From the NCBI GenBank assembly GCA_963666485.2, contig CAXXUO010000009.1, positions 128,001-192,000 on the forward strand: DNA of 64,000 nucleotides. Direction: 5' to 3'. The position numbers and the translations under genes were made by a program. Origin of the DNA: Syntrophorhabdaceae bacterium (GTDB taxonomy: Bacteria; Desulfobacterota; Syntrophorhabdia; Syntrophorhabdales; Syntrophorhabdaceae). Positions 1 through 64,000 of the stretch are shown piece after piece. Numbering within the stretch: position 1 is the first letter of the stretch; each line of letters starts with the position of its first letter. The notes beneath the pieces were generated by a model. That model ran no database searches. It was not told the origin of the DNA and saw only the letters and a list, made by a program, of their open reading frames with translations.

Positions 1-544
1 CCGCGACATATGTGTGTTTTGCGAGGTCTGCCGGGACACCAGCGCTGTCGGGGATCCCGAATGTCGCAAGCCCCGATCCGGCCTTGACGAGCAGGCTGTC
101 AACGTGCCCGTGGTAACACCCCCTGAATTTTATGACCCCGCTTTTACCTGTGTACCCGCGCGCAAGCCGTATCGCGCTCATGGTGGCCTCGGTCCCCGAG
201 GTGGTCAGGCGTAAGGATTCCATCGAGGGGAATGCGTCGAGAACCAGGTGGGCAAGTTCGATCTCATAAGGATGGCACGCCCCGTAACTTGTCCCGTCCT
301 CGAGCGCCTCCCGCACAGACGCAATGAGCGCGTCATCGGCATGGCCGAGCACGATCGCTCCCCACGAAGAGACATAATCGATGTACGCGTTTCCGTCCAC
401 ATCGTAAAGATACGCCCCTTTCGCCCGCTTCACGTAAAACGGCCTGTCGTTGACAGACTTGAATGCCCGCACGGGGCTGTTGACGCCGCCCGGAATGAGC
501 CGTACGGCCTCGGCGCAATACTCGTCAGATCTCGTTTTTATCAT
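1..544 (-). CDS. hemL: Glutamate-1-semialdehyde 2,1-aminomutase, N-terminal part (runs off the window edge)
   Basis: Manual minus-strand translation from ATG at 544: [29 protein letters not shown]...[10 protein letters not shown]...[15 protein letters not shown]...KFRGCYHGH. Start overlaps the upstream stop (ATGA). Confidence 0.95.
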
Positions 545-996
545 GGCCTTACCGAAAAAGATGTTTTCTTGAATTCCCGTTTGCTGAAAAGTATCCTGTA
601 ATCATGGATGCCCGATAGCGACGCCATGGCGTCGATAACGGCGGTGCATGCCTCGCGCGTCTTCCCGTGGACCATCGTGAAAAGATTGTAAGGCCAGTAC
701 CCCGCTGTGTCACGCTCATAACAATGGCTGACCTCTTTAAAGTCCGCCATGAGCGTCCCTATCTCCTCGATCCGGTCCTCCGGGACCCTCCAGACAACCA
801 TCGCGTTGCCTTCGAAAGAGACCGCCCGGTGCGCGACCATCACGGCGATCCTCCGGATGACCCCTTTTTCCTTGAGGAATGAGAGTTCCTCTATCAATTC
901 CTCACCTGTCATGCCCATATTCCTGGCCATTGTCTCATATGGCCTGTCGGTTATCGGGAAATCGGCGGGAAGCGCTTCCAGAGGGATTTTCATCAC
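541..996 (-). CDS. ahbB: Lrp/AsnC-fold siroheme decarboxylase beta subunit (AhbB/NirH-like)
   Basis: NAMVVW, VSHCYER and [11 protein letters not shown] motifs; coupled to hemL. Confidence 0.85.
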
Positions 997-1160
997 GTCT
1001 ATTGTTACATATACGGAAAAACCATTTCAAATAAATTATCGTTCAAAAAAAACTTTACAACAGGCGGCCGGACATGTTGTAACTATCAAATTCGCAAGTT
1101 GCAACACAGTGCCTGCATTATGGCACGTAAATTCTGTCAGTATAAGCAAAGGAGCCCGGT

Positions 1161-2324
1161 ATGGTAAAGCCAGCGTCGAGAATTGAACAGATCCCGCCGT
1201 ATCTGTTTGCGCGGATCGATAAGAAAAAAGCGGAGGTCCGGGCAAAAGGGATGGACCTCGTCGATTTCGGCATAGGGGACCCGGACATTCCCACCCCTGC
1301 CAATATCATAGCCGCCATGAAAAAGGCGGTCGACGACCCGAAAAACCACAGGTATCCCAGCTACGAAGGCATGCCGGAATTCCGGCAGGCGGCGGCGGCG
1401 TGGTACAGGCAGCGTTTCGGGGTCGATCTCAATTATGACACCGAGGTCGTGACCCTCATCGGCTCGAAGGAAGGAATAGCACACATACCGTGGGCATACG
1501 CGGAACCCGGCGACGTTGTTCTGTGTCCCTCACCCGGGTACCCCGTCTATAAGATCGCCACTATCTTTGCCGGCGCCACCCCGTACATCATGCCCCTGAA
1601 GGAAGAGAACGGGTTCCTGCCCCGCTACGAGGACATCCCGGAAGATGTCCTGAAAAAGGCGAAGCTTCTCTTTATCAACTATCCGAACAACCCGACCGGC
1701 GCATGTGCGGACGACAGTTTCTATGAAAAGACGCTGGAACTGGCAAAACGTTACAACATACTGATCTGCCACGACGCCGCCTACAGCGAGATCGCCTATG
1801 ACGGGTACCGGCCGAAGAGCATCCTGGAATTCGACAGGGACAAAAAATACTCCCTTGAATTCCATTCCCTGTCCAAAACATACTGCATGACGGGCTGGAG
1901 AATAGGTTTCGCGGTCGGCAATGCCGACGGCATTTACAACCTCGGGAAGCTTAAGACAAACATCGACTCGGGCGCCTTCCAGGCCGTGCAGTATGCCGGC
2001 ATAGAAGCCTTGAGCGGCGACCAGACCTCCGTTCAGGAACTCAACGCCCGCCTTGAAAAAAGACGGGACGCGGCCGTCGAGGCTTTCAAAGCCCTCGGCG
2101 TCGACATACAAGGCCCGAAGGCCACCTATTATATCTGGGCCAAGGTCCCAAAAGGGTTTACATCGTCCGATTTCTGTGAAAAACTTATTGAGGAAACGGG
2201 GATCGTCGTAACCCCGGGAAGCGGGTTCGGCGATGATGGCGAAGGTTATTTCCGGATCTCGATAACGCTGGGTGAAGAGAAAATAGCCGAGGCTGCACGG
2301 CGGCTCAAATCATTTACGCTTTAA
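1161..2324 (+). CDS. dapL: LL-diaminopimelate aminotransferase (class I PLP)
   Basis: IPPYLFARID, IGSKEGIAH, NYPNNPTG, EFHSLSKTYCMTGWRIG; SD AAGGAG upstream. Confidence 0.88.
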   Translation: MVKPASRIEQIPPYLFARIDKKKAEVRAKGMDLVDFGIGDPDIPTPANIIAAMKKAVDDPKNHRYPSYEGMPEFRQAAAAWYRQRFGVDLNYDTEVVTLIGSKEGIAHIPWAYAEPGDVVLCPSPGYPVYKIATIFAGATPYIMPLKEENGFLPRYEDIPEDVLKKAKLLFINYPNNPTGACADDSFYEKTLELAKRYNILICHDAAYSEIAYDGYRPKSILEFDRDKKYSLEFHSLSKTYCMTGWRIGFAVGNADGIYNLGKLKTNIDSGAFQAVQYAGIEALSGDQTSVQELNARLEKRRDAAVEAFKALGVDIQGPKATYYIWAKVPKGFTSSDFCEKLIEETGIVVTPGSGFGDDGEGYFRISITLGEEKIAEAARRLKSFTL

Positions 2325-2338
2325 TACATGGAGGGGTT

Positions 2339-3697
2339 TTGATGAGGCCCGGCATGGCACGGTCGACTGGAACATGCTTCATTTGCTTGTTTCTTCTGCT
2401 CGCACCTTTATGCGTGGTATCTTTTGCCGCCGATTCACCGGACGGGATAAACGACAAGGGCCGTGCACTCGCCAAATCGGGCAAATGTTCCGATGCGATC
2501 GGCGAATTCTCGCGTGCGATAAAGGCCAACCCTGCATTCGTCGAAGCGTGGTACAACAGGGGTTACTGCCAGGCCGAGATCGGCAACTGGACCGATGCGA
2601 TCAAGGATTATAACCACGTCATCGAGCTCGACCCTACCGATGCCCTCACCTACAACAACAGGGGCCACGCATATTACAGCCTCGAGAATTATGAGCAGGC
2701 GATCAAGGATTATAACAAGGCAATCGAGTTAAAGCCGGACCTCGCCACCGCGTACAGCAACAGGGGCCTTGCATACGACTGGGCCGGGAAGCCGGAACTT
2801 GCCATACGCGACTACAACAAGGCGATCGAACTCAACCCTTCATATACGACCGCCTACAATAACCGTGGTTATCATTACGATACGATAGGCCAGTTCGAGC
2901 GTGCTATCGCCGATTTCGACAAGGCGCTGTCCCTCAACCCCTCATATGCAATTGCCTACTACAACAGGGGATACACATATCACAACCTGGGCAAATATGA
3001 GCAGGCGATCAAGGATTACACGAGCGCGATAAAGATAAACCCGAAGTATGCGTCAGCGTACTTCAGGAGAGGCATCACCCAGAACGTCCTCGGCGACAAG
3101 GTCTCGGCAATTGCAAATTATACCAGTGCCATCGAGATAGACCCGTCGTACGCAACGGCATACACCTATCGCGGCCTCGCATACGACAGCCAGGGCAAAT
3201 ACACCGAGGCCCTGAAAGACCAGGACAAGGCCATAGCGATCAATCCCAAACTTGCGCTCGCATACAATAATCGCGGGTTCACGCACTTCAACATGGAAAA
3301 CTACCGTGCCGCGATAGACGATTACACAAAGGCGGTAACATTAAACCCGGAATACGCGGTAGCATTCAGCAACAGGGGATACGCACACGACAAGCTTGGG
3401 TACTATCCTCTCGCACTCAAGGATTACGGGCGCGCTATCGAGCTCGATCACGGATACGCGACCGCCTACAACAACCGCGGGTTCACGCACTTCAACATGG
3501 GCAATTACCATGAATCTATCGCAGACTACACAAAGGCCATACAGTTACGGCCCGGGTACGCCCTTGCCTACTATAATAGAGCCGTTGCGCACTCGAAGCT
3601 CGCCCAGATGGACGACGCCATATCCGACCTGAAGCAGGCCGCCAAGTTCGGCGATAAGGACGCGGAAGACGCGCTGAAGCAGCTGAACATAAAATAA
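2339..3697 (+). CDS. Exported tetratricopeptide-repeat protein (about 12 TPRs)
   Basis: N-terminal hydrophobic signal; repeated AYNNRG...AIxDYxKAIxLxP units of 34 aa. Confidence 0.9.
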   Translation: MMRPGMARSTGTCFICLFLLLAPLCVVSFAADSPDGINDKGRALAKSGKCSDAIGEFSRAIKANPAFVEAWYNRGYCQAEIGNWTDAIKDYNHVIELDPTDALTYNNRGHAYYSLENYEQAIKDYNKAIELKPDLATAYSNRGLAYDWAGKPELAIRDYNKAIELNPSYTTAYNNRGYHYDTIGQFERAIADFDKALSLNPSYAIAYYNRGYTYHNLGKYEQAIKDYTSAIKINPKYASAYFRRGITQNVLGDKVSAIANYTSAIEIDPSYATAYTYRGLAYDSQGKYTEALKDQDKAIAINPKLALAYNNRGFTHFNMENYRAAIDDYTKAVTLNPEYAVAFSNRGYAHDKLGYYPLALKDYGRAIELDHGYATAYNNRGFTHFNMGNYHESIADYTKAIQLRPGYALAYYNRAVAHSKLAQMDDAISDLKQAAKFGDKDAEDALKQLNIK

Positions 3698-3820
3698 AAA
3701 ACGGTTCAAAGTTCAAAGTTCAAAGAAGAAAAATAATCCCCGGTAAACAAAAATATCGGAACTGGCGGAGTTTAGTGGTTTTTTCCTTGAACTTTGAACT
3801 TTGAACCTTGAACCGTTTTT
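3697..3820. repeat. Inverted heptamer tandem-repeat element, (R)GTTCAA family
   Basis: Left arm AAAAACGGTTCAAAGTTCAAAGTTCAAAG; right arm TTGAACTTTGAACTTTGAACCTTGAACCGTTTTT; lies between convergent genes. Confidence 0.9.
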
Positions 3821-4734
3821 CAGGTTGCAACCCTGTTTCTGCCCGCCTTCTTCGCCGCGTACATCAACGCGTCCGCGCGTTTTATGATGCCGTGCGCGGA
3901 GTCTTTCTTGCGGGCCAGCGTGACGCCTATCGATATGGTGATATGGGTGTCGCTCCCGTCAAGCGGTACCGTGGACCTTTCGACGAGTACCCGCAGTTTT
4001 TCTGCAACATGGCGGAGCTTCTCTTCGTCCACGTTTGTGACGAAGGCAACGAACTCCTCTCCTCCCCATCGGCTGACTACGTCCGACGACCGAAGGCCGT
4101 TGTTTATCGTGGCGGCGATCAGGCGCAGCACCCTGTCGCCGGCTTCGTGACCGTATGTGTCATTGACGTTCTTAAACCTGTCGATATCGATGAAAAGGAC
4201 CCCGAAGGCCCACCCGTAGCGCTTGAGCTCCCTTAACTTGTTCGTGAGGTTCATCTCCCCGTACCGCCTGTTCCCGAGCCGGGTCAAAGGGTCGAGCAGG
4301 GCCATGCGTTCGAGTTCGCGGAGTTTCCTCGTCAGGTCCTGGCTCGAATAATTGTCGCTGAAAACTTCTGCGGCGCCTATCACAACGCCCTTGCTGTCGA
4401 GTATCGGCGCTATCCTGACGATCACGGGAACCTGGTGACCTTCCCGATGGTGAAAGAAAAGCTCTGCCTCCTTGTTCTTTCCTTCCCGCATAGCGGCCTC
4501 GAGAAGACACCGGTTGTCGCACAGTGCGGCCCCGTCATTGTCGATGTGCTTGAGGATATTGTCCCAGCAATACCTGCCGACGATCTCGGACCGTTTGTAA
4601 CCCGTCATTCTCTCTGCAGCTTCATTCCAGTACTGGATCTTGCGGTCTTTATCGACAACGTAGACGCCTTCGTACAGGTTGTCGAGAAGTTTATGATAGA
4701 AGGAATCGGTCAGAAGACCCCGGGTACGAGGCAT
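3820..4734 (-). CDS. PAS-domain diguanylate cyclase
   Basis: PAS region (WNEAAERMTGY), DIDRFKNVNDTYGHEAGD and RWGGEEF; likely start is ATG at 4734 (MPRTRG), just after the tldD stop. Confidence 0.92.
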   Translation of the reverse strand: MPRTRGLLTDSFYHKLLDNLYEGVYVVDKDRKIQYWNEAAERMTGYKRSEIVGRYCWDNILKHIDNDGAALCDNRCLLEAAMREGKNKEAELFFHHREGHQVPVIVRIAPILDSKGVVIGAAEVFSDNYSSQDLTRKLRELERMALLDPLTRLGNRRYGEMNLTNKLRELKRYGWAFGVLFIDIDRFKNVNDTYGHEAGDRVLRLIAATINNGLRSSDVVSRWGGEEFVAFVTNVDEEKLRHVAEKLRVLVERSTVPLDGSDTHITISIGVTLARKKDSAHGIIKRADALMYAAKKAGRNRVAT

Positions 4735-4736
4735 GA

Positions 4737-6116
4737 TTATCCGCCGCGGCCTCCCACGATGATCCCCGGTATCCGCAAGGTAGGCTGGGCGTCTGCAACG
4801 GGCACTCCCTGCCCGTCCTTCCCGCACGTGCCTATCCCGAACCCGAGGTCGCACCCCACCATGTCGATGTCCTTGAGCACCTTCAGCCCGTTTCCCATCA
4901 TCGTCGCGTTCTTGATCATCGGCCCGACAGTGCCTTTTTCGATCAGGTACCCTTCCGATATTTCGAAGACAAAATCACCGCGCACGGTATCGACCTGGCC
5001 GCCGCCCATCTTGACGACAAAAACACCGTCGTCAACGGATGCGAGGATCTCGCCGGGGTCGTGTTTTCCCGGCACGATCATCGTGTTGCTCATGCGCGGT
5101 ATCGGCCTGAAACGGTATGATTCACGCCTGCCGTTCCCCGTCGACGGCATCGCGTGTTTCATGGCGTGGAACCGGTCGAAGAGATAGTTTTTGAGAACAC
5201 CGTGTTCAACGAGAACCGTGCGCTGCGATGAGGTGCCTTCGTCATCGAACGCGTACGTGCCGCGCATATGGGGGATGGTCGCATCGTCGACAACGCCGAT
5301 GAGGGGCGACGCTATCTCCTGCCCGAGAAGCCCCTTGTAGCAGGACAGTCCTTCCATGGCGAGGTCTGCCTCGAGCCCGTGGCCGATCGCTTCATGGATC
5401 ATCGTCCCGCCGGCTTCCGACGCGAGGACGACAGTCTTCGCTCCACTCGGGGCCTCGCGCGCGGCAAGAAGGCCCGATAACCGCCTGACCGTTTTCTCGG
5501 CAAGCGACCCCATCAGCTCGTCGGTGAAATACTCAAACCCGTAGAACCCGCCTGCCGCCTCGTACGACGTCTGCATCTCGGAGCCGTCCCGCCCGACGAG
5601 AAGCACCGTGAACACAACCTGCATCCGGCTGTCGCGCTTAAGACCTTTGTCCGTGGTCGCTATCGTAACTTCCTGGCGCGTATCCCGGTACATAATGCGG
5701 ACCTGGATGATCCGCGGCTCCAGGGAACGGACCTTTGCCTCGAAGTTCCTCACGAGCGCAAGTTTATCCTTGACATCGACGCCGCCGGGGTCGCGGGAGA
5801 TCGAAAAAGGATACGCTGCGCTCGCCTCGCCCGCGGACAACAGGGCGGCCTCACCTTTCCGTGAACCCGTATAACCGGACAGCTTCTGAGCAAGGGACGT
5901 GAGCCGCGCCTCGTCGAAGGAATTTGTCGAGGCGTAATAGGTCTTCCAGGGATCGATCACCCTCAACCCGACCCCGGCATCCTCACCCTGCTCCAGTTTT
6001 TCGACCTTTCCGGATTCAAGCTGGATAAGGGTGTAATTCCGTACATCGACGTACGTATCGGCGTACGCACCCGAGCGGTCCATAAGCGCTTCGAGTATCC
6101 TCTTCTCATTGAACAT
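4737..6116 (-). CDS. tldD: TldD/PmbA family metalloprotease
   Basis: HEAIGHGLEAD (HExxGH), DDEG, PRMSNT, GTCGKDGQGVPV. Confidence 0.92.
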   Translation of the reverse strand: MFNEKRILEALMDRSGAYADTYVDVRNYTLIQLESGKVEKLEQGEDAGVGLRVIDPWKTYYASTNSFDEARLTSLAQKLSGYTGSRKGEAALLSAGEASAAYPFSISRDPGGVDVKDKLALVRNFEAKVRSLEPRIIQVRIMYRDTRQEVTIATTDKGLKRDSRMQVVFTVLLVGRDGSEMQTSYEAAGGFYGFEYFTDELMGSLAEKTVRRLSGLLAAREAPSGAKTVVLASEAGGTMIHEAIGHGLEADLAMEGLSCYKGLLGQEIASPLIGVVDDATIPHMRGTYAFDDEGTSSQRTVLVEHGVLKNYLFDRFHAMKHAMPSTGNGRRESYRFRPIPRMSNTMIVPGKHDPGEILASVDDGVFVVKMGGGQVDTVRGDFVFEISEGYLIEKGTVGPMIKNATMMGNGLKVLKDIDMVGCDLGFGIGTCGKDGQGVPVADAQPTLRIPGIIVGGRGG

Positions 6117-6360
6117 CGGGTGCCTCCCTGAATCCTATTCCATAGTGTACCATATCGGCGACGATGCCCCGGACATCCTCCTCGAAGGACGCCGGATAGA
6201 TAAGCTCTATGAGGCCGCGGTCACCGTCAAGGACGGAAAAAATGGCGACGTCCTCGTATGATTCGAGGATCGCCTTAAAAAAACCGATGCCGCTGCGGTC
6301 CATGATGTACCGTTTTGTCCGCTCCTCGAAAACACGTCGGCCATCCTGCGGCATTGTCAA
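6106..6360 (-). CDS. Small conserved protein, DUF4911-like
   Basis: IGFFKAILESYEDVA...SVLD motif; overlaps both neighbours. Confidence 0.65.
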   Translation of the reverse strand: MTMPQDGRRVFEERTKRYIMDRSGIGFFKAILESYEDVAIFSVLDGDRGLIELIYPASFEEDVRGIVADMVHYGIGFREAPDVQ

Positions 6361-7361
6361 TCCTCTCTTCCTTCGAGCATTTCGATGAACGCCTCGATGC
6401 GGTTCTTCGTTCTCGTATCGAGGGTACGCGGCAGGTCGCCCTCGATCGTCAGGATCGGGACCGGGATCGTGTCCCGCAGGATAAGGTCCTCGATCGCACG
6501 AAAGCAGAAAGACTGAATATAATGGATGACCCCTTTGATCCCGCGCCGCTCGATCTCTTTGCCTATATCTTCCAGACGGGCAAAAATACCGTACGGGTAC
6601 GTGTAGAGAAGATACCGCTCGACCAGGTCCCGGGTATGGTACGGGAGCGCAAACTGCCTTTGTGTCTCGTTATAGACGACATGGCCGCCGACCTCTTCGA
6701 TAAATTCATACAACCCGTCTATAATGGGCGGTACCCCTATGTAGCCAAGGGGTATTCCTTCGAGCCTTTCACGTTTTCGCGCCTCCGTGATAAATCCTGC
6801 GGCGGCGTCGGAATATTCGATTATATTGCCGAGCATGTCCGATGAACGCACGAGCCAGAGATGGTTCTCGGCGCCTGTCACGTTCCGCTCGCTCCAGGTC
6901 ATCATGTCGATCTCTTCGAGGTAGGACCGTGCCACCGTCAACTCTTTTTCCACCCTCAGGCTCGATCCCCTGTCCGGTGAAAGCTCTTTCTTCAGCTTCT
7001 CGATCTCCCGTGCCAAAACTCTCTCGTCGCGATCGTACGGGAAAGAAAAAGGGATCGTCCGGATACCCTTGTAGCGAAGGATCTCGGCAAGTGCCTGCGT
7101 ATTGCTGCAATCGCCCTCCATGACCGTGATCACGGCGGCCATCTCATGTTCCATGATAACGCCATAGATCCCCTTGATCCACGTGCAGATGCTGTGCGGG
7201 AAACCGTCACGTTCCGCCCGGTCGACAAAATGCTGGGGGTCGGGGTCTTTCATGAAGATATTGTTGAGGTCGCAGGGGGTATAGCCGGCGGCGAAGATGA
7301 TCTCGACAGGTATGGTCGTCGTAAAACCAACAACCCCTTTTCCCGGTGCTGGTGTCATCAT
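6357..7361 (-). CDS. 2-hydroxyacyl-CoA dehydratase family (HGD-D) subunit
   Basis: VGFTTTIPVE, ICTWIKG, GDCSNT, QSFCFR, LTIEGD, RIEAFIEML; start taken at ATG 7361. Confidence 0.82.
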   Translation of the reverse strand: MMTPAPGKGVVGFTTTIPVEIIFAAGYTPCDLNNIFMKDPDPQHFVDRAERDGFPHSICTWIKGIYGVIMEHEMAAVITVMEGDCSNTQALAEILRYKGIRTIPFSFPYDRDERVLAREIEKLKKELSPDRGSSLRVEKELTVARSYLEEIDMMTWSERNVTGAENHLWLVRSSDMLGNIIEYSDAAAGFITEARKRERLEGIPLGYIGVPPIIDGLYEFIEEVGGHVVYNETQRQFALPYHTRDLVERYLLYTYPYGIFARLEDIGKEIERRGIKGVIHYIQSFCFRAIEDLILRDTIPVPILTIEGDLPRTLDTRTKNRIEAFIEMLEGRED

Positions 7362-7432
7362 AGTTCTAAAGATAATACTTTTTTCCGTAATGTTGCAACA
7401 TTGCGTTACAGGTCGCATCAGCCTGAAAGACC

Positions 7433-7716
7433 TCTCTCGCCCGTTCGTCGCTAAAGCTCCTCTCTCGAGTTCGCGGAGTTCGCGGAGAAAGGCGGAGGCC
7501 GCGGGAGCCCGGAGCCTTACCAGGCTCCCGCGGCACTTCGATCCTGCCCTTCAGGCAGGATGGACCGCTTGGTCTATTAATATGTTTTTTTTCTTTTCCT
7601 CGGCGAAGCCGACGAAAGTGCCGGCTGGTCGTGGTCGGCTCCGCGACCAGCCGGCAAAGTCTTTTCCTTCGCAATTCTCTGTGTTCTCTGTGAGCTCGAG
7701 CGAAGCGGGCGAGAGA
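7433..7716. repeat. 284-bp non-coding element with terminal inverted repeats and three internal hairpins (MITE-like or structured RNA)
   Basis: Termini TCTCTCGCCCG / CGGGCGAGAGA; internal stems GCCGCGGGAGCC/GGCTCCCGCGGC, ATCCTGCC/GGCAGGAT, TGCCGGCTGGTCG/CGACCAGCCGGCA. Confidence 0.7.
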
Positions 7717-7723
7717 ATGTCTT

Positions 7724-8857
7724 TTATCGAAATTTCTTTTTCGCCAGGTTCTTGTCGCTGTATCGCGGATCGTCGGTGACTTTTTTCCCGATGGTGATGA
7801 AGGCGGGGATATCGGGCTGGCCCTTACTGCCGGGGCCCGGTGACTCGGCGCGCAGTATGATGAGGCCCTTGTGTTTTCCGTTATACACATCGATCTCGTA
7901 ATACCTGTTGTTCCAGAGAAAACAGATCCGGTCCTTTGACAGGGCCTGCATATTCCGGTCTTTCAGGCCCGCGAGCCTCGTGTACTCGTGTTCAGGTATG
8001 AGCTCTTCCTCTTCGACAGGCTGGTTATCGCCTGCGGTCCTCGTGCGCGCCAGGAAATAGAAATTCATCCCGTCCTGCCCGCGCCTGCGTATCCGGATCT
8101 GTGCCCCTTTCTCTTTTGTACGCAGGTAGATCTGCTCGATATCGAGCCGCTGGTGGGGAGGAAGGCCCGACATATCGATGTCGCGGACCAGGTACTTTTC
8201 CTGTATGGGGGGGACATCGGGTATGCCGACCATCGCGGCGAGCGCGGAGAACGTCCGGCGCATCTTTGCCTCGAAGTCGGTGCTGTTGTCGATGATCTTG
8301 AAGCGCGGGTGGCCAAGCCAGCTCTCCTGGGTCCTCAGGTCGATCCTCAAGGCCTCCTCAGCCGTTTCGAGGCGGGCGGAATTGTTCTCGCCCGTGTAAT
8401 AATCCGGCGCCCCGTCGGCCGCGGTCACGAGGTGAATGATGCCGTCGTACCTGTGGCGGATCGCAGCCCGCGTCATGCTTTTTTTCTTCAGGATACTGTT
8501 AAAGACATCGTCGGTCAGAAATGCCCGGATATCCATGATGCCCCTGTCAAGCAGTATCACCTTCCGGCGTTCGGGAAATATGCGGGAGACTGCCTGTTTG
8601 TACGTGTCCTCGAACGAGATCTGCATATCGAAGATCGCCTCTTCGAAGACGACGATCTGTCCCGGCTTGTCCATCTTGCGCCGGTCGATCCCGTTCCCCG
8701 TAATAAGCGTCGCCGTCTCCGGCACGACAAACACCATGAACCCATGGTCGGAAAGCCTCTCCGTCAGGTACGCCAGCGAAGAGCTCTTCCCGGAGCACGG
8801 CCCCCCGGTAAGGACGATCATGGAAACGGGATTGAGTAAGCGGGATGAATCCGGCAT
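7724..8857 (-). CDS. P-loop kinase/ATPase (AAA_28/NadR-like) fused to a CYTH-like domain
   Basis: IVLTGGPCSGKSS Walker A, LLDRGIMD, IHLVTAADGA; C-terminal EKYLV, IEQIYL, YEIDVY; start at ATG 8857 because the ORF extension runs into the repeat. Confidence 0.8.
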   Translation of the reverse strand: MPDSSRLLNPVSMIVLTGGPCSGKSSSLAYLTERLSDHGFMVFVVPETATLITGNGIDRRKMDKPGQIVVFEEAIFDMQISFEDTYKQAVSRIFPERRKVILLDRGIMDIRAFLTDDVFNSILKKKSMTRAAIRHRYDGIIHLVTAADGAPDYYTGENNSARLETAEEALRIDLRTQESWLGHPRFKIIDNSTDFEAKMRRTFSALAAMVGIPDVPPIQEKYLVRDIDMSGLPPHQRLDIEQIYLRTKEKGAQIRIRRRGQDGMNFYFLARTRTAGDNQPVEEEELIPEHEYTRLAGLKDRNMQALSKDRICFLWNNRYYEIDVYNGKHKGLIILRAESPGPGSKGQPDIPAFITIGKKVTDDPRYSDKNLAKKKFR

Positions 8858-8870
8858 AGAACTCCGTAAA

Positions 8871-8962
8871 AACTGGTTCAAGGTTCAAAGTTTGACGCCG
8901 AACCTTAAACGTTTCTTCGTTTTTTTACTTTGAACCTTGAACTTTGAACCTTGAACCGTCTT
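8871..8962. repeat. Inverted heptamer tandem-repeat element, (R)GTTCAA family
   Basis: GGTTCAAGGTTCAAAG ... TTGAACCTTGAACTTTGAACCTTGAACC. Confidence 0.88.
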
Positions 8963-10012
8963 TCAGCTGTTTACAATATTTCTCCAATCCGTCACCACCG
9001 GATCGAAGCCTTTCGCTGTGAGCATTGCCTTGACCTCATCGAAGGTCCGCGGGTCGAAGACCTGGAACTGGCCGTCGTCGTACTCGGACTTGTCGATGTA
9101 TCCGCCGACGCGGGTCGAAGACCCGGCCGACATCTTCGTCACGCCGAACTCGAAGATGCGGTCCCGGAATTCGGGCGTCTCCCGTGTCGAGAGGCTTATC
9201 CCGGCCCGGGGGAAGAACAATCGCGCCGCGCACATGATCTTCAGCATCTCCCTGTCGGTAACCTCAATGTAATTATGCTCGTCGTCGACGACACGCCTCA
9301 AGCGCGGGAACGCGAGGCCAAACTCGACGCCCGGGTACTTTCTCTCGAGGTTCCTGATATGCTGGAAAAGGGCGATGATGTCCTGCCGCCAATCGGTGAG
9401 GCCAAGGAGGACCCCCATCGATATGTGGCGCATCCCCGAACGCGCGATGCGGTCCGGGGCCTCGACACGGTAGTCATAGACCTTCTTCGGCCCGGCAAGG
9501 TGAAGCTCGTCATAGCGGGCCCGGTCATACGTTTCCTGGTAGAGTGTCACCCCGTCAACCCCCGCGAGGTAAAGCTCGCGGTACTCATTCTCTTCGAGGG
9601 GATAGACCTCGACGGCGACGTAGGGGAAATGGCGGCCGGCGATGATGCAGGCGTCCCGGATATACTGCGGCGAAGAATGGAAGCGCGACTCTCCCGTCAG
9701 GATGAGGCAGCTGCGGATCCCGGTCGCGGCGAGCGCGGCGCATTCCCTGTCTATCTCGTCCATCGTGAGCTTGCTGCGCGGAATTATCTTTGACGACGCG
9801 TGGAAACCGCAATAGACGCATTCATTCTGGCAATAATTGGCTATGTAGAGGGGGGCATACAGGCTGATCGTCCGCCCGAACTGGCGCCGCGTCAGCTCGC
9901 GCGCCGCATACGCCATTTCTTCGAGCAGGCCCCTGTCGTCATACGAAAAAATGCGGCGAATGTCACCGATCGTCAGATGCTCGAGGTCAATTCCGGACAA
10001 ACCTTTATTCAT
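8963..10012 (-). CDS. thiH: 2-iminoacetate synthase (radical SAM tyrosine lyase)
   Basis: [42 protein letters not shown]; follows thiG. Confidence 0.93.
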
Positions 10013-10781
10013 CGTAGAGGAACCCCGTGAGCGGCGATGAAGCGCGTGCTATCGACCTTTCTTTTCCCATTTTTGCGAGATACGCCATCCTGCCTGCTTC
10101 AACACCCCGCGCGAATGCCATCGCCATGAGCGGCGGGTCCTCGGCGTCCGCGACGGCGGTATTGGCAAGCACCGCGTCCGCGCCTATCTCCATTGCCTCG
10201 GCGGCATGGGACGGCCTGCCAATTCCCGCATCGACCACGATCGGGACCTCGTTGATCTCTTCTATGAGAACTTCGATAAGAGCCCTCATCCTGAGGCCCT
10301 GGTTGGACCCGATAAGGGAGCCGAGCGGCATGACCGCCGCCGCCCCGGCGTCTACCAGCTCCTTCGCGACATACAGGTCGGGGTTCATGTACGGCAGGAC
10401 GGTAAAACCCTCGGCGGACAATATCTTCGTCGCCTTTACCGTCTCCCGGTTGTCGGGCAGGAGGTACCGGCTGTCATTGATCACCTCGATCTTGATCCAG
10501 TCGCCGTACCCGGCCTCCCGGGCGATGCGGGCTATCCTGACCGCCTCGTCCGAATTTCTTGCACCCGACGTGTTCACCATGATGGTGGTCCCCTCAGGAA
10601 TGAAGGAGAGGATGTTCTCATCCGTGTCTTCGAGGTCTATCCTGCGCAGGGCGACCGTCACGAGCTGAGAGCCCGAGGTCAGGATCGCCTGTTTCATCGC
10701 CTCCTTGTTCCCGAACTTCCCGGTGCCGAGGAAAAAACGGCTTGTAAATTCCCTGCCGGCGATCAAGAGTTTATCTTCCAT
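10005..10781 (-). CDS. thiG: Thiazole synthase
   Basis: [38 protein letters not shown]; start at ATG 10781. Confidence 0.97.
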
Positions 10782-10782
10782 G

Positions 10783-10983
10783 TCAGCCCCCTCCCACAAA
10801 GGACACCATCTCTATGCGGTCTCCATCGGTGAGGACCGTCAAAGGCCACTGGTCGCTTTTCACGACGCCATCGTTAAGGACAAGGATCACCCGCTCGGGG
10901 TTCGCCCTGCCTGAATAGACGAGCCGGTGGAGGTCCATGCCTTCCGCAATCTCCGTCTGCCTGCCGTTCACTGTGATCTTCAT
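10783..10983 (-). CDS. thiS: Thiamine biosynthesis sulfur carrier
   Basis: MKITVNG...[13 protein letters not shown], 66 aa, ends in Gly-Gly. Confidence 0.95.
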
Positions 10984-11573
10984 TGTGCTGCCTTCCTGAT
11001 ACGTTTCAATAATGCCGGCGCGTCGGTGCATGCCCGTACGACGCCGATCGTTTTTGCCCCTGCCTCGAGGACATCGTCGATATTCGTAAGGTCGATGCCG
11101 CCGATCGCGACTGCCGGTATGTCGAGGTTCTGCGCCGCTTCCCTGACGTACGCAAGGCCGACCGCGGGCCTGCCCGGCTTTGTCGGCGTCGGGTAGACGG
11201 GGCCGGTCGAAATGTAATCCGCTCCGTCCGCGATCGCCTGCCTGCCCTGTTCGAGATTATGCGTTGTCTTGCCGATGATCATATCGCTGCCGACGATCGC
11301 GCGCGCGTCCTTCGTCGACATATCCTGCCCGATGTGGACCCCGTCCGCCCCCGCTTTTACTGCGAGCCGCGCGTCATCGTTCAGGATGAAGATAAAATCC
11401 CTGACCTTTTTGTATTCCACGATCTCGCGCGCCTTCTCGAGAACGGCACTTTCGTCGCCCGTCTTGTCGCGCAACTGCACGATCGCGGCCCCATCGTCAA
11501 CCGCCTGCTTTAAGTCGTCCACGGACGCAGAAATGACATAAAGGTCATTTCTGAATGGTAATCTTCGCGTCAT
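10980..11573 (-). CDS. thiE: Thiamine-phosphate synthase
   Basis: VQLRDK, ILNDD, GADGVHIGQD, GPVYPTPTK, AIGGI. Confidence 0.95.
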   Translation of the reverse strand: MTRRLPFRNDLYVISASVDDLKQAVDDGAAIVQLRDKTGDESAVLEKAREIVEYKKVRDFIFILNDDARLAVKAGADGVHIGQDMSTKDARAIVGSDMIIGKTTHNLEQGRQAIADGADYISTGPVYPTPTKPGRPAVGLAYVREAAQNLDIPAVAIGGIDLTNIDDVLEAGAKTIGVVRACTDAPALLKRIRKAAQ

Positions 11574-11643
11574 TTCTGCTATTAAATTACATCAAAATGG
11601 CTGACAAGTCCAAGATTCTCTGACACATCGCCGAAAGAGCCTT

Positions 11644-12081
11644 TCAGCCGCCGGAAAGCATCATGAAGCGCGGGCATTCCTGGAGCTCCGCTTCCTTATG
11701 GCCTTTTTCTTCCTTGTAACACAAGATATCGACCAGGTTATTGTAGCTCTTCACGTGCCAGCCGTCGATCAGCCTCATGACCGTCGGGTCGCCCCAATCC
11801 CAGGTCTTTGCCTCCGTAATCTCGCATACCCTCGATCTCCTGTTCTCGAGGTTCAGCACCCTGAGCACCAGTTTCGGCGCGCCGTTCGACCCGGCCTTGC
11901 CGGCCCAGGGGTCCAGGTACTCGTTCACCGCCTTGAAGTACTGTGAGATGCGGTCATTCTGTTTTTCGGAATGGTCCTGCAGGACAATGTGGCGGTGCCG
12001 CCCCCTGTACACGCCGCATTCCGTGCACCTCTCATGTGTAAAGGGACATGTTGCGAGACATGCTTTCGATTCTTCTGCCAT
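11644..12081 (-). CDS. Uncharacterised protein with N-terminal Cys/His cluster and C-terminal Gly-Gly (candidate sulfur carrier / ubiquitin-like protein)
   Basis: SD AAGGAG 8 nt before ATG; CPFTHERCTECGVYRGRH; ends MMLSGG-stop; directly downstream of the ThiF/MoeB gene. Confidence 0.75.
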   Translation of the reverse strand: MAEESKACLATCPFTHERCTECGVYRGRHRHIVLQDHSEKQNDRISQYFKAVNEYLDPWAGKAGSNGAPKLVLRVLNLENRRSRVCEITEAKTWDWGDPTVMRLIDGWHVKSYNNLVDILCYKEEKGHKEAELQECPRFMMLSGG

Positions 12082-12123
12082 ACGTCTACTCCTTCGAAAG
12101 TTTTTTATCTTTTATATTCATAT

Positions 12124-13293
12124 TCAGTGGCATACGCCTCCTGGCAATCCGCCTTCCTTCAATTCCCTGATAGTCGGGTTCGTGCCGCACAACGGGCATT
12201 CGGGGTTCCTCGTGACCTCGATCGTCTTATGGAATGCCTCCAACGCGTTGTAAACATAGAATTTTCCGATCATCGGCTTGCCGAGGCCTGCCGCGACCTT
12301 CAGTGCTTCAACCGCCTGTATCAGGCCTATTTGACCCGGGACGACCCCCAGGACGCCTGCGTCGCTTCAGGTAGGGACGAGGTGCTCCGGCGGCGGCTCC
12401 GGGAACATGCACCGCAAGCACGGCCCGCCCGATGCCGGGTGAAAAACGCCGGCCTGTCCGTCAAACGCGACGGCGCCCCCGAAAATGTAGGGCTTGCCTG
12501 TAAAAAAACAGGCGTCGTTAAGGAGGAATTTCGTATTGATGCTGTCCGTCCCGTCAATGACGATATCGAACCCTTCGATAATCCGATATACGTTTCCCGC
12601 ATCGACCCGCTCATTGAACAGGACGGTCTTTATATGGGGATTGAGCCGCCTTATGCCTTCTTCGGCGGATTCTGTCTTCAACCTTCCCACGTTTTCCGAC
12701 AAATGGAGGACCTGGCGGTTAAGGTTCGAGATCTCCACCCGGTCAAAATCGGCTATGCCTATCGTTCCCACCCCGCATGCTGCGAGATAGAGCAGTGCCG
12801 GGCACCCGAGCCCGCCGGCCCCGACGACAAGCATCTTCGCGCGGGAGAGCCTGCGCTGCCCGTCCTCGCCCATCCCCTTGAGGATGATATGCCTGCTGTA
12901 GCGCTCGTATTCATCCTGGCTGAAAAAACCCGCTTCATTGACAACCGGGAAGCCCCTCTGGGCCCACGCCGATATGCCCCCGGTCAGCGAGTAAAGGTTC
13001 CGGTAGCCCATCCTCTCGAGCTTCGACAAAGCTTTCAGCGACCTCACACCAATGGCGCAGTACACGATAATAGGCCTTGCGCGATCGTCAGGAAGTTTGC
13101 CTTCGCTCCCTTCGATCTCATCGAGAGGAATATGGACCGCGCCTTTCAGGCAGCCGCGCGTCGTCTCCCATTTCTCACGGACGTCGATAATGACAGGAGG
13201 GTCGGATGATTCGGCAAGGCGCCGGGTCTCTTCGGGAGAAATTTCGCCCCTGTTTGCCGGCCCGCCGCTATTCCTCGAATTGCTGTCTTTCAT
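12124..13293 (-). CDS. Rhodanese-ThiF/MoeB (E1-like adenylyltransferase) fusion, probable selenoprotein, 389 aa with Sec309
   Basis: Rhodanese IIVYCAIGVRS; RYSRH, VVGAGGLG, SNLNRQ, CLRC; in-frame TGA at 12369-12367 followed in frame by SDAGVLGVVPGQIGLIQAVEALK...RNPECPLCG...VCH-stop. Confidence 0.88.
12335..12352 (-). promoter_or_regulatory. Putative bacterial SECIS hairpin
   Basis: Minus strand, +15 to +32 after UGA: CCUGGG-GGUCGU-CCCGGG; GGUC in the apical loop as in the E. coli fdhF SECIS. Confidence 0.65.
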
Positions 13294-13297
13294 AGCT

Positions 13298-13936
13298 TTA
13301 ACCTCGCTTTGTGTCCGCTTTTGCGCTCAGGCAGAACACCGCCGTTCGTGCCAGAAGGTTCGGAAACAGGGCCGCCGGCCGCCTTGCCCCCGCGTAGCGA
13401 GCGTCTTCGATCCGCACCCTGCGCGCCCGGCAATACCGCACAAAATCATCGATACTCAGGAAATGCAGGTTCGGCGTGTCGTACCACTCATGGGGCAGTG
13501 CCGGCGTGACGGGCGCCCGGCCCCGGAAAAATATCTGGAACCGTGAGGAGACATGCGCAAAGTTGGGTATACCGACAATGACTTTCCCGCCCACTCTCAA
13601 GGCCTCCTTAAGTACGGTATCCGGATTCTTGACCTGCTGGAACGACTGGTTCAGGATCACGTAGTCGAAGGAGTTGTCGCCATATTCGGCCAGGCCCGAG
13701 TCTATATCGTCATGGAAGACGCTGAGCCCTTTCACGACGCATTCGAAAATGGCGTGGCTGTCGATCTCAATGCCCTGCCCCCTGACACCTTTTCGCCGCA
13801 CGAGAAGGCCCAATAATTCACCCGTGCCGCACCCCAGGTCGAGGACGGTGGAACCCGGTTTCACCATATCGACGATTAGCCGGTGGTCGATCCGGCCGCC
13901 GCCGTTCAAATTTTCATGCGGCCCGTCTGCCATCAT
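13298..13936 (-). CDS. metW: Methionine biosynthesis protein MetW
   Basis: [33 protein letters not shown]; overlaps metX. Confidence 0.93.
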
Positions 13937-15080
13937 AAACCTTCTTCAAGAAATGCGTGTACAAATACGTCTGCTCGTCAAACTCCACGAGAAACGCGTC
14001 GTGCCCGTAATGTGACGTCAATTCGCAGTATGTTGCGTCCGCGCCGGCCATCTTGCAGGCCTTCACGATCTGCTGCGACTGGTACGGAGGGTACAGCCAA
14101 TCGGACGAAAAGGCGATGATAAGGAGCTTGGTTCCTACGCCTTCCAGGAGCTTATGCAAGGGTTTGCCGTTCGCCGCGGCAAAGCTGTCAACCGCCTTTG
14201 TTATATACAGGTATGAGTTCGGATCGAAGCGGTTGATGAAGTTATACCCCCGGTAATGCAGGTACCCTTCCACCTCGAATTCCGGGCTGAATTTGAACGG
14301 CTGTTTTTTGTCCTTCACGCGCCGGCCGAACTTCTCGTTCATCGAATCGTCGCTCATGTACGTGATATGGCCGATCATCCGCGCGACGCTCAGGCCCTTG
14401 TCGGGAAGATCGAGGCCGTAATAATCCCCGTTGTTCCAGTTGGGGTCCGCCATGATCGCCTGCCTTCCCACCTCGTTGAAGGCTATCTGCTGGGGAGTGT
14501 GCTCCGCGGTCGTCGCGATAAGGATGGCCGATGCCACATTTTCCGGGTACGACACGACCCACTGAAGGGCCTGCATCCCACCCATGGACCCGCCTGCCAC
14601 CCCAAGGAGCCTGTCTATCCCGAGATGGTCGAGAAGCCGCTTCTGGGCGTTGACCATGTCCTTGATGGTGACCACGGGGAATTCGAGACCGTACGGCCTT
14701 CCCGTGAGCGGGTTTTCCGAGGAGGGCCCCGTCGAGCCCCTGCACCCGCCCAGGATATTGCTGCAGATAACGAAATAACGGTCCGTATCGAAGGCACGGC
14801 CCGGACCGATCATATCATCCCACCAGCCGGGATTTGTATCGCCTTCATGATAACCGGCCGCATGTGCATCGCCCGTCAGCGCATGGAGGATGAGAATAGC
14901 ATTCGAGGCTTGTGCATCGAGCCTGCCGTACGTCTCGTATGCGAGAGTGACAGGCCCGATGCTTTCTCCGGATTCCAGTATAAACGGCGCAGGAAAGTGA
15001 CCAAAGGTAAAGGACTGTGCTCTTGCCGGCCCGATACCATCGTGCTGACCTGCTTCAACTTTCTCTGCCCTGAGGTTCAT
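13914..15080 (-). CDS. metX: Homoserine O-acetyltransferase
   Basis: [33 protein letters not shown]. Confidence 0.95.
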
Positions 15081-15096
15081 AAGGCTCCTGTTTTTA

Positions 15097-16416
<1,320 letters not shown>

Positions 16417-16495
16417 TTCGGTCTCCTTTTTTCAGTTTTCTTAAAATCGTAAACGTTTTTCAGGGACTGCCAGGTGAGAGAACCCGCCCGGGGCT

Positions 16496-16942
16496 CTAAA
16501 TGTAGTACATCATAGAGTCTTGCTGCCCTTTGAGCTGCTGCATTTCAACAAGGGTAGCAATTGAATAATCGTTGAGGGTGTTCCGGATAGCGGCGCCCAG
16601 CTTGTTCCAGATCTCACGGGTGACGCACACGCCGGATTTGTCACAAACTGCTGTATTCTGCACGCAGTCAACAAGGGTACAGGGCCCTTCAAGTATGGTG
16701 ATAATATCGAGGATCGTTATCTGATCGGCCGGCCGGTCGAGGAGGTAGCCCCCTTTTCTGCCGCGCTGCGCCTTCACGATGCCGCCTTTGTGGAGGGCCG
16801 AGAATATGTGCTCGAGGTACTTCTCGGAAACGTTCTGCCTTTTCGCGATATCGGAAAGGAACACGGGGGTGCCGTTCGTACCGTGCACCGCGAGGTCTAT
16901 TATCGCCCGCAACCCGTATCTTCCTTTTGTCGATATCTTCAC
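16496..16942 (-). CDS. Rrf2 family transcriptional regulator (IscR/CymR-like, Cys-containing)
   Basis: MKISTKGRYGLRA, SEKYLEHI, RGRKGGYLL, DCVQNTAVCDKSGVC; GTG start. Confidence 0.93.
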   Translation of the reverse strand: MKISTKGRYGLRAIIDLAVHGTNGTPVFLSDIAKRQNVSEKYLEHIFSALHKGGIVKAQRGRKGGYLLDRPADQITILDIITILEGPCTLVDCVQNTAVCDKSGVCVTREIWNKLGAAIRNTLNDYSIATLVEMQQLKGQQDSMMYYI

Positions 16943-16949
16943 GTAATCA

Positions 16950-16966
16950 CCTACTAAATTAATGGG
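16950..16966. promoter_or_regulatory. Putative Rrf2 operator 1 (CCTA-N9-TGGG)
   Basis: CCTACTAAATTAATGGG, 3 bp from the -10 box of the leftward promoter. Confidence 0.65.
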
Positions 16967-16969
16967 AAT

Positions 16970-16998
16970 AGTATAGATATCTTGTTGACATGTGTCAA
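16970..16998 (-). promoter_or_regulatory. sigma70 promoter of the rrf2-met operon
   Basis: Minus strand TTGACA-17bp-TATACT. Confidence 0.8.
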
Positions 16999-17013
16999 GA
17001 CGTTTTTTATAAT
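16985..17013 (+). promoter_or_regulatory. sigma70 promoter of the hydE-like/nifU/nifS/cysE operon
   Basis: Perfect consensus TTGACA-17bp-TATAAT. Confidence 0.85.
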
Positions 17014-17031
17014 CGTGCGGAAAGTTATTAT

Positions 17032-17048
17032 CCTATCTGTTACGTAGG
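17032..17048. promoter_or_regulatory. Putative Rrf2 operator 2 (CCTA-N9-TAGG)
   Basis: CCTATCTGTTACGTAGG, downstream of the rightward promoter. Confidence 0.65.
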
Positions 17049-17074
17049 CATTTTATGTATTATATTAACCTGGC

Positions 17075-18136
17075 ATGAAAGTCGGCAACGATCACAATAG
17101 AGAAAAACAGGTCATCGGCAAGGATGAGGTTCTGGGGCTCCTCAAAAGCGAGGGTGACGACATCGGCCTGCTGTACGCCCGCGCGGACAGGGTCCGCCAG
17201 GAGCACATGGGGGACGAGGTGTATGTCCGCGGCATTATCGAATTCTCCAACCTGTGCGCGAATGACTGCCTCTATTGCGGCATACGGGCCTCGAATTTCA
17301 ATGTCAACCGCTATTCAATGAGCATCGACGATATCATGCAGACCGTTGGCTCTTTCGAGCGAATGGGGCAGACGACGGTAGTGCTGCAGTCCGGGGAGAC
17401 CCCGGGCTTAAGCGACGAGGATATCGGGAGGCTCATCAGGACGATCAAGTCAGAGACGTCCCTTGCCGTTACGCTCTCCGTCGGCAATCGTTCACGGGAG
17501 GTATACCGGTACTGGAAAGAATGCGGAATGGACAGGTACCTCATCCGTTTCGAGACGACAGACCGGCGGTTGTTCGCCCGCCTGCACCCGGATTGCTCGT
17601 TCGACGAGCGGGTCGCGTGCCTGCATATCCTCAAGGACCTCGGCGTACAGACGGGGAGCGGGTTCATGATCGGCGTCCCGGGCGAGACCCTCGACGTGCT
17701 TGCGGACAACATACTTTTTTGCAGGGAACTCGACCTCGACATGATAGGGATCGGGCCGTACATACCGCATCCCGACACACCTCTTGCCGATGAACCGAAC
17801 GCGTACGCGGGCAGTGAAGAGACCTTCTACAAGGCCGTTGCCGTGCTGCGGCTCGCGAACCCCGATGCCCATATCCCGGCGACCACCGCGTTTGACGCGG
17901 TGTTTCCCGGCGTCGGCAGGAATCTTGCCCTCACGCGCGGGGCCAACATTTTTATGCCGAACAACACGCCGGTCGAGCACAGGAAGGATTATCTCCTCTA
18001 CCCGGGGAAGCCGTGCGTCGATGAGAACGCGGACCAGTGCGTTGCCTGCGTCATGATGCGGATCGAGTCGATCGGGCGAAAAATAGGGGCGGGGCCGGGA
18101 CACTCTTTAAAAAGCGCTAATAAAAGGCTACAATAA
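17075..18136 (+). CDS. hydE: HydE-like radical SAM protein (BioB/HydE family)
   Basis: RGIIEFSNLCANDCLYCG, VVLQSGE, MIGIGPYIPHPDTPL, IPATTA, YLLYPGK, C-x7-C-x2-C tail. Confidence 0.8.
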   Translation: MKVGNDHNREKQVIGKDEVLGLLKSEGDDIGLLYARADRVRQEHMGDEVYVRGIIEFSNLCANDCLYCGIRASNFNVNRYSMSIDDIMQTVGSFERMGQTTVVLQSGETPGLSDEDIGRLIRTIKSETSLAVTLSVGNRSREVYRYWKECGMDRYLIRFETTDRRLFARLHPDCSFDERVACLHILKDLGVQTGSGFMIGVPGETLDVLADNILFCRELDLDMIGIGPYIPHPDTPLADEPNAYAGSEETFYKAVAVLRLANPDAHIPATTAFDAVFPGVGRNLALTRGANIFMPNNTPVEHRKDYLLYPGKPCVDENADQCVACVMMRIESIGRKIGAGPGHSLKSANKRLQ

Positions 18137-18192
18137 CCTGTATGCATTCAGGCCGGTACGGCCTGAAATTCACAAAGGGAAAGGAGCACATT

Positions 18193-19029
18193 ATGTGGGA
18201 ATATACGGACAAGGTAAAAGAGCATTTCCTCAACCCGAAGAATGCCGGGGAGATCGAGAACCCCGATGCCGTGGCTGAAGTGGGCTCCATCGCCTGCGGG
18301 GACGCCTTGAAACTGACCATGAAGCTCGACGAGAACAAAAAGATCGTCGACGCGAAGTTCAAGACCTTTGGATGCGCCAGTGCTATCGCGTCCGCGTCCG
18401 CGCTGACCGAACTCCTCAAGGGGAAAACGATCGAAGAAGCGGAAAAGATAACCAACCAGGAGATAGCGGATTACCTTGGCGGGCTCCCCCCTGAAAAGAT
18501 GCACTGCTCCGTCCTCGGCCAGGAGGCCCTCGAAAAGGCGATCGAGAACTACCGGGGCGTCTCCCATAAGATGCCCGAGGAAGTGATCGTCTGCGCCTGC
18601 TTCGGCGTGACCGACGGCGAGATCGAACGGGCCATCCGGCAGAACCACCTCACCAGCGTCGAAGAGGTGACAAACTATACGAAAGCCGGCGGCGGGTGTG
18701 GGAACTGCCATGAGAAGATACAGGCCATTATCGACCGCGTCTATGAAACGAAAGAAAGACAGGCCGAGCCGGTGGAGCGGCCGAAGCTCTCGAACCTCCA
18801 GAAGATCCGTATGATCGAGGAGACGATCGATCGCGAGATACGCCCGTCGCTCAAGCACGACGGCGGGGACATAGAGCTCGTCGACGTGGTCGGCAACAGG
18901 GTGCTCGTCGCGATGCGCGGTGCGTGCGCCACGTGCCAGGCGTCCCAGGCGACGATGAAAGGGTTCGTACAGGGGAAGCTCCAGGAATTTGTTGCACCGG
19001 AGCTCGTCGTTGAGGAGGTGGCATCATGA
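18193..19029 (+). CDS. nifU: Fe-S cluster assembly scaffold NifU
   Basis: ACGD, FGCASA, KMHCS, CACFG...GGCGNC, GACATC; SD AAGGAG before ATG 18193. Confidence 0.96.
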   Translation: MWEYTDKVKEHFLNPKNAGEIENPDAVAEVGSIACGDALKLTMKLDENKKIVDAKFKTFGCASAIASASALTELLKGKTIEEAEKITNQEIADYLGGLPPEKMHCSVLGQEALEKAIENYRGVSHKMPEEVIVCACFGVTDGEIERAIRQNHLTSVEEVTNYTKAGGGCGNCHEKIQAIIDRVYETKERQAEPVERPKLSNLQKIRMIEETIDREIRPSLKHDGGDIELVDVVGNRVLVAMRGACATCQASQATMKGFVQGKLQEFVAPELVVEEVAS

Positions 19030-20207
19030 AAACGATCTACCTTGACAATAATGCGACAACGATGGTGGCGCCGGAAGTGGTCGAGGAGATGCTGCCCTAC
19101 CTGCACGAGTATTACGGCAACCCCTCGAGCATGCACACGTTCGGCGGGCAGGTCGGCCGCAAGATAACCGAGGCGCGCCAGAAGATCGCCTCGCTGATCG
19201 GGGCGGAGTTGGACGAGATCATCATCACGAGCTGCGGGACGGAAAGCGACAACACCGCGATAATGTCGGCGCTCGCGAACAACCCTGCAAAGAACCACAT
19301 CGTGACGAGCAGGGTCGAGCATCCCGCAGTAAAGGTTTTGTGTGAACATCTCGCCCAGAAAGGGTACCGGGTCACGTTCATACCGGTCGATGCGGACGGC
19401 CGTCTCGACATGAACGAGTACGAGGCAAGCTTAACGCCGGATACCGCGGTCGTGAGCATCATGTGGGCGAACAACGAGACGGGCGTTATATTCCCCGTTG
19501 AAAAGGCAGCCCGCCTCGCCCGCGATAAAGGCATCCTCTTTCATACGGACGCGGTCCAGGCCATCGGGAAAATTCCCGTCAACATGAAACAAAACGCGAT
19601 CGACATGCTCTCGCTTTCCGGCCACAAACTCCATGCACCGAAAGGCGTCGGCGTGCTCTACGTCCGCAAGGGAACGAAGTTCTCGCCGTATTTGATCGGC
19701 GGGCACCAGGAAAAAGGGCGCCGGGGAGGGACGGAGAATGTCCCGAGCATAGTGGCCCTCGGCAAGGCGTGTGAGCTCGCCGCAGCCAACATGGAAAAGG
19801 AGAACACGTATGTCAGGGACCTGCGCGACAGGTTTGAGAAAGGTCTGTGCGCCGCAATACCCAGCTGCAAAATAAACGGAACGACGGAAGAGCGCCTTCC
19901 CAACACCCTCAATATCAGCTTCGAGTTCATCGAAGGCGAAAGCATCCTGCTTCTCATGGACCAGTTCGGCATCTGTGCGTCATCCGGGTCGGCCTGCACA
20001 TCGGGCTCCCTGCAGCCGTCCCACGTCCTGCGGGCGATGGGCGTCCCCTACACGATGGCCCACGGGTCCGTCCGCTTCAGCCTCAGCGTCTATAACACGG
20101 CCGAAGAAGTCGACACCGTCATCAGGGAACTGCCGGCGATAATCGAGAAACTGAGAGTCCTCTCCCCGTACTGGGCCACATCGCAGGGGGCATGCGCGAC
20201 CGCCTGA
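19026..20207 (+). CDS. nifS: Cysteine desulfurase NifS
   Basis: YLDNNATT, ANNETG, HTDAVQ, SGHKLH, SSGSACTS. Confidence 0.96.
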   Translation: MKTIYLDNNATTMVAPEVVEEMLPYLHEYYGNPSSMHTFGGQVGRKITEARQKIASLIGAELDEIIITSCGTESDNTAIMSALANNPAKNHIVTSRVEHPAVKVLCEHLAQKGYRVTFIPVDADGRLDMNEYEASLTPDTAVVSIMWANNETGVIFPVEKAARLARDKGILFHTDAVQAIGKIPVNMKQNAIDMLSLSGHKLHAPKGVGVLYVRKGTKFSPYLIGGHQEKGRRGGTENVPSIVALGKACELAAANMEKENTYVRDLRDRFEKGLCAAIPSCKINGTTEERLPNTLNISFEFIEGESILLLMDQFGICASSGSACTSGSLQPSHVLRAMGVPYTMAHGSVRFSLSVYNTAEEVDTVIRELPAIIEKLRVLSPYWATSQGACATA

Positions 20208-20219
20208 AAGGATAACCGG

Positions 20220-21172
20220 ATGGAAGAAAAATTCGCGAAAGACGAGTGCAGGATCGATATCGCAACGAACCAGGACTACCGGTCACGGATCCACCCCCTT
20301 GTCGACAGGATCGTGTCCCAGTACGACAAGGACGGCAGGTTCCATCATATCGGCCCGGAACCGATCCCGTCGCGGCAGGCCATTATCGACATTATATACA
20401 AGACCATCCCATTCTGTTCCCGGGTTTCTTCTCGGACCACCGGATTGACGATTTCAATGCGGAATATTACCTGGGCCAGCAGATAACGGAACTCTTCGAG
20501 GCGCTGACGATACAGATACAGCACGCGATACGCCATGACTGCATCCGTTTCAACAAGGTGTGTGTCCGGTGCGAGGAGCGCTCGCACGAGATCGGCCTCA
20601 AATTCATCGAGGCAGTACCGGACCTCCAGAAAAAACTGGCGACCGATGTCCGGGCGGCATTTGAGGGAGACCCGGCTTCCCGTCATTTCGACGAGATCAT
20701 ATTCAGTTATCCCGGTCTTTTCGCCATTGCCGTATACCGGGTCGCAAACTGGCTGCACCTCGCGGACGTCCCCCTTATCCCGCGCATTATGACGGAACAT
20801 GCCCACGGGCGGACGGGTATCGACATCCATCCCGGAGTCGAGATCGGGGACAGTTTCTTCATCGATCACGGCACGGGCGTGGTCATCGGTGAGACGACAA
20901 ATATAGGGAACCGCGTCCGCCTGTACCAGGGCGTGACCCTCGGCGCCCTTTCGTTGAGCAAGGACGAATGCCCCCTGCTGAGGGACACCAAGCGGCACCC
21001 CACCATAGAGGACGACGTGATCATCTACGCCAACGCGACCATCCTTGGCGGAAAAACCGTGATAGGGGCCCGGTCAGTCATCGGCGGCAACGTCTGGCTC
21101 ACCGAATCCGTACCGCCTGACACGTCGGTGTTCCTCAAAAAGCCGGAACTCGTCATGCGAAATAAAGTATAA
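20220..21172 (+). CDS. cysE: Serine O-acetyltransferase with one frameshift (single base missing near 20408-20410)
   Basis: Frame 1 MEEK...IPSRQAIIDIIYKT continues in another frame as ILFPGFF...GDPA...SYPG...GIDIHPG...FIDHGTG...LYQGVTLG...KRHPT. Confidence 0.85.
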
Positions 21173-21189
21173 TAGAGAAGCTGGATACA

Positions 21190-22326
21190 ATGTTGGAGCA
21201 GCAGAACATCGGCCAATCATCCCCCGTTTCTCGCCCCGGGGACAGCCTTGAATTCCCTATCTTTCGCCCTCAGCCAGTGTATCAGCCCGAGCGGCCTGCC
21301 TATTGCGAGGGCGATGTCCTGCCCCCATGGATCACCGGGTTCGTATCAACCGGCGCGGGGAAGATACCGGTCGCCGGCACGACGCTGAACTTCAGCGACA
21401 CCCGGGGAAGCTGGAAGGCGAGGTGGGGACTCAACCGCATGAACTACAGGGTCCGCCCCGGGCTTTACGGGATCGGAGAACCCGACGCGTCGTCCCCCGT
21501 TTTTCTTTCCGCCAATTACAAGATGAGCTTTGACAGGCTGCGCAAAGAGCTCGGCGGCCTCGACGCATGGGTGATGGTCCTCGACACAGACGGCATAAAC
21601 GTCTGGTGCGCAGCGGGAAAAGGCACCTTCGGGACCGAGGAGATCGTGAGGAGGATAGCGGCCGTGGAACTGTCCCGCATCGTCTCGCACCGCACGATCA
21701 TCTCACCCCAGCTCGGCGCGCCCGGCATCGCGGCGCACGAGGTCCGGAAAAGATCGGGCTTCAAAGTCGTGTACGGCCCCGTGCGTGCGTGCGACATCAA
21801 GGAATTCATGAAGGCGGGGTTGAAGGCGACACCCGCGATGCGTGCCGTCACGTTCGGCTTCGCCGAAAGGCTGGTGCTCACGCCGATCGAGATCGTGAAC
21901 ATAGTGAAGCCGATGCTCGGCATCGCCGCGGCTCTTGCTATCTTTCATTTTATCGGGATAGTTAAGGCGGATCTGTGGGGCATATACCCGTTCATCGGCG
22001 CGATATTCGCGGGTACGGTTGCCGGGCCCGCCCTTCTGCCGTGGCTCCCCGGCAGGGCATTTTCGGTAAAGGGGGCCGTCATCGGGCTTGCGTGGACATT
22101 CATCGTGCTTTATTTTGGGCTCACCCGCTACGGGATGCTGAACGGTCTCGCGCTCTTTTTGCTCCTTCCGGCAATATCGGCCTTCCTGACGCTCAACTTC
22201 ACCGGCGCCTCGACATATACCTCGCTCTCCGGTGTGCGGCGGGAGATGAAATTCGCGGTCCCGGTCATTGTCGCGTCAGCAGTCCTCGGCCTTGGCATCT
22301 TTATAGCCGGGCGGTTCTTTTCGTGA
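21190..22326 (+). CDS. hgcA: Mercury methylation corrinoid protein HgcA
   Basis: Cap-helix motif GINVWCAAGKGTFG; SANYKMSFD, PQLGAPG, YGPVRA; C-terminal TM helices with NFTGASTYTSLSGV; followed by hgcB. Confidence 0.96.
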   Translation: MLEQQNIGQSSPVSRPGDSLEFPIFRPQPVYQPERPAYCEGDVLPPWITGFVSTGAGKIPVAGTTLNFSDTRGSWKARWGLNRMNYRVRPGLYGIGEPDASSPVFLSANYKMSFDRLRKELGGLDAWVMVLDTDGINVWCAAGKGTFGTEEIVRRIAAVELSRIVSHRTIISPQLGAPGIAAHEVRKRSGFKVVYGPVRACDIKEFMKAGLKATPAMRAVTFGFAERLVLTPIEIVNIVKPMLGIAAALAIFHFIGIVKADLWGIYPFIGAIFAGTVAGPALLPWLPGRAFSVKGAVIGLAWTFIVLYFGLTRYGMLNGLALFLLLPAISAFLTLNFTGASTYTSLSGVRREMKFAVPVIVASAVLGLGIFIAGRFFS

Positions 22327-22338
22327 GAGGAACGAGAT

Positions 22339-22626
22339 ATGAAACAGCACTACCTTGAAAATGTAAGCACACTTCAACTGAACCCCGACAGGTGCACGGG
22401 GTGCGGGATGTGCTGCGATGTCTGCCCGCATGACGTGTTTGAACTCTCCGGGAAAAAGGCGCATATCCGCAATGTCGATGCCTGCATGGAATGCGGCGCC
22501 TGCGCGCGGAATTGCGCGTTCGGCGCTATAGCCGTCAATGCGGGCGTGGGCTGTGCAACGGGGATAATCATCGGCGCGCTGACCGGTACGGAGCCGAACT
22601 GCTGCGGCAGCGGGTCATGCTGCTGA
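22339..22626 (+). CDS. hgcB: Mercury methylation ferredoxin HgcB
   Basis: CTGCGMCCDVCP and CMECGACARNC, GVGCA, C-terminal CC pairs; 12 bp after hgcA. Confidence 0.95.
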   Translation: MKQHYLENVSTLQLNPDRCTGCGMCCDVCPHDVFELSGKKAHIRNVDACMECGACARNCAFGAIAVNAGVGCATGIIIGALTGTEPNCCGSGSCC

Positions 22627-22678
22627 ACTGAAGACCCCGCTCTGTTCCGAGCCCGCAGTCGACCTTCCCGGGCCCGGT

Positions 22679-25600
22679 TTACCGGTTCCTGAATTCCCTC
22701 TGTTTCCAGAACATATAGATAACGGGATAGACAACGAGTTCAAGAATGGTCGAGGTTATCACGCCTCCCACCATGGGCGCGGCTATCCTCTTCATGACGT
22801 CGGCCCCGGCCCCGTGGCTGAACATGATCGGGATGAGCCCGGCAAGGATAACGCAGACGGTCATCATCTTCGGGCGTATCCGTTTTACCGCGCCGTGCAT
22901 TATGGCATCCTTGAGACCGGCGATGCCCGTCAGTTTTCCTTCCCGTTTCCACTGATCATGGGCGAGGTCGAGGTATAGCAGCATGATGACGCCCGTTTCC
23001 GCGTCGAGGCCGGCAAGGGCTATAATGCCTACCCAGACGGCGATGCTCATGTTGTAACCGAGTATATAGAGAAACCAGAAAGAACCGACCAGAGAAAAAG
23101 GAACTGCCAGGAGAACAATCAGGGTCTTTGTTATGGAACGGGTGTTGAGATAGATCAGAATAAAAATAATAAGGAACGTCAGGGGGATGACGATGAGCAG
23201 CCGCTCGTGCGTCCTGACGAGGTACTCATACTCCCCGCTCCATTGCAGGCGATACCCGGGCGGTATCGTGAGAGACGCTATCTTCTTTTTTGCCTCTTCG
23301 ACATACCCCCCGATGTCCCTTCCGGTGAAATCAATGAACACGTAGGATGCAAGGAGGCCCTGCTCACTTTTGATCTGCGTCGGGCCTTTGACGATCTTTA
23401 TGTCGGCGAGCTGTTTGAGCGGGACCTGCATGATCGGCTGATTCGAAGGCGCAGGGGCCTGTCCTGCACCCCCTGACATCCCGCCGCCGGAAGGCTTAAC
23501 CTCGGAACCCGTCATGACGGGTATCAGGACCCGTTCGAGATGCGTGACACTATCGCGGAGTTCGCGGGCATACCGCACGTTGACGGGATAACGCTCCCTG
23601 CCCTCAATGGTTGTCGTAAGGTTCATGCCCCCGATAGCGGTTTGGATAACATCCTGGACATCCTGGACGTTGAGCCCCAAACGGGCCGCCTCCTGTCTTT
23701 TCAGGTCAAAATCCAGGAAATAACCCGTGGTTACCCGTTCGGCGTAGACGCTGCGCGTCCCGGGAATTTCCCGTATGTGATGCTCGATGGCAAGGCCGAT
23801 CCTTTCGATCTCCTCTATCTTTGGCCCGAGAACCTTGATGCCCACCGGCGTACGGATGCCGGTCGCGAGCATGTCGGTACGGGCCTTGATGGGCATGGTG
23901 AAGGAATTGGCCACACCGGGAAGGGTGAGGTTTTCATTTAACTCGTCCTTCAGTTTTTCCACCGTCATCCCCGGCCGCCATTTCGATTCCGGCTTCAAGT
24001 TTATCGTCGTCTCGAACATCTCGAGGGGTGCGGGGTCCGTGGCGGTCTCGGCCCTGCCGGCTTTTCCGAACACCGATTCCACCTCGGGGACCGCCTTTAT
24101 TATTTTGTCCTGCAGTTCAAGGAGGTCCTTTGCGACAGAGATCGAGGCCGCCGGCGCGGTGACCGGCATATAGAAAAGAGTGCCTTCGTATAAAGGAGGC
24201 ATAAATTCGGTGCCCAGCTTCATGAAAGGATAGACAGTGACAGCCAGGATGATCACTGCGCCGATTATGACCCACATCTTGAATCTGAGGGCCATTTCCG
24301 CGATCGGGCCGTAGACCGTGTGGAGAAACCGGCTGACAGGGTTCTTTTCCTCGGGTCTTACTTTGCCCCTGATAAAAAGCGTCATAAGAACGGGGGTCAG
24401 CGTCACCGCGAGGAAAGATGAAAAGAGCATCGCGAAAGTCTTGGTGTATGCGAGGGGTTTAAAGAGCCGGCCCGCCTGTCCCTCCAGCGTAAAGACCGGC
24501 AGAAAACCGACGGTGATGACGAGAAGCGAAAAGAAGAGCGAGGGCCCGACCTCTTTGGCTGCCTCGGTAATAACGCGCGCCCTGCTTTCCTGCCTTCCGC
24601 CCTCTTCCCATTCTTCAAGCTTTTTATGGGCATTCTCCACCATGATGATCGACGCGTCGACCATTGCCCCGATCGCGATGGCAATGCCGGAGAGGCTCAT
24701 GATATTGGACGTGACATTGAGGTAGAACATGCAGATAAATGACATGATGATGGCGAAGGGCAGGGTCAGGATCACAACGAGTGCGCTCGGCAAATGAAAG
24801 AGAAACACGAGGCAGACCACGCTTACCGCTATTGCCAGCTTCAGGATCTCTTCCTTGAGGGTGCCTATTGCACGGTGTATGAGGTCGGACCGGTCATATG
24901 TCACGACAACTTTCACGCCTTTGGGCAGTGACGGCTGGATGTCCTGCGCGATCTTCTGTTTTACCCTCTCGATCGCGTTCAGGACGTTCTCCCCAAACCT
25001 CACAATGACGATCCCGCCGGCCACGTCACCCTTCCCGTCGAGATCGGCCAATCCGCGGCGGATCTCCGGACCGAGCTTCACCGTGGCTACGTCTTTAAGA
25101 AATACAGGGGTCCCGAGGTTGTTCGTTTTAACGGCGATATTCTCGACATCGGCAATGTCCCTTATATATCCCCTGCCCCGCACCATGTATTCAATGCCCG
25201 AGAATTCGAGGACCCGGCCTTCCACGTCGAGGTTGCTCTTTCGCACGGCTTCCATGACCCTGGTAATAGGCACGTTGAAAGCCACGAGCCGATTGGGATC
25301 GATGGTGATCTGATATTGTTTGACGAAGCCGCCGATCGATGCGACCTGTGAAATCCCGGGTACGCTCTCGATGGCCAGCTTCAGGTTCCAATCCTGCAAG
25401 GACCTCAACTGAGCAAGGTCATACCTGCCGCTCTCATCGACGAGAGCATAGGAAAAGCCCCATCCCAGGCTGGTCGCGTCGGGCCCGAGCACAGGGTTCA
25501 CGGATTCGGGCAATTTGTTCCGTACCGCCTGCAGGTATTCAAGGACCCTGCTCCGCGCCCAGTATATGTCCGTTCCCTCTTTAAAGATGACGTAGATGAA

Positions 25601-25873
25601 GGAGCTTCCCAGGAAAGAAAAACCGCGCACTGCCTGGACGTGGGGCGCTGCGAGGAGCGTTGATGTGATGGGGTACGTTATCTGGTCTTCGATAAGGTCG
25701 GGGCTTCTGCCGGTCCATTCCGTGTAAATTATGACCTGCGTGTCGCTCAGGTCGGGGATCGCGTCGAGCGGCGTATATTTAAGGGCCCACAGTCCCCAGG
25801 CAAAAGCAAAAAAGATGAGGAAGACGACTATGAATTTATTTCGTGAGCTCAGTTCGATGATCTTCGCTATCAT
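22679..25873 (-). CDS. cusA: Heavy-metal RND efflux permease, CusA family
   Basis: LDAIPDLSDTQVII, YWARSRVLEYL, GTEFMPP, DPAPLEMFET, MLATGIRTPVG, KRIRPKMMT. Confidence 0.94.
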   Translation of the reverse strand: MIAKIIELSSRNKFIVVFLIFFAFAWGLWALKYTPLDAIPDLSDTQVIIYTEWTGRSPDLIEDQITYPITSTLLAAPHVQAVRGFSFLGSSFIYVIFKEGTDIYWARSRVLEYLQAVRNKLPESVNPVLGPDATSLGWGFSYALVDESGRYDLAQLRSLQDWNLKLAIESVPGISQVASIGGFVKQYQITIDPNRLVAFNVPITRVMEAVRKSNLDVEGRVLEFSGIEYMVRGRGYIRDIADVENIAVKTNNLGTPVFLKDVATVKLGPEIRRGLADLDGKGDVAGGIVIVRFGENVLNAIERVKQKIAQDIQPSLPKGVKVVVTYDRSDLIHRAIGTLKEEILKLAIAVSVVCLVFLFHLPSALVVILTLPFAIIMSFICMFYLNVTSNIMSLSGIAIAIGAMVDASIIMVENAHKKLEEWEEGGRQESRARVITEAAKEVGPSLFFSLLVITVGFLPVFTLEGQAGRLFKPLAYTKTFAMLFSSFLAVTLTPVLMTLFIRGKVRPEEKNPVSRFLHTVYGPIAEMALRFKMWVIIGAVIILAVTVYPFMKLGTEFMPPLYEGTLFYMPVTAPAASISVAKDLLELQDKIIKAVPEVESVFGKAGRAETATDPAPLEMFETTINLKPESKWRPGMTVEKLKDELNENLTLPGVANSFTMPIKARTDMLATGIRTPVGIKVLGPKIEEIERIGLAIEHHIREIPGTRSVYAERVTTGYFLDFDLKRQEAARLGLNVQDVQDVIQTAIGGMNLTTTIEGRERYPVNVRYARELRDSVTHLERVLIPVMTGSEVKPSGGGMSGGAGQAPAPSNQPIMQVPLKQLADIKIVKGPTQIKSEQGLLASYVFIDFTGRDIGGYVEEAKKKIASLTIPPGYRLQWSGEYEYLVRTHERLLIVIPLTFLIIFILIYLNTRSITKTLIVLLAVPFSLVGSFWFLYILGYNMSIAVWVGIIALAGLDAETGVIMLLYLDLAHDQWKREGKLTGIAGLKDAIMHGAVKRIRPKMMTVCVILAGLIPIMFSHGAGADVMKRIAAPMVGGVITSTILELVVYPVIYMFWKQREFRNR

Positions 25874-25928
25874 AACCTGTCGTCACCTGCTTGAGGCTTG
25901 AGACAACCATGGACCGCACTTCACGATT

Positions 25929-27317
25929 TTAATGCCTGTGCCCCCCGGGGGGCGGGGCGCTTTGCTTCGGGCTTTCGGACGGACCGGCAGACGATTTCGG
26001 GACAGGTGCCTGCGTCGAGGGGGCCTCTTTGCCGGCCCGGGATGTGTCCTGTTTTGAAGCTGGCCTTGCCGGGGCCTCGACACCTTTGAGCTTTGCCTCG
26101 GAGTCAATGAGGAAATTAGCCGACGATGCAACCAGGTCCCCGGCCTTGAGACCGGACCTGATCTCTACCATCCTGTCCGCTTTCGCCCCCGTCACAACTT
26201 CCCTTGGCTCGAACGTTCCCTCTCCTTTGTCGATATAGACGATCTTTCTCAATCCTGTATCTATGACAGCTTCATCGGGAACGGCCAGTTTCCGCCCCAG
26301 ATCCACCAGCAGTTCAACGTCGGCAAACATCTGGGGCCGCAAATTTCCCTGCGGATTAGGGATGCTGAACCGTACCTTCATTGTCCGGGTCTCTGCCGAT
26401 AGCGTCGGGGAGACGAATTCAACCCGCGATGAATATTCTTTACCGGGGAAGGAATTAAGCCTGATCTTAGCGATATCACCCTCTTTGACGAAAGGAAATT
26501 CGAATTCGTAGATATCCGCCACAACCCAGACATTCGACAGGTCCGCCACGTCGAACAATTTCTCGCCTGCCATGACCTTCTGTCCCTGAACGACATATTT
26601 CTGGAGGACATAGCCGCCTGAGGGGCTCGCAATGGCAAGTGTCTTCAGCGGCGTTTCGCTTTGCTCGATCCGGCGTATCTGGGCATCGCTGACGTCCCAT
26701 AGCTTCAAACGCTTACGGGCTGAGTCGAGGATCACCTCCGCATCCTTGCGAAGCATGTCCCCGAAGTCCTGCTGATCGTCCGTGCCCGGCCCCGCCTGAT
26801 GAGAGTTCCTCCGGGCGGTCTTCTTCGCCCATCGGACGAGATTGATAAATTCCTGCTGGGTTGCCCAGAGTTCCGGACTGTATATATCTGCCACGCGCTC
26901 GCCCTTCTTTACATATGTGCCCGTGTAATTGACGTAGAGCCGCTCGATCCAGCCTTCCACCTTGGTATTGATGGTGGTGAGCTTGCGCTCATCATATTCC
27001 ACGCGGCCCACCGTCCTGACTATTTTACGCAGCGGCACGACGGCAGCGGGAGTTGTCCTGACACCGATGACCTTTTGCTTCTCCGGCGGTATTTCGATGG
27101 TGGGCGGAGGCGTCGATTCCTGCTTTGCGGCGGCGTCCGGGGACCTTGCCGGTGATGCGCCCGTTGACGTCCCGGGGGACTGCCCGTGCTGGTGCCCTCC
27201 TGACTGTTCAGGGTTTTCTTTGGGCGTTGCCCGCCTGGAAGGATTTGCGAGATAAAAGATCGCAAATCCGGCGGCAATGACGATGCAGACAACAACGAGA
27301 ATGCGTACCTTATTCAT
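25929..27317 (-). CDS. cusB: RND efflux periplasmic adaptor, CusB family
   Basis: GWIERLY, YSPEL, ADLSNVWV, LRPQMF, NFLIDSEA. Confidence 0.9.
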   Translation of the reverse strand: MNKVRILVVVCIVIAAGFAIFYLANPSRRATPKENPEQSGGHQHGQSPGTSTGASPARSPDAAAKQESTPPPTIEIPPEKQKVIGVRTTPAAVVPLRKIVRTVGRVEYDERKLTTINTKVEGWIERLYVNYTGTYVKKGERVADIYSPELWATQQEFINLVRWAKKTARRNSHQAGPGTDDQQDFGDMLRKDAEVILDSARKRLKLWDVSDAQIRRIEQSETPLKTLAIASPSGGYVLQKYVVQGQKVMAGEKLFDVADLSNVWVVADIYEFEFPFVKEGDIAKIRLNSFPGKEYSSRVEFVSPTLSAETRTMKVRFSIPNPQGNLRPQMFADVELLVDLGRKLAVPDEAVIDTGLRKIVYIDKGEGTFEPREVVTGAKADRMVEIRSGLKAGDLVASSANFLIDSEAKLKGVEAPARPASKQDTSRAGKEAPSTQAPVPKSSAGPSESPKQSAPPPGGHRH

Positions 27318-28647
27318 GGGGAACCTTTCCCGGGTCGTGCCTGATCATGTTAGAGGCCGGCTTTGAATCGCGTATCCCCCATTTCCCTGAGTTCCTGCCG
27401 GTAACCATATCGAGCAAGGCAACGGCCTTTTCGCGCTGCACATATTGTGCCCAGTACAAAAGCTCCGTGTCCAGAAGGGCCTTCAGCCGTGAAATTGCCG
27501 TGATGGCCTCGATCTTGCCGGCAGTATAACCTGAAAGTGCAAGCTGAAAATCCTGGTACGTTTTGGGGATAACACCTTCCTTGTAAAGTTTCATAAGTTT
27601 TTCCGATGTCTTCACCATGGAAAAACTGTCCCGTATCCCGGACGACAACATATATTCCAGGGAAGCGATCTCCCGTTTGGCCCCGAGACGATTTGCCTCG
27701 GCTTCCAATACTGCCTGCGATTGTTTCGTCGTGGAATAAAGGGGGATATTGACCGATACCGTGACGTTCCACATATCCAGCATTCCCTTGGTCTTCGGAA
27801 AATAGCTGACACCCAGCGTCGGGTCGGGGTAATATTCTTTTTTTGCCATTTGGACCTTTGCTTCCGCGGCATCGGCCATGGCCTGCTTTGCATGGATCTC
27901 GGGCGAGTTCTTCTTTGCCATCTCCAGAGATTCCTCGAGGCTCAGCTCGTAGGGGGTGGAGGAAAACTCGGCCGGGCGGCTAAGAGGCGTGGTGATGTCC
28001 CGACCGAGTGTGTTATTGAGCATCCCCTGGATAGCCTGTATCCTTTGCCTCTGCATTTCCTCTCTTTCGATGAGCATATACTTCTCGGTCTGGGCCATGA
28101 CTATCTCTTGCTGGGAACCCGTGCCCGACGCATACCGGGCCGAAGCGGCATCTTCGATCATCGAAAAATAATCAGACAGCTTCTTCAGCACATCGATGTT
28201 TTTATAGGCAAGGAAAAGTTCGTAATACAACTGCCTGACCGTCGCCACGACCTTGAGTTGGGCCGCCCTGTGCGTCCACCTCAGATTGTCCGCATCCCTG
28301 GCGGCCATCTGGCCTTTCAGGTCGCGTTTTCCCCAAAAAGGAAACATTTGAGACAACGCAAACATGCCCATCGAATTTGGCTCTTCCCCGATGGTTATTC
28401 GCTGGAACCCTTCATTTTGATATCCGAACATGAACATGGGGTCCGGCAGGCTTTGCGCCTGGGGGACCCTGTAGAGTGAAGCTGACACCCTCGTTTCAGA
28501 AACGAGAAGCTCAGGGCTTTTATTCAGGGCTTCACCGACAAGGTCATCGAGACCGACCGTATTGATATCGCCGGCCAGTACCTGCGAGAAGACGATCAAA
28601 AAAGCAAACAACATCATGATTGTACGATGTATATTTCGCAATGTCAT
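27310..28647 (-). CDS. TolC-family outer-membrane efflux protein
   Basis: Signal peptide, LPDP, SQMFPFWGK, YYPD; position in the efflux operon; start ATG 28647 after SD GGAGG. Confidence 0.88.
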   Translation of the reverse strand: MTLRNIHRTIMMLFAFLIVFSQVLAGDINTVGLDDLVGEALNKSPELLVSETRVSASLYRVPQAQSLPDPMFMFGYQNEGFQRITIGEEPNSMGMFALSQMFPFWGKRDLKGQMAARDADNLRWTHRAAQLKVVATVRQLYYELFLAYKNIDVLKKLSDYFSMIEDAASARYASGTGSQQEIVMAQTEKYMLIEREEMQRQRIQAIQGMLNNTLGRDITTPLSRPAEFSSTPYELSLEESLEMAKKNSPEIHAKQAMADAAEAKVQMAKKEYYPDPTLGVSYFPKTKGMLDMWNVTVSVNIPLYSTTKQSQAVLEAEANRLGAKREIASLEYMLSSGIRDSFSMVKTSEKLMKLYKEGVIPKTYQDFQLALSGYTAGKIEAITAISRLKALLDTELLYWAQYVQREKAVALLDMVTGRNSGKWGIRDSKPASNMIRHDPGKVPHE

Positions 28648-28674
28648 CCCTCCCTCCTGCCGCATTAAAAGAGA

Positions 28675-29070
28675 TTACCTGGCATCTACCGAAAATTTGG
28701 CAGAAACTGTTTTACCGGCCCTCGTCACTTTGAGATCGTTATTCCAGGACCCTGACATGGAATAATCTATTTTTGCCCTGTAAACGTTCCCCGCAGGTAC
28801 CAGGTCCGCTTTATAGTTCATGGCCGGCATTCCCGGCATGGCAGGCATCGAATAATTGAGAAGCACCTTTGCGTCGGTAACGGCCTTGCCTGACGCATCA
28901 GTGATGTTTACCTCGATATTGTTCGGTCCGGCAACCGGGGGATTTTTATCGATCCGGATATTTACAGTGAGGTCCCCCGCTTTCCTGGTGATCTCGTAAT
29001 CTTTGGCGTAAGCAACGCAAACCACCATTATGATCGTCAACATTATTATCAGCGCACATGATCTTTTCAT
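28675..29070 (-). CDS. Exported FixH/YtkA-like Met-rich protein
   Basis: Signal peptide, YSMPAMPGMPAM, SMSGSW; first gene of the efflux operon. Confidence 0.8.
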   Translation of the reverse strand: MKRSCALIIMLTIIMVVCVAYAKDYEITRKAGDLTVNIRIDKNPPVAGPNNIEVNITDASGKAVTDAKVLLNYSMPAMPGMPAMNYKADLVPAGNVYRAKIDYSMSGSWNNDLKVTRAGKTVSAKFSVDAR

Positions 29071-29198
29071 GATCTCCTCCTTTAAAATCAATTATAAAGC
29101 CAAATTATTACGGGGAAAAGCCCCGTAAGGGCTGCCCCCTCTTAAATACGGCTCTTACAATGCATCTACCGCAGGCAATAAAGGCAGGACTTTGTCCG

Positions 29199-29588
29199 TC
29201 ACCTGCACGCAACAGCATCTATCTCCACGAGGACCCCGCGAGGAAGGGCGCTCACCTCTACCGTCGAGCGTGCGGGATAATCCCCCTGAAAAAATGATTC
29301 ATATACGCCGTTGACTGCACCGAAACTTGAAAGGTCCTTGAGATATATGGTGGTCTTTACCACGTCTTCCAATGAAAGGCCGGCCGCCTCGACGACGGCT
29401 TTAACATTTTCCATCACCTGCCGCGCCTGCACCTCGGCCGGGCCTTCCACAACCTGTCCCGTCGCGGGATCGATCGGGATCTGGCCGGAACAGAACAGCA
29501 TGCTGTCAGCAGATATCTTTACGGCCTGAGAATAAGGGCCGATCGCCCGGGGAGCATCTTCTGTCTGAATGATATCTTTCACGTGCAC
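29199..29588 (-). CDS. ridA: RidA/YjgF family enamine deaminase
   Basis: APRAIGPYSQA, SGQIPIDP, PARSTVEV, VEID; true start may be GTG 29582. Confidence 0.92.
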   Translation of the reverse strand: MHVKDIIQTEDAPRAIGPYSQAVKISADSMLFCSGQIPIDPATGQVVEGPAEVQARQVMENVKAVVEAAGLSLEDVVKTTIYLKDLSSFGAVNGVYESFFQGDYPARSTVEVSALPRGVLVEIDAVACR

Positions 29589-29667
29589 TACTCCTTAATT
29601 ATCCTGTTGTCGCGAGAATATCACAGCTGGAGGGGGAGAGACGTCCCTGGTGCGAAAGAAATTCCTC

Positions 29668-30768
29668 TTACCGGGACGATCCGGTAATGATCCCTCCGCC
29701 GAGGACCAATTCGCCGCGGTACAGAACCACGGACTGGCCCGGTGTTATTGATTCCTGGGGTTCTTTAAAGCATAGCGCCAACGATCCATCGTCCCGGAGG
29801 TCTGCCACGCATTGCGCCGGAGGCGCGGTTGACCGGATCTTCGCATGAATTACACCATCCGGCCATTCGGGGAAAGGTACTAACCAATTGACATTTTCTG
29901 CAACAAGCCCGCGGCTCATCAATTCCTCTTTCGGCCCCGCAACGATCTCATTCCCGGCGGCATCGATACGGATCACGTAATAGGGCTCTTTGAGCCCGGC
30001 AAGGCCGAGTGCCCGGCGCTGGCCTATCGTGTAGAATGCAACGCCGCGATGCTTCCCGATGATCTTGCCCGCCGTGTCGACTATGTTGCCTGCCCGGGGC
30101 GTTTCTTTCAGCAAAGGGGTGTAGTCTGTGAATTCAAGGAAATCCTGACTTTCTCTTTTTTCGAGATACTCCCCGAAACCCGCTTCGAGCGCGAGCGCCT
30201 TCACATCCTGTTTGCTAAATTCACCAAGAGGAAATAGAACCTGTGAAAGCTGGTCCTGCGACAGACGATAAAGAAAATACGACTGGTCCTTGGACTTGTC
30301 GGTCCCGCGCAAAAGGGTATACCGGCCCAATGCGGCATCGCGTCTGACGCGGGCATAATGGCCCGTCGCAAACAGGTCGAAAGGAATACCGCTTGTCCGC
30401 GCTTTTTCGATGAGAGAACCAAATTTTACCCGTGAATTACAAACAACACAGGGATTGGGCGTTCTCCCGTCTGTGTACTCGGCGCTGAAATAATCGAGGA
30501 CGACACTGTCATACTCTGCACAGAGATCTACGACAAAATGTTCGATGCCGAGCCCGGCCGCCGCTTTTTTCGCATCTTCAATATCAGATGCTTCGCCGGG
30601 ACCGTAACATCCGCTGCGTACCGGATCGCAGGCCATGGAGCCGTCCCATATCTTCATCGTCAGGCCAATGATGTCATACCCTTTTTCCTTGAGGAGGTAT
30701 GCCGTTACCGTCGAATCGATGCCGCCGCTCATGCCCACGGCGACCCTTTTACCCGAGGTCATCATCAT
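29668..30768 (-). CDS. mnmA: tRNA 2-thiouridine(34) synthase
   Basis: GMSGGIDS, GRTPNPCVVCN, ATGHYA, KDQSYFL, YTIGQRR, ITPGQS. Confidence 0.95.
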   Translation of the reverse strand: MMMTSGKRVAVGMSGGIDSTVTAYLLKEKGYDIIGLTMKIWDGSMACDPVRSGCYGPGEASDIEDAKKAAAGLGIEHFVVDLCAEYDSVVLDYFSAEYTDGRTPNPCVVCNSRVKFGSLIEKARTSGIPFDLFATGHYARVRRDAALGRYTLLRGTDKSKDQSYFLYRLSQDQLSQVLFPLGEFSKQDVKALALEAGFGEYLEKRESQDFLEFTDYTPLLKETPRAGNIVDTAGKIIGKHRGVAFYTIGQRRALGLAGLKEPYYVIRIDAAGNEIVAGPKEELMSRGLVAENVNWLVPFPEWPDGVIHAKIRSTAPPAQCVADLRDDGSLALCFKEPQESITPGQSVVLYRGELVLGGGIITGSSR

Positions 30769-31585
30769 TCCCGTTCAGCGGAGCGTTCATGCTGCCTGTC
30801 CGGTATCCCTTGAGGTCGAGAGACACATACGTAAAGCCGAAACCAGCGAGTTTATCGGCTATGTCATTTCTGTATTCGAGGACGGTCGGCAGGTCGTTCG
30901 GCTCAACCTCGATGCGGGCCGTGTTTCCCTCGTGCCGGACACGTACCTGTGATATCCCCAGGCTCCTGATGAATGCCTCGGAAAGCTCTACCCTCTTCAA
31001 CCGGTCAGCTGTGATTGCGGTACCGTACGGAATCCGCGACGCGAGGCACGCCTGGGCGGGCTTGTTGTGGGTGGGAAGTCCGAGTTCCTCCGACAGCCGC
31101 CTGACATCATTTTTCGACAACCCGGCTTCGAGGAGCGGGCTTTGAACGCCGGCTTCGAGACACGCCTTCCTTCCGGGCCGGAAGTCCTCGAGATCATCGA
31201 CATTGGAGCCTTCAAGGATATGGGTAAAGCCCTCTTTCGTGATGACGTCCCGTATGGTCTTGAACAGTTCCGTCTTGCAGTGATAGCAGCGGTCGGGGTT
31301 ATTCGCGATATAAGCGGGGTTGTCCATTTCGACACCGTTGACCACGAGAAGGCGTGCCCCGAACGACCGGGCCAACGCCAGTGCCTCGTTCTTTTCCGCC
31401 TCAGGGTATGAAGGCGAAACCGCGGCAACGGCAACGACGTTCTCGCCTCCCAGGCAATCAAGGCTCGCCTTCAGCAGGAAGGTGCTGTCGACCCCGCCGG
31501 AAAACGCAACGGCCGCTTTTCCCAGGGACCTTATGATCCCCTGTAATTTCTCATATCGTGTATGTAATCCCTTTTCATCAGGCAT
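30749..31585 (-). CDS. larE: LarE-family ATP-dependent sulfur transferase
   Basis: AFSGGVDS, RCYHCK, DFRPG, ACLASRIPYG, VRVRH, GYRTGSMN. Confidence 0.9.
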   Translation of the reverse strand: MPDEKGLHTRYEKLQGIIRSLGKAAVAFSGGVDSTFLLKASLDCLGGENVVAVAAVSPSYPEAEKNEALALARSFGARLLVVNGVEMDNPAYIANNPDRCYHCKTELFKTIRDVITKEGFTHILEGSNVDDLEDFRPGRKACLEAGVQSPLLEAGLSKNDVRRLSEELGLPTHNKPAQACLASRIPYGTAITADRLKRVELSEAFIRSLGISQVRVRHEGNTARIEVEPNDLPTVLEYRNDIADKLAGFGFTYVSLDLKGYRTGSMNAPLNGNDDDLG

Positions 31586-31640
31586 GACAAATATTTATCT
31601 CCTCGCGAGGCACATCACAACGAGGAAGATATCACAAACA

Positions 31641-31664
31641 GCGTCCCCATACAAATCGGGACGC
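31641..31664. terminator. Hairpin between cysK and larE (possible terminator/attenuator)
   Basis: GCGTCCC...GGGACGC inverted repeat. Confidence 0.4.
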
Positions 31665-31709
31665 CGTTCTCTATCTCCTTACTCCTTACTCCTCACTATC
31701 CCCATTCGC

Positions 31710-32705
31710 TCATATAGGAATATCGGACGCCCCCGCGGATTCGAGCCCGCCAAGGATCCCTTCGAAAAGGGCGGTGGACAGGTAGCGCTCACCGGCATCC
31801 GGCAGGACGACGACGATCCTTTTCCCGGCATTTTCGCGTTCATTGGCGAGCTTCACTGCCACGTGCGCGGCGGCCCCGCATGATATGCCGCTCAATATGC
31901 CTTCCTCCCGGGAAAGGCGGCGGGCCATCTCTATGGCTTCTTCGTTGCTCACCGTCTCGATGCGGTCGACAAGGGAGAGGTCGAGGACCTTCGGCACAAA
32001 GCCCGCCCCGATACCCTGGATCTTGTGAGGCCCGGGCTTTAATTCCTCACCATTCCTGGTCTGGGTCAAAATGGGAGAATGTATCGGCTCGACTGCAACA
32101 GACATGATCTTTTTGCCCCTGGTCAGCTTAAAATACCTGCTGACCCCTGTAATCGTTCCGCCGGTCCCCACGCCGGAAACGAAAGTGTCCATATCCCCGT
32201 CCGTGTCGTTCCACAGTTCAACGGCGGTTGTCGCCTCATGAATGGCCGGGTTTGCGGGGTTCTCGAACTGCTGGGGAAGAAAATAGCGCGACGGGTCGCT
32301 CTTCGCGATCTCTTCGGCCTTTGCAACAGCCCCCTTCATGCCTTTCGCACCCTCAGTAAGGATGATATTGGCACCGAGGACCCTCAACACCTTGCGCCTC
32401 TCAAGCGACATAGTCTCCGGCATCGTCAGGGTAACCTTATAGCCCCGCGCTGCACCCACGAATGCGAGGGCGATCCCCGTATTACCCGATGTCGGCTCGA
32501 TTATCTCCATGCCCGGTTTCAACCTTCCGCTCTTTTCCGCATCCCACACCATGGCTGCGCCTATCCTGCATTTCACGGAATAGGAAGGATTTCTCCCTTC
32601 CACCTTGGCGAGGACAACAGCCCTTGCATTGCCGACAACTTTATTCAGCCTGACAAGCGGTGTCCTGCCAATCGAAAACGAATTATCGTCAAATATATTT
32701 CCCAT
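31710..32705 (-). CDS. cysK: Cysteine synthase A
   Basis: [49 protein letters not shown]. Confidence 0.97.
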
Positions 32706-32750
32706 AACACTCCCTCCTTCAAGGCCCTTGCCCGGGAATCGTTTTGAATT

Positions 32751-32767
32751 CCTACCTAAATGATAGG
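32751..32767. promoter_or_regulatory. Putative Rrf2 operator 3 (CCTA-N9-TAGG)
   Basis: CCTACCTAAATGATAGG, same 3-bp offset from the -10 box as operator 1. Confidence 0.68.
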
Positions 32768-32770
32768 ATT

Positions 32771-32799
32771 AGTATAAAAAAGACTTCTGCCGATGTCAA
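32771..32799 (-). promoter_or_regulatory. sigma70 promoter of cysK
   Basis: Minus strand TTGACA-17bp-TATACT. Confidence 0.8.
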
Positions 32800-32810
32800 T
32801 AACATAATAC

Positions 32811-32960
32811 AGGCAATGGGCGATAGGCTATGGGCAATGGGGAAGCGGCAATGAACCCGAGTCCATCCTATCGCCTATCGCCCATTGCCTATCGCCCATC
32901 GCCTATCGCCCATCGCCTATCGCCCATCGCCTATCGCCCATTGCCTATCGCCTATCGCCC
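32811..32960. repeat. Inverted heptamer tandem-repeat element, GGCGATR family
   Basis: About 4 left units (AGGCAAT/GGGCGAT) and about 13 right units (CCTATCG/CCCATCG/CCCATTG). Confidence 0.92.
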
Positions 32961-33050
32961 AATTCCCTGTATTATTCATTTGACCCGACCGCTCATTAGT
33001 GATAGTTTTTTTTACCGGCAAATCTCAGCGACAACTTTGGAGGAGGATGT

Positions 33051-33497
33051 ATGAAGGCAACTATCTTTGCAGTTTTGGCTATGGTTCTTGCCCTGGCATG
33101 GTGCGGGGGAACGCAGGCCGCGGACCTCAATATGAAAGATGGCCTGTGGGAGATCACGACGAAGACGGAGATAAAAGGGATGCCGGGAAATGTCCCGCCT
33201 ACAAAGATGAAGCAGTGCATGACACAAAAGGATAATGTCCCGCAGCAGCAACCGGGTGAGAAGGGCAAGAACCCGAACTGCAAGATGACGGAGAACAAGG
33301 TCAGCGGCAATACGGTAACATGGACCATGGTCTGCAATGAAAAGGACGGGACTATGGAAAACAAGGGCCAGACGACTTACAAGGGCGACACATTTGACGG
33401 GACGTCGGTCCTGACGATGAAAGATAAAAGCGGGAAGACCCAGCAGATCACGAGCAAAATGAGCGGCAAACGCCTTGGGCCCTGCGACAAGAAATAA
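33051..33497 (+). CDS. Exported DUF3617-like protein
   Basis: Signal peptide, GLWEIT, conserved Cys, GKRLGPC; SD GGAGG. Confidence 0.8.
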   Translation: MKATIFAVLAMVLALAWCGGTQAADLNMKDGLWEITTKTEIKGMPGNVPPTKMKQCMTQKDNVPQQQPGEKGKNPNCKMTENKVSGNTVTWTMVCNEKDGTMENKGQTTYKGDTFDGTSVLTMKDKSGKTQQITSKMSGKRLGPCDKK

Positions 33498-34579
33498 TGC
33501 CCGAATCGAGGACCACTGTGAAGATCAAAACGAAGCTCAGCAAGAAAACCAGGATACACGAGGTCGACTTCGACAACCTTGAATTCGGGGTCGATTTCTC
33601 CGACCATATGTACTATGTCGATTATAGCGACGGCGCGTGGAAAGAGCCCCGCATTGAGCCGTACGGGCCGATGAAGATGTACCCGGCGCTCTCGACGCTG
33701 CATTACGGGCAGGCCGTCTTCGAAGGCCTCAAGGCATTCCTCGGGATCGACGGGAAGATACGCCTGTTCCGTGCCGACAAGAACCATGAACGGTACAACA
33801 TGTCCTGCGAGCGCATGTGCATCCCGACCTTATCCTGGGAGTTGTGGTTCGAGGGCATGAAAAAACTGATAGAAATAGACAAGGAGTGGATACCGAAGAA
33901 GCGCGGGTGTTCCCTGTATATCAGGCCCTTTATATTCGCGACCGATAACTTTCTCGGCGTCAGGGTCTCCTATTCATACCGCTTCATGATCATAACATCG
34001 CCGGTCGGGGCCTACTACAAGGAAGGCTTGAACCCCGTGAAGCTCATTACGTCAGGGGAGTTCGTCCGCGCCGTCAAGGGAGGCCTCGGTGCCGTAAAGA
34101 CGCCCGCCAATTATGCAGCATCCCTGTATCCCGGTGAGGTCGCTAAGAAAAAAGGGTTTACGCAGGTCCTCTGGCTCGACGGGATCGAGAACCGCTGTAT
34201 CGAAGAGGTCGGGACAATGAACATCATGTTCGTCCTCGACGGCACGATCGTCACGCCTCCCCTCGAAGGATCGATCCTGCCGGGCGTTACCCGGAACTCC
34301 GTCATATCGCTCGCCAAGCACTGGGGGATCCCCGTCGAGGAGCGCAAGATCACGATCGACGAGGTCATGGCCGAGGCCAAGACCGGCCGTCTCCAGGAAG
34401 TGTTCGGCACCGGAACGGCAGCGGTTATCTCGCCTGTTGGCTGGATACAGCATGAGAATGACATGGTCACGATCCATAACGGCGAGATAGGGCCGCTATC
34501 ACAGAAACTGTACGATGAGATCACGGGGATGCAGTATGGTGAAAAGGCGGATCCGTTCGGGTGGTGTATAACGTTATAA
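33497..34579 (+). CDS. ilvE: Branched-chain amino acid aminotransferase
   Basis: FSDHM, LHYGQAVFEGLKA, SLYIRP, EEVGTMN, ILPGVTR, FGTGTAAVISP. Confidence 0.95.
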   Translation: MPESRTTVKIKTKLSKKTRIHEVDFDNLEFGVDFSDHMYYVDYSDGAWKEPRIEPYGPMKMYPALSTLHYGQAVFEGLKAFLGIDGKIRLFRADKNHERYNMSCERMCIPTLSWELWFEGMKKLIEIDKEWIPKKRGCSLYIRPFIFATDNFLGVRVSYSYRFMIITSPVGAYYKEGLNPVKLITSGEFVRAVKGGLGAVKTPANYAASLYPGEVAKKKGFTQVLWLDGIENRCIEEVGTMNIMFVLDGTIVTPPLEGSILPGVTRNSVISLAKHWGIPVEERKITIDEVMAEAKTGRLQEVFGTGTAAVISPVGWIQHENDMVTIHNGEIGPLSQKLYDEITGMQYGEKADPFGWCITL

Positions 34580-34581
34580 AG

Positions 34582-34693
34582 ACGGCTAACGGCGTACGGC
34601 GTACGGCTAACGGTAAAAAACAAAAAAAAACCCTTCCGGTAATACTTCGGAAGGGTTTTTCCGTTAGCCGTTAGCCGTTAGCCGTTAGCCGTT
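34582..34693. repeat. Inverted heptamer element, ACGGCTA/CCGTTAG family, enclosing a terminator hairpin
   Basis: ACGGCTA ACGGCGT ACGGCGT ACGGCTA ... (CCGTTAG)4. Confidence 0.9.
34622..34660. terminator. Bidirectional intrinsic terminator between convergent ilvE and ferritin-like genes
   Basis: A9-CCCTTCCG-loop-CGGAAGGG-T5. Confidence 0.85.
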
Positions 34694-35167
34694 CTTAAAT
34701 TTCTTTTCCATTTCGGCCAGCTTCATGAAGTGCTTGCGCTCTTCTTCTATGATCTTGTCTATTTCGGCGTAGTGCTTCTTATCAATAAATTCTTTGGCCT
34801 CGTGATAATAGAGGATCGAATCGACCTCGCGGCTCATGGCAAAACGTATTGCGCTGAGGGTGTCGAGGTTCCCGGACATGGCTTGGTCTTTTTCCTTCTT
34901 CGTAAACACAACTTTACCGTCGATATGATCTCTCAGGTACGCCGCATACTCACCATGATAGCTTTCAGCGGGCGGGTTCACATCGATTCCCTTCAGCATT
35001 TCGGCAAAGACCGTTTTGTGCCTTGCCTCTTCGTCGGCCATGAGATTGAAGAAATCTCTCACCTCTTTCGTCTCGGCATTGAGTGCGGCCTTGTGATAGA
35101 ACATCTCACCATCTTCCTCGATGCGCATTGCAAATTGAAGAATATCACCGGTGTTAAAAATACTCAT
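34685..35167 (-). CDS. Ferritin-like / rubrerythrin family protein
   Basis: IEEDGEMFY, DEEARH, EVDSILYY, EEERKH; start ATG 35167 after AAGGAGG. Confidence 0.88.
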   Translation of the reverse strand: MSIFNTGDILQFAMRIEEDGEMFYHKAALNAETKEVRDFFNLMADEEARHKTVFAEMLKGIDVNPPAESYHGEYAAYLRDHIDGKVVFTKKEKDQAMSGNLDTLSAIRFAMSREVDSILYYHEAKEFIDKKHYAEIDKIIEEERKHFMKLAEMEKKFKNG

Positions 35168-35290
35168 AACGTCCTCCTTCAAGGGGTTTGCCTATCGTCA
35201 AGCCCGGCCGGCATGACACAAACTACTAAATAATAGTACCGGGCATTACAATTGGCAATGGGTTGTATGACAAGTTTCTTTCGGAACCCG

Positions 35291-36007
35291 TTATTTCTCT
35301 GCCGACCCCCATTTTTTCAGGGAAAAACCCGACAATGTCTCATAAACCACGTAGCTGCCGTACCGGGCGAGATCGCCTGTGTTGAAGTATTGTTTGACCG
35401 CGCCCGTCTCGCGGACCTCGAAACTGTCCGGTATGTGCGAATGCGCGAGTATGACGATATCGTACCCTTCGGAAAATTTTTGCCCGGCATATTTCCTGTA
35501 TATATCCCGGACCATTTCCTTATATTCCTTACGGCTCTTCGACAGGAAAGGCCGGCAAAGGGACGCTATGGTCCATGTCAGTGACGGCCCGAAGATGTCC
35601 ATGACGCGGTAGAAGAAGGGACGTTTGAGGACCCGGGCCAGGGAAAGGTGGGCAAACCCGTCGCCGTGGGCAATATAAACCTTTTTCCCCTCACATTCGA
35701 GCGTCAATTCCTGCCGGCATGCAATACCCGTATATTTCTCGTAGTAATCGCCCATCAGGAATTCATGGTTGCCCTCGAGAAAATAGACCTGCTTGCCTCT
35801 TTCGACAAGTTTTTTCAGGCCGTCGGTCACGCTACGGTACCAGGGATAGATAAACCCGTCATACCCGTGATAAAAATCGAAGAGGTCCCCGAGGACCACG
35901 ACCGTGTCCGCGTCCTCGCAGCAATCGGTAACGAACCGCAAGACGAGCGCGGTCTTGTCCACGCTGGAACGGGTTATGTGGACATCGGAAAAAAAAACGA
36001 TCTTCAT
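35291..36007 (-). CDS. lpxH: UDP-2,3-diacylglucosamine diphosphatase (metallophosphoesterase)
   Basis: FFSDVH, LGDLFD, EGNHE, AHGD, AHSH, NTGD. Confidence 0.8.
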   Translation of the reverse strand: MKIVFFSDVHITRSSVDKTALVLRFVTDCCEDADTVVVLGDLFDFYHGYDGFIYPWYRSVTDGLKKLVERGKQVYFLEGNHEFLMGDYYEKYTGIACRQELTLECEGKKVYIAHGDGFAHLSLARVLKRPFFYRVMDIFGPSLTWTIASLCRPFLSKSRKEYKEMVRDIYRKYAGQKFSEGYDIVILAHSHIPDSFEVRETGAVKQYFNTGDLARYGSYVVYETLSGFSLKKWGSAEK

Positions 36008-36852
36008 GGGCTTAAGGGCCTTTCGGCCAGATAATCTTTCAGGGCATCCATCCAGTTGCGCATTTCAATACCCGTATCCCGGCGGAGCTTCCCGAGGTCG
36101 AAAACCGAGTATGCCGGCCTTCTCGCCTTCCTCGTAAGTTCATTGGATGATATCGGGACGATCTCCACGTCCATGCCGCGGATAGAAAAGATCGCCTTCG
36201 CAAGATCGTACCAGGTACATGACCCGCTATTGGATACGTGGTATATCCCCGCCAGGTTCTTCCTGATGATCGTTACAACCGGCATCGCAAGGTCCTTCGC
36301 ATACGTGGGCGAGCCGCACTGGTCGTTGACCACCTTGAGCCGTCCCTCGGTCTTTGCGATCTTCGTTACCTTGTCGATGAAGCTCGGGCCGCTGTGCCCG
36401 TAGAGCCATTCCGTTCGTATGACGGCGGCTGCTATGCCCCGTTCGGATATTTTCCGCTCACCGGCAAGTTTGGTGCGGCCATAGACGGACTCGGGGTTTG
36501 GCTCGTCATCTTCCCGGTACGGCGAGCCTTTCCTTCCGTCGAAAACATAATCTGTGCTGATATGGATAAGCCTGGTGTGATAGGCGTCGCAGAGGACGGC
36601 GAGTGTTGCCGGGCCTTTTGCGTTCGCTGCTTCGGCAAGCACTGCGTTATCCTCACAACCGTCGACGTCGGTCATCGCCGCCAGGTTTAAGAGGACATCG
36701 GGATGGTGAATGCCAAACATTTTTTTTCCGGCTGTTTCGGATGTGATGTCCCATTCATCGATATCATAGGAGACACATGCGAAATGTTCCCGGAGCACGG
36801 GCGTAATGCTTGTTCCCAATAAGCCTTTTCCGCCGGTTATGAGGACTTTCAT
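36004..36852 (-). CDS. rfbD: dTDP-4-dehydrorhamnose reductase
   Basis: ITGGKGLLG, HISTDYVFDG, YGRTKLAGE, DQCGSPT, RPAYS; start ATG 36852. Confidence 0.94.
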   Translation of the reverse strand: MKVLITGGKGLLGTSITPVLREHFACVSYDIDEWDITSETAGKKMFGIHHPDVLLNLAAMTDVDGCEDNAVLAEAANAKGPATLAVLCDAYHTRLIHISTDYVFDGRKGSPYREDDEPNPESVYGRTKLAGERKISERGIAAAVIRTEWLYGHSGPSFIDKVTKIAKTEGRLKVVNDQCGSPTYAKDLAMPVVTIIRKNLAGIYHVSNSGSCTWYDLAKAIFSIRGMDVEIVPISSNELTRKARRPAYSVFDLGKLRRDTGIEMRNWMDALKDYLAERPLSP

Positions 36853-37859
36853 CGGTTTCCGTACATTTTCTCGTAGTATGCGAGATACTCCCCGGTCTTG
36901 ATCCTTTCCCACCACTGCCTGTTGTTGACATACCACTCCACGGTCTCGCGCATACCCTGCGCAAAGTCGACGGACGGCCTGTAACCCAACTCGGAGGTGA
37001 TCTTCCCGGAGTCTATTGCATACCTGCGGTCATGCCCCGGCCTGTCTGTCACGTAGCGAATAAGGGATTCGGGCTTCCCCAGGACCGCGAGGACAAGCTT
37101 TACGATCTCTATGTTCGTCCTCTCATTGGACGCGCCGATATTGTAGACGTTTCCCGGCTGGCCATTATGCATGACGAGGTCGATCGCTGCGCAATGGTCC
37201 TTGACATGGATCCAGTCGCGCACGTTGAGGCCATCGCCGTATACGGGCAATTCCTTGTCTGCAAGGGCGTTCGTTATGATAAGCGGGATGAGCTTTTCGG
37301 GAAACTGGTACGGTCCGTAATTGTTCGAGCATCGCGTTATAACGACGGGCATCCCGAATGTCTTGAAGTATGCCATGGCGATGAGATCTGCCGAGGTCTT
37401 CGATGCGGAATAGGGGCTGTTCGGTGCAAGCGGGGTATCTTCCCGAAAAGCGCCGGTGCGACCGAGCGATCCGTAAACCTCGTCCGTCGATATCTGGATA
37501 AAGCGGCGCGTGTTGTGTTTTCGCGCCATCTCGAGGAGGTTGAACGTACCGTTGATGTTCGTCCTGATGAAGCTGTCGGGGTCCATGATGCTCCGGTCGA
37601 CGTGGGTCTCCGCCGCAAAGTTCACGATAACATCCACCGGTTTTGCAAAAATATTTTCAAGATCGGCTGCCGATGCGATATCTCCCCGGACGAAGGTATA
37701 CCTGTCGTCGCTTTCGCAATCCGCAAGGTTCTCGAGATTGCCCGCATACGTGAGCTTGTCGAAATTGATCAGAGTATAGTCGTATCTTTCGAGCATCCTG
37801 CGGACGAAGTTCGTGCCGATAAAGCCGCAGCCCCCTGTAACGAGAATCGTATCAGCCAT
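36849..37859 (-). CDS. rfbB: dTDP-glucose 4,6-dehydratase
   Basis: VTGGCGFIG, DKLTYAGN, AAETHVDRSI, STDEVYG, YSASK, DRPGHDRRY; start ATG 37859. Confidence 0.96.
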   Translation of the reverse strand: MADTILVTGGCGFIGTNFVRRMLERYDYTLINFDKLTYAGNLENLADCESDDRYTFVRGDIASAADLENIFAKPVDVIVNFAAETHVDRSIMDPDSFIRTNINGTFNLLEMARKHNTRRFIQISTDEVYGSLGRTGAFREDTPLAPNSPYSASKTSADLIAMAYFKTFGMPVVITRCSNNYGPYQFPEKLIPLIITNALADKELPVYGDGLNVRDWIHVKDHCAAIDLVMHNGQPGNVYNIGASNERTNIEIVKLVLAVLGKPESLIRYVTDRPGHDRRYAIDSGKITSELGYRPSVDFAQGMRETVEWYVNNRQWWERIKTGEYLAYYEKMYGNR

Positions 37860-38307
37860 CTTTCCTCTCCCAAGCGTATGGTATATCATTCGTGTGCGGG
37901 TCCACCCTGAACTCGTCGGGGTCCGAATAGTCGTACGGCATCGTCGGCGCATTGATTATCAACGCCTCGTCCTCGCTTATGCATTTCCATCCGTGGTATA
38001 CCATCCGCGGGACCTTGACGAGTTGCGGATTATGGTCGCCGATGTAGAAAACGTTGATCTCGCCCCGTGTGGCCGACCCCTCCCGGGCATCGTAGAGGAC
38101 CAGTTTTATCATCCCCTTGACACAGGTGATGTAGTCGTCCTGTTTTTTATGGTAATGCCAGGCCTTTACAACATGGGGATACGTCGTCGTCAGGTATACC
38201 TGGCCAAACCCGTTGAAGATGGCGTCGTCACTGCGGAGGATCTCCATCAACCGTCCCCTTTCGTCGGGGATAACCTTCAACTGTTTTACGGCAACGCTGT
38301 CTATCAT
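37852..38307 (-). CDS. rfbC: dTDP-4-dehydrorhamnose 3,5-epimerase family protein
   Basis: DERGRL, KAWHYH, YHG cupin motifs; start ATG 38307. Confidence 0.85.
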   Translation of the reverse strand: MIDSVAVKQLKVIPDERGRLMEILRSDDAIFNGFGQVYLTTTYPHVVKAWHYHKKQDDYITCVKGMIKLVLYDAREGSATRGEINVFYIGDHNPQLVKVPRMVYHGWKCISEDEALIINAPTMPYDYSDPDEFRVDPHTNDIPYAWERKDG

Positions 38308-38321
38308 ATCTTCACCCGCCC

Positions 38322-39050
38322 TTATCCGTTGTTTGCACCCGTCTGGGCGACGAGGACGCTCGCCCGGAGCAGGGATTCGAAGGTGCCCGCATCCGTCCAC
38401 CAGCCGTCAAGCATCTCCCAGGTCATTGTGCCGTCCCTGACATACGCGTTGTTGACATCAGTTATCTCGAGCTCGCCCCTTTCCGAAGGTTTCAGTGTTT
38501 TCACGATATCAAATACGCGGGCATCGTAGAGGTATATCCCGATGACCGCGAGGTTGCTCCGGGGATTTTTCGGTTTTTCCACGATGTTTATGAGCCTGTC
38601 GCCTTCGATCTCGGCAACCCCGAAACGTTCAGGATCGGGCACCTCTTTGAGCAGGATCTTGGCGCCGGCCTTCTGCTCGCTAAAATCACGCACGGCCTTG
38701 ATTATGTTGCGTTCTATAATATTATCTCCGAGAATAACGCAAACCGGTTCCCCGTCGGCGAAATACTCGGCAAGGGACAGGGCGTCGGCTATGCCCCCTT
38801 CGCCTTCCTGGTATGTATAATTAAGGTGCCTGAGTCCGAAATCCTTCCCGTTGCCCATGAGCCTTAAAAAATCTCCCGCGTGGTTCCCGCCGGTCACGAT
38901 GAGTATATCCGTTATCCCGGCCTTGATCAGCGCCTCGATCGGGTAGTAGATCATGGGTTTATCATATACAGGCAGAAGATGCTTGTTCGTTATGCGCGTA
39001 AGTGGTGCGAGCCGCGATCCCAAACCGCCGGCCAGAATTATACCTTTCAT
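38322..39050 (-). CDS. rfbA: Glucose-1-phosphate thymidylyltransferase (short form)
   Basis: GIILAGGLGSRL, NKHLLPVYDKPMIYY, EKP, SERGELEITD, WTDAGT. Confidence 0.88.
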   Translation of the reverse strand: MKGIILAGGLGSRLAPLTRITNKHLLPVYDKPMIYYPIEALIKAGITDILIVTGGNHAGDFLRLMGNGKDFGLRHLNYTYQEGEGGIADALSLAEYFADGEPVCVILGDNIIERNIIKAVRDFSEQKAGAKILLKEVPDPERFGVAEIEGDRLINIVEKPKNPRSNLAVIGIYLYDARVFDIVKTLKPSERGELEITDVNNAYVRDGTMTWEMLDGWWTDAGTFESLLRASVLVAQTGANNG

Positions 39051-39065
39051 GGTATTAACCTCCTG

Positions 39066-41195
39066 CTATTTTGACGTGATACCTGTAAGGTCGAACGAGA
39101 TCTTAAACGTGGTATCGTTCGGTCGTGTGGTCTGGGCAAGCCAAAACGTCGTCGACCAACACCCGGGCTTATATCTGAGCCAGTACCGGGTTTCAATGAA
39201 TTCCTGCTCAGTAAACTCATACCGCGCCTCGTATCCTCCCTCGAAGACTTTGTATTTTCCCATGACCGAAAGGGCGACCTGGTTCGATGTCCCGAAATAA
39301 ACAACGGTTCCCGATGTCGGGTCCGTGTATTGGCTGACGGTCTCACCCGTGTAGGGGTTCACGCCGTAGCCGTTTGAATAACTATGCGAAACCGCAATTC
39401 CCATTACGCCCGGGTATTGATACGATAATGAATGTCGCAAGAGTTTTGCGCCTTCGCCACTAACATTCCAGACGCCTTCGTGGCTAAAACCCAAATAGGT
39501 CAGGGGTTGTATCGTGAACCGGGTATCGATATTAGAGAAGCGCGAACCTGAACCCTTGTAGAGATCTGATGACTCGAGATTGCCTGAAATGCCGTATGTC
39601 TGAGATACTTCGAGAAGGGACACTTCGTTTTTCCCGCCGGCTTCAGTTTCTCCGTAAAAGTAATGATTGAAAGAATACGTTATGAGGTTCGTCTGGTTCA
39701 TCCGGTCATACGAGTCGATCTGGGGTACGTTCTTGTAGCCTGTCGTGGGAATGAACGTGTACCGCACCGCCGGTTTGATCACGCTGTGCATGGAATTCCA
39801 GGGCCCCCAACCGCCGAAATAGGTTCTCAAAAACTGCATGTTGAAATCGCCGTCAAGCCTGAACGTCTGGCGATGATTCGTATTCCCGTTCGATGTTTCA
39901 TCGGTGCGGTTGACAAGGTACCCGCTCTCGTACAAGGTTCCGCTAAAAAGAGTGTTGAGCCCCTTGTAGGAATAGGGAAGCCTGAGTGATGGATCTATGG
40001 TCATGCGTGTAAATGTCGCCCCCTTATCCCTGTAAAAATTGGTCAAAGAGCTGTTCAGGTCGACGTACATGCCCGTTCGGGGGATGGGGATATATTCGGT
40101 GAAGTATGTTATTTCCGGATAATACTGGAAAATCGTACTGTCATCTTGCATCAGCAGGTTGCGGAACTGACTGACCCCCCCTGTCAGCAGTGATTTCTTC
40201 AAGGGCTTCTCGAGGTACACGGTCGACTTGAGCTGGCTTTCAGCCCTCTCTGCCAGGGTCAGGCCGAAATCCTTGAGATAATCGTTGTCCGATACCTGCC
40301 ATATGTTCGCTTTGAATTTGAGGTCCTGGAAAAAGACCTGTTCATGGCTTATTTTATATTGATAGCGTGTGCCACCGTAATCGTCATCGCTGATAATACT
40401 GCCTTCCAATTGCCCCTTGAGATCTTCCCGGATAAAATACCGGTACTGGACGGTCGGCATATACCCGCGCATAGACATATACTCCACTGACATAGTCGCG
40501 TCGGTATCTTGCGATATCGCCCAGAAATAGGTAAGCTTGAACCGTGCCCCGTTAAAAGAGGAGAGTGCCATATCGGGCATAAGGAACCCTGATGACCTGT
40601 CCGTTTTTACGGGAAAAATGCCCCATGGGATATAAAAAACGGGAACGCCAAGGATGTGGAATGTCGTTGACCTGGTCTTTGCGTACCCCTGCACCGTGAT
40701 GTCTACATCATCTGAGGTAAAAGTCCATTCCGGTCTGTCCCAGCCGCATGTCGTGAATTTTCCCTTTTTGATCTTATACTGGGATTCCCCGGTTTTCTCT
40801 ATCTCCTGGCCATTGATGTAGACATTGCCTGTTTTGATAAAGACCCGGGCCTTTTCAAGGTCGCCTTTCTTCGTTTCCAGGTTGAGCTGCATGCGCTCGG
40901 CCTCTATCCGGTCGCCCATATCTTCGTAAATGACATTCCCTTGAGCAGTGACGTCCCTGGTGTTGTCGTCGAGAAACGCGTAATCGGCGTCAACCGTACG
41001 CGTCGCCTCCTTGATATGAACATTTCCGCGTGCCGTATAGGTGTTTGCCGCGCTGTCGTACTGGATCTCGTCGGCCGTGATCTCGATAGGCCCCTTGATC
41101 TCGTCCCTGCGAACACCGACCGTCTGCCCGTACACGAGGCAGGGGAAGACGGCCGCAAGTATCGCGATAAGGACAAAAAACCTAAAAGATGTCAT
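39066..41195 (-). CDS. lptD: LPS assembly outer-membrane protein
   Basis: Signal peptide, ITAD, FTTC, RSSGFLMP, SDNDYLKDF, beta-strand-rich C-terminus with conserved Cys. Confidence 0.85.
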   Translation of the reverse strand: MTSFRFFVLIAILAAVFPCLVYGQTVGVRRDEIKGPIEITADEIQYDSAANTYTARGNVHIKEATRTVDADYAFLDDNTRDVTAQGNVIYEDMGDRIEAERMQLNLETKKGDLEKARVFIKTGNVYINGQEIEKTGESQYKIKKGKFTTCGWDRPEWTFTSDDVDITVQGYAKTRSTTFHILGVPVFYIPWGIFPVKTDRSSGFLMPDMALSSFNGARFKLTYFWAISQDTDATMSVEYMSMRGYMPTVQYRYFIREDLKGQLEGSIISDDDYGGTRYQYKISHEQVFFQDLKFKANIWQVSDNDYLKDFGLTLAERAESQLKSTVYLEKPLKKSLLTGGVSQFRNLLMQDDSTIFQYYPEITYFTEYIPIPRTGMYVDLNSSLTNFYRDKGATFTRMTIDPSLRLPYSYKGLNTLFSGTLYESGYLVNRTDETSNGNTNHRQTFRLDGDFNMQFLRTYFGGWGPWNSMHSVIKPAVRYTFIPTTGYKNVPQIDSYDRMNQTNLITYSFNHYFYGETEAGGKNEVSLLEVSQTYGISGNLESSDLYKGSGSRFSNIDTRFTIQPLTYLGFSHEGVWNVSGEGAKLLRHSLSYQYPGVMGIAVSHSYSNGYGVNPYTGETVSQYTDPTSGTVVYFGTSNQVALSVMGKYKVFEGGYEARYEFTEQEFIETRYWLRYKPGCWSTTFWLAQTTRPNDTTFKISFDLTGITSK

Positions 41196-42453
41196 TGACA
41201 GCCTGTTTGGCCTCTCCGATGGTGTAGAGTGAACCCGTCACGAGGATCAGGCCACTGTCGCCTGCAATTTGCCGGGCCCTCGCGAGGGCACTGCGCATAT
41301 CCGTTGCTACGACGGAGTTTCGCGCAACATTTCTCAGAACGGCCGTATCGAGCGCCCGGTCCGTCCGCGGCCGCATCAGGATCGCGAGATCGATGCTGTC
41401 ATTGAGCGATTCGAGCATTTTGCGATACTCTTTGTCCCGCATAACGCCGAATATCATGACCTTCCTGCGGTCCCGGTACTGTGTGCGGATAAAATGGCGC
41501 AACGCCCGGGCCCCTGATGCATTGTGCGCCCCGTCGAATATGATAAGCGGTCTCTCCCGCACCGTTTCGAGACGGCCCTGCCATGCGACCGAGGAAAGCG
41601 CCGCCCTTATCCTGTCTTCCCCGATATCCCAGCCGAGCCCGTCGAGAACGTCCACGGCACACAGGGCAACCGCGGCATTTGACAGTTGGTGATCGCCGCT
41701 CAAATTAACGAAAAGGTCTTTCATTGTGTGCTTCAGGCCCCGGTACGACATCCGGTTCCGGCCGGATTTCCTGAACGAAAAGTCCCTGCCGAGGACGTGC
41801 ACGGTGCTCCCGTTATCGCCGGCCGTCTTCTCGACGACCTCGCGGGCCTTGCGCCGGGCACCCGTGATAACGGGTATTCCCTTTTTGATAATGCCGGCTT
41901 TTTCGCCCGCAATCTCCGTTATCGTCCCGCCTAATTCTCTCATATGATCAAATGAGATGTTTGTTATCACGCTTACGATGGGTTCGAGCACGTTCGTCGA
42001 GTCGAGCCGGCCCCCGAGCCCCGTTTCAACGACCGCAATGTGGACTTTCTTCCGCCTGAAATACTCGAATGCCATTGCGGTGGTAAAGTCAAAGAAGGTG
42101 TAGAAACCCCCGGGATACTCCCGGGCAGCACGTTCTCTTATGTGGCCGGTGAGCAAGGCCACATCTTTTTCCGTTATCTCTTCCTCGTTTACCGTGATGC
42201 GTTCCGTAAACGAAACGAGGTGGGGCGACGTGTATTTGCCGACGCGATACCCGGCCTCCTTCAGGATGCAGGAGATCATCGTCGCAACAGATCCCTTGCC
42301 GTTCGTCCCCGCAATGTGTATCGACCGGAACGACCGGTGTGGGTCACCCAGGGACCCGAGGAGCCTCGTTATATTGTCGAGCCCGAAAACTGAGCCGAAT
42401 TTTTCAAGGCCGTATAGATATCCTAAAGAGTCTTCATAGCCGGGGTCATTCAT
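41182..42453 (-). CDS. folC: Dihydrofolate/folylpolyglutamate synthase
   Basis: HIAGTNGKGS, YTSPHL, ETGLGGRLDSTN, EKAGIIK, DGAHN. Confidence 0.96.
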   Translation of the reverse strand: MNDPGYEDSLGYLYGLEKFGSVFGLDNITRLLGSLGDPHRSFRSIHIAGTNGKGSVATMISCILKEAGYRVGKYTSPHLVSFTERITVNEEEITEKDVALLTGHIRERAAREYPGGFYTFFDFTTAMAFEYFRRKKVHIAVVETGLGGRLDSTNVLEPIVSVITNISFDHMRELGGTITEIAGEKAGIIKKGIPVITGARRKAREVVEKTAGDNGSTVHVLGRDFSFRKSGRNRMSYRGLKHTMKDLFVNLSGDHQLSNAAVALCAVDVLDGLGWDIGEDRIRAALSSVAWQGRLETVRERPLIIFDGAHNASGARALRHFIRTQYRDRRKVMIFGVMRDKEYRKMLESLNDSIDLAILMRPRTDRALDTAVLRNVARNSVVATDMRSALARARQIAGDSGLILVTGSLYTIGEAKQAVNDIF

Positions 42454-43313
42454 GTAATCAGGGAGAGCAGGGTATAGAGTGTCTGCTTGAGCTCCTTCCG
42501 GGACGAGATCATGTCGATCATGCCATGCTCAAGCAGGTATTCTGCCCGTTGGAACCCCGGCGGCAACTTCGCCTTTATCGTTTCCTTGATGACCCTCTCC
42601 CCGGCAAAGCCTATCATCGCTTTTGGCTCAGCAATTATGATATCGCCGAGCATCCCCATGCTCGCGGATACCCCCCCGAGGGTGGGGTCGGTAAGTATCG
42701 TTATGTAGGGCACGTTGCTGCTCTTGAGGTTATAGATCGCGCCGGAGACCTTCGACATCTGCATCAGTGACATGATGCCTTCCTGCATCCTTGCGCCGCC
42801 GGAGGAGCAGAAAAGAATGACGGGCAGCTTCTGTTTCGCCCCTTCTTCGAGGATACGGGTGATCTTTTCTCCGACAACGCTCCCGAGGCTGCCGCCCATG
42901 AAACTGAAATCGAAGATGGCCGTCAGGACGGGAATACCCCCTATTTTAGCGCTTCCGCAAACAAGCGCATCCCGCCGGCTGGACGTCTCCTGGGTCTCCG
43001 CAAGTCTTACTTTGTATGGCTTTGTATCTTTAAACTTGAGAAAATCGACGGGCTCGACACGCTCATAAAATTCGGTGAAACTGCCTTTATCAAAGGTAAG
43101 TGCGATCCTGTTATCAACCGATATCGGAAAATGGTAGAAACACTTCGGGCAGACGTGCCGGTTCCGTTCAACCTCTTTCCTGTACAGGAGTTCCTGGCAG
43201 GAATTGCATTTTCTCCAGAGGGACTCTTCTTTTTCCGCTTTCGCGATCTCTTTCTGGATATCTATTTCACGGTAGGGCTTCTTGTCTTTATCCCGTTTTT
43301 TGAATAATCCCAT
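42450..43313 (-). CDS. accD: Acetyl-CoA carboxylase carboxyltransferase beta subunit
   Basis: Zn ribbon CNSC/CPKC, FMGGSLG, SGGARMQEG, GFAG, GFQRAE. Confidence 0.96.
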   Translation of the reverse strand: MGLFKKRDKDKKPYREIDIQKEIAKAEKEESLWRKCNSCQELLYRKEVERNRHVCPKCFYHFPISVDNRIALTFDKGSFTEFYERVEPVDFLKFKDTKPYKVRLAETQETSSRRDALVCGSAKIGGIPVLTAIFDFSFMGGSLGSVVGEKITRILEEGAKQKLPVILFCSSGGARMQEGIMSLMQMSKVSGAIYNLKSSNVPYITILTDPTLGGVSASMGMLGDIIIAEPKAMIGFAGERVIKETIKAKLPPGFQRAEYLLEHGMIDMISSRKELKQTLYTLLSLIT

Positions 43314-43357
43314 TACTTTTCCTGTTGAATTTTTGCTAGAAAACTACCAAAATAAGT

Positions 43358-43987
43358 ATGTATATGTCAATAGAAAGGGTCACCATAGGCTCCGACAACG
43401 ACCTTGAAGGGATGCTCCGTTTTCAGAGCAAAAAGGCGGGCGTGGTCATTTGCCACCCTCATCCCCTCTATGGCGGCAACATGTACAATAATGTCGTAAG
43501 CGCCATTGAGGACGGGTACTCGGCACAGGGTTTCAGCACGCTCATATTCAATTTCCGGGGGGTCGGGAACTCCCGGGGAGAATACGACGAGGGCGAGGGC
43601 GAGGTCACGGACGCAACGGCCGCGTATAAATACCTCGCGAAGCATCTCGACGATGATGCCAGGATCACGCTGGCAGGCTATTCTTTCGGCGCCTGGGTCA
43701 TCTCCCGGTCAGCCCTCGAGATAGAGCGTTTTGACAGTCTTTTTCTCGTTTCCTTCCCCTGCCTGATATACAAGTACGAACATCTCATGAATTTCAACAA
43801 GGAGATCATCATTGTCGGCGGGACATACGATGACATCGCGCCGATGGACGACCTCTACGAGCTTTACCAGCACCTGCCCACAAAAGACAAACATCTCAAG
43901 GTCATAAATACCACCCATTTCTATGCAGGCAAAGAAATAGAACTTATAGATTTCATAAAGGAAACAATACCAAAGATCAGGCGATAG
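43358..43987 (+). CDS. Alpha/beta hydrolase
   Basis: CHPHPLYGG, FNFRGVG, GYSFG nucleophile elbow, HFY. Confidence 0.9.
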   Translation: MYMSIERVTIGSDNDLEGMLRFQSKKAGVVICHPHPLYGGNMYNNVVSAIEDGYSAQGFSTLIFNFRGVGNSRGEYDEGEGEVTDATAAYKYLAKHLDDDARITLAGYSFGAWVISRSALEIERFDSLFLVSFPCLIYKYEHLMNFNKEIIIVGGTYDDIAPMDDLYELYQHLPTKDKHLKVINTTHFYAGKEIELIDFIKETIPKIRR

Positions 43988-44094
43988 GCGATGGGCAATA
44001 GGCGATGGGGGCCCCCTCTTCATCTTATGACCCATTACCGATCTGCTCGTATTTTCGCCACCTATCGCCCATCGCCCATCGCCCATCGCCCATC
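43979..44094. repeat. Inverted heptamer element, GGCGATR family
   Basis: AGGCGATAGGCGATGGGCAATAGGCGATGG ... CCTATCG(CCCATCG)3. Confidence 0.9.
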
Positions 44095-44258
44095 TTCTTG
44101 AATACATACCCTCTTTTGTGTTAACTTGCTATGTAGAATCCTGCGGGTTACGACAGTTACGAAAACTGTAAAGACAGTGATCTCCCCATTACAATACATG
44201 ATGTCGTAAGCTGCCAACCGGCAAGGATTACTCTTGATTTCAGCAAGGACCGCCCGTT

Positions 44259-47015
44259 ATGGACTATAAAGATACTTTGAATCTTCCAAAAACCCCTTTT
44301 CCGATGAGAGGGAACCTCCCGGTCAAGGAAAAAGATCTGCTTGCACGCTGGCAGGAGATAGAACTCTATAAAAAACTGGTCGAGGCCGGCAAAGATAAAC
44401 CGAAATTCATCCTTCACGACGGGCCTCCGTACGCCAACGGCAATATCCACCTCGGCACGGCCCTTAACAAGATCCTCAAGGACATTATCGTCAAGTCGAA
44501 GTTCATGATGGGTTACAGGGCGGATTACGTCCCCGGCTGGGACTGCCACGGCCTTCCCATAGAGCACCAGGTGGAGAAGAACGTGAAGCAAAAAAAACTC
44601 GAGCTTTCCAAGCTCGAGACCCGCAGGGAGTGCCGGGACTACGCCCGGGGATTCATCGACATCCAACGGGAGGAATTCAAAAGGCTCGGCGGGATCGGCG
44701 ACTGGGACCACCCGTATATAACCATGGATTTCGATTACCAGGCGACGATCATCGAAGAGGCTGCGAAATTCTTCCTGCGGGGCGAGGTGTACCGGAAAAA
44801 GAAACCGGTCCACTGGTGCGTGAGCTGCATGACGGCGCTTGCGGAGGCCGAGATCGAGTATGACAACAAGAAGTCCAGCTCCATATACGTAAAATTTCCT
44901 TATACGGGTGACCGCTCGCCCGTTTTCGAAGGCTACCCGGATAAGCCCATCTACATGCTCATCTGGACGACCACCCCGTGGACACTCCCCGCAAACCTCG
45001 CGATAGCGATACATCCTGATTTCACATATGTCGCCGTCGAAACCGATAAAGAGATATTTATCGCCCTCAAGGACCTCGTCGAGGACATCATGGGGCGGGC
45101 GGGAATATCCGGATATCGCATCATAGGGGAGATCTCGCCCCAGGTGCTCAAGGGGCTTACTTTCAAACACCCGTTCATCGACAGGCAATCGGTCATCGTT
45201 TTTGCTGACTATGTCGCGGCCGATACCGGTACGGGCTCGGTCCACACCGCTCCCGGCCACGGGGAGGAAGACTACGAGACCGGCCTCGAATATGGCCTTG
45301 ACATTTATTCCCCGGTCAATGAAAAGGGCGCATTCATCGACGAAGTGGAGTTTTTCAAGGGTATGAACGTGTTCGATGCCAATCCGAAGGTCATCGAGAA
45401 GCTGAAAGAGCTCGGGCTTCTTTTGCATACAGAGGAGATAGAGCATTCATACCCGCATTGCTGGCGCTGCAAAAAACCCGTCATTTTCCGGGCAACCGAA
45501 CAATGGTTCGTTTCCATGGACAGCCATGGCTTGAGGCAAAAAGGGCTTGCCGAGGTCGACAGGACGCGCTGGATCCCCTCATGGGGGCGCGACCGGATAT
45601 ATAACATGTTATCAATGCGCCCCGACTGGTGCATCTCGCGTCAGCGCACGTGGGGCATCCCGATCACGATATTCTATTGCGAAAAATGCCGTGAACCCTT
45701 CTGGAGCGAAGAATCGTTCGCAAAGGTCGTGTCGGCTGTCAGGGAATCAGGCGCCGACGTATGGTTCGACAAGGATGCCGGTCATTTCCTGCCGGAAGGG
45801 ACGAAATGCAGCCGCTGCGGCAACACGGGCTTCTCGAAGGAAATGGACATTCTCGACGTCTGGTTCGATTCCGGGGTGAGCTGGGCGGCCGTCTGCAAAA
45901 AAAGGCCGGAGCTCGCATACCCTGCCGACCTGTACCTCGAGGGCAGCGACCAGCACCGCGGATGGTTCCACAGTTCGCTCCTCACATCTGTCGCCAACGA
46001 AGGCCACGCGCCCTATAAAGCGGTTTTGACGCACGGGTTCGTCGTGGACGGGTCGGGCCGGAAAATGTCGAAATCACTGGGCAACGTCATTGTCCCCAAC
46101 GAGATCATCGACAAGTTCGGCGCGGAAATATTGAGGCTCTGGGTAACGTACGAGGATTACCGTGACGATATAAAGATCTCGAAGGATATTATCAACAGGC
46201 TCATCGAGACATACCGCCGGATCAGGAATACCCTGCGGTTCCTGCATGCCAATATCAACGACGATTTCGAGCCCGGCCGGGACAGTGTGCCGTATGAAAA
46301 GATGTCGCTCCTCGACAAATGGCTCCTGTCGCGGCTCATGAGGCTTATCGAACGCGTCGGCGATTCGTACAACAATTACACATTCCATGCCATCTACCAT
46401 GCCATTCACAATTTCTGCACGGTCGACTTAAGCGCGCTCTACCTCGACATCGTCAAGGACAGGATATACGTAGAGTACAAGGATGCCGGAAAAAGACGGG
46501 CGTCGCAGACGGTCGTATACCAGACATTGATAGCGCTCGTAAAATTGATAGCCCCCGTCCTTTCCACGACCGCCGACGAGATGTGGTCGTATCTCAAGGG
46601 ATACGTGCCGGAAGAAAGCGTGTTCCTCGCGCCTTTCCCGACCGCGGACAAGAACCTTATCGACAGCTCGATCGAAGAATTGTGGGACAGGGTCTGGAAG
46701 GTCCGGGAGTTGGCCAACAAGAAGATCGAAGAGAAACGTACCGCGAAAGAGATCGGCCATTCCCTCGATACGAAGATAATTATCGATGCCCCGGCCGAGG
46801 ACCTTAAAGCCCTTCGCGAACTCGGGGACGAGCTCAAAGATGTTTTCATCGTTTCGCAGATAGAGATACGCGAGGCACAAGAGCTCGACGTGACAGTGGT
46901 GCGGGCGGAAGGCGAAAAATGTGAGCGCTGCTGGCAATATGATACGAACATTTTGAAGGACGGGAAATTCCCGAACGTGTGCAAGCGATGCGCAGATACG
47001 CTTTCCTTGCTCTGA
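44259..47015 (+). CDS. ileS: Isoleucine--tRNA ligase
   Basis: [51 protein letters not shown]-terminal Zn finger. Confidence 0.99.
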
Positions 47016-47464
47016 TCCCCATCCTTTTTGCGCTCGACAGGGTGACGAAATATATCATCATGCAGGACCTCCCCATAATGGGCGAGGTCAAGATCACATC
47101 TTTCTTTTCGATAGTGCACGTCAGGAACTTAGGCGGAGTCTTCGGCATACTTAACCAGGGCGGATACGCCAAATACCTGTTCCTCGTCGTCCCGTCCCTT
47201 GTGGCGATCGTACTCATATATATATTGATACGGTATACGATGAGCGATGCCAGAACGCTGGCATTGTCCCTTGTGCTTGCCGGGGCCCTCGGCAACATCT
47301 ACGACAGGTTCTTCTACGGCAGTGTCGTTGATTTTCTCGATTTCTATTACGGAAGGCATCACTGGCCGGCGTTCAATGTCGCCGATATCGCGGTCTCGGT
47401 CGGTATCGGCCTTATCGTGCTCCTCGAGATCATTGCCGGAAAAAAACCCCAACACGGAAGCTGA
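46988..47464 (+). CDS. lspA: Lipoprotein signal peptidase
   Basis: [28 protein letters not shown]; follows ileS. Confidence 0.95.
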
Positions 47465-47488
47465 CATTTCAGCGTCCTTTACATCACT

Positions 47489-47719
47489 ATGGATGACCTC
47501 TTAAACGAGGAACGCAAGATACGCAGGCTTCGGTTTGTCGTAGATTTTGCGCTTGAATTTATACGGACGCAGGACATACCCCACGAAACAGCCATCGGGA
47601 TAATAGAAGGTGTCCGCAAGCAGGCCTTAAGGCTCTTCCCCGGAAAAGAAGAGACATTCGATCTGGTCTACGCGCCACGGTTTAAAAGGTTGTTGAATGA
47701 GAAATATAAAAGAAGCTAA
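47489..47719 (+). CDS. Small hypothetical protein
   Basis: Clean 76-aa ORF filling the gap: EERKIRRLRFVVD...LFPGKEETFDLVYAPRFKRL. Confidence 0.7.
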   Translation: MDDLLNEERKIRRLRFVVDFALEFIRTQDIPHETAIGIIEGVRKQALRLFPGKEETFDLVYAPRFKRLLNEKYKRS

Positions 47720-47796
47720 GCTATGGGCGATTGGCTATAGGTGATAGGGTGATTTGCGTGTTTTCCTATAGCCCATTGCCCATTGCCTGTCGCCCG
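47714..47796. repeat. Degenerate inverted heptamer element, GGCGATR family
   Basis: GCTATGGGCGATTGGCTATAGG ... CCTATAGCCCATTGCCCATTGCCTGTCGCCC. Confidence 0.8.
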
Positions 47797-47800
47797 TTTC

Positions 47801-48916
47801 TTATTTAAATATTTTCTTAAACCCCTCCTTTATCCCTTCCCCGACCTTCTTCGTCCCCTCCGTGCCGACACCGAAGATGGAGCCTCCGATATCCTTGACT
47901 GAAATGCCCAGTTTGTCGGCAATACCGAATGACAGTTTCGCCATGAAATTTTCGGCTATATTGAATTTCGGGTTGTCGAGGTCCCCTGACACGACAAAAT
48001 CGATGGGCAGCTGATCCCCGCTTTTTTTCATGAATCCAAGGACCGTCGATGCCGGGACGCCCATGAACTGGTCCCCGAAGCCGGACCCGGTCTCGAGCTC
48101 GAGGCTCTTTATTACCGCGTGACCTGGCGCGTTGATCTTCCGCTTCACGACCTTCGCCCGCACGTCAAGGTCCATAAACCCCCTTTTGACATGGACGCTT
48201 TTCGCCTGCTTGTCATAGTACGGCTTGAAATGCGTTATATCGAGGTTCCTGACATTCGACACCGACTCTACATCCTGGGAAGCGAATTTTATACTGCCTT
48301 CGCTTTTTATGCTGGCGGTGCTTTTGCCTGTCGGGACATGGGCCTGAAAAGAATATTTCGTGGGATCGTTTGTAAAGGGGAAAGTAAGACGGTCCATCTT
48401 CATGTTTATATCCCGTACCTTCGTCAGCACAGGCACACGGGGCGTCTTCCGATCGAGATAATCCACGGCACCATCAACGATCTCGATCTTTTCAAACGTG
48501 ACCGGTCCAACCGGCGCCTCTTTCCTGGACGGTTTTTTTTCGTCACCGGGGAATGCGGGGCTTATGAGATTACCCTTGTTGTCAACCTCGACATACATAT
48601 ACGGCTTTTCAAGCTTCAGGCTCGAGATTATGTACTTCTCCCGGAAGATGTTCATGAAATCCCCGCGCACCATGAGTTCCCCGACATGGATCACCTCTTT
48701 CCCTGTCTTGTTCTTCATGACAACATTCCTGGCACGGACACTCCCCCATTTGATATCGATGCTCTCGATCGAAAAGTCCTTCCCCAGCACTTTTTCAACG
48801 CCAGCCTTCGCGATAACGTTGGCATACCTGAGCAACGCCAGACCGGTAATGATAGATACACAGACAAAGATCGCTACCAGTATCAGGGTAATTTTCGATC
48901 TTCGTGTCATGTTCAC
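47801..48916 (-). CDS. AsmA-like / DUF748 family envelope protein
   Basis: N-terminal TM anchor, beta-rich body, VSGDLDNPKF. Confidence 0.7.
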   Translation of the reverse strand: MNMTRRSKITLILVAIFVCVSIITGLALLRYANVIAKAGVEKVLGKDFSIESIDIKWGSVRARNVVMKNKTGKEVIHVGELMVRGDFMNIFREKYIISSLKLEKPYMYVEVDNKGNLISPAFPGDEKKPSRKEAPVGPVTFEKIEIVDGAVDYLDRKTPRVPVLTKVRDINMKMDRLTFPFTNDPTKYSFQAHVPTGKSTASIKSEGSIKFASQDVESVSNVRNLDITHFKPYYDKQAKSVHVKRGFMDLDVRAKVVKRKINAPGHAVIKSLELETGSGFGDQFMGVPASTVLGFMKKSGDQLPIDFVVSGDLDNPKFNIAENFMAKLSFGIADKLGISVKDIGGSIFGVGTEGTKKVGEGIKEGFKKIFK

Positions 48917-48997
48917 ATCCTGCGGAGAATATTCTATACTAATTTAAGTATACAGCACCGAATGAGAGAATCAAGATTCCGGTCAAGGAGGACACCG

Positions 48998-49312
48998 ATG
49001 TCGATATTATTTGAGTTTGCCATGTTCCCCACCGATAAAGGCGAAAGCGTAAGCCCGTATGTTTCCCGGCTTCTCACCGTTATTGACGACAGCGCCGCCG
49101 AATACAGGCTCACCCCCATGGGAACAATAGTGGAAGTGGAAACGATGGACGAGGCTTTGTCGATCATCAAGAAATGCTACGAACAACTTGAGCCCGATTG
49201 TGCCCGGATCTATTCGGCCGTCAAGTTCGATATCCGGAAAGGCCCCATCGGGAGAATGGAAGGGAAAGTGGCATCCGTTGAGGCGAAAGCGGGAAGGAAG
49301 CTGAAAAAATAA
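48998..49312 (+). CDS. MTH1187/YkoF family thiamine-binding protein
   Basis: MSILFEFAMFPTDKGESVSPYV, YRLTPMGT, KFDIR, KVASV; SD AGGAGG. Confidence 0.88.
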   Translation: MSILFEFAMFPTDKGESVSPYVSRLLTVIDDSAAEYRLTPMGTIVEVETMDEALSIIKKCYEQLEPDCARIYSAVKFDIRKGPIGRMEGKVASVEAKAGRKLKK

Positions 49313-49316
49313 TGTT

Positions 49317-49411
49317 AAAAAGGGTTCAAAGTTCAAGGTTCAAGGTAAAAACTCATCCTCGCCTTTTCTTTGAACCTTGAACCTTGAACCTTGAACTTTG
49401 AACCATTTTTT
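49317..49411. repeat. Inverted heptamer element, (R)GTTCAA family
   Basis: GGTTCAAAGTTCAAGGTTCAAGG ... (TTGAACY)5 then a T-run. Confidence 0.9.
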
Positions 49412-49474
49412 ATTGACAGTCCTGCACGATGAAAGCTTAAAATAAAACAAAGTTATAAAAGCAGGAGGTGTTTT

Positions 49475-50101
49475 ATTCCTAAGATCTTCACGCCGTCAAA
49501 GGTGATCGCTATCGGCCTTAATTATCGCGACCACGCAAAAGAGCTCAATATGCCGATCCCCGATTACCCTATCGTCTTCATGAAACCCCCGACATCCGTG
49601 ATTGAGGATGGCGATGACATCATCTATCCTTCCCAGACGAAGGAGCTTCATTACGAAGGCGAGCTCGGCATTGTCATCGCAGGGCAGGCAAAGAATGTTT
49701 CCGCCCCGGATGCCCACCGGTACATTGCGGGATTTACATGCGCCAACGATGTGACGGCACGCGACCTGCAGCGCATGGATGGGCAGTGGACGCGGGCGAA
49801 GTCCTTTGACACGTTCTGCCCTCTGGGGCCGCGGATCGTTAAAGACATAGACCCGCAGAACCTCGGGATCGAGACCCGGGTCAACGGGCAGGTGCGGCAA
49901 CGCTCGACCACGGCCAATATGATATTCAGCGTTTACGAGCTCGTCGCATTCGTTTCGGGGATCATGACGCTCCTGCCGGGAGACGTTATAATAACGGGGA
50001 CCCCGCCGGGCGTCGGCCCCCTTGATCCCGGGGACATCGTCGAGATAGATATAGAGAACATAGGAGTGCTGAAAAATAAGGTCCGCCCGGCCGAACTGTA
50101 A
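49475..50101 (+). CDS. Fumarylacetoacetate hydrolase family protein (possible AUU start; first canonical start is GTG 49502)
   Basis: PSKVIAIGLNYRDH, HYEGEL, NDVTARD, KSFDTF, GDVIITGTP. Confidence 0.88.
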   Translation: MPKIFTPSKVIAIGLNYRDHAKELNMPIPDYPIVFMKPPTSVIEDGDDIIYPSQTKELHYEGELGIVIAGQAKNVSAPDAHRYIAGFTCANDVTARDLQRMDGQWTRAKSFDTFCPLGPRIVKDIDPQNLGIETRVNGQVRQRSTTANMIFSVYELVAFVSGIMTLLPGDVIITGTPPGVGPLDPGDIVEIDIENIGVLKNKVRPAEL

Positions 50102-50135
50102 ATAAAGCCCGGCGGCATAGCCTAAAGGAGCGCAT

Positions 50136-50465
50136 ATGGAGAACATCACATTCGATGATTTCATCAAGATCGACCTCAGGGTTGCCGAGATCAAGGCCTG
50201 CGAGGATATCGAAGGAGCAGACAAGCTGTATAAACTGACGATTGACGCAGGCGAAGAGAGGACGATCGCGGCGGGGATCAAGCAGTATTACTCAAAAGAA
50301 GAACTGATCGGAAAAAAGATCGCCATTGTGGCCAACCTGGAGCCACGCAAATTACGGGGGGTCATGTCGCACGGCATGCTCCTCGCGGCTTCGACGGATG
50401 ACCGGTCCTCGATCGTGCTTCTCACCCTCGACAAAGACATCCCGAACGGAAGCAAGATCTCGTAA
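50136..50465 (+). CDS. Stand-alone tRNA-binding OB-fold protein (MetG C-terminal/Trbp111/CsaA-like)
   Basis: ITFDDFIKIDLRVA, ADKL, VANLEPRKLRG, SHGMLLAA. Confidence 0.9.
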   Translation: MENITFDDFIKIDLRVAEIKACEDIEGADKLYKLTIDAGEERTIAAGIKQYYSKEELIGKKIAIVANLEPRKLRGVMSHGMLLAASTDDRSSIVLLTLDKDIPNGSKIS

Positions 50466-50471
50466 GCAGGG

Positions 50472-52091
50472 ATGACCCCGTACATATTCCTTTTCCTGGC
50501 AGGCCTCGCCCTCTTTCTCCTGGGCATGGTGAAGCTCAGCGAACAGATGCAGCGCGTGTTCAGCTCGCGCATCCGGGAATATATCCGCATTTCGGTCAGG
50601 AAACCTTTTTACGGCCTCATCATGGGGCTTGTCACAACGATATTCTTCCAGAGCTCCTCTGCCGCAACATTGCTGACAATGGGACTTGTCAGCGCGGGGC
50701 TCGTCAGCTTTTACCATTCCCTCGGCATAATCCTCGGCGCCGATATCGGCACGACACTCACCATACAGCTCGTCGTCTGGAAGGTGACGGATATATCTCC
50801 CGTGCTTCTCATCGCCGGCATCGGCCTCTATTTCACGGGGAAAGATCGCCTGAAGACGATCGGCGAAGCGCTGCTTTATTTTGGGACGATCTTCTACGGA
50901 TTGAGCCTCATCGGGCAGGCATCCGCTCCCCTCAAAGACAGCCCGGCCTTTGTGTCCTATTTCCTCTCGGCACATCACCCGATAATAGGATTTTTGATAG
51001 GCCTTGTCTTCACCGCGATCGTCCACGCCTCGGCGATTCCCATCAGCATGCTTGTCATGCTCGGGATACAGGGGCTGATATCGATCGACAATGCCCTGCC
51101 GATCGTTATCGGTGCGAACGTCGGCACCACCGTCACCGCCCTTATGGGCTCGATAGCCAGCGACATAAACGGGAAAAGGACGGCCCTTGCCCACCTCATA
51201 TTCAAATGCTCCGGGGCCCTGGTATCGATGCTCCTTCTTGCGCAGTTCATAGGCCTTCTCAAGGCCGCCTCGCCCAATATCGCGCAGCAGGTCGCATTCG
51301 GCCATTTCATCTTCAACTTCGTCATTGTCGTGATCTTCATCTGGGTCCTGAGACCGTTCTCACAACTCGTTCTCCGGATACTCCCCGGCGAGCAGGAGGT
51401 CATACCCCTGTGGCCGGAATACCTGCAGACCCGGTACCTGGCCGAACCGCGCAAGGCGCTCGTATGCGTCAGGAACGAACTCAAGCGGCAGATCGTCCTG
51501 TCAGAAAAGATGTGCCGTACAGCGCTCGAGCAGTACATCACGTTCAAGACGGTCAAGCAGCGCAACGTCATGTACATGGAACTTGTCATGGACAATCTCC
51601 AGGCCGAGATCACGAAATATCTCTGGGGCATATCCTGCGGGGCATTGTCCGAACCCCTGACCCGGCAGCTCTTTGCGTATTCGTCCTTTGCCTGCGACAT
51701 CGAAAGGATAGGCGACCGGTCGGTCAATCTTGCCGAACTGGCGGAACAGAAAACGCGCAGGAAGGGACATTTTACCCCCGCCGCCAATGAGGAGCTCCGT
51801 ACGATAGGGACCCTGGTGCTCGAGAACCTGAATGATGCAATAAAGCTCATAGATGAGAAAAATATCGATGTCATCCGCGTTATCATGGAGCGCGAACGCA
51901 GGATAGACGTTAAAATAAAAAATGCGATAGGGGCCCACCTTGAAAGGTTTTACAAGAAAATGTGCGTTGCCGAGGCGGGCCCTATATATGTCGACGTGCT
52001 CGTCAATCTCGAGAGGATATCCGACCACTGCAGGCTGATCGCCCAGCTCACAAACGAATTGGAAGAAAATTTGCTCGACGATAAGCAATAG
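50472..52091 (+). CDS. Na/Pi cotransporter family protein with PhoU-like C-terminal domains
   Basis: FQSSSA, GADIGTT, GANVGTT, DIERIGD, NLERISDH. Confidence 0.92.
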   Translation: MTPYIFLFLAGLALFLLGMVKLSEQMQRVFSSRIREYIRISVRKPFYGLIMGLVTTIFFQSSSAATLLTMGLVSAGLVSFYHSLGIILGADIGTTLTIQLVVWKVTDISPVLLIAGIGLYFTGKDRLKTIGEALLYFGTIFYGLSLIGQASAPLKDSPAFVSYFLSAHHPIIGFLIGLVFTAIVHASAIPISMLVMLGIQGLISIDNALPIVIGANVGTTVTALMGSIASDINGKRTALAHLIFKCSGALVSMLLLAQFIGLLKAASPNIAQQVAFGHFIFNFVIVVIFIWVLRPFSQLVLRILPGEQEVIPLWPEYLQTRYLAEPRKALVCVRNELKRQIVLSEKMCRTALEQYITFKTVKQRNVMYMELVMDNLQAEITKYLWGISCGALSEPLTRQLFAYSSFACDIERIGDRSVNLAELAEQKTRRKGHFTPAANEELRTIGTLVLENLNDAIKLIDEKNIDVIRVIMERERRIDVKIKNAIGAHLERFYKKMCVAEAGPIYVDVLVNLERISDHCRLIAQLTNELEENLLDDKQ

Positions 52092-52165
52092 GCTACGGGC
52101 GATAGGCGATGAGATCGCTAAAAAAGAAGTGTTCCTATAGCCCATTGCCTATCGCCTATCGCCCC
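52084..52165. repeat. Inverted heptamer element, GGCGATR family
   Basis: GCAATAGGCTACGGGCGATAGGCGAT ... CCTATAGCCCATTGCCTATCGCCTATCGCCC. Confidence 0.88.
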
Positions 52166-52202
52166 GTTTCTTTGTTATAATACCTTAATAAGGAGGATAC
52201 CC

Positions 52203-52406
52203 ATGGCTGAAGCTAAAATTAAAATAGACGGCATGAGCTGCCAGCATTGCGTTCAGGCGGTCAAGAAAGCACTGTGTGAAGTTACGGGCGTGGATTCGAC
52301 CGACGTCGAGATCGGCAGCGCGACCGTGCGCTATGACAATGCGAAAGCGACACAGAAAGACCTCGAGGCTGCCGTCGAAAAGGCCGGCTTTTCCGTCAGG
52401 TCGTAA
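52203..52406 (+). CDS. copZ: Heavy-metal-associated (HMA) chaperone, CopZ-like
   Basis: GMSCQHC, 67 aa, AGF near the C-terminus; SD AAGGAGG. Confidence 0.88.
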   Translation: MAEAKIKIDGMSCQHCVQAVKKALCEVTGVDSTDVEIGSATVRYDNAKATQKDLEAAVEKAGFSVRS

Positions 52407-52425
52407 AAACACGTAAACCGAAAAT

Positions 52426-53496
52426 ATGGACGGACTGGTAAACGCGATCAAGAACGCCCGGGAAACCGAAAAAAAGGTCGAGTATTATTTCGCCATGTCG
52501 GCCGACGAGAAGCATGAACTGCTTGCGGACCTGGCAAAAGAGAAAGGTGAGGATATCGGCATTTTCCTGAATGCCATCTACCCGGACGAGCCGGACAAGA
52601 ATATCCGCAAGCTGATCCGCAAGACTATCTTCCGGCTGAGATCGTCGGGTGTCAGGGTCGACGAACCGGGACAGGAGGGGCAAAGCGCCCTGCACAAGAT
52701 CGAAGAGGCTCGCGATAACCGGGCATACCTGACGAATTTCGATCACGCGCAATCGCGCATGATCATGGCGGCATATGAGGTAAAGAGAAATATGTTCGTC
52801 TTCCTCAACGGGGAGATCCATTTTGAGGAGGGCCTCAGGGAACTCATGAGCACGCCTCTCGACAGGAAGAACCTGGACATGCTCTTCAATGCCTACCTGG
52901 ATAACACAGAAGAGCCCGCATACATGGTGGGGATATCCCCGGTGTATGCGGCCTATATCGTCGAGGAGTCCTCGAAGATGTCCGGCCGCTTCTCGGATGC
53001 GGTCCAATCGATCAAAACATTTGTCGCCCACATAAAGGACCCGGTCGGGCAGCCCGGACATATATACGCCCTGCCTGTCGAAAAGAACACACCCGCACCG
53101 GGCATTCAGGACATTGTGAGCCATCCCATTTTTACCCCGTTCACCCTCACGTGGGAGGATATCGGCCGGGACCGTGATGAATTCAATGCGCAGGGCACGT
53201 CAGGGATCGTCCTTCCCCCGCACATGATCGAAGAAAAGAAGACGTCCTTTATCGAAGCGCTCCTTGCCAAAAATGCCATTAGTTCCCAGATCCCGCGCCT
53301 CAAAAGGATGCTCGAGGACTATGCCTATCTCCTGTACAAAACAGGTGACCATGCGCGGTATAGCGGCATCATCTCCGCCCTTAAAACGGACGAGGGCTTT
53401 CGTCGGATCGTCATATATTTTGTCAGGAAAAGCCTGGAAATGACCGACGAGAAAAAACCCTCCGGGCCGGGTCTCATAGTGAACCCGTATGGCTAG
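52426..53496 (+). CDS. Hypothetical protein
   Basis: 356-aa ORF with normal coding pattern, overlapping the rlmE start; no motif recognised. Confidence 0.8.
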   Translation: MDGLVNAIKNARETEKKVEYYFAMSADEKHELLADLAKEKGEDIGIFLNAIYPDEPDKNIRKLIRKTIFRLRSSGVRVDEPGQEGQSALHKIEEARDNRAYLTNFDHAQSRMIMAAYEVKRNMFVFLNGEIHFEEGLRELMSTPLDRKNLDMLFNAYLDNTEEPAYMVGISPVYAAYIVEESSKMSGRFSDAVQSIKTFVAHIKDPVGQPGHIYALPVEKNTPAPGIQDIVSHPIFTPFTLTWEDIGRDRDEFNAQGTSGIVLPPHMIEEKKTSFIEALLAKNAISSQIPRLKRMLEDYAYLLYKTGDHARYSGIISALKTDEGFRRIVIYFVRKSLEMTDEKKPSGPGLIVNPYG

Positions 53497-54100
53497 ATTC
53501 GTACTCAAGGACCCGTTCTACAAAAAAGCGAAAGATGAAGGCTACCGCGCCCGCAGTGTCTACAAGCTCAAAGATATAGATGCGAAATACCATCTCGTCA
53601 GGAAGGGCGACATCGTCCTTGACCTCGGCTGTTCACCCGGAAGCTTCCTCCAGGTCCTGTCGGACATGGTGGGGGAAAAGGGAACCGTGATCGGCATCGA
53701 CATTCTCCCCACCCCCGCCCTGCCCCGGAAGAACGTCAAGACATTGCAGGCGGATATACGGGAAGTTGACATAGAAAAATTACTCAATGAAAATGGCTTA
53801 GCTCAGGCAGATGTCGTCACCTGTGACATAGCACCCAACCTGTCCGGCATCAGGGAGGTCGATGACGCGCGGATCGAAGAGCTTTTCCGCTGTGTTCTCG
53901 ATCTTGTTGCAAAGGCCCTGAAACCCGGGGGCAACTTCATCGTCAAATCATTTTCGACAACGGTTCAAAAAGACATCACCGAAGCCCTGAAGCGGGGTTT
54001 CGGCAAGGTCACCCCGTACAAACCCCCCGCATCGCGTGCAGTCAGTTCGGAAATTTTCTTCGTTTGTATGGGAAAAAAGGCGATAGGCGATAGGCGATAG
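53489..54100 (+). CDS. rlmE: 23S rRNA Um2552 methyltransferase
   Basis: GYRARSVYKL, VLDLGCSPGS, CDIAPN, KPPASR..SSE. Confidence 0.93.
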   Translation: MARFVLKDPFYKKAKDEGYRARSVYKLKDIDAKYHLVRKGDIVLDLGCSPGSFLQVLSDMVGEKGTVIGIDILPTPALPRKNVKTLQADIREVDIEKLLNENGLAQADVVTCDIAPNLSGIREVDDARIEELFRCVLDLVAKALKPGGNFIVKSFSTTVQKDITEALKRGFGKVTPYKPPASRAVSSEIFFVCMGKKAIGDRR

Positions 54101-54180
54101 GCGATAGGAAAACTACCACGCTTTATACCCATATCGGGAACCGGTTCGCCGTTAGCCGTTCGCCGTTAGCCGTTCGCCCA
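54078..54180. repeat. Hybrid heptamer element: (AGGCGAT)4 left arm, (CCGTTMG)n right arm, each overlapping a gene 3' end
   Basis: GGCGATAGGCGATAGGCGATAGGCGATAGG ... TTCGCCGTTAGCCGTTCGCCGTTAGCCGTTCGCCC. Confidence 0.85.
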
Positions 54181-56338
54181 AGATCTCTTTTAACTTCACA
54201 TAATCCGGCTTGCCCGTTCCCAGCTTCGGCATCTCTTTCATGTAAACGATCTCCCGCGGATGGGTGAGGTCGGAGAGGCCTTTTGCTCGGAGAAGATCGC
54301 GCGCTTTCTTGAGATCGGCGTCCCTGCCGTTGGTAACGAGAATGAGTTTTTCACCTTTTCTTTCATCCGCTACCGCCACGACGGCAATCTCTTTCGTCGG
54401 GCCAAACACGCCTGACAGCGCCTCTTCGATGGCTGTCAAGGAGACCATCTCGCCGCTTATCTTCGAGAACCTCTTCAACCTTCCGATTATCGTCACAAAA
54501 CCGCCCTCATCGATGTCGACGATGTCGCCGGTATCATACCAGCCGCCATCTTCGACGAGAAATTTCCGGTTTGCCGCCTCGTTCTTCAAATATCCCGTCA
54601 TGACATTGAGGCCCTTGACATAAAGCCTCCCCACGCGGCCGCCCTTCGGGTCTATTCCGGCCACCGGTTCAAGTTTGTATTCTATGCCGGGCAGGACCTT
54701 CCCGACCGTGCCGTGCTTGTTCTCGATGGCGCTGTTCATACAGATTATCGGGGCACATTCCGTCGCCCCGTAGCCGGACATGACGCGGATGCCGAAGACC
54801 CTGGCGTAGCGCTCGAACACGGCCTCACTCAAGGCTTCCGCCCCGCAGAAAATGTATCGCATGCTGTAAAAATCATAGGGATGGGCCTTGCGGGAATACC
54901 CGTTGAGGAATATGTTCGTCCCCATAAGAATGGTGCACCCCTCTTCGTATGCGATCTCGGGAACGATCCGGTAATGCAGGGGGCTGATGTACAGGAAAGA
55001 GCGGCACCCGGCAAAAAGCGGCAGGAAAACCCCGATGGTAAGCCCGAAGCTGTGAAAGACCGGAAGCGCATTCAGGAGATAATCCCGGGGCCCGACATCG
55101 ATCCTTGAGAGGGCCTGCCAGATGTTCGCGATAATATTCTCATGCGAGAGACACACCCCCTTCGGGACACCTTCCGAACCCGATGTGAAGAGAATCACCG
55201 CATTCTTTTTCTCTTCTCCCGGCAGGGCTTTCGCTGATTTCCCCGGGAACATGCTGCGGAAAAAACCCCGCACCTTATCACCGAAATGCACTGTGCTGCG
55301 CACGTCTTCCAGATAGACGACGTCCCTGCCCTCCAATGCCGCCGGGCCCATCTTTATCCGCTCCATGAAGGCCCGGGAGGTGACCACAAGCCCGACGTCC
55401 GCTATGTCGAGTGCATGCCGCAAGGATGTCTCGCCGCCCGAATAATTGAGCATGACGGGAACCTTCCGGTGCATGAGAAGGCCAAATATGATCAATGCGG
55501 TCGCGCAGAGGTTTGGCAAAAGAACGCCGACATTCGCGCTGTCATGGACCGCCAGCTTCCTTCCGAGGACCCAGGCGCCCATGAGTGCCCTGCGATGGCT
55601 CACCTCGGTCCCCGTCGCATCCTTGTACAGGATCGCCCCGCCCCGTTCGCCGCACAGCCTGACGAACTGAGCGTTGAGCGTTGACGCATGGTAGTGCGCC
55701 TTGTAGAACATTTCGCAGAGCATACCGTAAATAACATGCGCCGCCTCTTTCTTCCTGTCGTGCGGCTGGATATGATCGAGGCCCATGGCCGGCCGGACCC
55801 CCCCGATCGTGATCGTGACGGGCGCAAACAATCTCCGGCCCGGATGCTTCTTGGCAAAGATCGTGTTGTACGTGTTCCCCAGGTGTACGGGAAGTATCGA
55901 TGCGCCCGTCTTATACGCGACGAAACCGGCGCCCTCATATATCTTCATCAGGCTGCCCGTTTTTGTGATGCGTCCTTCCGGGAAGACAAGGAGCGCCGTC
56001 CCCCGGTTCACCTCATCGATGATCCCTTTGAGGGAGTACGGATTGAGCGTGTCGATCTGCACGGTATACCTGTTCTGCATGAAAGGCCGGAGCAGAATTT
56101 CCCGGGCCCGCCCCCGGTTGACGAGGATCTTGAGGTCGAGTTCGAGGTACGTCCAGAGCAATATGCCGTCGAGAAGGCTCGCGTGGTTCGAGACGATGAT
56201 AAGCCGGTCATATTCACGCGGTATATTTTCGAGCCCCTTTACTTTTACCCTGTGGCACGCAATAAAGTACGCCTTGAATATACAGCGGAGTGTCTCTTCG
56301 AAAAATGCACGCAGGAAACTTCGTTTCGCCTTTATCAT
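54152..56338 (-). CDS. aas: Aas-like bifunctional acyltransferase / acyl-ACP synthetase
   Basis: NHASLLD and FPEGR (PlsC), FTSGSEGVPKG, YGATE, YDTGD, GRLKRFSKISGE. Confidence 0.85.
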   Translation of the reverse strand: MIKAKRSFLRAFFEETLRCIFKAYFIACHRVKVKGLENIPREYDRLIIVSNHASLLDGILLWTYLELDLKILVNRGRAREILLRPFMQNRYTVQIDTLNPYSLKGIIDEVNRGTALLVFPEGRITKTGSLMKIYEGAGFVAYKTGASILPVHLGNTYNTIFAKKHPGRRLFAPVTITIGGVRPAMGLDHIQPHDRKKEAAHVIYGMLCEMFYKAHYHASTLNAQFVRLCGERGGAILYKDATGTEVSHRRALMGAWVLGRKLAVHDSANVGVLLPNLCATALIIFGLLMHRKVPVMLNYSGGETSLRHALDIADVGLVVTSRAFMERIKMGPAALEGRDVVYLEDVRSTVHFGDKVRGFFRSMFPGKSAKALPGEEKKNAVILFTSGSEGVPKGVCLSHENIIANIWQALSRIDVGPRDYLLNALPVFHSFGLTIGVFLPLFAGCRSFLYISPLHYRIVPEIAYEEGCTILMGTNIFLNGYSRKAHPYDFYSMRYIFCGAEALSEAVFERYARVFGIRVMSGYGATECAPIICMNSAIENKHGTVGKVLPGIEYKLEPVAGIDPKGGRVGRLYVKGLNVMTGYLKNEAANRKFLVEDGGWYDTGDIVDIDEGGFVTIIGRLKRFSKISGEMVSLTAIEEALSGVFGPTKEIAVVAVADERKGEKLILVTNGRDADLKKARDLLRAKGLSDLTHPREIVYMKEMPKLGTGKPDYVKLKEILGERLTANG

Positions 56339-56826
56339 TTATTCCGTCCGCTGGCCATCATTCGCGCTACATTCCTTCGCACCGCCTCGAGCACCTTAAC
56401 CAGGCCCTCGAGCTCCTTTCCGGGTATTCCCTCCATGAGACGGTGCACCCCGTCGAGATACCCGGGTTCCAGTGAATCCGCCATCCTCTCACCTTCCCGT
56501 GTCATCGCAACCATATGGACCCTCCTGTCTCCCGGATGAGGCCGCCTGACGACAAGGCCGGCTTTCTCGAGCCGGTCTATTATGCCCGTCATGTCCGCCT
56601 TGTTCACGACAAGGCGCCGCCCGAGCACGGACTGCGAAAGTTTTTTCCCGCTCGCGTACTTGAGCTGTACCAGGACATTGAACTGGGCGTCGGTAAGCCC
56701 GGTGCCCTGAAAGTACCTGAAGGACGCGCGCGAGATCATTGTGCCCGTGTAGATAATGCTGAGCAGGCATTCGTGTTCGACCGTCTGGATGGGCTTGTCA
56801 AGCCCAAGCTCTTCAGCAAGGCTCAT
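56335..56826 (-). CDS. MarR family transcriptional regulator
   Basis: LTDAQFNVL, IIDRLEKAGLV, DRR; overlaps the aas start. Confidence 0.9.
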   Translation of the reverse strand: MSLAEELGLDKPIQTVEHECLLSIIYTGTMISRASFRYFQGTGLTDAQFNVLVQLKYASGKKLSQSVLGRRLVVNKADMTGIIDRLEKAGLVVRRPHPGDRRVHMVAMTREGERMADSLEPGYLDGVHRLMEGIPGKELEGLVKVLEAVRRNVARMMASGRNK

Positions 56827-56838
56827 GGACACCTCGAT

Positions 56839-56858
56839 ATGGTTTATATATGAACTAT
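56839..56858. promoter_or_regulatory. Imperfect palindrome upstream of marR (possible autoregulatory operator)
   Basis: ATGGTTTATATATGAACTAT, 16/20 self-complementary. Confidence 0.45.
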
Positions 56859-56970
56859 CAAGATGTATACGACACTTTTTCGGTCATGTCAAGACGGACG
56901 ATGCCCGTTCACCAGCAACTGCCCTTAAGTCCATGATCCATCTTCCGATATACTTTAAGGTGAGACCTTT

Positions 56971-57153
56971 ATGATAGACGCCATATCTTCCCTTATGACC
57001 TGTGTGATGACCAGAAATGACACTGCGATGGCGCTGGCGAAAAGCCGGATCGAAGCGGAAAAGGCCATGGCCGAGGTCATAATGAGAGCGGCCGAGAACA
57101 TAGAGAAAATGACGCCGGACCATATCGGGTCGAATATCGATATTTCCATCTGA
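56971..57153 (+). CDS. Small YjfB-like protein
   Basis: 60 aa, helical, ends HIGSNIDISI like YjfB-family proteins; SD AAGGTG. Confidence 0.55.
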   Translation: MIDAISSLMTCVMTRNDTAMALAKSRIEAEKAMAEVIMRAAENIEKMTPDHIGSNIDISI

Positions 57154-57252
57154 ACCTGCCGGGCATCTTTCTTACATATCCGGAACCTGCTATAATCTAC
57201 CGTTGTGATCGCTTGAAAAGCGCGGTTTGTGCTGACGAGGAGGTTACCCGGG

Positions 57253-59004
57253 ATGACAGCTGACATAACATTCAAGAGTGGCAGGAGGACGCCGACCCAT
57301 GTGAGGCTCCTCAAGGAGCGCTGCGTAAAAGCCGGTCTGAGTGACCGGTACGCCAGCCTGAAGTGGGAACAGTGGGGCAGGATGCGCTCACTGTCGGTCC
57401 TGCGGGCCGTTAAGAACAATCGCATCGCGGGCTGGATATTTTACGACAAAAAGACAAGCACGATCGAAGAGATCTTCGTCAATCCGGGGTGGAAAGGCAA
57501 AGACCCGCGAGAGATGATGATCGATGCTCTCATCAGTCGTGAAAGCCTCGTTGCGGCTTCCGTCCTCGAGGGTGATGCAGACAAATACCGGTTCCTGCTC
57601 GGGTACGGCTTCCGGCCGGCCATGACGGGAAAGATCGATGGGTTCACGGTCATAAAAATGGAATTGAGCACGGCAGTGCTGCTCGAAAAAACCTCTGCCG
57701 GAAAGCCTTTCACCCCTTACCGCAAAAGAGAACGCGTCGCACTGGAGAAAATACCTTCCACGCAAACATACGATGAGATAAAACAGGGTATTTCGGATCT
57801 TATCGGGAAGCTCGGGGGCTTGAAAAAATTTGTAAAGCCGGGGCAGACCGTGGCGATAAAACCCAACATTGTCGCCGACCACGGGCTCAAAGACGGCAGG
57901 GTTGTCGGCGGCGTCGTAACGGATATTCGTGTCGTAAAGGCACTCACGGAATTGCTCCTCGGCACTGCATCCCATGTCTACATCACGGAAGGGTCATCGA
58001 TAAACCGCAGTGAAACGAGCAAGATGTTCGCCCACTACGGTTACGATGACGTCGTCGGCCTTGACCCGCAGAGGGTGACGCTCGTTGACCTCAACAACGA
58101 CAGGGTGATCAACAAACACGTGCCCGGCGCAAAGCGGGTGGCCTCGCGAATGGTCCCCGCAACCCTGGAGATGGTGGACGTTATCATAAACGTACCCGTG
58201 CTCAAGATCCACTTTGCCGCGGTCGTGTCCTTAAGCATCAAGAACCTCCAGGGCGCGATGCCGCCCCTCGAGAAATACATGTCTCATTTCTTCGGGCTGT
58301 GGCAGAACCTCGTGAACATCCACCACCTCATTAAACCGAAATTGACGATCATCGACGGGCTCACGGGCCTCGAGGATTTCGGCCCCATCTCCGGTACCCC
58401 GAAAAAGACCAACCTTCTCATCGGCGGGACGAACCCCGTCGCCGTCGACGCGGTCGCCATGCGAACCATGGGGCTCGACCCGAAGTCGTCGCCCCCCGTC
58501 TTTCTTGCCTGGATGCAAGGATTGGGACCTCTCGAGACAAACAAGATCGATGTTGTCGGGGCATCCATCGAGGATGTGGCGCAGCAGTTCGTTCAGCCGG
58601 CCATTGACTTGAGCGGCGGGTCTTCACTGAGGATACACGCGGACAGGGCATGCCCCGGCTGCAAGGGATACCTGCATTTCGTCCTGTCGAAGCTTCGCAA
58701 ACCGGACCCTGCCGACCCGTCCCGCCACATCATCGACAGGCCCTTCAATAGGCCGGTCAACATCTTCCTCGGCCCCATGGACGGGCAGGAGATACGGACC
58801 GATGAGGTCAACGTTTTTCTCGGCCTGTGCCAGCAGAGCAACGCGGCGGCAGGGACCCATCTGCCCGGCTGCCCGCCGCACGCCGAGGTACTGACGACCG
58901 GCATTTTCGACCTGTTTCCCGATATCGAGCGCCCCAAGTACGCCGATGAAACGGAAGAATCGAAGCTGGGGAAAATGTTGGAAGAAATACTGAAAAAACG
59001 GTAA
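57253..59004 (+). CDS. DUF362 domain protein with N-terminal GNAT-like region and C-terminal Cys motifs
   Basis: VAIKPN, INVPVLKIH, LSIKN, IIDG, NPVAVDAV; CPGC, GLC, PGCPP. Confidence 0.82.
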   Translation: MTADITFKSGRRTPTHVRLLKERCVKAGLSDRYASLKWEQWGRMRSLSVLRAVKNNRIAGWIFYDKKTSTIEEIFVNPGWKGKDPREMMIDALISRESLVAASVLEGDADKYRFLLGYGFRPAMTGKIDGFTVIKMELSTAVLLEKTSAGKPFTPYRKRERVALEKIPSTQTYDEIKQGISDLIGKLGGLKKFVKPGQTVAIKPNIVADHGLKDGRVVGGVVTDIRVVKALTELLLGTASHVYITEGSSINRSETSKMFAHYGYDDVVGLDPQRVTLVDLNNDRVINKHVPGAKRVASRMVPATLEMVDVIINVPVLKIHFAAVVSLSIKNLQGAMPPLEKYMSHFFGLWQNLVNIHHLIKPKLTIIDGLTGLEDFGPISGTPKKTNLLIGGTNPVAVDAVAMRTMGLDPKSSPPVFLAWMQGLGPLETNKIDVVGASIEDVAQQFVQPAIDLSGGSSLRIHADRACPGCKGYLHFVLSKLRKPDPADPSRHIIDRPFNRPVNIFLGPMDGQEIRTDEVNVFLGLCQQSNAAAGTHLPGCPPHAEVLTTGIFDLFPDIERPKYADETEESKLGKMLEEILKKR

Positions 59005-59230
59005 AAATGGTTCAAGGTTCAAGGTTCAAAGTAAAAGACTAAATACCTTAGAAGATTGGGGATGGTTCAAGGTTCAAGGTTCAAGGTTCAAAGTAAAAGA
59101 CTAAATACCTTAGAAGATTGGGGATGGTTCAAGGTTCAAGGTTCAAGGTTCAAAGTAAAAGACTAAATAGCTTAGAAGCTTGGGGCGTTTCTAACATTGA
59201 ACCTTGAACTTTGAACTTTGAACCATTTTT
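59005..59230. repeat. (R)GTTCAA inverted element whose left arm plus spacer is tandemly triplicated
   Basis: Units start at 59007, 59062 and 59124; one right arm (TTGAACY)4 at 59197-59224. Confidence 0.92.
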
Positions 59231-59967
59231 TACGCCCCCCATCCCCCGGAAACCTTGATCTCCGTTGCCGTAATATACGATGCGTCTTCCGATGCCAGGA
59301 AAGCAACCACTCTCGCAACCTCTTCGGGCTCGCCTATCCTTCCCAGGATGCTCTCGGCGATAATGGGGTCCCGGTATTTTTCCGGCATCCTCATGATGGG
59401 CGGGGTCCTGATCATGCCCGGAACGATCGCGTTCACCGTGACACCGTCCCTGCCGCCTTCACGCGCGAGGGTTTTCGTAAGGCCCAGCACCCCGGCCTTG
59501 GCAGCGGCATATGCCACCTCTCCCTTGGCCCCCATGAGCCCGTAGATCGAACTGATATTGACGATGCGCCCCCACTTGTTGGCGCGCATCTGCGGCAGGA
59601 GCAGCTTCGACAGCAGAAAAGGTACACCGAGGTGGATCGACAGGACAGCATTGTAATCGTTCTTGTCTATCTTCGCCGTTATACCGGGCCGGTCAAAGCC
59701 CGCATTATTGACGAGTATGTCGACCCTGGTCATGGCGAGGATCTCTTCGATCACCTTGACGAGGGGCTGCGTGCGCGTGAGGTCGATGATCCTGTGATCG
59801 ACCTCGGCCCCGGAAGCTTTCAGCTCGCGCACAACGTGCGGAAGTGTTTTCCTGTTCTTGTCGAGGAGGATAAGGCGCGCTCCCTGCCCGGCGAAAACCT
59901 CGGCACACGCCCTCCCGATGCCCTGCCCTGCCCCCGTGATCAACGCAGTCCTGTTCTTCAGGCTCAT
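59230..59967 (-). CDS. SDR family oxidoreductase (FabG-like)
   Basis: TGAGQGIG, VNNAG, NISS, YAAAK, VPG; start ATG 59967. Confidence 0.92.
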   Translation of the reverse strand: MSLKNRTALITGAGQGIGRACAEVFAGQGARLILLDKNRKTLPHVVRELKASGAEVDHRIIDLTRTQPLVKVIEEILAMTRVDILVNNAGFDRPGITAKIDKNDYNAVLSIHLGVPFLLSKLLLPQMRANKWGRIVNISSIYGLMGAKGEVAYAAAKAGVLGLTKTLAREGGRDGVTVNAIVPGMIRTPPIMRMPEKYRDPIIAESILGRIGEPEEVARVVAFLASEDASYITATEIKVSGGWGA

Positions 59968-60112
59968 TTCGTCACCCTTGATCTGCAGATTTTGTAAAAC
60001 CATCGTATTTTACCGTATCACAGGAACAGGTTACAGAAAAATGTCAAAATACTTGATTTCTTCATCGCTTTCCTTTATTTCCTATAGCAAGATCACGTGA
60101 GGTAAGAAACAG

Positions 60113-60427
60113 ATGGAGTTATTCGTAGTAATGGACAAAGCAACACTCGGACGCGGGGTTTTCGGCGTTTTTTCGTGCATTGAAACAGCGGAATCATTTG
60201 TAAGGGACCTGACGTTTCACAGTGTGGTCCTGGCGTATCCCCTGATAGGATCGTACGAGGGGTCCGGGAAGATCTATGCGGCTCATTCATATGACAATTT
60301 TTATGACACGCATATTTTCGACGGGATCTATTCTCAAAGCGACCTTGCCTACGAGGCGGTCGGCCAGAAAGGCCTTATCATTGAATTCATCCTCGATGTG
60401 CCCGATGAAAAAAAAGTAATTGTCTAG
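60113..60427 (+). CDS. Hypothetical protein
   Basis: 104-aa ORF with SD GAGG; two similar halves (FGVFS..ETA / FDGIYS..DLA). Confidence 0.6.
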   Translation: MELFVVMDKATLGRGVFGVFSCIETAESFVRDLTFHSVVLAYPLIGSYEGSGKIYAAHSYDNFYDTHIFDGIYSQSDLAYEAVGQKGLIIEFILDVPDEKKVIV

Positions 60428-60474
60428 GATTATCCGATTGTCAGTGTGATAATGATCATCGACTTCGATATGCA

Positions 60475-63060
60475 ATGCGTCTTAAACTTGCACCAAGGGG
60501 AAACATTTCCATCATGAGAGTATCCAATTTTTTCCCGAAACGTTTTGGCTCGCGTCTCTTCTTAATGACGATCATTGCCGGTTTCATACCGATCGCGATC
60601 TTCAGCATCATGATACAGGTGTTCGGCGAGAGACTGGAATCCCGTGTCCACCAGGCCATAGAAGTGAGATACCAGGAAGAGTGGGAACGCTCATCCGAAC
60701 TGCTCACCCGGATGGGAGAGGCATCTATCCGGCAAAAGGCCCTGGACCTGGCGTCACAGCTCGACGTGGTCCTTCAGTCCCACCCGTACATGACCCTCTC
60801 CGACCTCAAGCGCGACAGGAAATTTCGCGCCATAGCGGTGCAGACGGTCGGCCAGCAGGGATACACGGGGCTCATCGAGACGACGACAGGCATAATCCGG
60901 TTTCACCGGGACAGGGCCATCGAAAATTCGAGTGCGCGCGTATTTGAAAAAACACTTCCGGATTTCTGGAAGATAATCGATTCAGCCCGGTCAGGAAAGG
61001 CGTCCGGCGGTTATTACGACTGGAGGGAACCGGACGTAACGCTCGCAAAAAAATATATGTACGTCGTACCTCTATCACAGGTGACCGCGGATGGCAGGCG
61101 ATTAAGCCTTTTCGTGACCACGTATCTCGACGAGTTCACGAAACCCTTGCGGGAGGCCCATGCCATACAGCAGGAAGCCGCCCGGGATGTTCTCTATACG
61201 ACGTCCATCCTCATACATTCGGTCAGGATTAACGGCTTTTTGTTCATGGGGATAGGAATCCTGCTCGTCTCCCTCATGGCGTTCATAGCCGGCAGGTATT
61301 TCTCGGCAGGCATAACACGCTTGAGCGACGCGACGCGAAAGGTCAATGCCGGCGACCTGACCGTCCACGTAGAGCCGGTCCCATCAGGAGAGATAAGGAC
61401 CCTGATGGAGGATTTCAACCGGATGGTCGAACGCCTCAATACCACGACCGTTTCCAAAGAATTGCTCGAGGAGAGTGAAAAAAAGCTTATCGCGGCCAAC
61501 AGGGACTTAAGGCACGAAATAAACGTGAGGAAGGAGGCGGAGAGAGCTCTTGCCCTCGAAAAGGGACGTCTTGCCGTCACATTGACGTCGATTGCCGACG
61601 CCGTTGTTACCGTCGACACCGCCGGATCGATAATCCTTATCAACCGTGCAGCCGAAGAGTTGTCGGGGTATGCCCAGGATGAGGCGGAAGACAAGCCGTT
61701 CACCGAGGTCTTTCGGTTCAAGGGTTACGACCCGGATGGCGAGAAAGATCCCGTCGCATTCCTGCTGCGCGAGACCAGGTTTTCCGAACCGTGCACGCTT
61801 ATCAGCCGCAGCGGGACGGAACACCTGATAGAAAAGAACGCATCCCCCATTCATACCCACGATGCGACGCTTGCCGGCATCGTCATCGTGCTCAAGGACG
61901 TGACCGAGCACCACAGGATGGAGGTCGAGCTCCTGAAAGCCCGCAAACTGGAATCGATCGGCACACTGGCAGGGGGTATAGCACACGACTTCAACAACCT
62001 CCTTGCCGTTATCCTCGGTAATATCTCATTTGCCAAGATGCTTATCACGGGGAACCAAAAGGCCGCAAAGAGGCTCGACGAGGCCGAAAAAGCCACGATA
62101 CGCGGCAAAGACCTGTCGTACCGCCTGCTCACATTCGCCCGGGGCGGAACACCTGTAAAAAAAGTTACCGTGCTGTATGACCTGATACGCGACGCAGCCG
62201 AGATCACCACGGCCGGTTCACGGTCGAACTGCGTGTACCATTTTCCTGAAAACCTGTTCAAGGTCAGCGTCGACGAGGCGCAGGTCCGCCAGGTGATCCA
62301 CAACCTCGTCCTCAACGCCCGCGAATCGATGCCCGATGGCGGCGCGATAGATATCACCGCAGAGAATATGTACCTGACCGATGTCGAGGGCTCAAACCGT
62401 GATCCCGGCAATTACATCAGGATATCGATCCGGGATAAGGGCGTCGGGATCGCGCCGGAAAATCTCGAGCGCGTTTTCGACCCGTACTTCACGACCAAGG
62501 AAATGGGCAGTGAAAAGGGCATGGGGCTCGGGCTCGCGATCTGTTATTCCATAATCAAGAGCCACAGCGGCTATATAACCCTCGATTCCGAACCAGGACA
62601 GGGGACGGTCGTGCATGTCTATCTCCCTGCATTGAGCCCCGAGGAGCAATCGACAGCGGCGTCATCGGTCCTGCCGGCAAGAGAGTTGCGGATCCTCTAT
62701 ATGGATGACGAGGAGCAGGTCAGGGACATCGCGGGGCAGATTCTTCAGCACATAGGGTATGCCGTGGAATTCGCGAAGGATGGCTCTGAAGCGATCGAAC
62801 TTTTCAAAAAAGAGGCGCAAGCCGGGGTGCCCTATGATCTCGTCATACTCGACCTCAGCGTACCGGGTGGAATGGGCGGCCGGGAGGCATTGAGCGGCAT
62901 CCTCATGATCGACCCGCACGCGAAGGCCATTGTGTCGAGCGGATATATCGACGAGACAACGGTACATGAATATGAGGGATATGGTTTCTCGGGCGTTGTC
63001 ATGAAGCCTTACACACTCGAGCAGCTTGAGAAGGCGATAAAAGACGTGCTGGCACACTGA
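60475..63060 (+). CDS. Hybrid sensor histidine kinase (periplasmic sensor-HAMP-PAS-HisKA-HATPase-REC)
   Basis: Two TM segments, AGGIAHDFNNLL, NLVLNA, DKGVG, FTTK, GLGL, MDDE, ILDL; start may be ATG 60513. Confidence 0.93.
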   Translation: MRLKLAPRGNISIMRVSNFFPKRFGSRLFLMTIIAGFIPIAIFSIMIQVFGERLESRVHQAIEVRYQEEWERSSELLTRMGEASIRQKALDLASQLDVVLQSHPYMTLSDLKRDRKFRAIAVQTVGQQGYTGLIETTTGIIRFHRDRAIENSSARVFEKTLPDFWKIIDSARSGKASGGYYDWREPDVTLAKKYMYVVPLSQVTADGRRLSLFVTTYLDEFTKPLREAHAIQQEAARDVLYTTSILIHSVRINGFLFMGIGILLVSLMAFIAGRYFSAGITRLSDATRKVNAGDLTVHVEPVPSGEIRTLMEDFNRMVERLNTTTVSKELLEESEKKLIAANRDLRHEINVRKEAERALALEKGRLAVTLTSIADAVVTVDTAGSIILINRAAEELSGYAQDEAEDKPFTEVFRFKGYDPDGEKDPVAFLLRETRFSEPCTLISRSGTEHLIEKNASPIHTHDATLAGIVIVLKDVTEHHRMEVELLKARKLESIGTLAGGIAHDFNNLLAVILGNISFAKMLITGNQKAAKRLDEAEKATIRGKDLSYRLLTFARGGTPVKKVTVLYDLIRDAAEITTAGSRSNCVYHFPENLFKVSVDEAQVRQVIHNLVLNARESMPDGGAIDITAENMYLTDVEGSNRDPGNYIRISIRDKGVGIAPENLERVFDPYFTTKEMGSEKGMGLGLAICYSIIKSHSGYITLDSEPGQGTVVHVYLPALSPEEQSTAASSVLPARELRILYMDDEEQVRDIAGQILQHIGYAVEFAKDGSEAIELFKKEAQAGVPYDLVILDLSVPGGMGGREALSGILMIDPHAKAIVSSGYIDETTVHEYEGYGFSGVVMKPYTLEQLEKAIKDVLAH

Positions 63061-63196
63061 AGCTACAAACCCGGTCGCTACTGAATCCCACAGATCAATT
63101 CCTGACGAAAAAAGGTCGCAAGACCAACAAGAAAGTCAGACTTTGCGTTTCAGGCAAAAAATAAGTTAATATAGATCCTGTCTGAACGGCAGGGAT

Positions 63197-63291
63197 TAAA
63201 GGGGAGTAGCGTCCATATCGGCCTTATCGTCAATACGTCGCCATTGCGACCGGTAAGCCGGTTACGCGAAGCGTAACGAGCCAGACCTTTA
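63197..63291 (+). ncRNA. yybP-ykoY (Mn2+-sensing) riboswitch
   Basis: TAAAGGGGAGTAGCG...TCGTCAATAC...ACCGG...hairpin GTTACGC-GAA-GCGTAAC...AGACCTTTA (P1 TAAAGG/CCTTTA), upstream of a P-type ATPase. Confidence 0.85.
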
Positions 63292-63362
63292 CCGGAACAA
63301 TATACCCGTATTATCTTCAAACAGGTATATCATAACGATCTTCGGGAAGGGAGAAACCCAAT

Positions 63363-64000
63363 ATGGACAACCGGTACCACCTGGAAGAACCGGAAGCGTT
63401 GTATCTGCACTTCGGAAGCCGCCCTGACGGCCTCGATTCACGGGAGGCCGCGCAAAAACTCGATGAATTCGGCCCAAACGAACTAAAGGTCAAGAAGAAA
63501 AAGACACCTGTCATGATGTTCCTTGATCAGTTCAAGGATTTCATGATCCTGGTCCTTATCGCCGCTGCCACAGTAGCGGGGATAGTCGGGGAACTGACGG
63601 ACACGCTTATCATTATTGCCATTATCCTGGCTAACGCGGTCATAGGCTTCATCCAGGAATACCGGGCCGAGAAGGCCGTAGAGGCGCTGAAGCAAATGGC
63701 CGCACCACTTGTCAACGTCGTGCGCGAAGGCACGCCCCGACCGATCGCGTCCCGCGACCTGGTCCCCGGAGATATCGTTCTCCTCGAAGCAGGCGCGATC
63801 ATCCCCGCCGATATGCGGCTTATCGAAAGCGCCCAATTAAAGATCGATGAAGCCGCCCTGACCGGTGAATCCGTCCCCGTCGAAAAATCTGCTATCACAT
63901 TATCGGAACCGGAGCTGCCCCTGGGCGACAGGGTAAATATGGCATACAAGGGCACCATCGTCGCACACGGCAGGGGTTCGGGCATTGTCGTCGGCACCGG
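63363..64000 (+). CDS. Cation-translocating P-type ATPase (P2A, Ca/Mn type), N-terminal part
   Basis: Manual translation: MDNRYH...FGPNEL...FLDQFKDFMILVLIAAA...GFIQEYRAEKA...LVPGDIV...PADMRL...IDEAALTGES; SD GGGAG. Confidence 0.93.
   Translation, partial: MDNRYHLEEPEALYLHFGSRPDGLDSREAAQKLDEFGPNELKVKKKKTPVMMFLDQFKDFMILVLIAAATVAGIVGELTDTLIIIAIILANAVIGFIQEYRAEKAVEALKQMAAPLVNVVREGTPRPIASRDLVPGDIVLLEAGAIIPADMRLIESAQLKIDEAALTGESVPVEKSAITLSEPELPLGDRVNMAYKGTIVAHGRGSGIVVGT

Follow-up and report, generated by a model that had tools for sequence, protein, structure and literature searches.

Does an in-frame UGA in the gene of a bacterial E1-like enzyme end the protein, or is it read as selenocysteine (Sec), and, in the latter case, which protein does the enzyme activate? 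This question is raised by a gene found in a stretch of 64,000 nucleotides from a Syntrophorhabdaceae bacterium (called the window hereafter). On the reverse strand, the frame 13293-12124 encodes 308 residues up to a TGA at 12369-12367 (codon 309), runs on for 80 more codons and ends with a final TGA. A first analysis of the letters (the original prediction) placed Sec309 in a rhodanese-ThiF/MoeB enzyme of 389 amino acids, and suggested checking the TGA against reads, the pairing of Cys with UGA in homologues and the presence of selA, selB, selC and selD in the genome. Following up these points and the gene neighbourhood, we give a probability of roughly 60% to the following reading taken as a whole: UGA309 encodes Sec, the product is a Uba4-like Sec-E1, the orphan protein encoded next door is its main carrier and the sulfur serves homocysteine synthesis.

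The locus and the integrity of its sequence

The features of the locus are collected in Table 1. Retranslation agreed with the original prediction on the 80 open codons and located the two features it had named on either side of the UGA, the N-terminal rhodanese Cys being C79 and the second zinc-binding CxxC being C366/C369. The former is conserved in all 17 of the 18 orthologues that cover the position, and the latter follows the TGA in 79 of the 80 TGA loci read in GTDB genomes. Among the NCBIfam models, the E1 exceeded the curated cut-off only for the subfamily model PRK05690 (282.4 for a cut-off of 266), its scores being below it for PRK08762 (418.8 for 449), thiF TIGR02356 (233 for 275.25) and moeB TIGR02355 (216.5 for 376.55). 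A search of positions 4000-24000 with Rfam gave no match and no riboswitch.

Table 1. Features of the locus in window coordinates
Feature	Position	Strand	Basis
Rhodanese-ThiF/MoeB (E1-like) gene, 389 aa with UGA309 read as Sec	12124..13293	-	Pfam ThiF E 3e-77, Rhodanese E 1e-17
N-terminal rhodanese domain, residues 20-112, active-site Cys79 at 13059-13057	12958..13236	-	Pfam
Adenylation (ThiF) domain, residues 132-367, spanning the UGA	12193..12900	-	Pfam; alignment with MoeB 1jw9
First Zn CxxC (C292/C295)	12409..12420	-	sequence; aligned to MoeB and Uba4
In-frame UGA read as Sec309, crossover-loop position	12367..12369	-	alignment, orthologues, run contigs, 2005 family
SECIS-like hairpin, +15 to +32 after the UGA	12335..12352	-	folding; wobble conservation, TGA versus Cys genes
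Second Zn CxxC (C366/C369), missing from the truncated annotation	12187..12198	-	sequence
Orphan 145-aa protein: Cys-rich N-terminal motif and putative ubiquitin-like core of ~79 aa (11883-11647) ending in Gly-Gly	11644..12081	-	alignments, fold, co-occurrence, complex model
metW	13298..13936	-	TIGR02081 over cut-off
metX, homoserine O-acetyltransferase	13914..15080	-	PRK00175 over cut-off
metY, O-acetylhomoserine sulfhydrylase, split by a one-base indel near 15747	15097..16416	-	run contigs without the indel
Rrf2-family regulator heading the gene run; sigma-70-like site 16998-16970	16496..16942	-	profile; site is a consensus match only
thiE, thiS, thiG, thiH, same strand, after E1 and orphan	8963..11573	-	NCBIfam/Pfam

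The E1 gene is identical (0 differences) in the run contigs X1 (8934-14292) and X3 (11177-12479), which confirm the TGA at the site. Since the runs behind both contigs represent one sample, possibly the source of the assembly itself, independent support for the TGA comes from other genomes. A divergent contig from a different study (X5) also spans the UGA site, codon 309 being outside that comparison. The frameshifts seen in metY (15747) and in cysE (20407) are absent from the run contigs: they are assembly indels, not pseudogenes.

Evidence for selenocysteine at position 309

In an alignment of residues 125-370, residue 309 falls on the Cys of E. coli MoeB (1jw9), counted by hand as C187, and it also aligns with the thioester Cys position of Chaetomium Uba4, which is a Lys in 6z6s (C202K). 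A fused orthologue was found in 18 of 41 related genomes, with TGA at this codon in 11 and TGC or TGT in 7; 12 other loci read in these genomes correspond to a shorter paralogue lacking this Cys and were left out of the 18. Extended to the whole order, where the E1 is present in 43 of 96 genomes, the 38 loci read (matches for which no locus was fetched being outside the count) gave 25 TGA, 12 Cys and a single Ser, encoded by AGT in the orthologue L358 (G132). Of 120 homologues listed, 97 have Cys and 12 end exactly before the site, among them the database record of the window's own protein, with its 308 residues; the truncation by annotation pipelines foreseen in the original prediction has thus taken place.

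The genome encodes the machinery that the decoding requires: selA, selB, selD and tRNA-Sec (selC) are all present. The selD gene (L011, G000:C2:512556-513467) has an in-frame TGA of its own, followed by a weak predicted hairpin of -7.6 kcal/mol. A second selA and a second selB, together with a metW, are found in a block of 63-71% GC (G000:C3:1-55000; L070, L001, L004) of this 55% GC genome, and this block of contig C3 has the look of a chimera or of foreign DNA, though a copy of each of selA and selB is located elsewhere in the genome. A recoded genome (code 4 or 25) was considered and ruled out, because TGA is the real stop in six of the eight genes checked (E1, orphan, thiE, thiS, thiH and metX) and the sole tRNA with a TCA anticodon is tRNA-Sec.

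Across GTDB, a TGA-specific pattern recovered at least 119 loci with the same TGA, and in the 80 loci read the frame is open past it. Among the matches listed, the records are named as Rokubacteria/Methylomirabilota, Poribacteria, Latescibacterota, SAR324, Verrucomicrobia, Actinomycetota, Planctomycetota, Nitrospinota, Entotheonella and Syntrophaceae/Syntrophorhabdaceae. The rhodanese domain is N-terminal in 65 of the 80, C-terminal in 13 and was not found in 2. In seven loci (L078, L081, L098, L105, L132, L136 and L121, six from Latescibacterota and one other), the TGA is kept and the rhodanese Cys is replaced by Gly, so that they would encode a Sec-E1 with a dead rhodanese; in one of them, L098, iscS and apbC are found upstream.

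The distribution of selA follows that of the TGA: it scored over the cut-off in 73 of 79 other TGA-form genomes versus 1 of 14 controls, the 79 being the genomes of the 80 TGA loci minus one duplicate. An unpublished genome (G099, locus L130) is included here as well as in the rhodanese-layout, hairpin and tree counts, and some genomes are shared between the relatives and the GTDB set. Assembly indels such as those in metY and cysE could make one suspect that the TGA is a true stop, due to a sequencing error or marking a pseudogene; given the run contigs without a single difference and the at least 119 loci sharing the TGA and an open conserved frame that tracks selA, this explanation is hardly tenable. 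Among relatives, selA is present in 17 of 17, TGA and Cys users alike, and the existence of Cys versions in genomes that all have selA indicates that Sec is dispensable. Of these 17 relatives, 13 gave a tRNA-Sec, and among the 10 with the TGA form it was not found in 3; it is possible that incompleteness of the metagenome-assembled genomes explains such absences of tRNA-Sec or selA. Finally, a tree of 254 sequences built with the site masked requires at least 14 changes between Sec and Cys, several of them within the order (minimum for shuffles: 73); on this unrooted FastTree tree, a gain of Sec reads the same as a loss.

The SECIS-like hairpin

The original prediction had also placed a hairpin at +15 to +32 after the UGA, and its arms are located there. 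Its centroid structure has seven pairs and a GUCG loop. Taken alone, it is within chance (z of -0.33 versus shuffles), and among 5000 synonymous recodings 10.9% fold equally well and 29.2% retain 6/6 pairs. The lone hairpin is unremarkable because the codons of GVLGVVPG are GC-rich and self-complementary, and the support for it therefore comes from comparison across the family.

Among distinct sequences with GVLG..PG, all six stem pairs are present in 99 of 113 TGA genes versus 18 of 81 Cys genes. The difference persists when the genes are split into three GC bins (30/35 vs 0/6, 28/34 vs 7/34 and 41/44 vs 11/41 for TGA and Cys, respectively) and also when one identical peptide is considered, for which 88 of 92 TGA genes have 6/6 pairs versus 13 of 49 Cys genes. 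The Cys genes were obtained from a metagenome scan of 119 loci, from which 2 at edges, 1 duplicate and 35 without the peptide were removed; the TGA and Cys sets thus come from different collections, and related sequences in them do not count as independent. Inside the order, requiring 6/6 pairs separates the two forms only weakly (15/25 TGA vs 5/13 non-TGA), the mean hairpin energy is -13.3 for TGA vs -9.8 for Cys genes (p 0.018), and a codon pair picked after the data were seen, GTC-CTG, occurs in 20 of 25 TGA vs 2 of 12 Cys genes. As judged from these codon comparisons, wobble choice preserves the hairpin, which shows that Sec insertion is maintained by selection. We conclude that UGA309 is almost certainly decoded as Sec with the help of a SECIS hairpin formed by the codons of GVLGVVPG: the Cys/TGA pairing, the Sec machinery, the conservation of the hairpin at wobble positions and the truncation in databases all uphold what the original prediction had proposed for residue 309.

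A member of a predicted selenoprotein family

The original prediction spoke of a hidden selenoprotein, and on this point it has to be corrected, since the same Sec site is present in the 'MoeB' selenoproteins predicted in 2005 by Zhang, Fomenko and Gladyshev, who listed 11 of them in the portion of PMC1088965 available to us. According to the accessible parts of later papers, the family was listed again in PMC2398784 and PMC13188914 and, among predicted families, in PMC9312934, and recorded as not detected in PMC1976440. The selenoprotein of the window thus belongs to a family already predicted and is not a new one. Both have the ThiF/MoeB domain (PF00899, COG0476), and in the 2005 sequences that could be consulted Sec is likewise 14 residues past the first CxxC and is followed by xxxGVLGVxPG; in the supplement sequences seen, the site is the same by eye and the codons are able to form the same hairpin. 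Differences concern the layout and the context: the 2005 sequences consulted (4 proteins, 8/22 places) are of marine origin with the rhodanese at the C-terminus, whereas the protein of the window has it at the N-terminus and belongs to an anaerobic lineage, where its gene has met genes and that of an orphan carrier as neighbours. A rhodanese placed after the ThiF domain is the MoeZ/MOCS3 layout, from which the E1 of the window, with its rhodanese at residues 20-112, departs. This comparison is made with PMC1088965, and the supplements of the relisting papers may include the N-terminal form. No functional study of Sec-MoeB was found in the literature searched, mostly without subscription papers.

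The orphan Gly-Gly protein as candidate carrier

The next gene starts 42 bases downstream of the E1 gene and encodes a protein of 145 amino acids ending in LSGG. It matched no Pfam or NCBIfam family (0 Pfam families at E <= 1) and no PDB sequence, it is not among the genome's four matches to Pfam ThiS (PF02597), and its best scores in the ESM Atlas (0.78-0.80) were uninformative. Its named homologues are hypothetical proteins of Syntrophorhabdaceae. In 30 of 31 aligned homologues, which share the conserved core of ~79 residues, the C-terminus is Gly-Gly; a profile gathered 81 clusters at 50% identity, of which 52 end in GG and many others are fragments. When 401 genomes of the phylum were sampled, 9 gave a match. 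No description of this family was found in the literature searched, again mostly without subscription papers, and the protein appears to be new and a candidate substrate of the Sec-E1.

The E1 and the orphan protein co-occur at the level of genomes: among the 96 of the order, 38 have both, 5 only the E1, 3 only the carrier and 50 neither, and within the window's genus 4 have both and 16 neither. Here, a carrier was counted as present when its core matched (41 genomes), 27 genomes with only weak matches to the N-terminal motif being excluded, and p-values for such co-occurrence are overstated because the genomes are related. The carrier gene is less than 1 kb from the E1 gene in 26 of the 38 genomes with both; in G032, one of the genomes with the E1 only, a SAMP/MoaD-like carrier adjoins the E1. 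Several genomes have 2-4 copies of the core domain at varied places.

The AlphaFold model of the core has a pLDDT of 87 and a pTM of 0.72. With Foldseek, nearly all listed matches are ubiquitin, SUMO, NEDD8 and PB1 domains, with TM of about 0.45-0.56 and a best E of 0.011, none reaching 0.001; with VIA, the best match is PB1 (Z 7.9, rmsd 2.9 over 72 residues), a score that falls among those of commonly occurring arrangements. The modelled core is therefore suggestive, not decisive, of a divergent ubiquitin-like fold. Its long helix precedes the last strand; in ubiquitin, the long helix comes after strand 2. ThiS/MoaD chains are absent among the fold matches listed, which is still compatible with kinship. 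The orphan shares with the beta-grasp proteins ThiS, MoaD, SAMP and ubiquitin a small alpha/beta domain, a C-terminal Gly-Gly and an E1 as neighbour, and is unlike them in its late long helix, its conserved WxW motif and its optional Cys-rich N-terminal extension. In the full-length model, this extension is under a pLDDT of 50-60. It includes the motif CPF-x4-C-x2-C-x2-YRGRH (window 12081-11990), which also exists as small stand-alone proteins (L057:11719-11901, L326, L336, L338), often next to core-only carriers, and has weak matches in many genomes.

A complex was modelled for a stand-in pair, the Cys-form adenylation dimer of G019 and its own carrier. Folded with its own alignments, it scored 0.71, compared with 0.00 for the best of 3 controls; at least 88% of contacts coincide between runs, and the partner pLDDT is at least 79. 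The mark thus attained is also attained by 116 of 157 solved pairs and 2 of 215 mismatched ones, counts that apply roughly here. The model places the carrier tail (residues 75-80) in the adenylation cleft, next to the crossover loop, and the crossover residues 304-307 in the interface; the pair resembles the solved MoeB-MoaD and Uba4-Urm1 complexes, so that the good score may stem from memorised structures. Taking these data together, the orphan, putatively ubiquitin-like protein is probably the main carrier of the Sec-E1 in this bacterial order.

Could the orphan instead be a protein modifier conjugated to lysines in the manner of SAMP, TtuB or Urm1, with Sec309 as the E1 transfer residue and sulfur delivery as a secondary role? 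Its nearest folds are of the ubiquitin/SUMO type, several genomes have multiple core copies, and Urm1 and SAMPs serve in both jobs according to the part of PMC7911844 consulted. We consider this distinctly unlikely, since the rhodanese Cys is conserved, the genes around serve sulfur and Fe-S metabolism, a JAB protease was looked for in the genome and not found, and no E2-like neighbour was seen among the genes scanned.

Gene neighbourhood and the destination of the sulfur

The gene order in the window is rrf2-metY-metX-metW-E1-carrier-thiE-thiS-thiG-thiH. Among the 96 genomes, 31 have both the E1 and metW, 12 the E1 only, 4 metW only and 49 neither, and metW is less than 1.5 kb from the E1 in 16 of the 31. 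The corresponding numbers for thiG are 18, 25, 16 and 37 (p 0.29). The nearby thiamine genes are thus probably not the main client of the E1, which tracks the orphan Gly-Gly protein and metW, not thiG, and a main role in thiamine synthesis was rejected on the co-occurrence in the 96 genomes.

E1 enzymes often serve several carriers. One may thus ask whether the enzyme, with a genuine Sec, is simply the ThiF of the downstream thiS-thiG-thiH and the orphan a bystander: thiE, thiS, thiG and thiH follow the E1 on the same strand in the window, G002, G018 and G019, and no terminator-like site was seen between the E1 and thiE. In the window's genus, on the other hand, thiG is present in 20 of 20 genomes and the E1 in only 4, the score for the thiF equivalog is under its cut-off (233 vs 275) and the genome has another ThiF-domain gene, which makes this explanation unlikely.

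For the carrier preferred here, other systems offer a precedent. In Wolinella, MetY takes sulfur from a protein thiocarboxylate, according to the portions seen of PMC6271081 and PMC6225789 (second-hand), and related thiocarboxylate routes are described in the accessible parts of bioRxiv 10.1101/2024.10.14.618325 and PMC1779556. Wolinella MetY, Streptomyces MetM/MetO/MoeZ/Mec, Mycobacterium CysO/CysM and classes 4b-4e of PMC1779556, as far as these sources could be consulted, have like the window an E1 and a carrier beside metY/metX or cysteine synthase; unlike them, the window has a carrier that is not a recognised ThiS/MoaD member and, already ending in Gly-Gly, needs no trimming, and no JAB gene was found in its genome. 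By analogy, we would give about even odds to homocysteine, made through MetY, as the most likely destination of the carrier's sulfur, on which other enzymes that insert sulfur may draw as well. In G002, metW and the E1 flank a cysteine desulfurase. Carrier copies are also found beside bioB-like, nadA, ThiI-like, nifU/nifS, cysK and larE genes. Neighbours were identified from 117 hand-picked open reading frames out of 243 scanned; at high-GC loci the picks were mostly shadow frames, and the neighbourhoods of Rokubacteria, Poribacteria and Actinomycetota were left out. No sulfate-reduction genes were seen among the neighbours scanned.

Other loci of the Sec form (L077, L131, L133 and L103) have SAMP/MoaD-like carriers and ThrC-like and JAB-like genes as neighbours. 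In SAR324 (L103 and L145), the Sec-E1 has a SAMP/MoaD-like carrier on one side and on the other a protein of ~750 residues, the C-terminal half of which resembles cystathionine gamma-synthase. Outside the order, in L373 and L374, a Gly-Gly protein is encoded directly upstream of larE, a sacrificial sulfur transferase. In the window itself, overlapping divergent sigma-70-like sites (11/12 and 12/12) at 16970-17013 separate rrf2 from hydE-like, nifU, nifS and cysE genes, a possible Rrf2-controlled sulfur/Fe-S regulon as far as promoter consensus can suggest. At 7724-8881, a 385-residue AAA_28 NTPase with a C-terminal part without assignment is conserved after thiH in G002 and G018.

The crossover residue and the proposed chemistry

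The enzyme has the features of the Uba4/MOCS3 type: a P-loop, two CxxC, a crossover residue and a rhodanese Cys. With the Uba4/MOCS3-Urm1 relay it shares the adenylation domain joined to a rhodanese, the paired CxxC and a Gly-Gly substrate, the crossover-loop nucleophile of Uba4/MOCS3 being at the position equal to Sec309; it differs in its reversed domain order, in having Sec for Cys, in being bacterial, and in a candidate substrate unrelated to Urm1 in sequence. From this analogy we infer that the Sec-E1 is a two-domain E1/sulfurtransferase working like Uba4, MOCS3 and MoeZ with the domains reversed.

We infer by the same analogy the following chemistry and end product. The ThiF domain would adenylate the C-terminal Gly of the Gly-Gly carrier, and Sec309 would attack the adenylate to form an acyl-selenoester. 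A persulfide on the rhodanese Cys79, supplied by a cysteine desulfurase, would then displace the acyl-selenoester and release the carrier as a thiocarboxylate (carrier-COSH), the sulfur of which would be passed to O-acetylhomoserine by MetY to give homocysteine. Sec would speed the capture of the adenylate and be a better leaving group.

The original prediction called the residue at this position the catalytic Cys, with Cys184 as the active-site residue of ThiF. The designation stands for Uba4 (C225/C202; PMC6007339 and PMC7527816, as far as available), where, according to the part of PMC6007339 seen, the crossover Cys, indispensable both in vitro and in vivo, forms a thioester and the rhodanese Cys is needed as well, and where, in the accessible text of PMC7527816, the C202K structure 6z6s was used for trapping Urm1. 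It does not hold in the same way for E. coli MoeB, for which the part of PMC7911844 consulted states that no MoaD-MoeB thioester was identified. Moreover, Uba4 C202 additionally protects against self-conjugation (same portion of PMC7527816), and residue 309 may be protective instead of an acyl carrier. A rather unlikely alternative is accordingly that Sec309 is inserted without an obligatory acyl intermediate, its role being that of a redox residue that resolves or protects, or of a near-neutral substitute of Cys; the MoeB result, the protective role of C202, the repeated Sec/Cys changes on the tree and the Ser of L358 speak for it, and the requirement for the crossover Cys in the rhodanese-fused Uba4 (PMC6007339, in part) and the wobble selection on the hairpin, by which Sec insertion is maintained, speak against it.

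Rhodaneses and desulfurases can also handle selenium. Given that the genome uses Sec and that the transfer site of the E1 carries one, this could mean that the system traffics selenium and makes a carrier-selenocarboxylate, which is very unlikely considering that Cys orthologues share the same neighbours and that no sel gene was seen among the neighbours scanned.

Significance

The Sec-MoeB family has been a prediction since 2005, labelled 'molybdopterin biosynthesis'. With natural Sec and Cys orthologues, a candidate substrate and an intact rhodanese, it becomes testable here whether the crossover residue is an acyl carrier in a bacterial E1. Two consequences concern annotation: the closest database records end at the UGA and lose a zinc site, and the carrier family, with its 81 clusters, is without a Pfam or NCBIfam model. 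More tentatively, and with the odds somewhat against it, the orphan protein could be the founder of an undescribed, divergent bacterial ubiquitin-like family, which the E1 of these syntrophic anaerobes would pass on via an acyl-selenoester on Sec309 to supply homocysteine synthesis and further enzymes that insert sulfur, or else conjugation to proteins. If true, a ubiquitin-like activation cascade would be running on selenium in these organisms.
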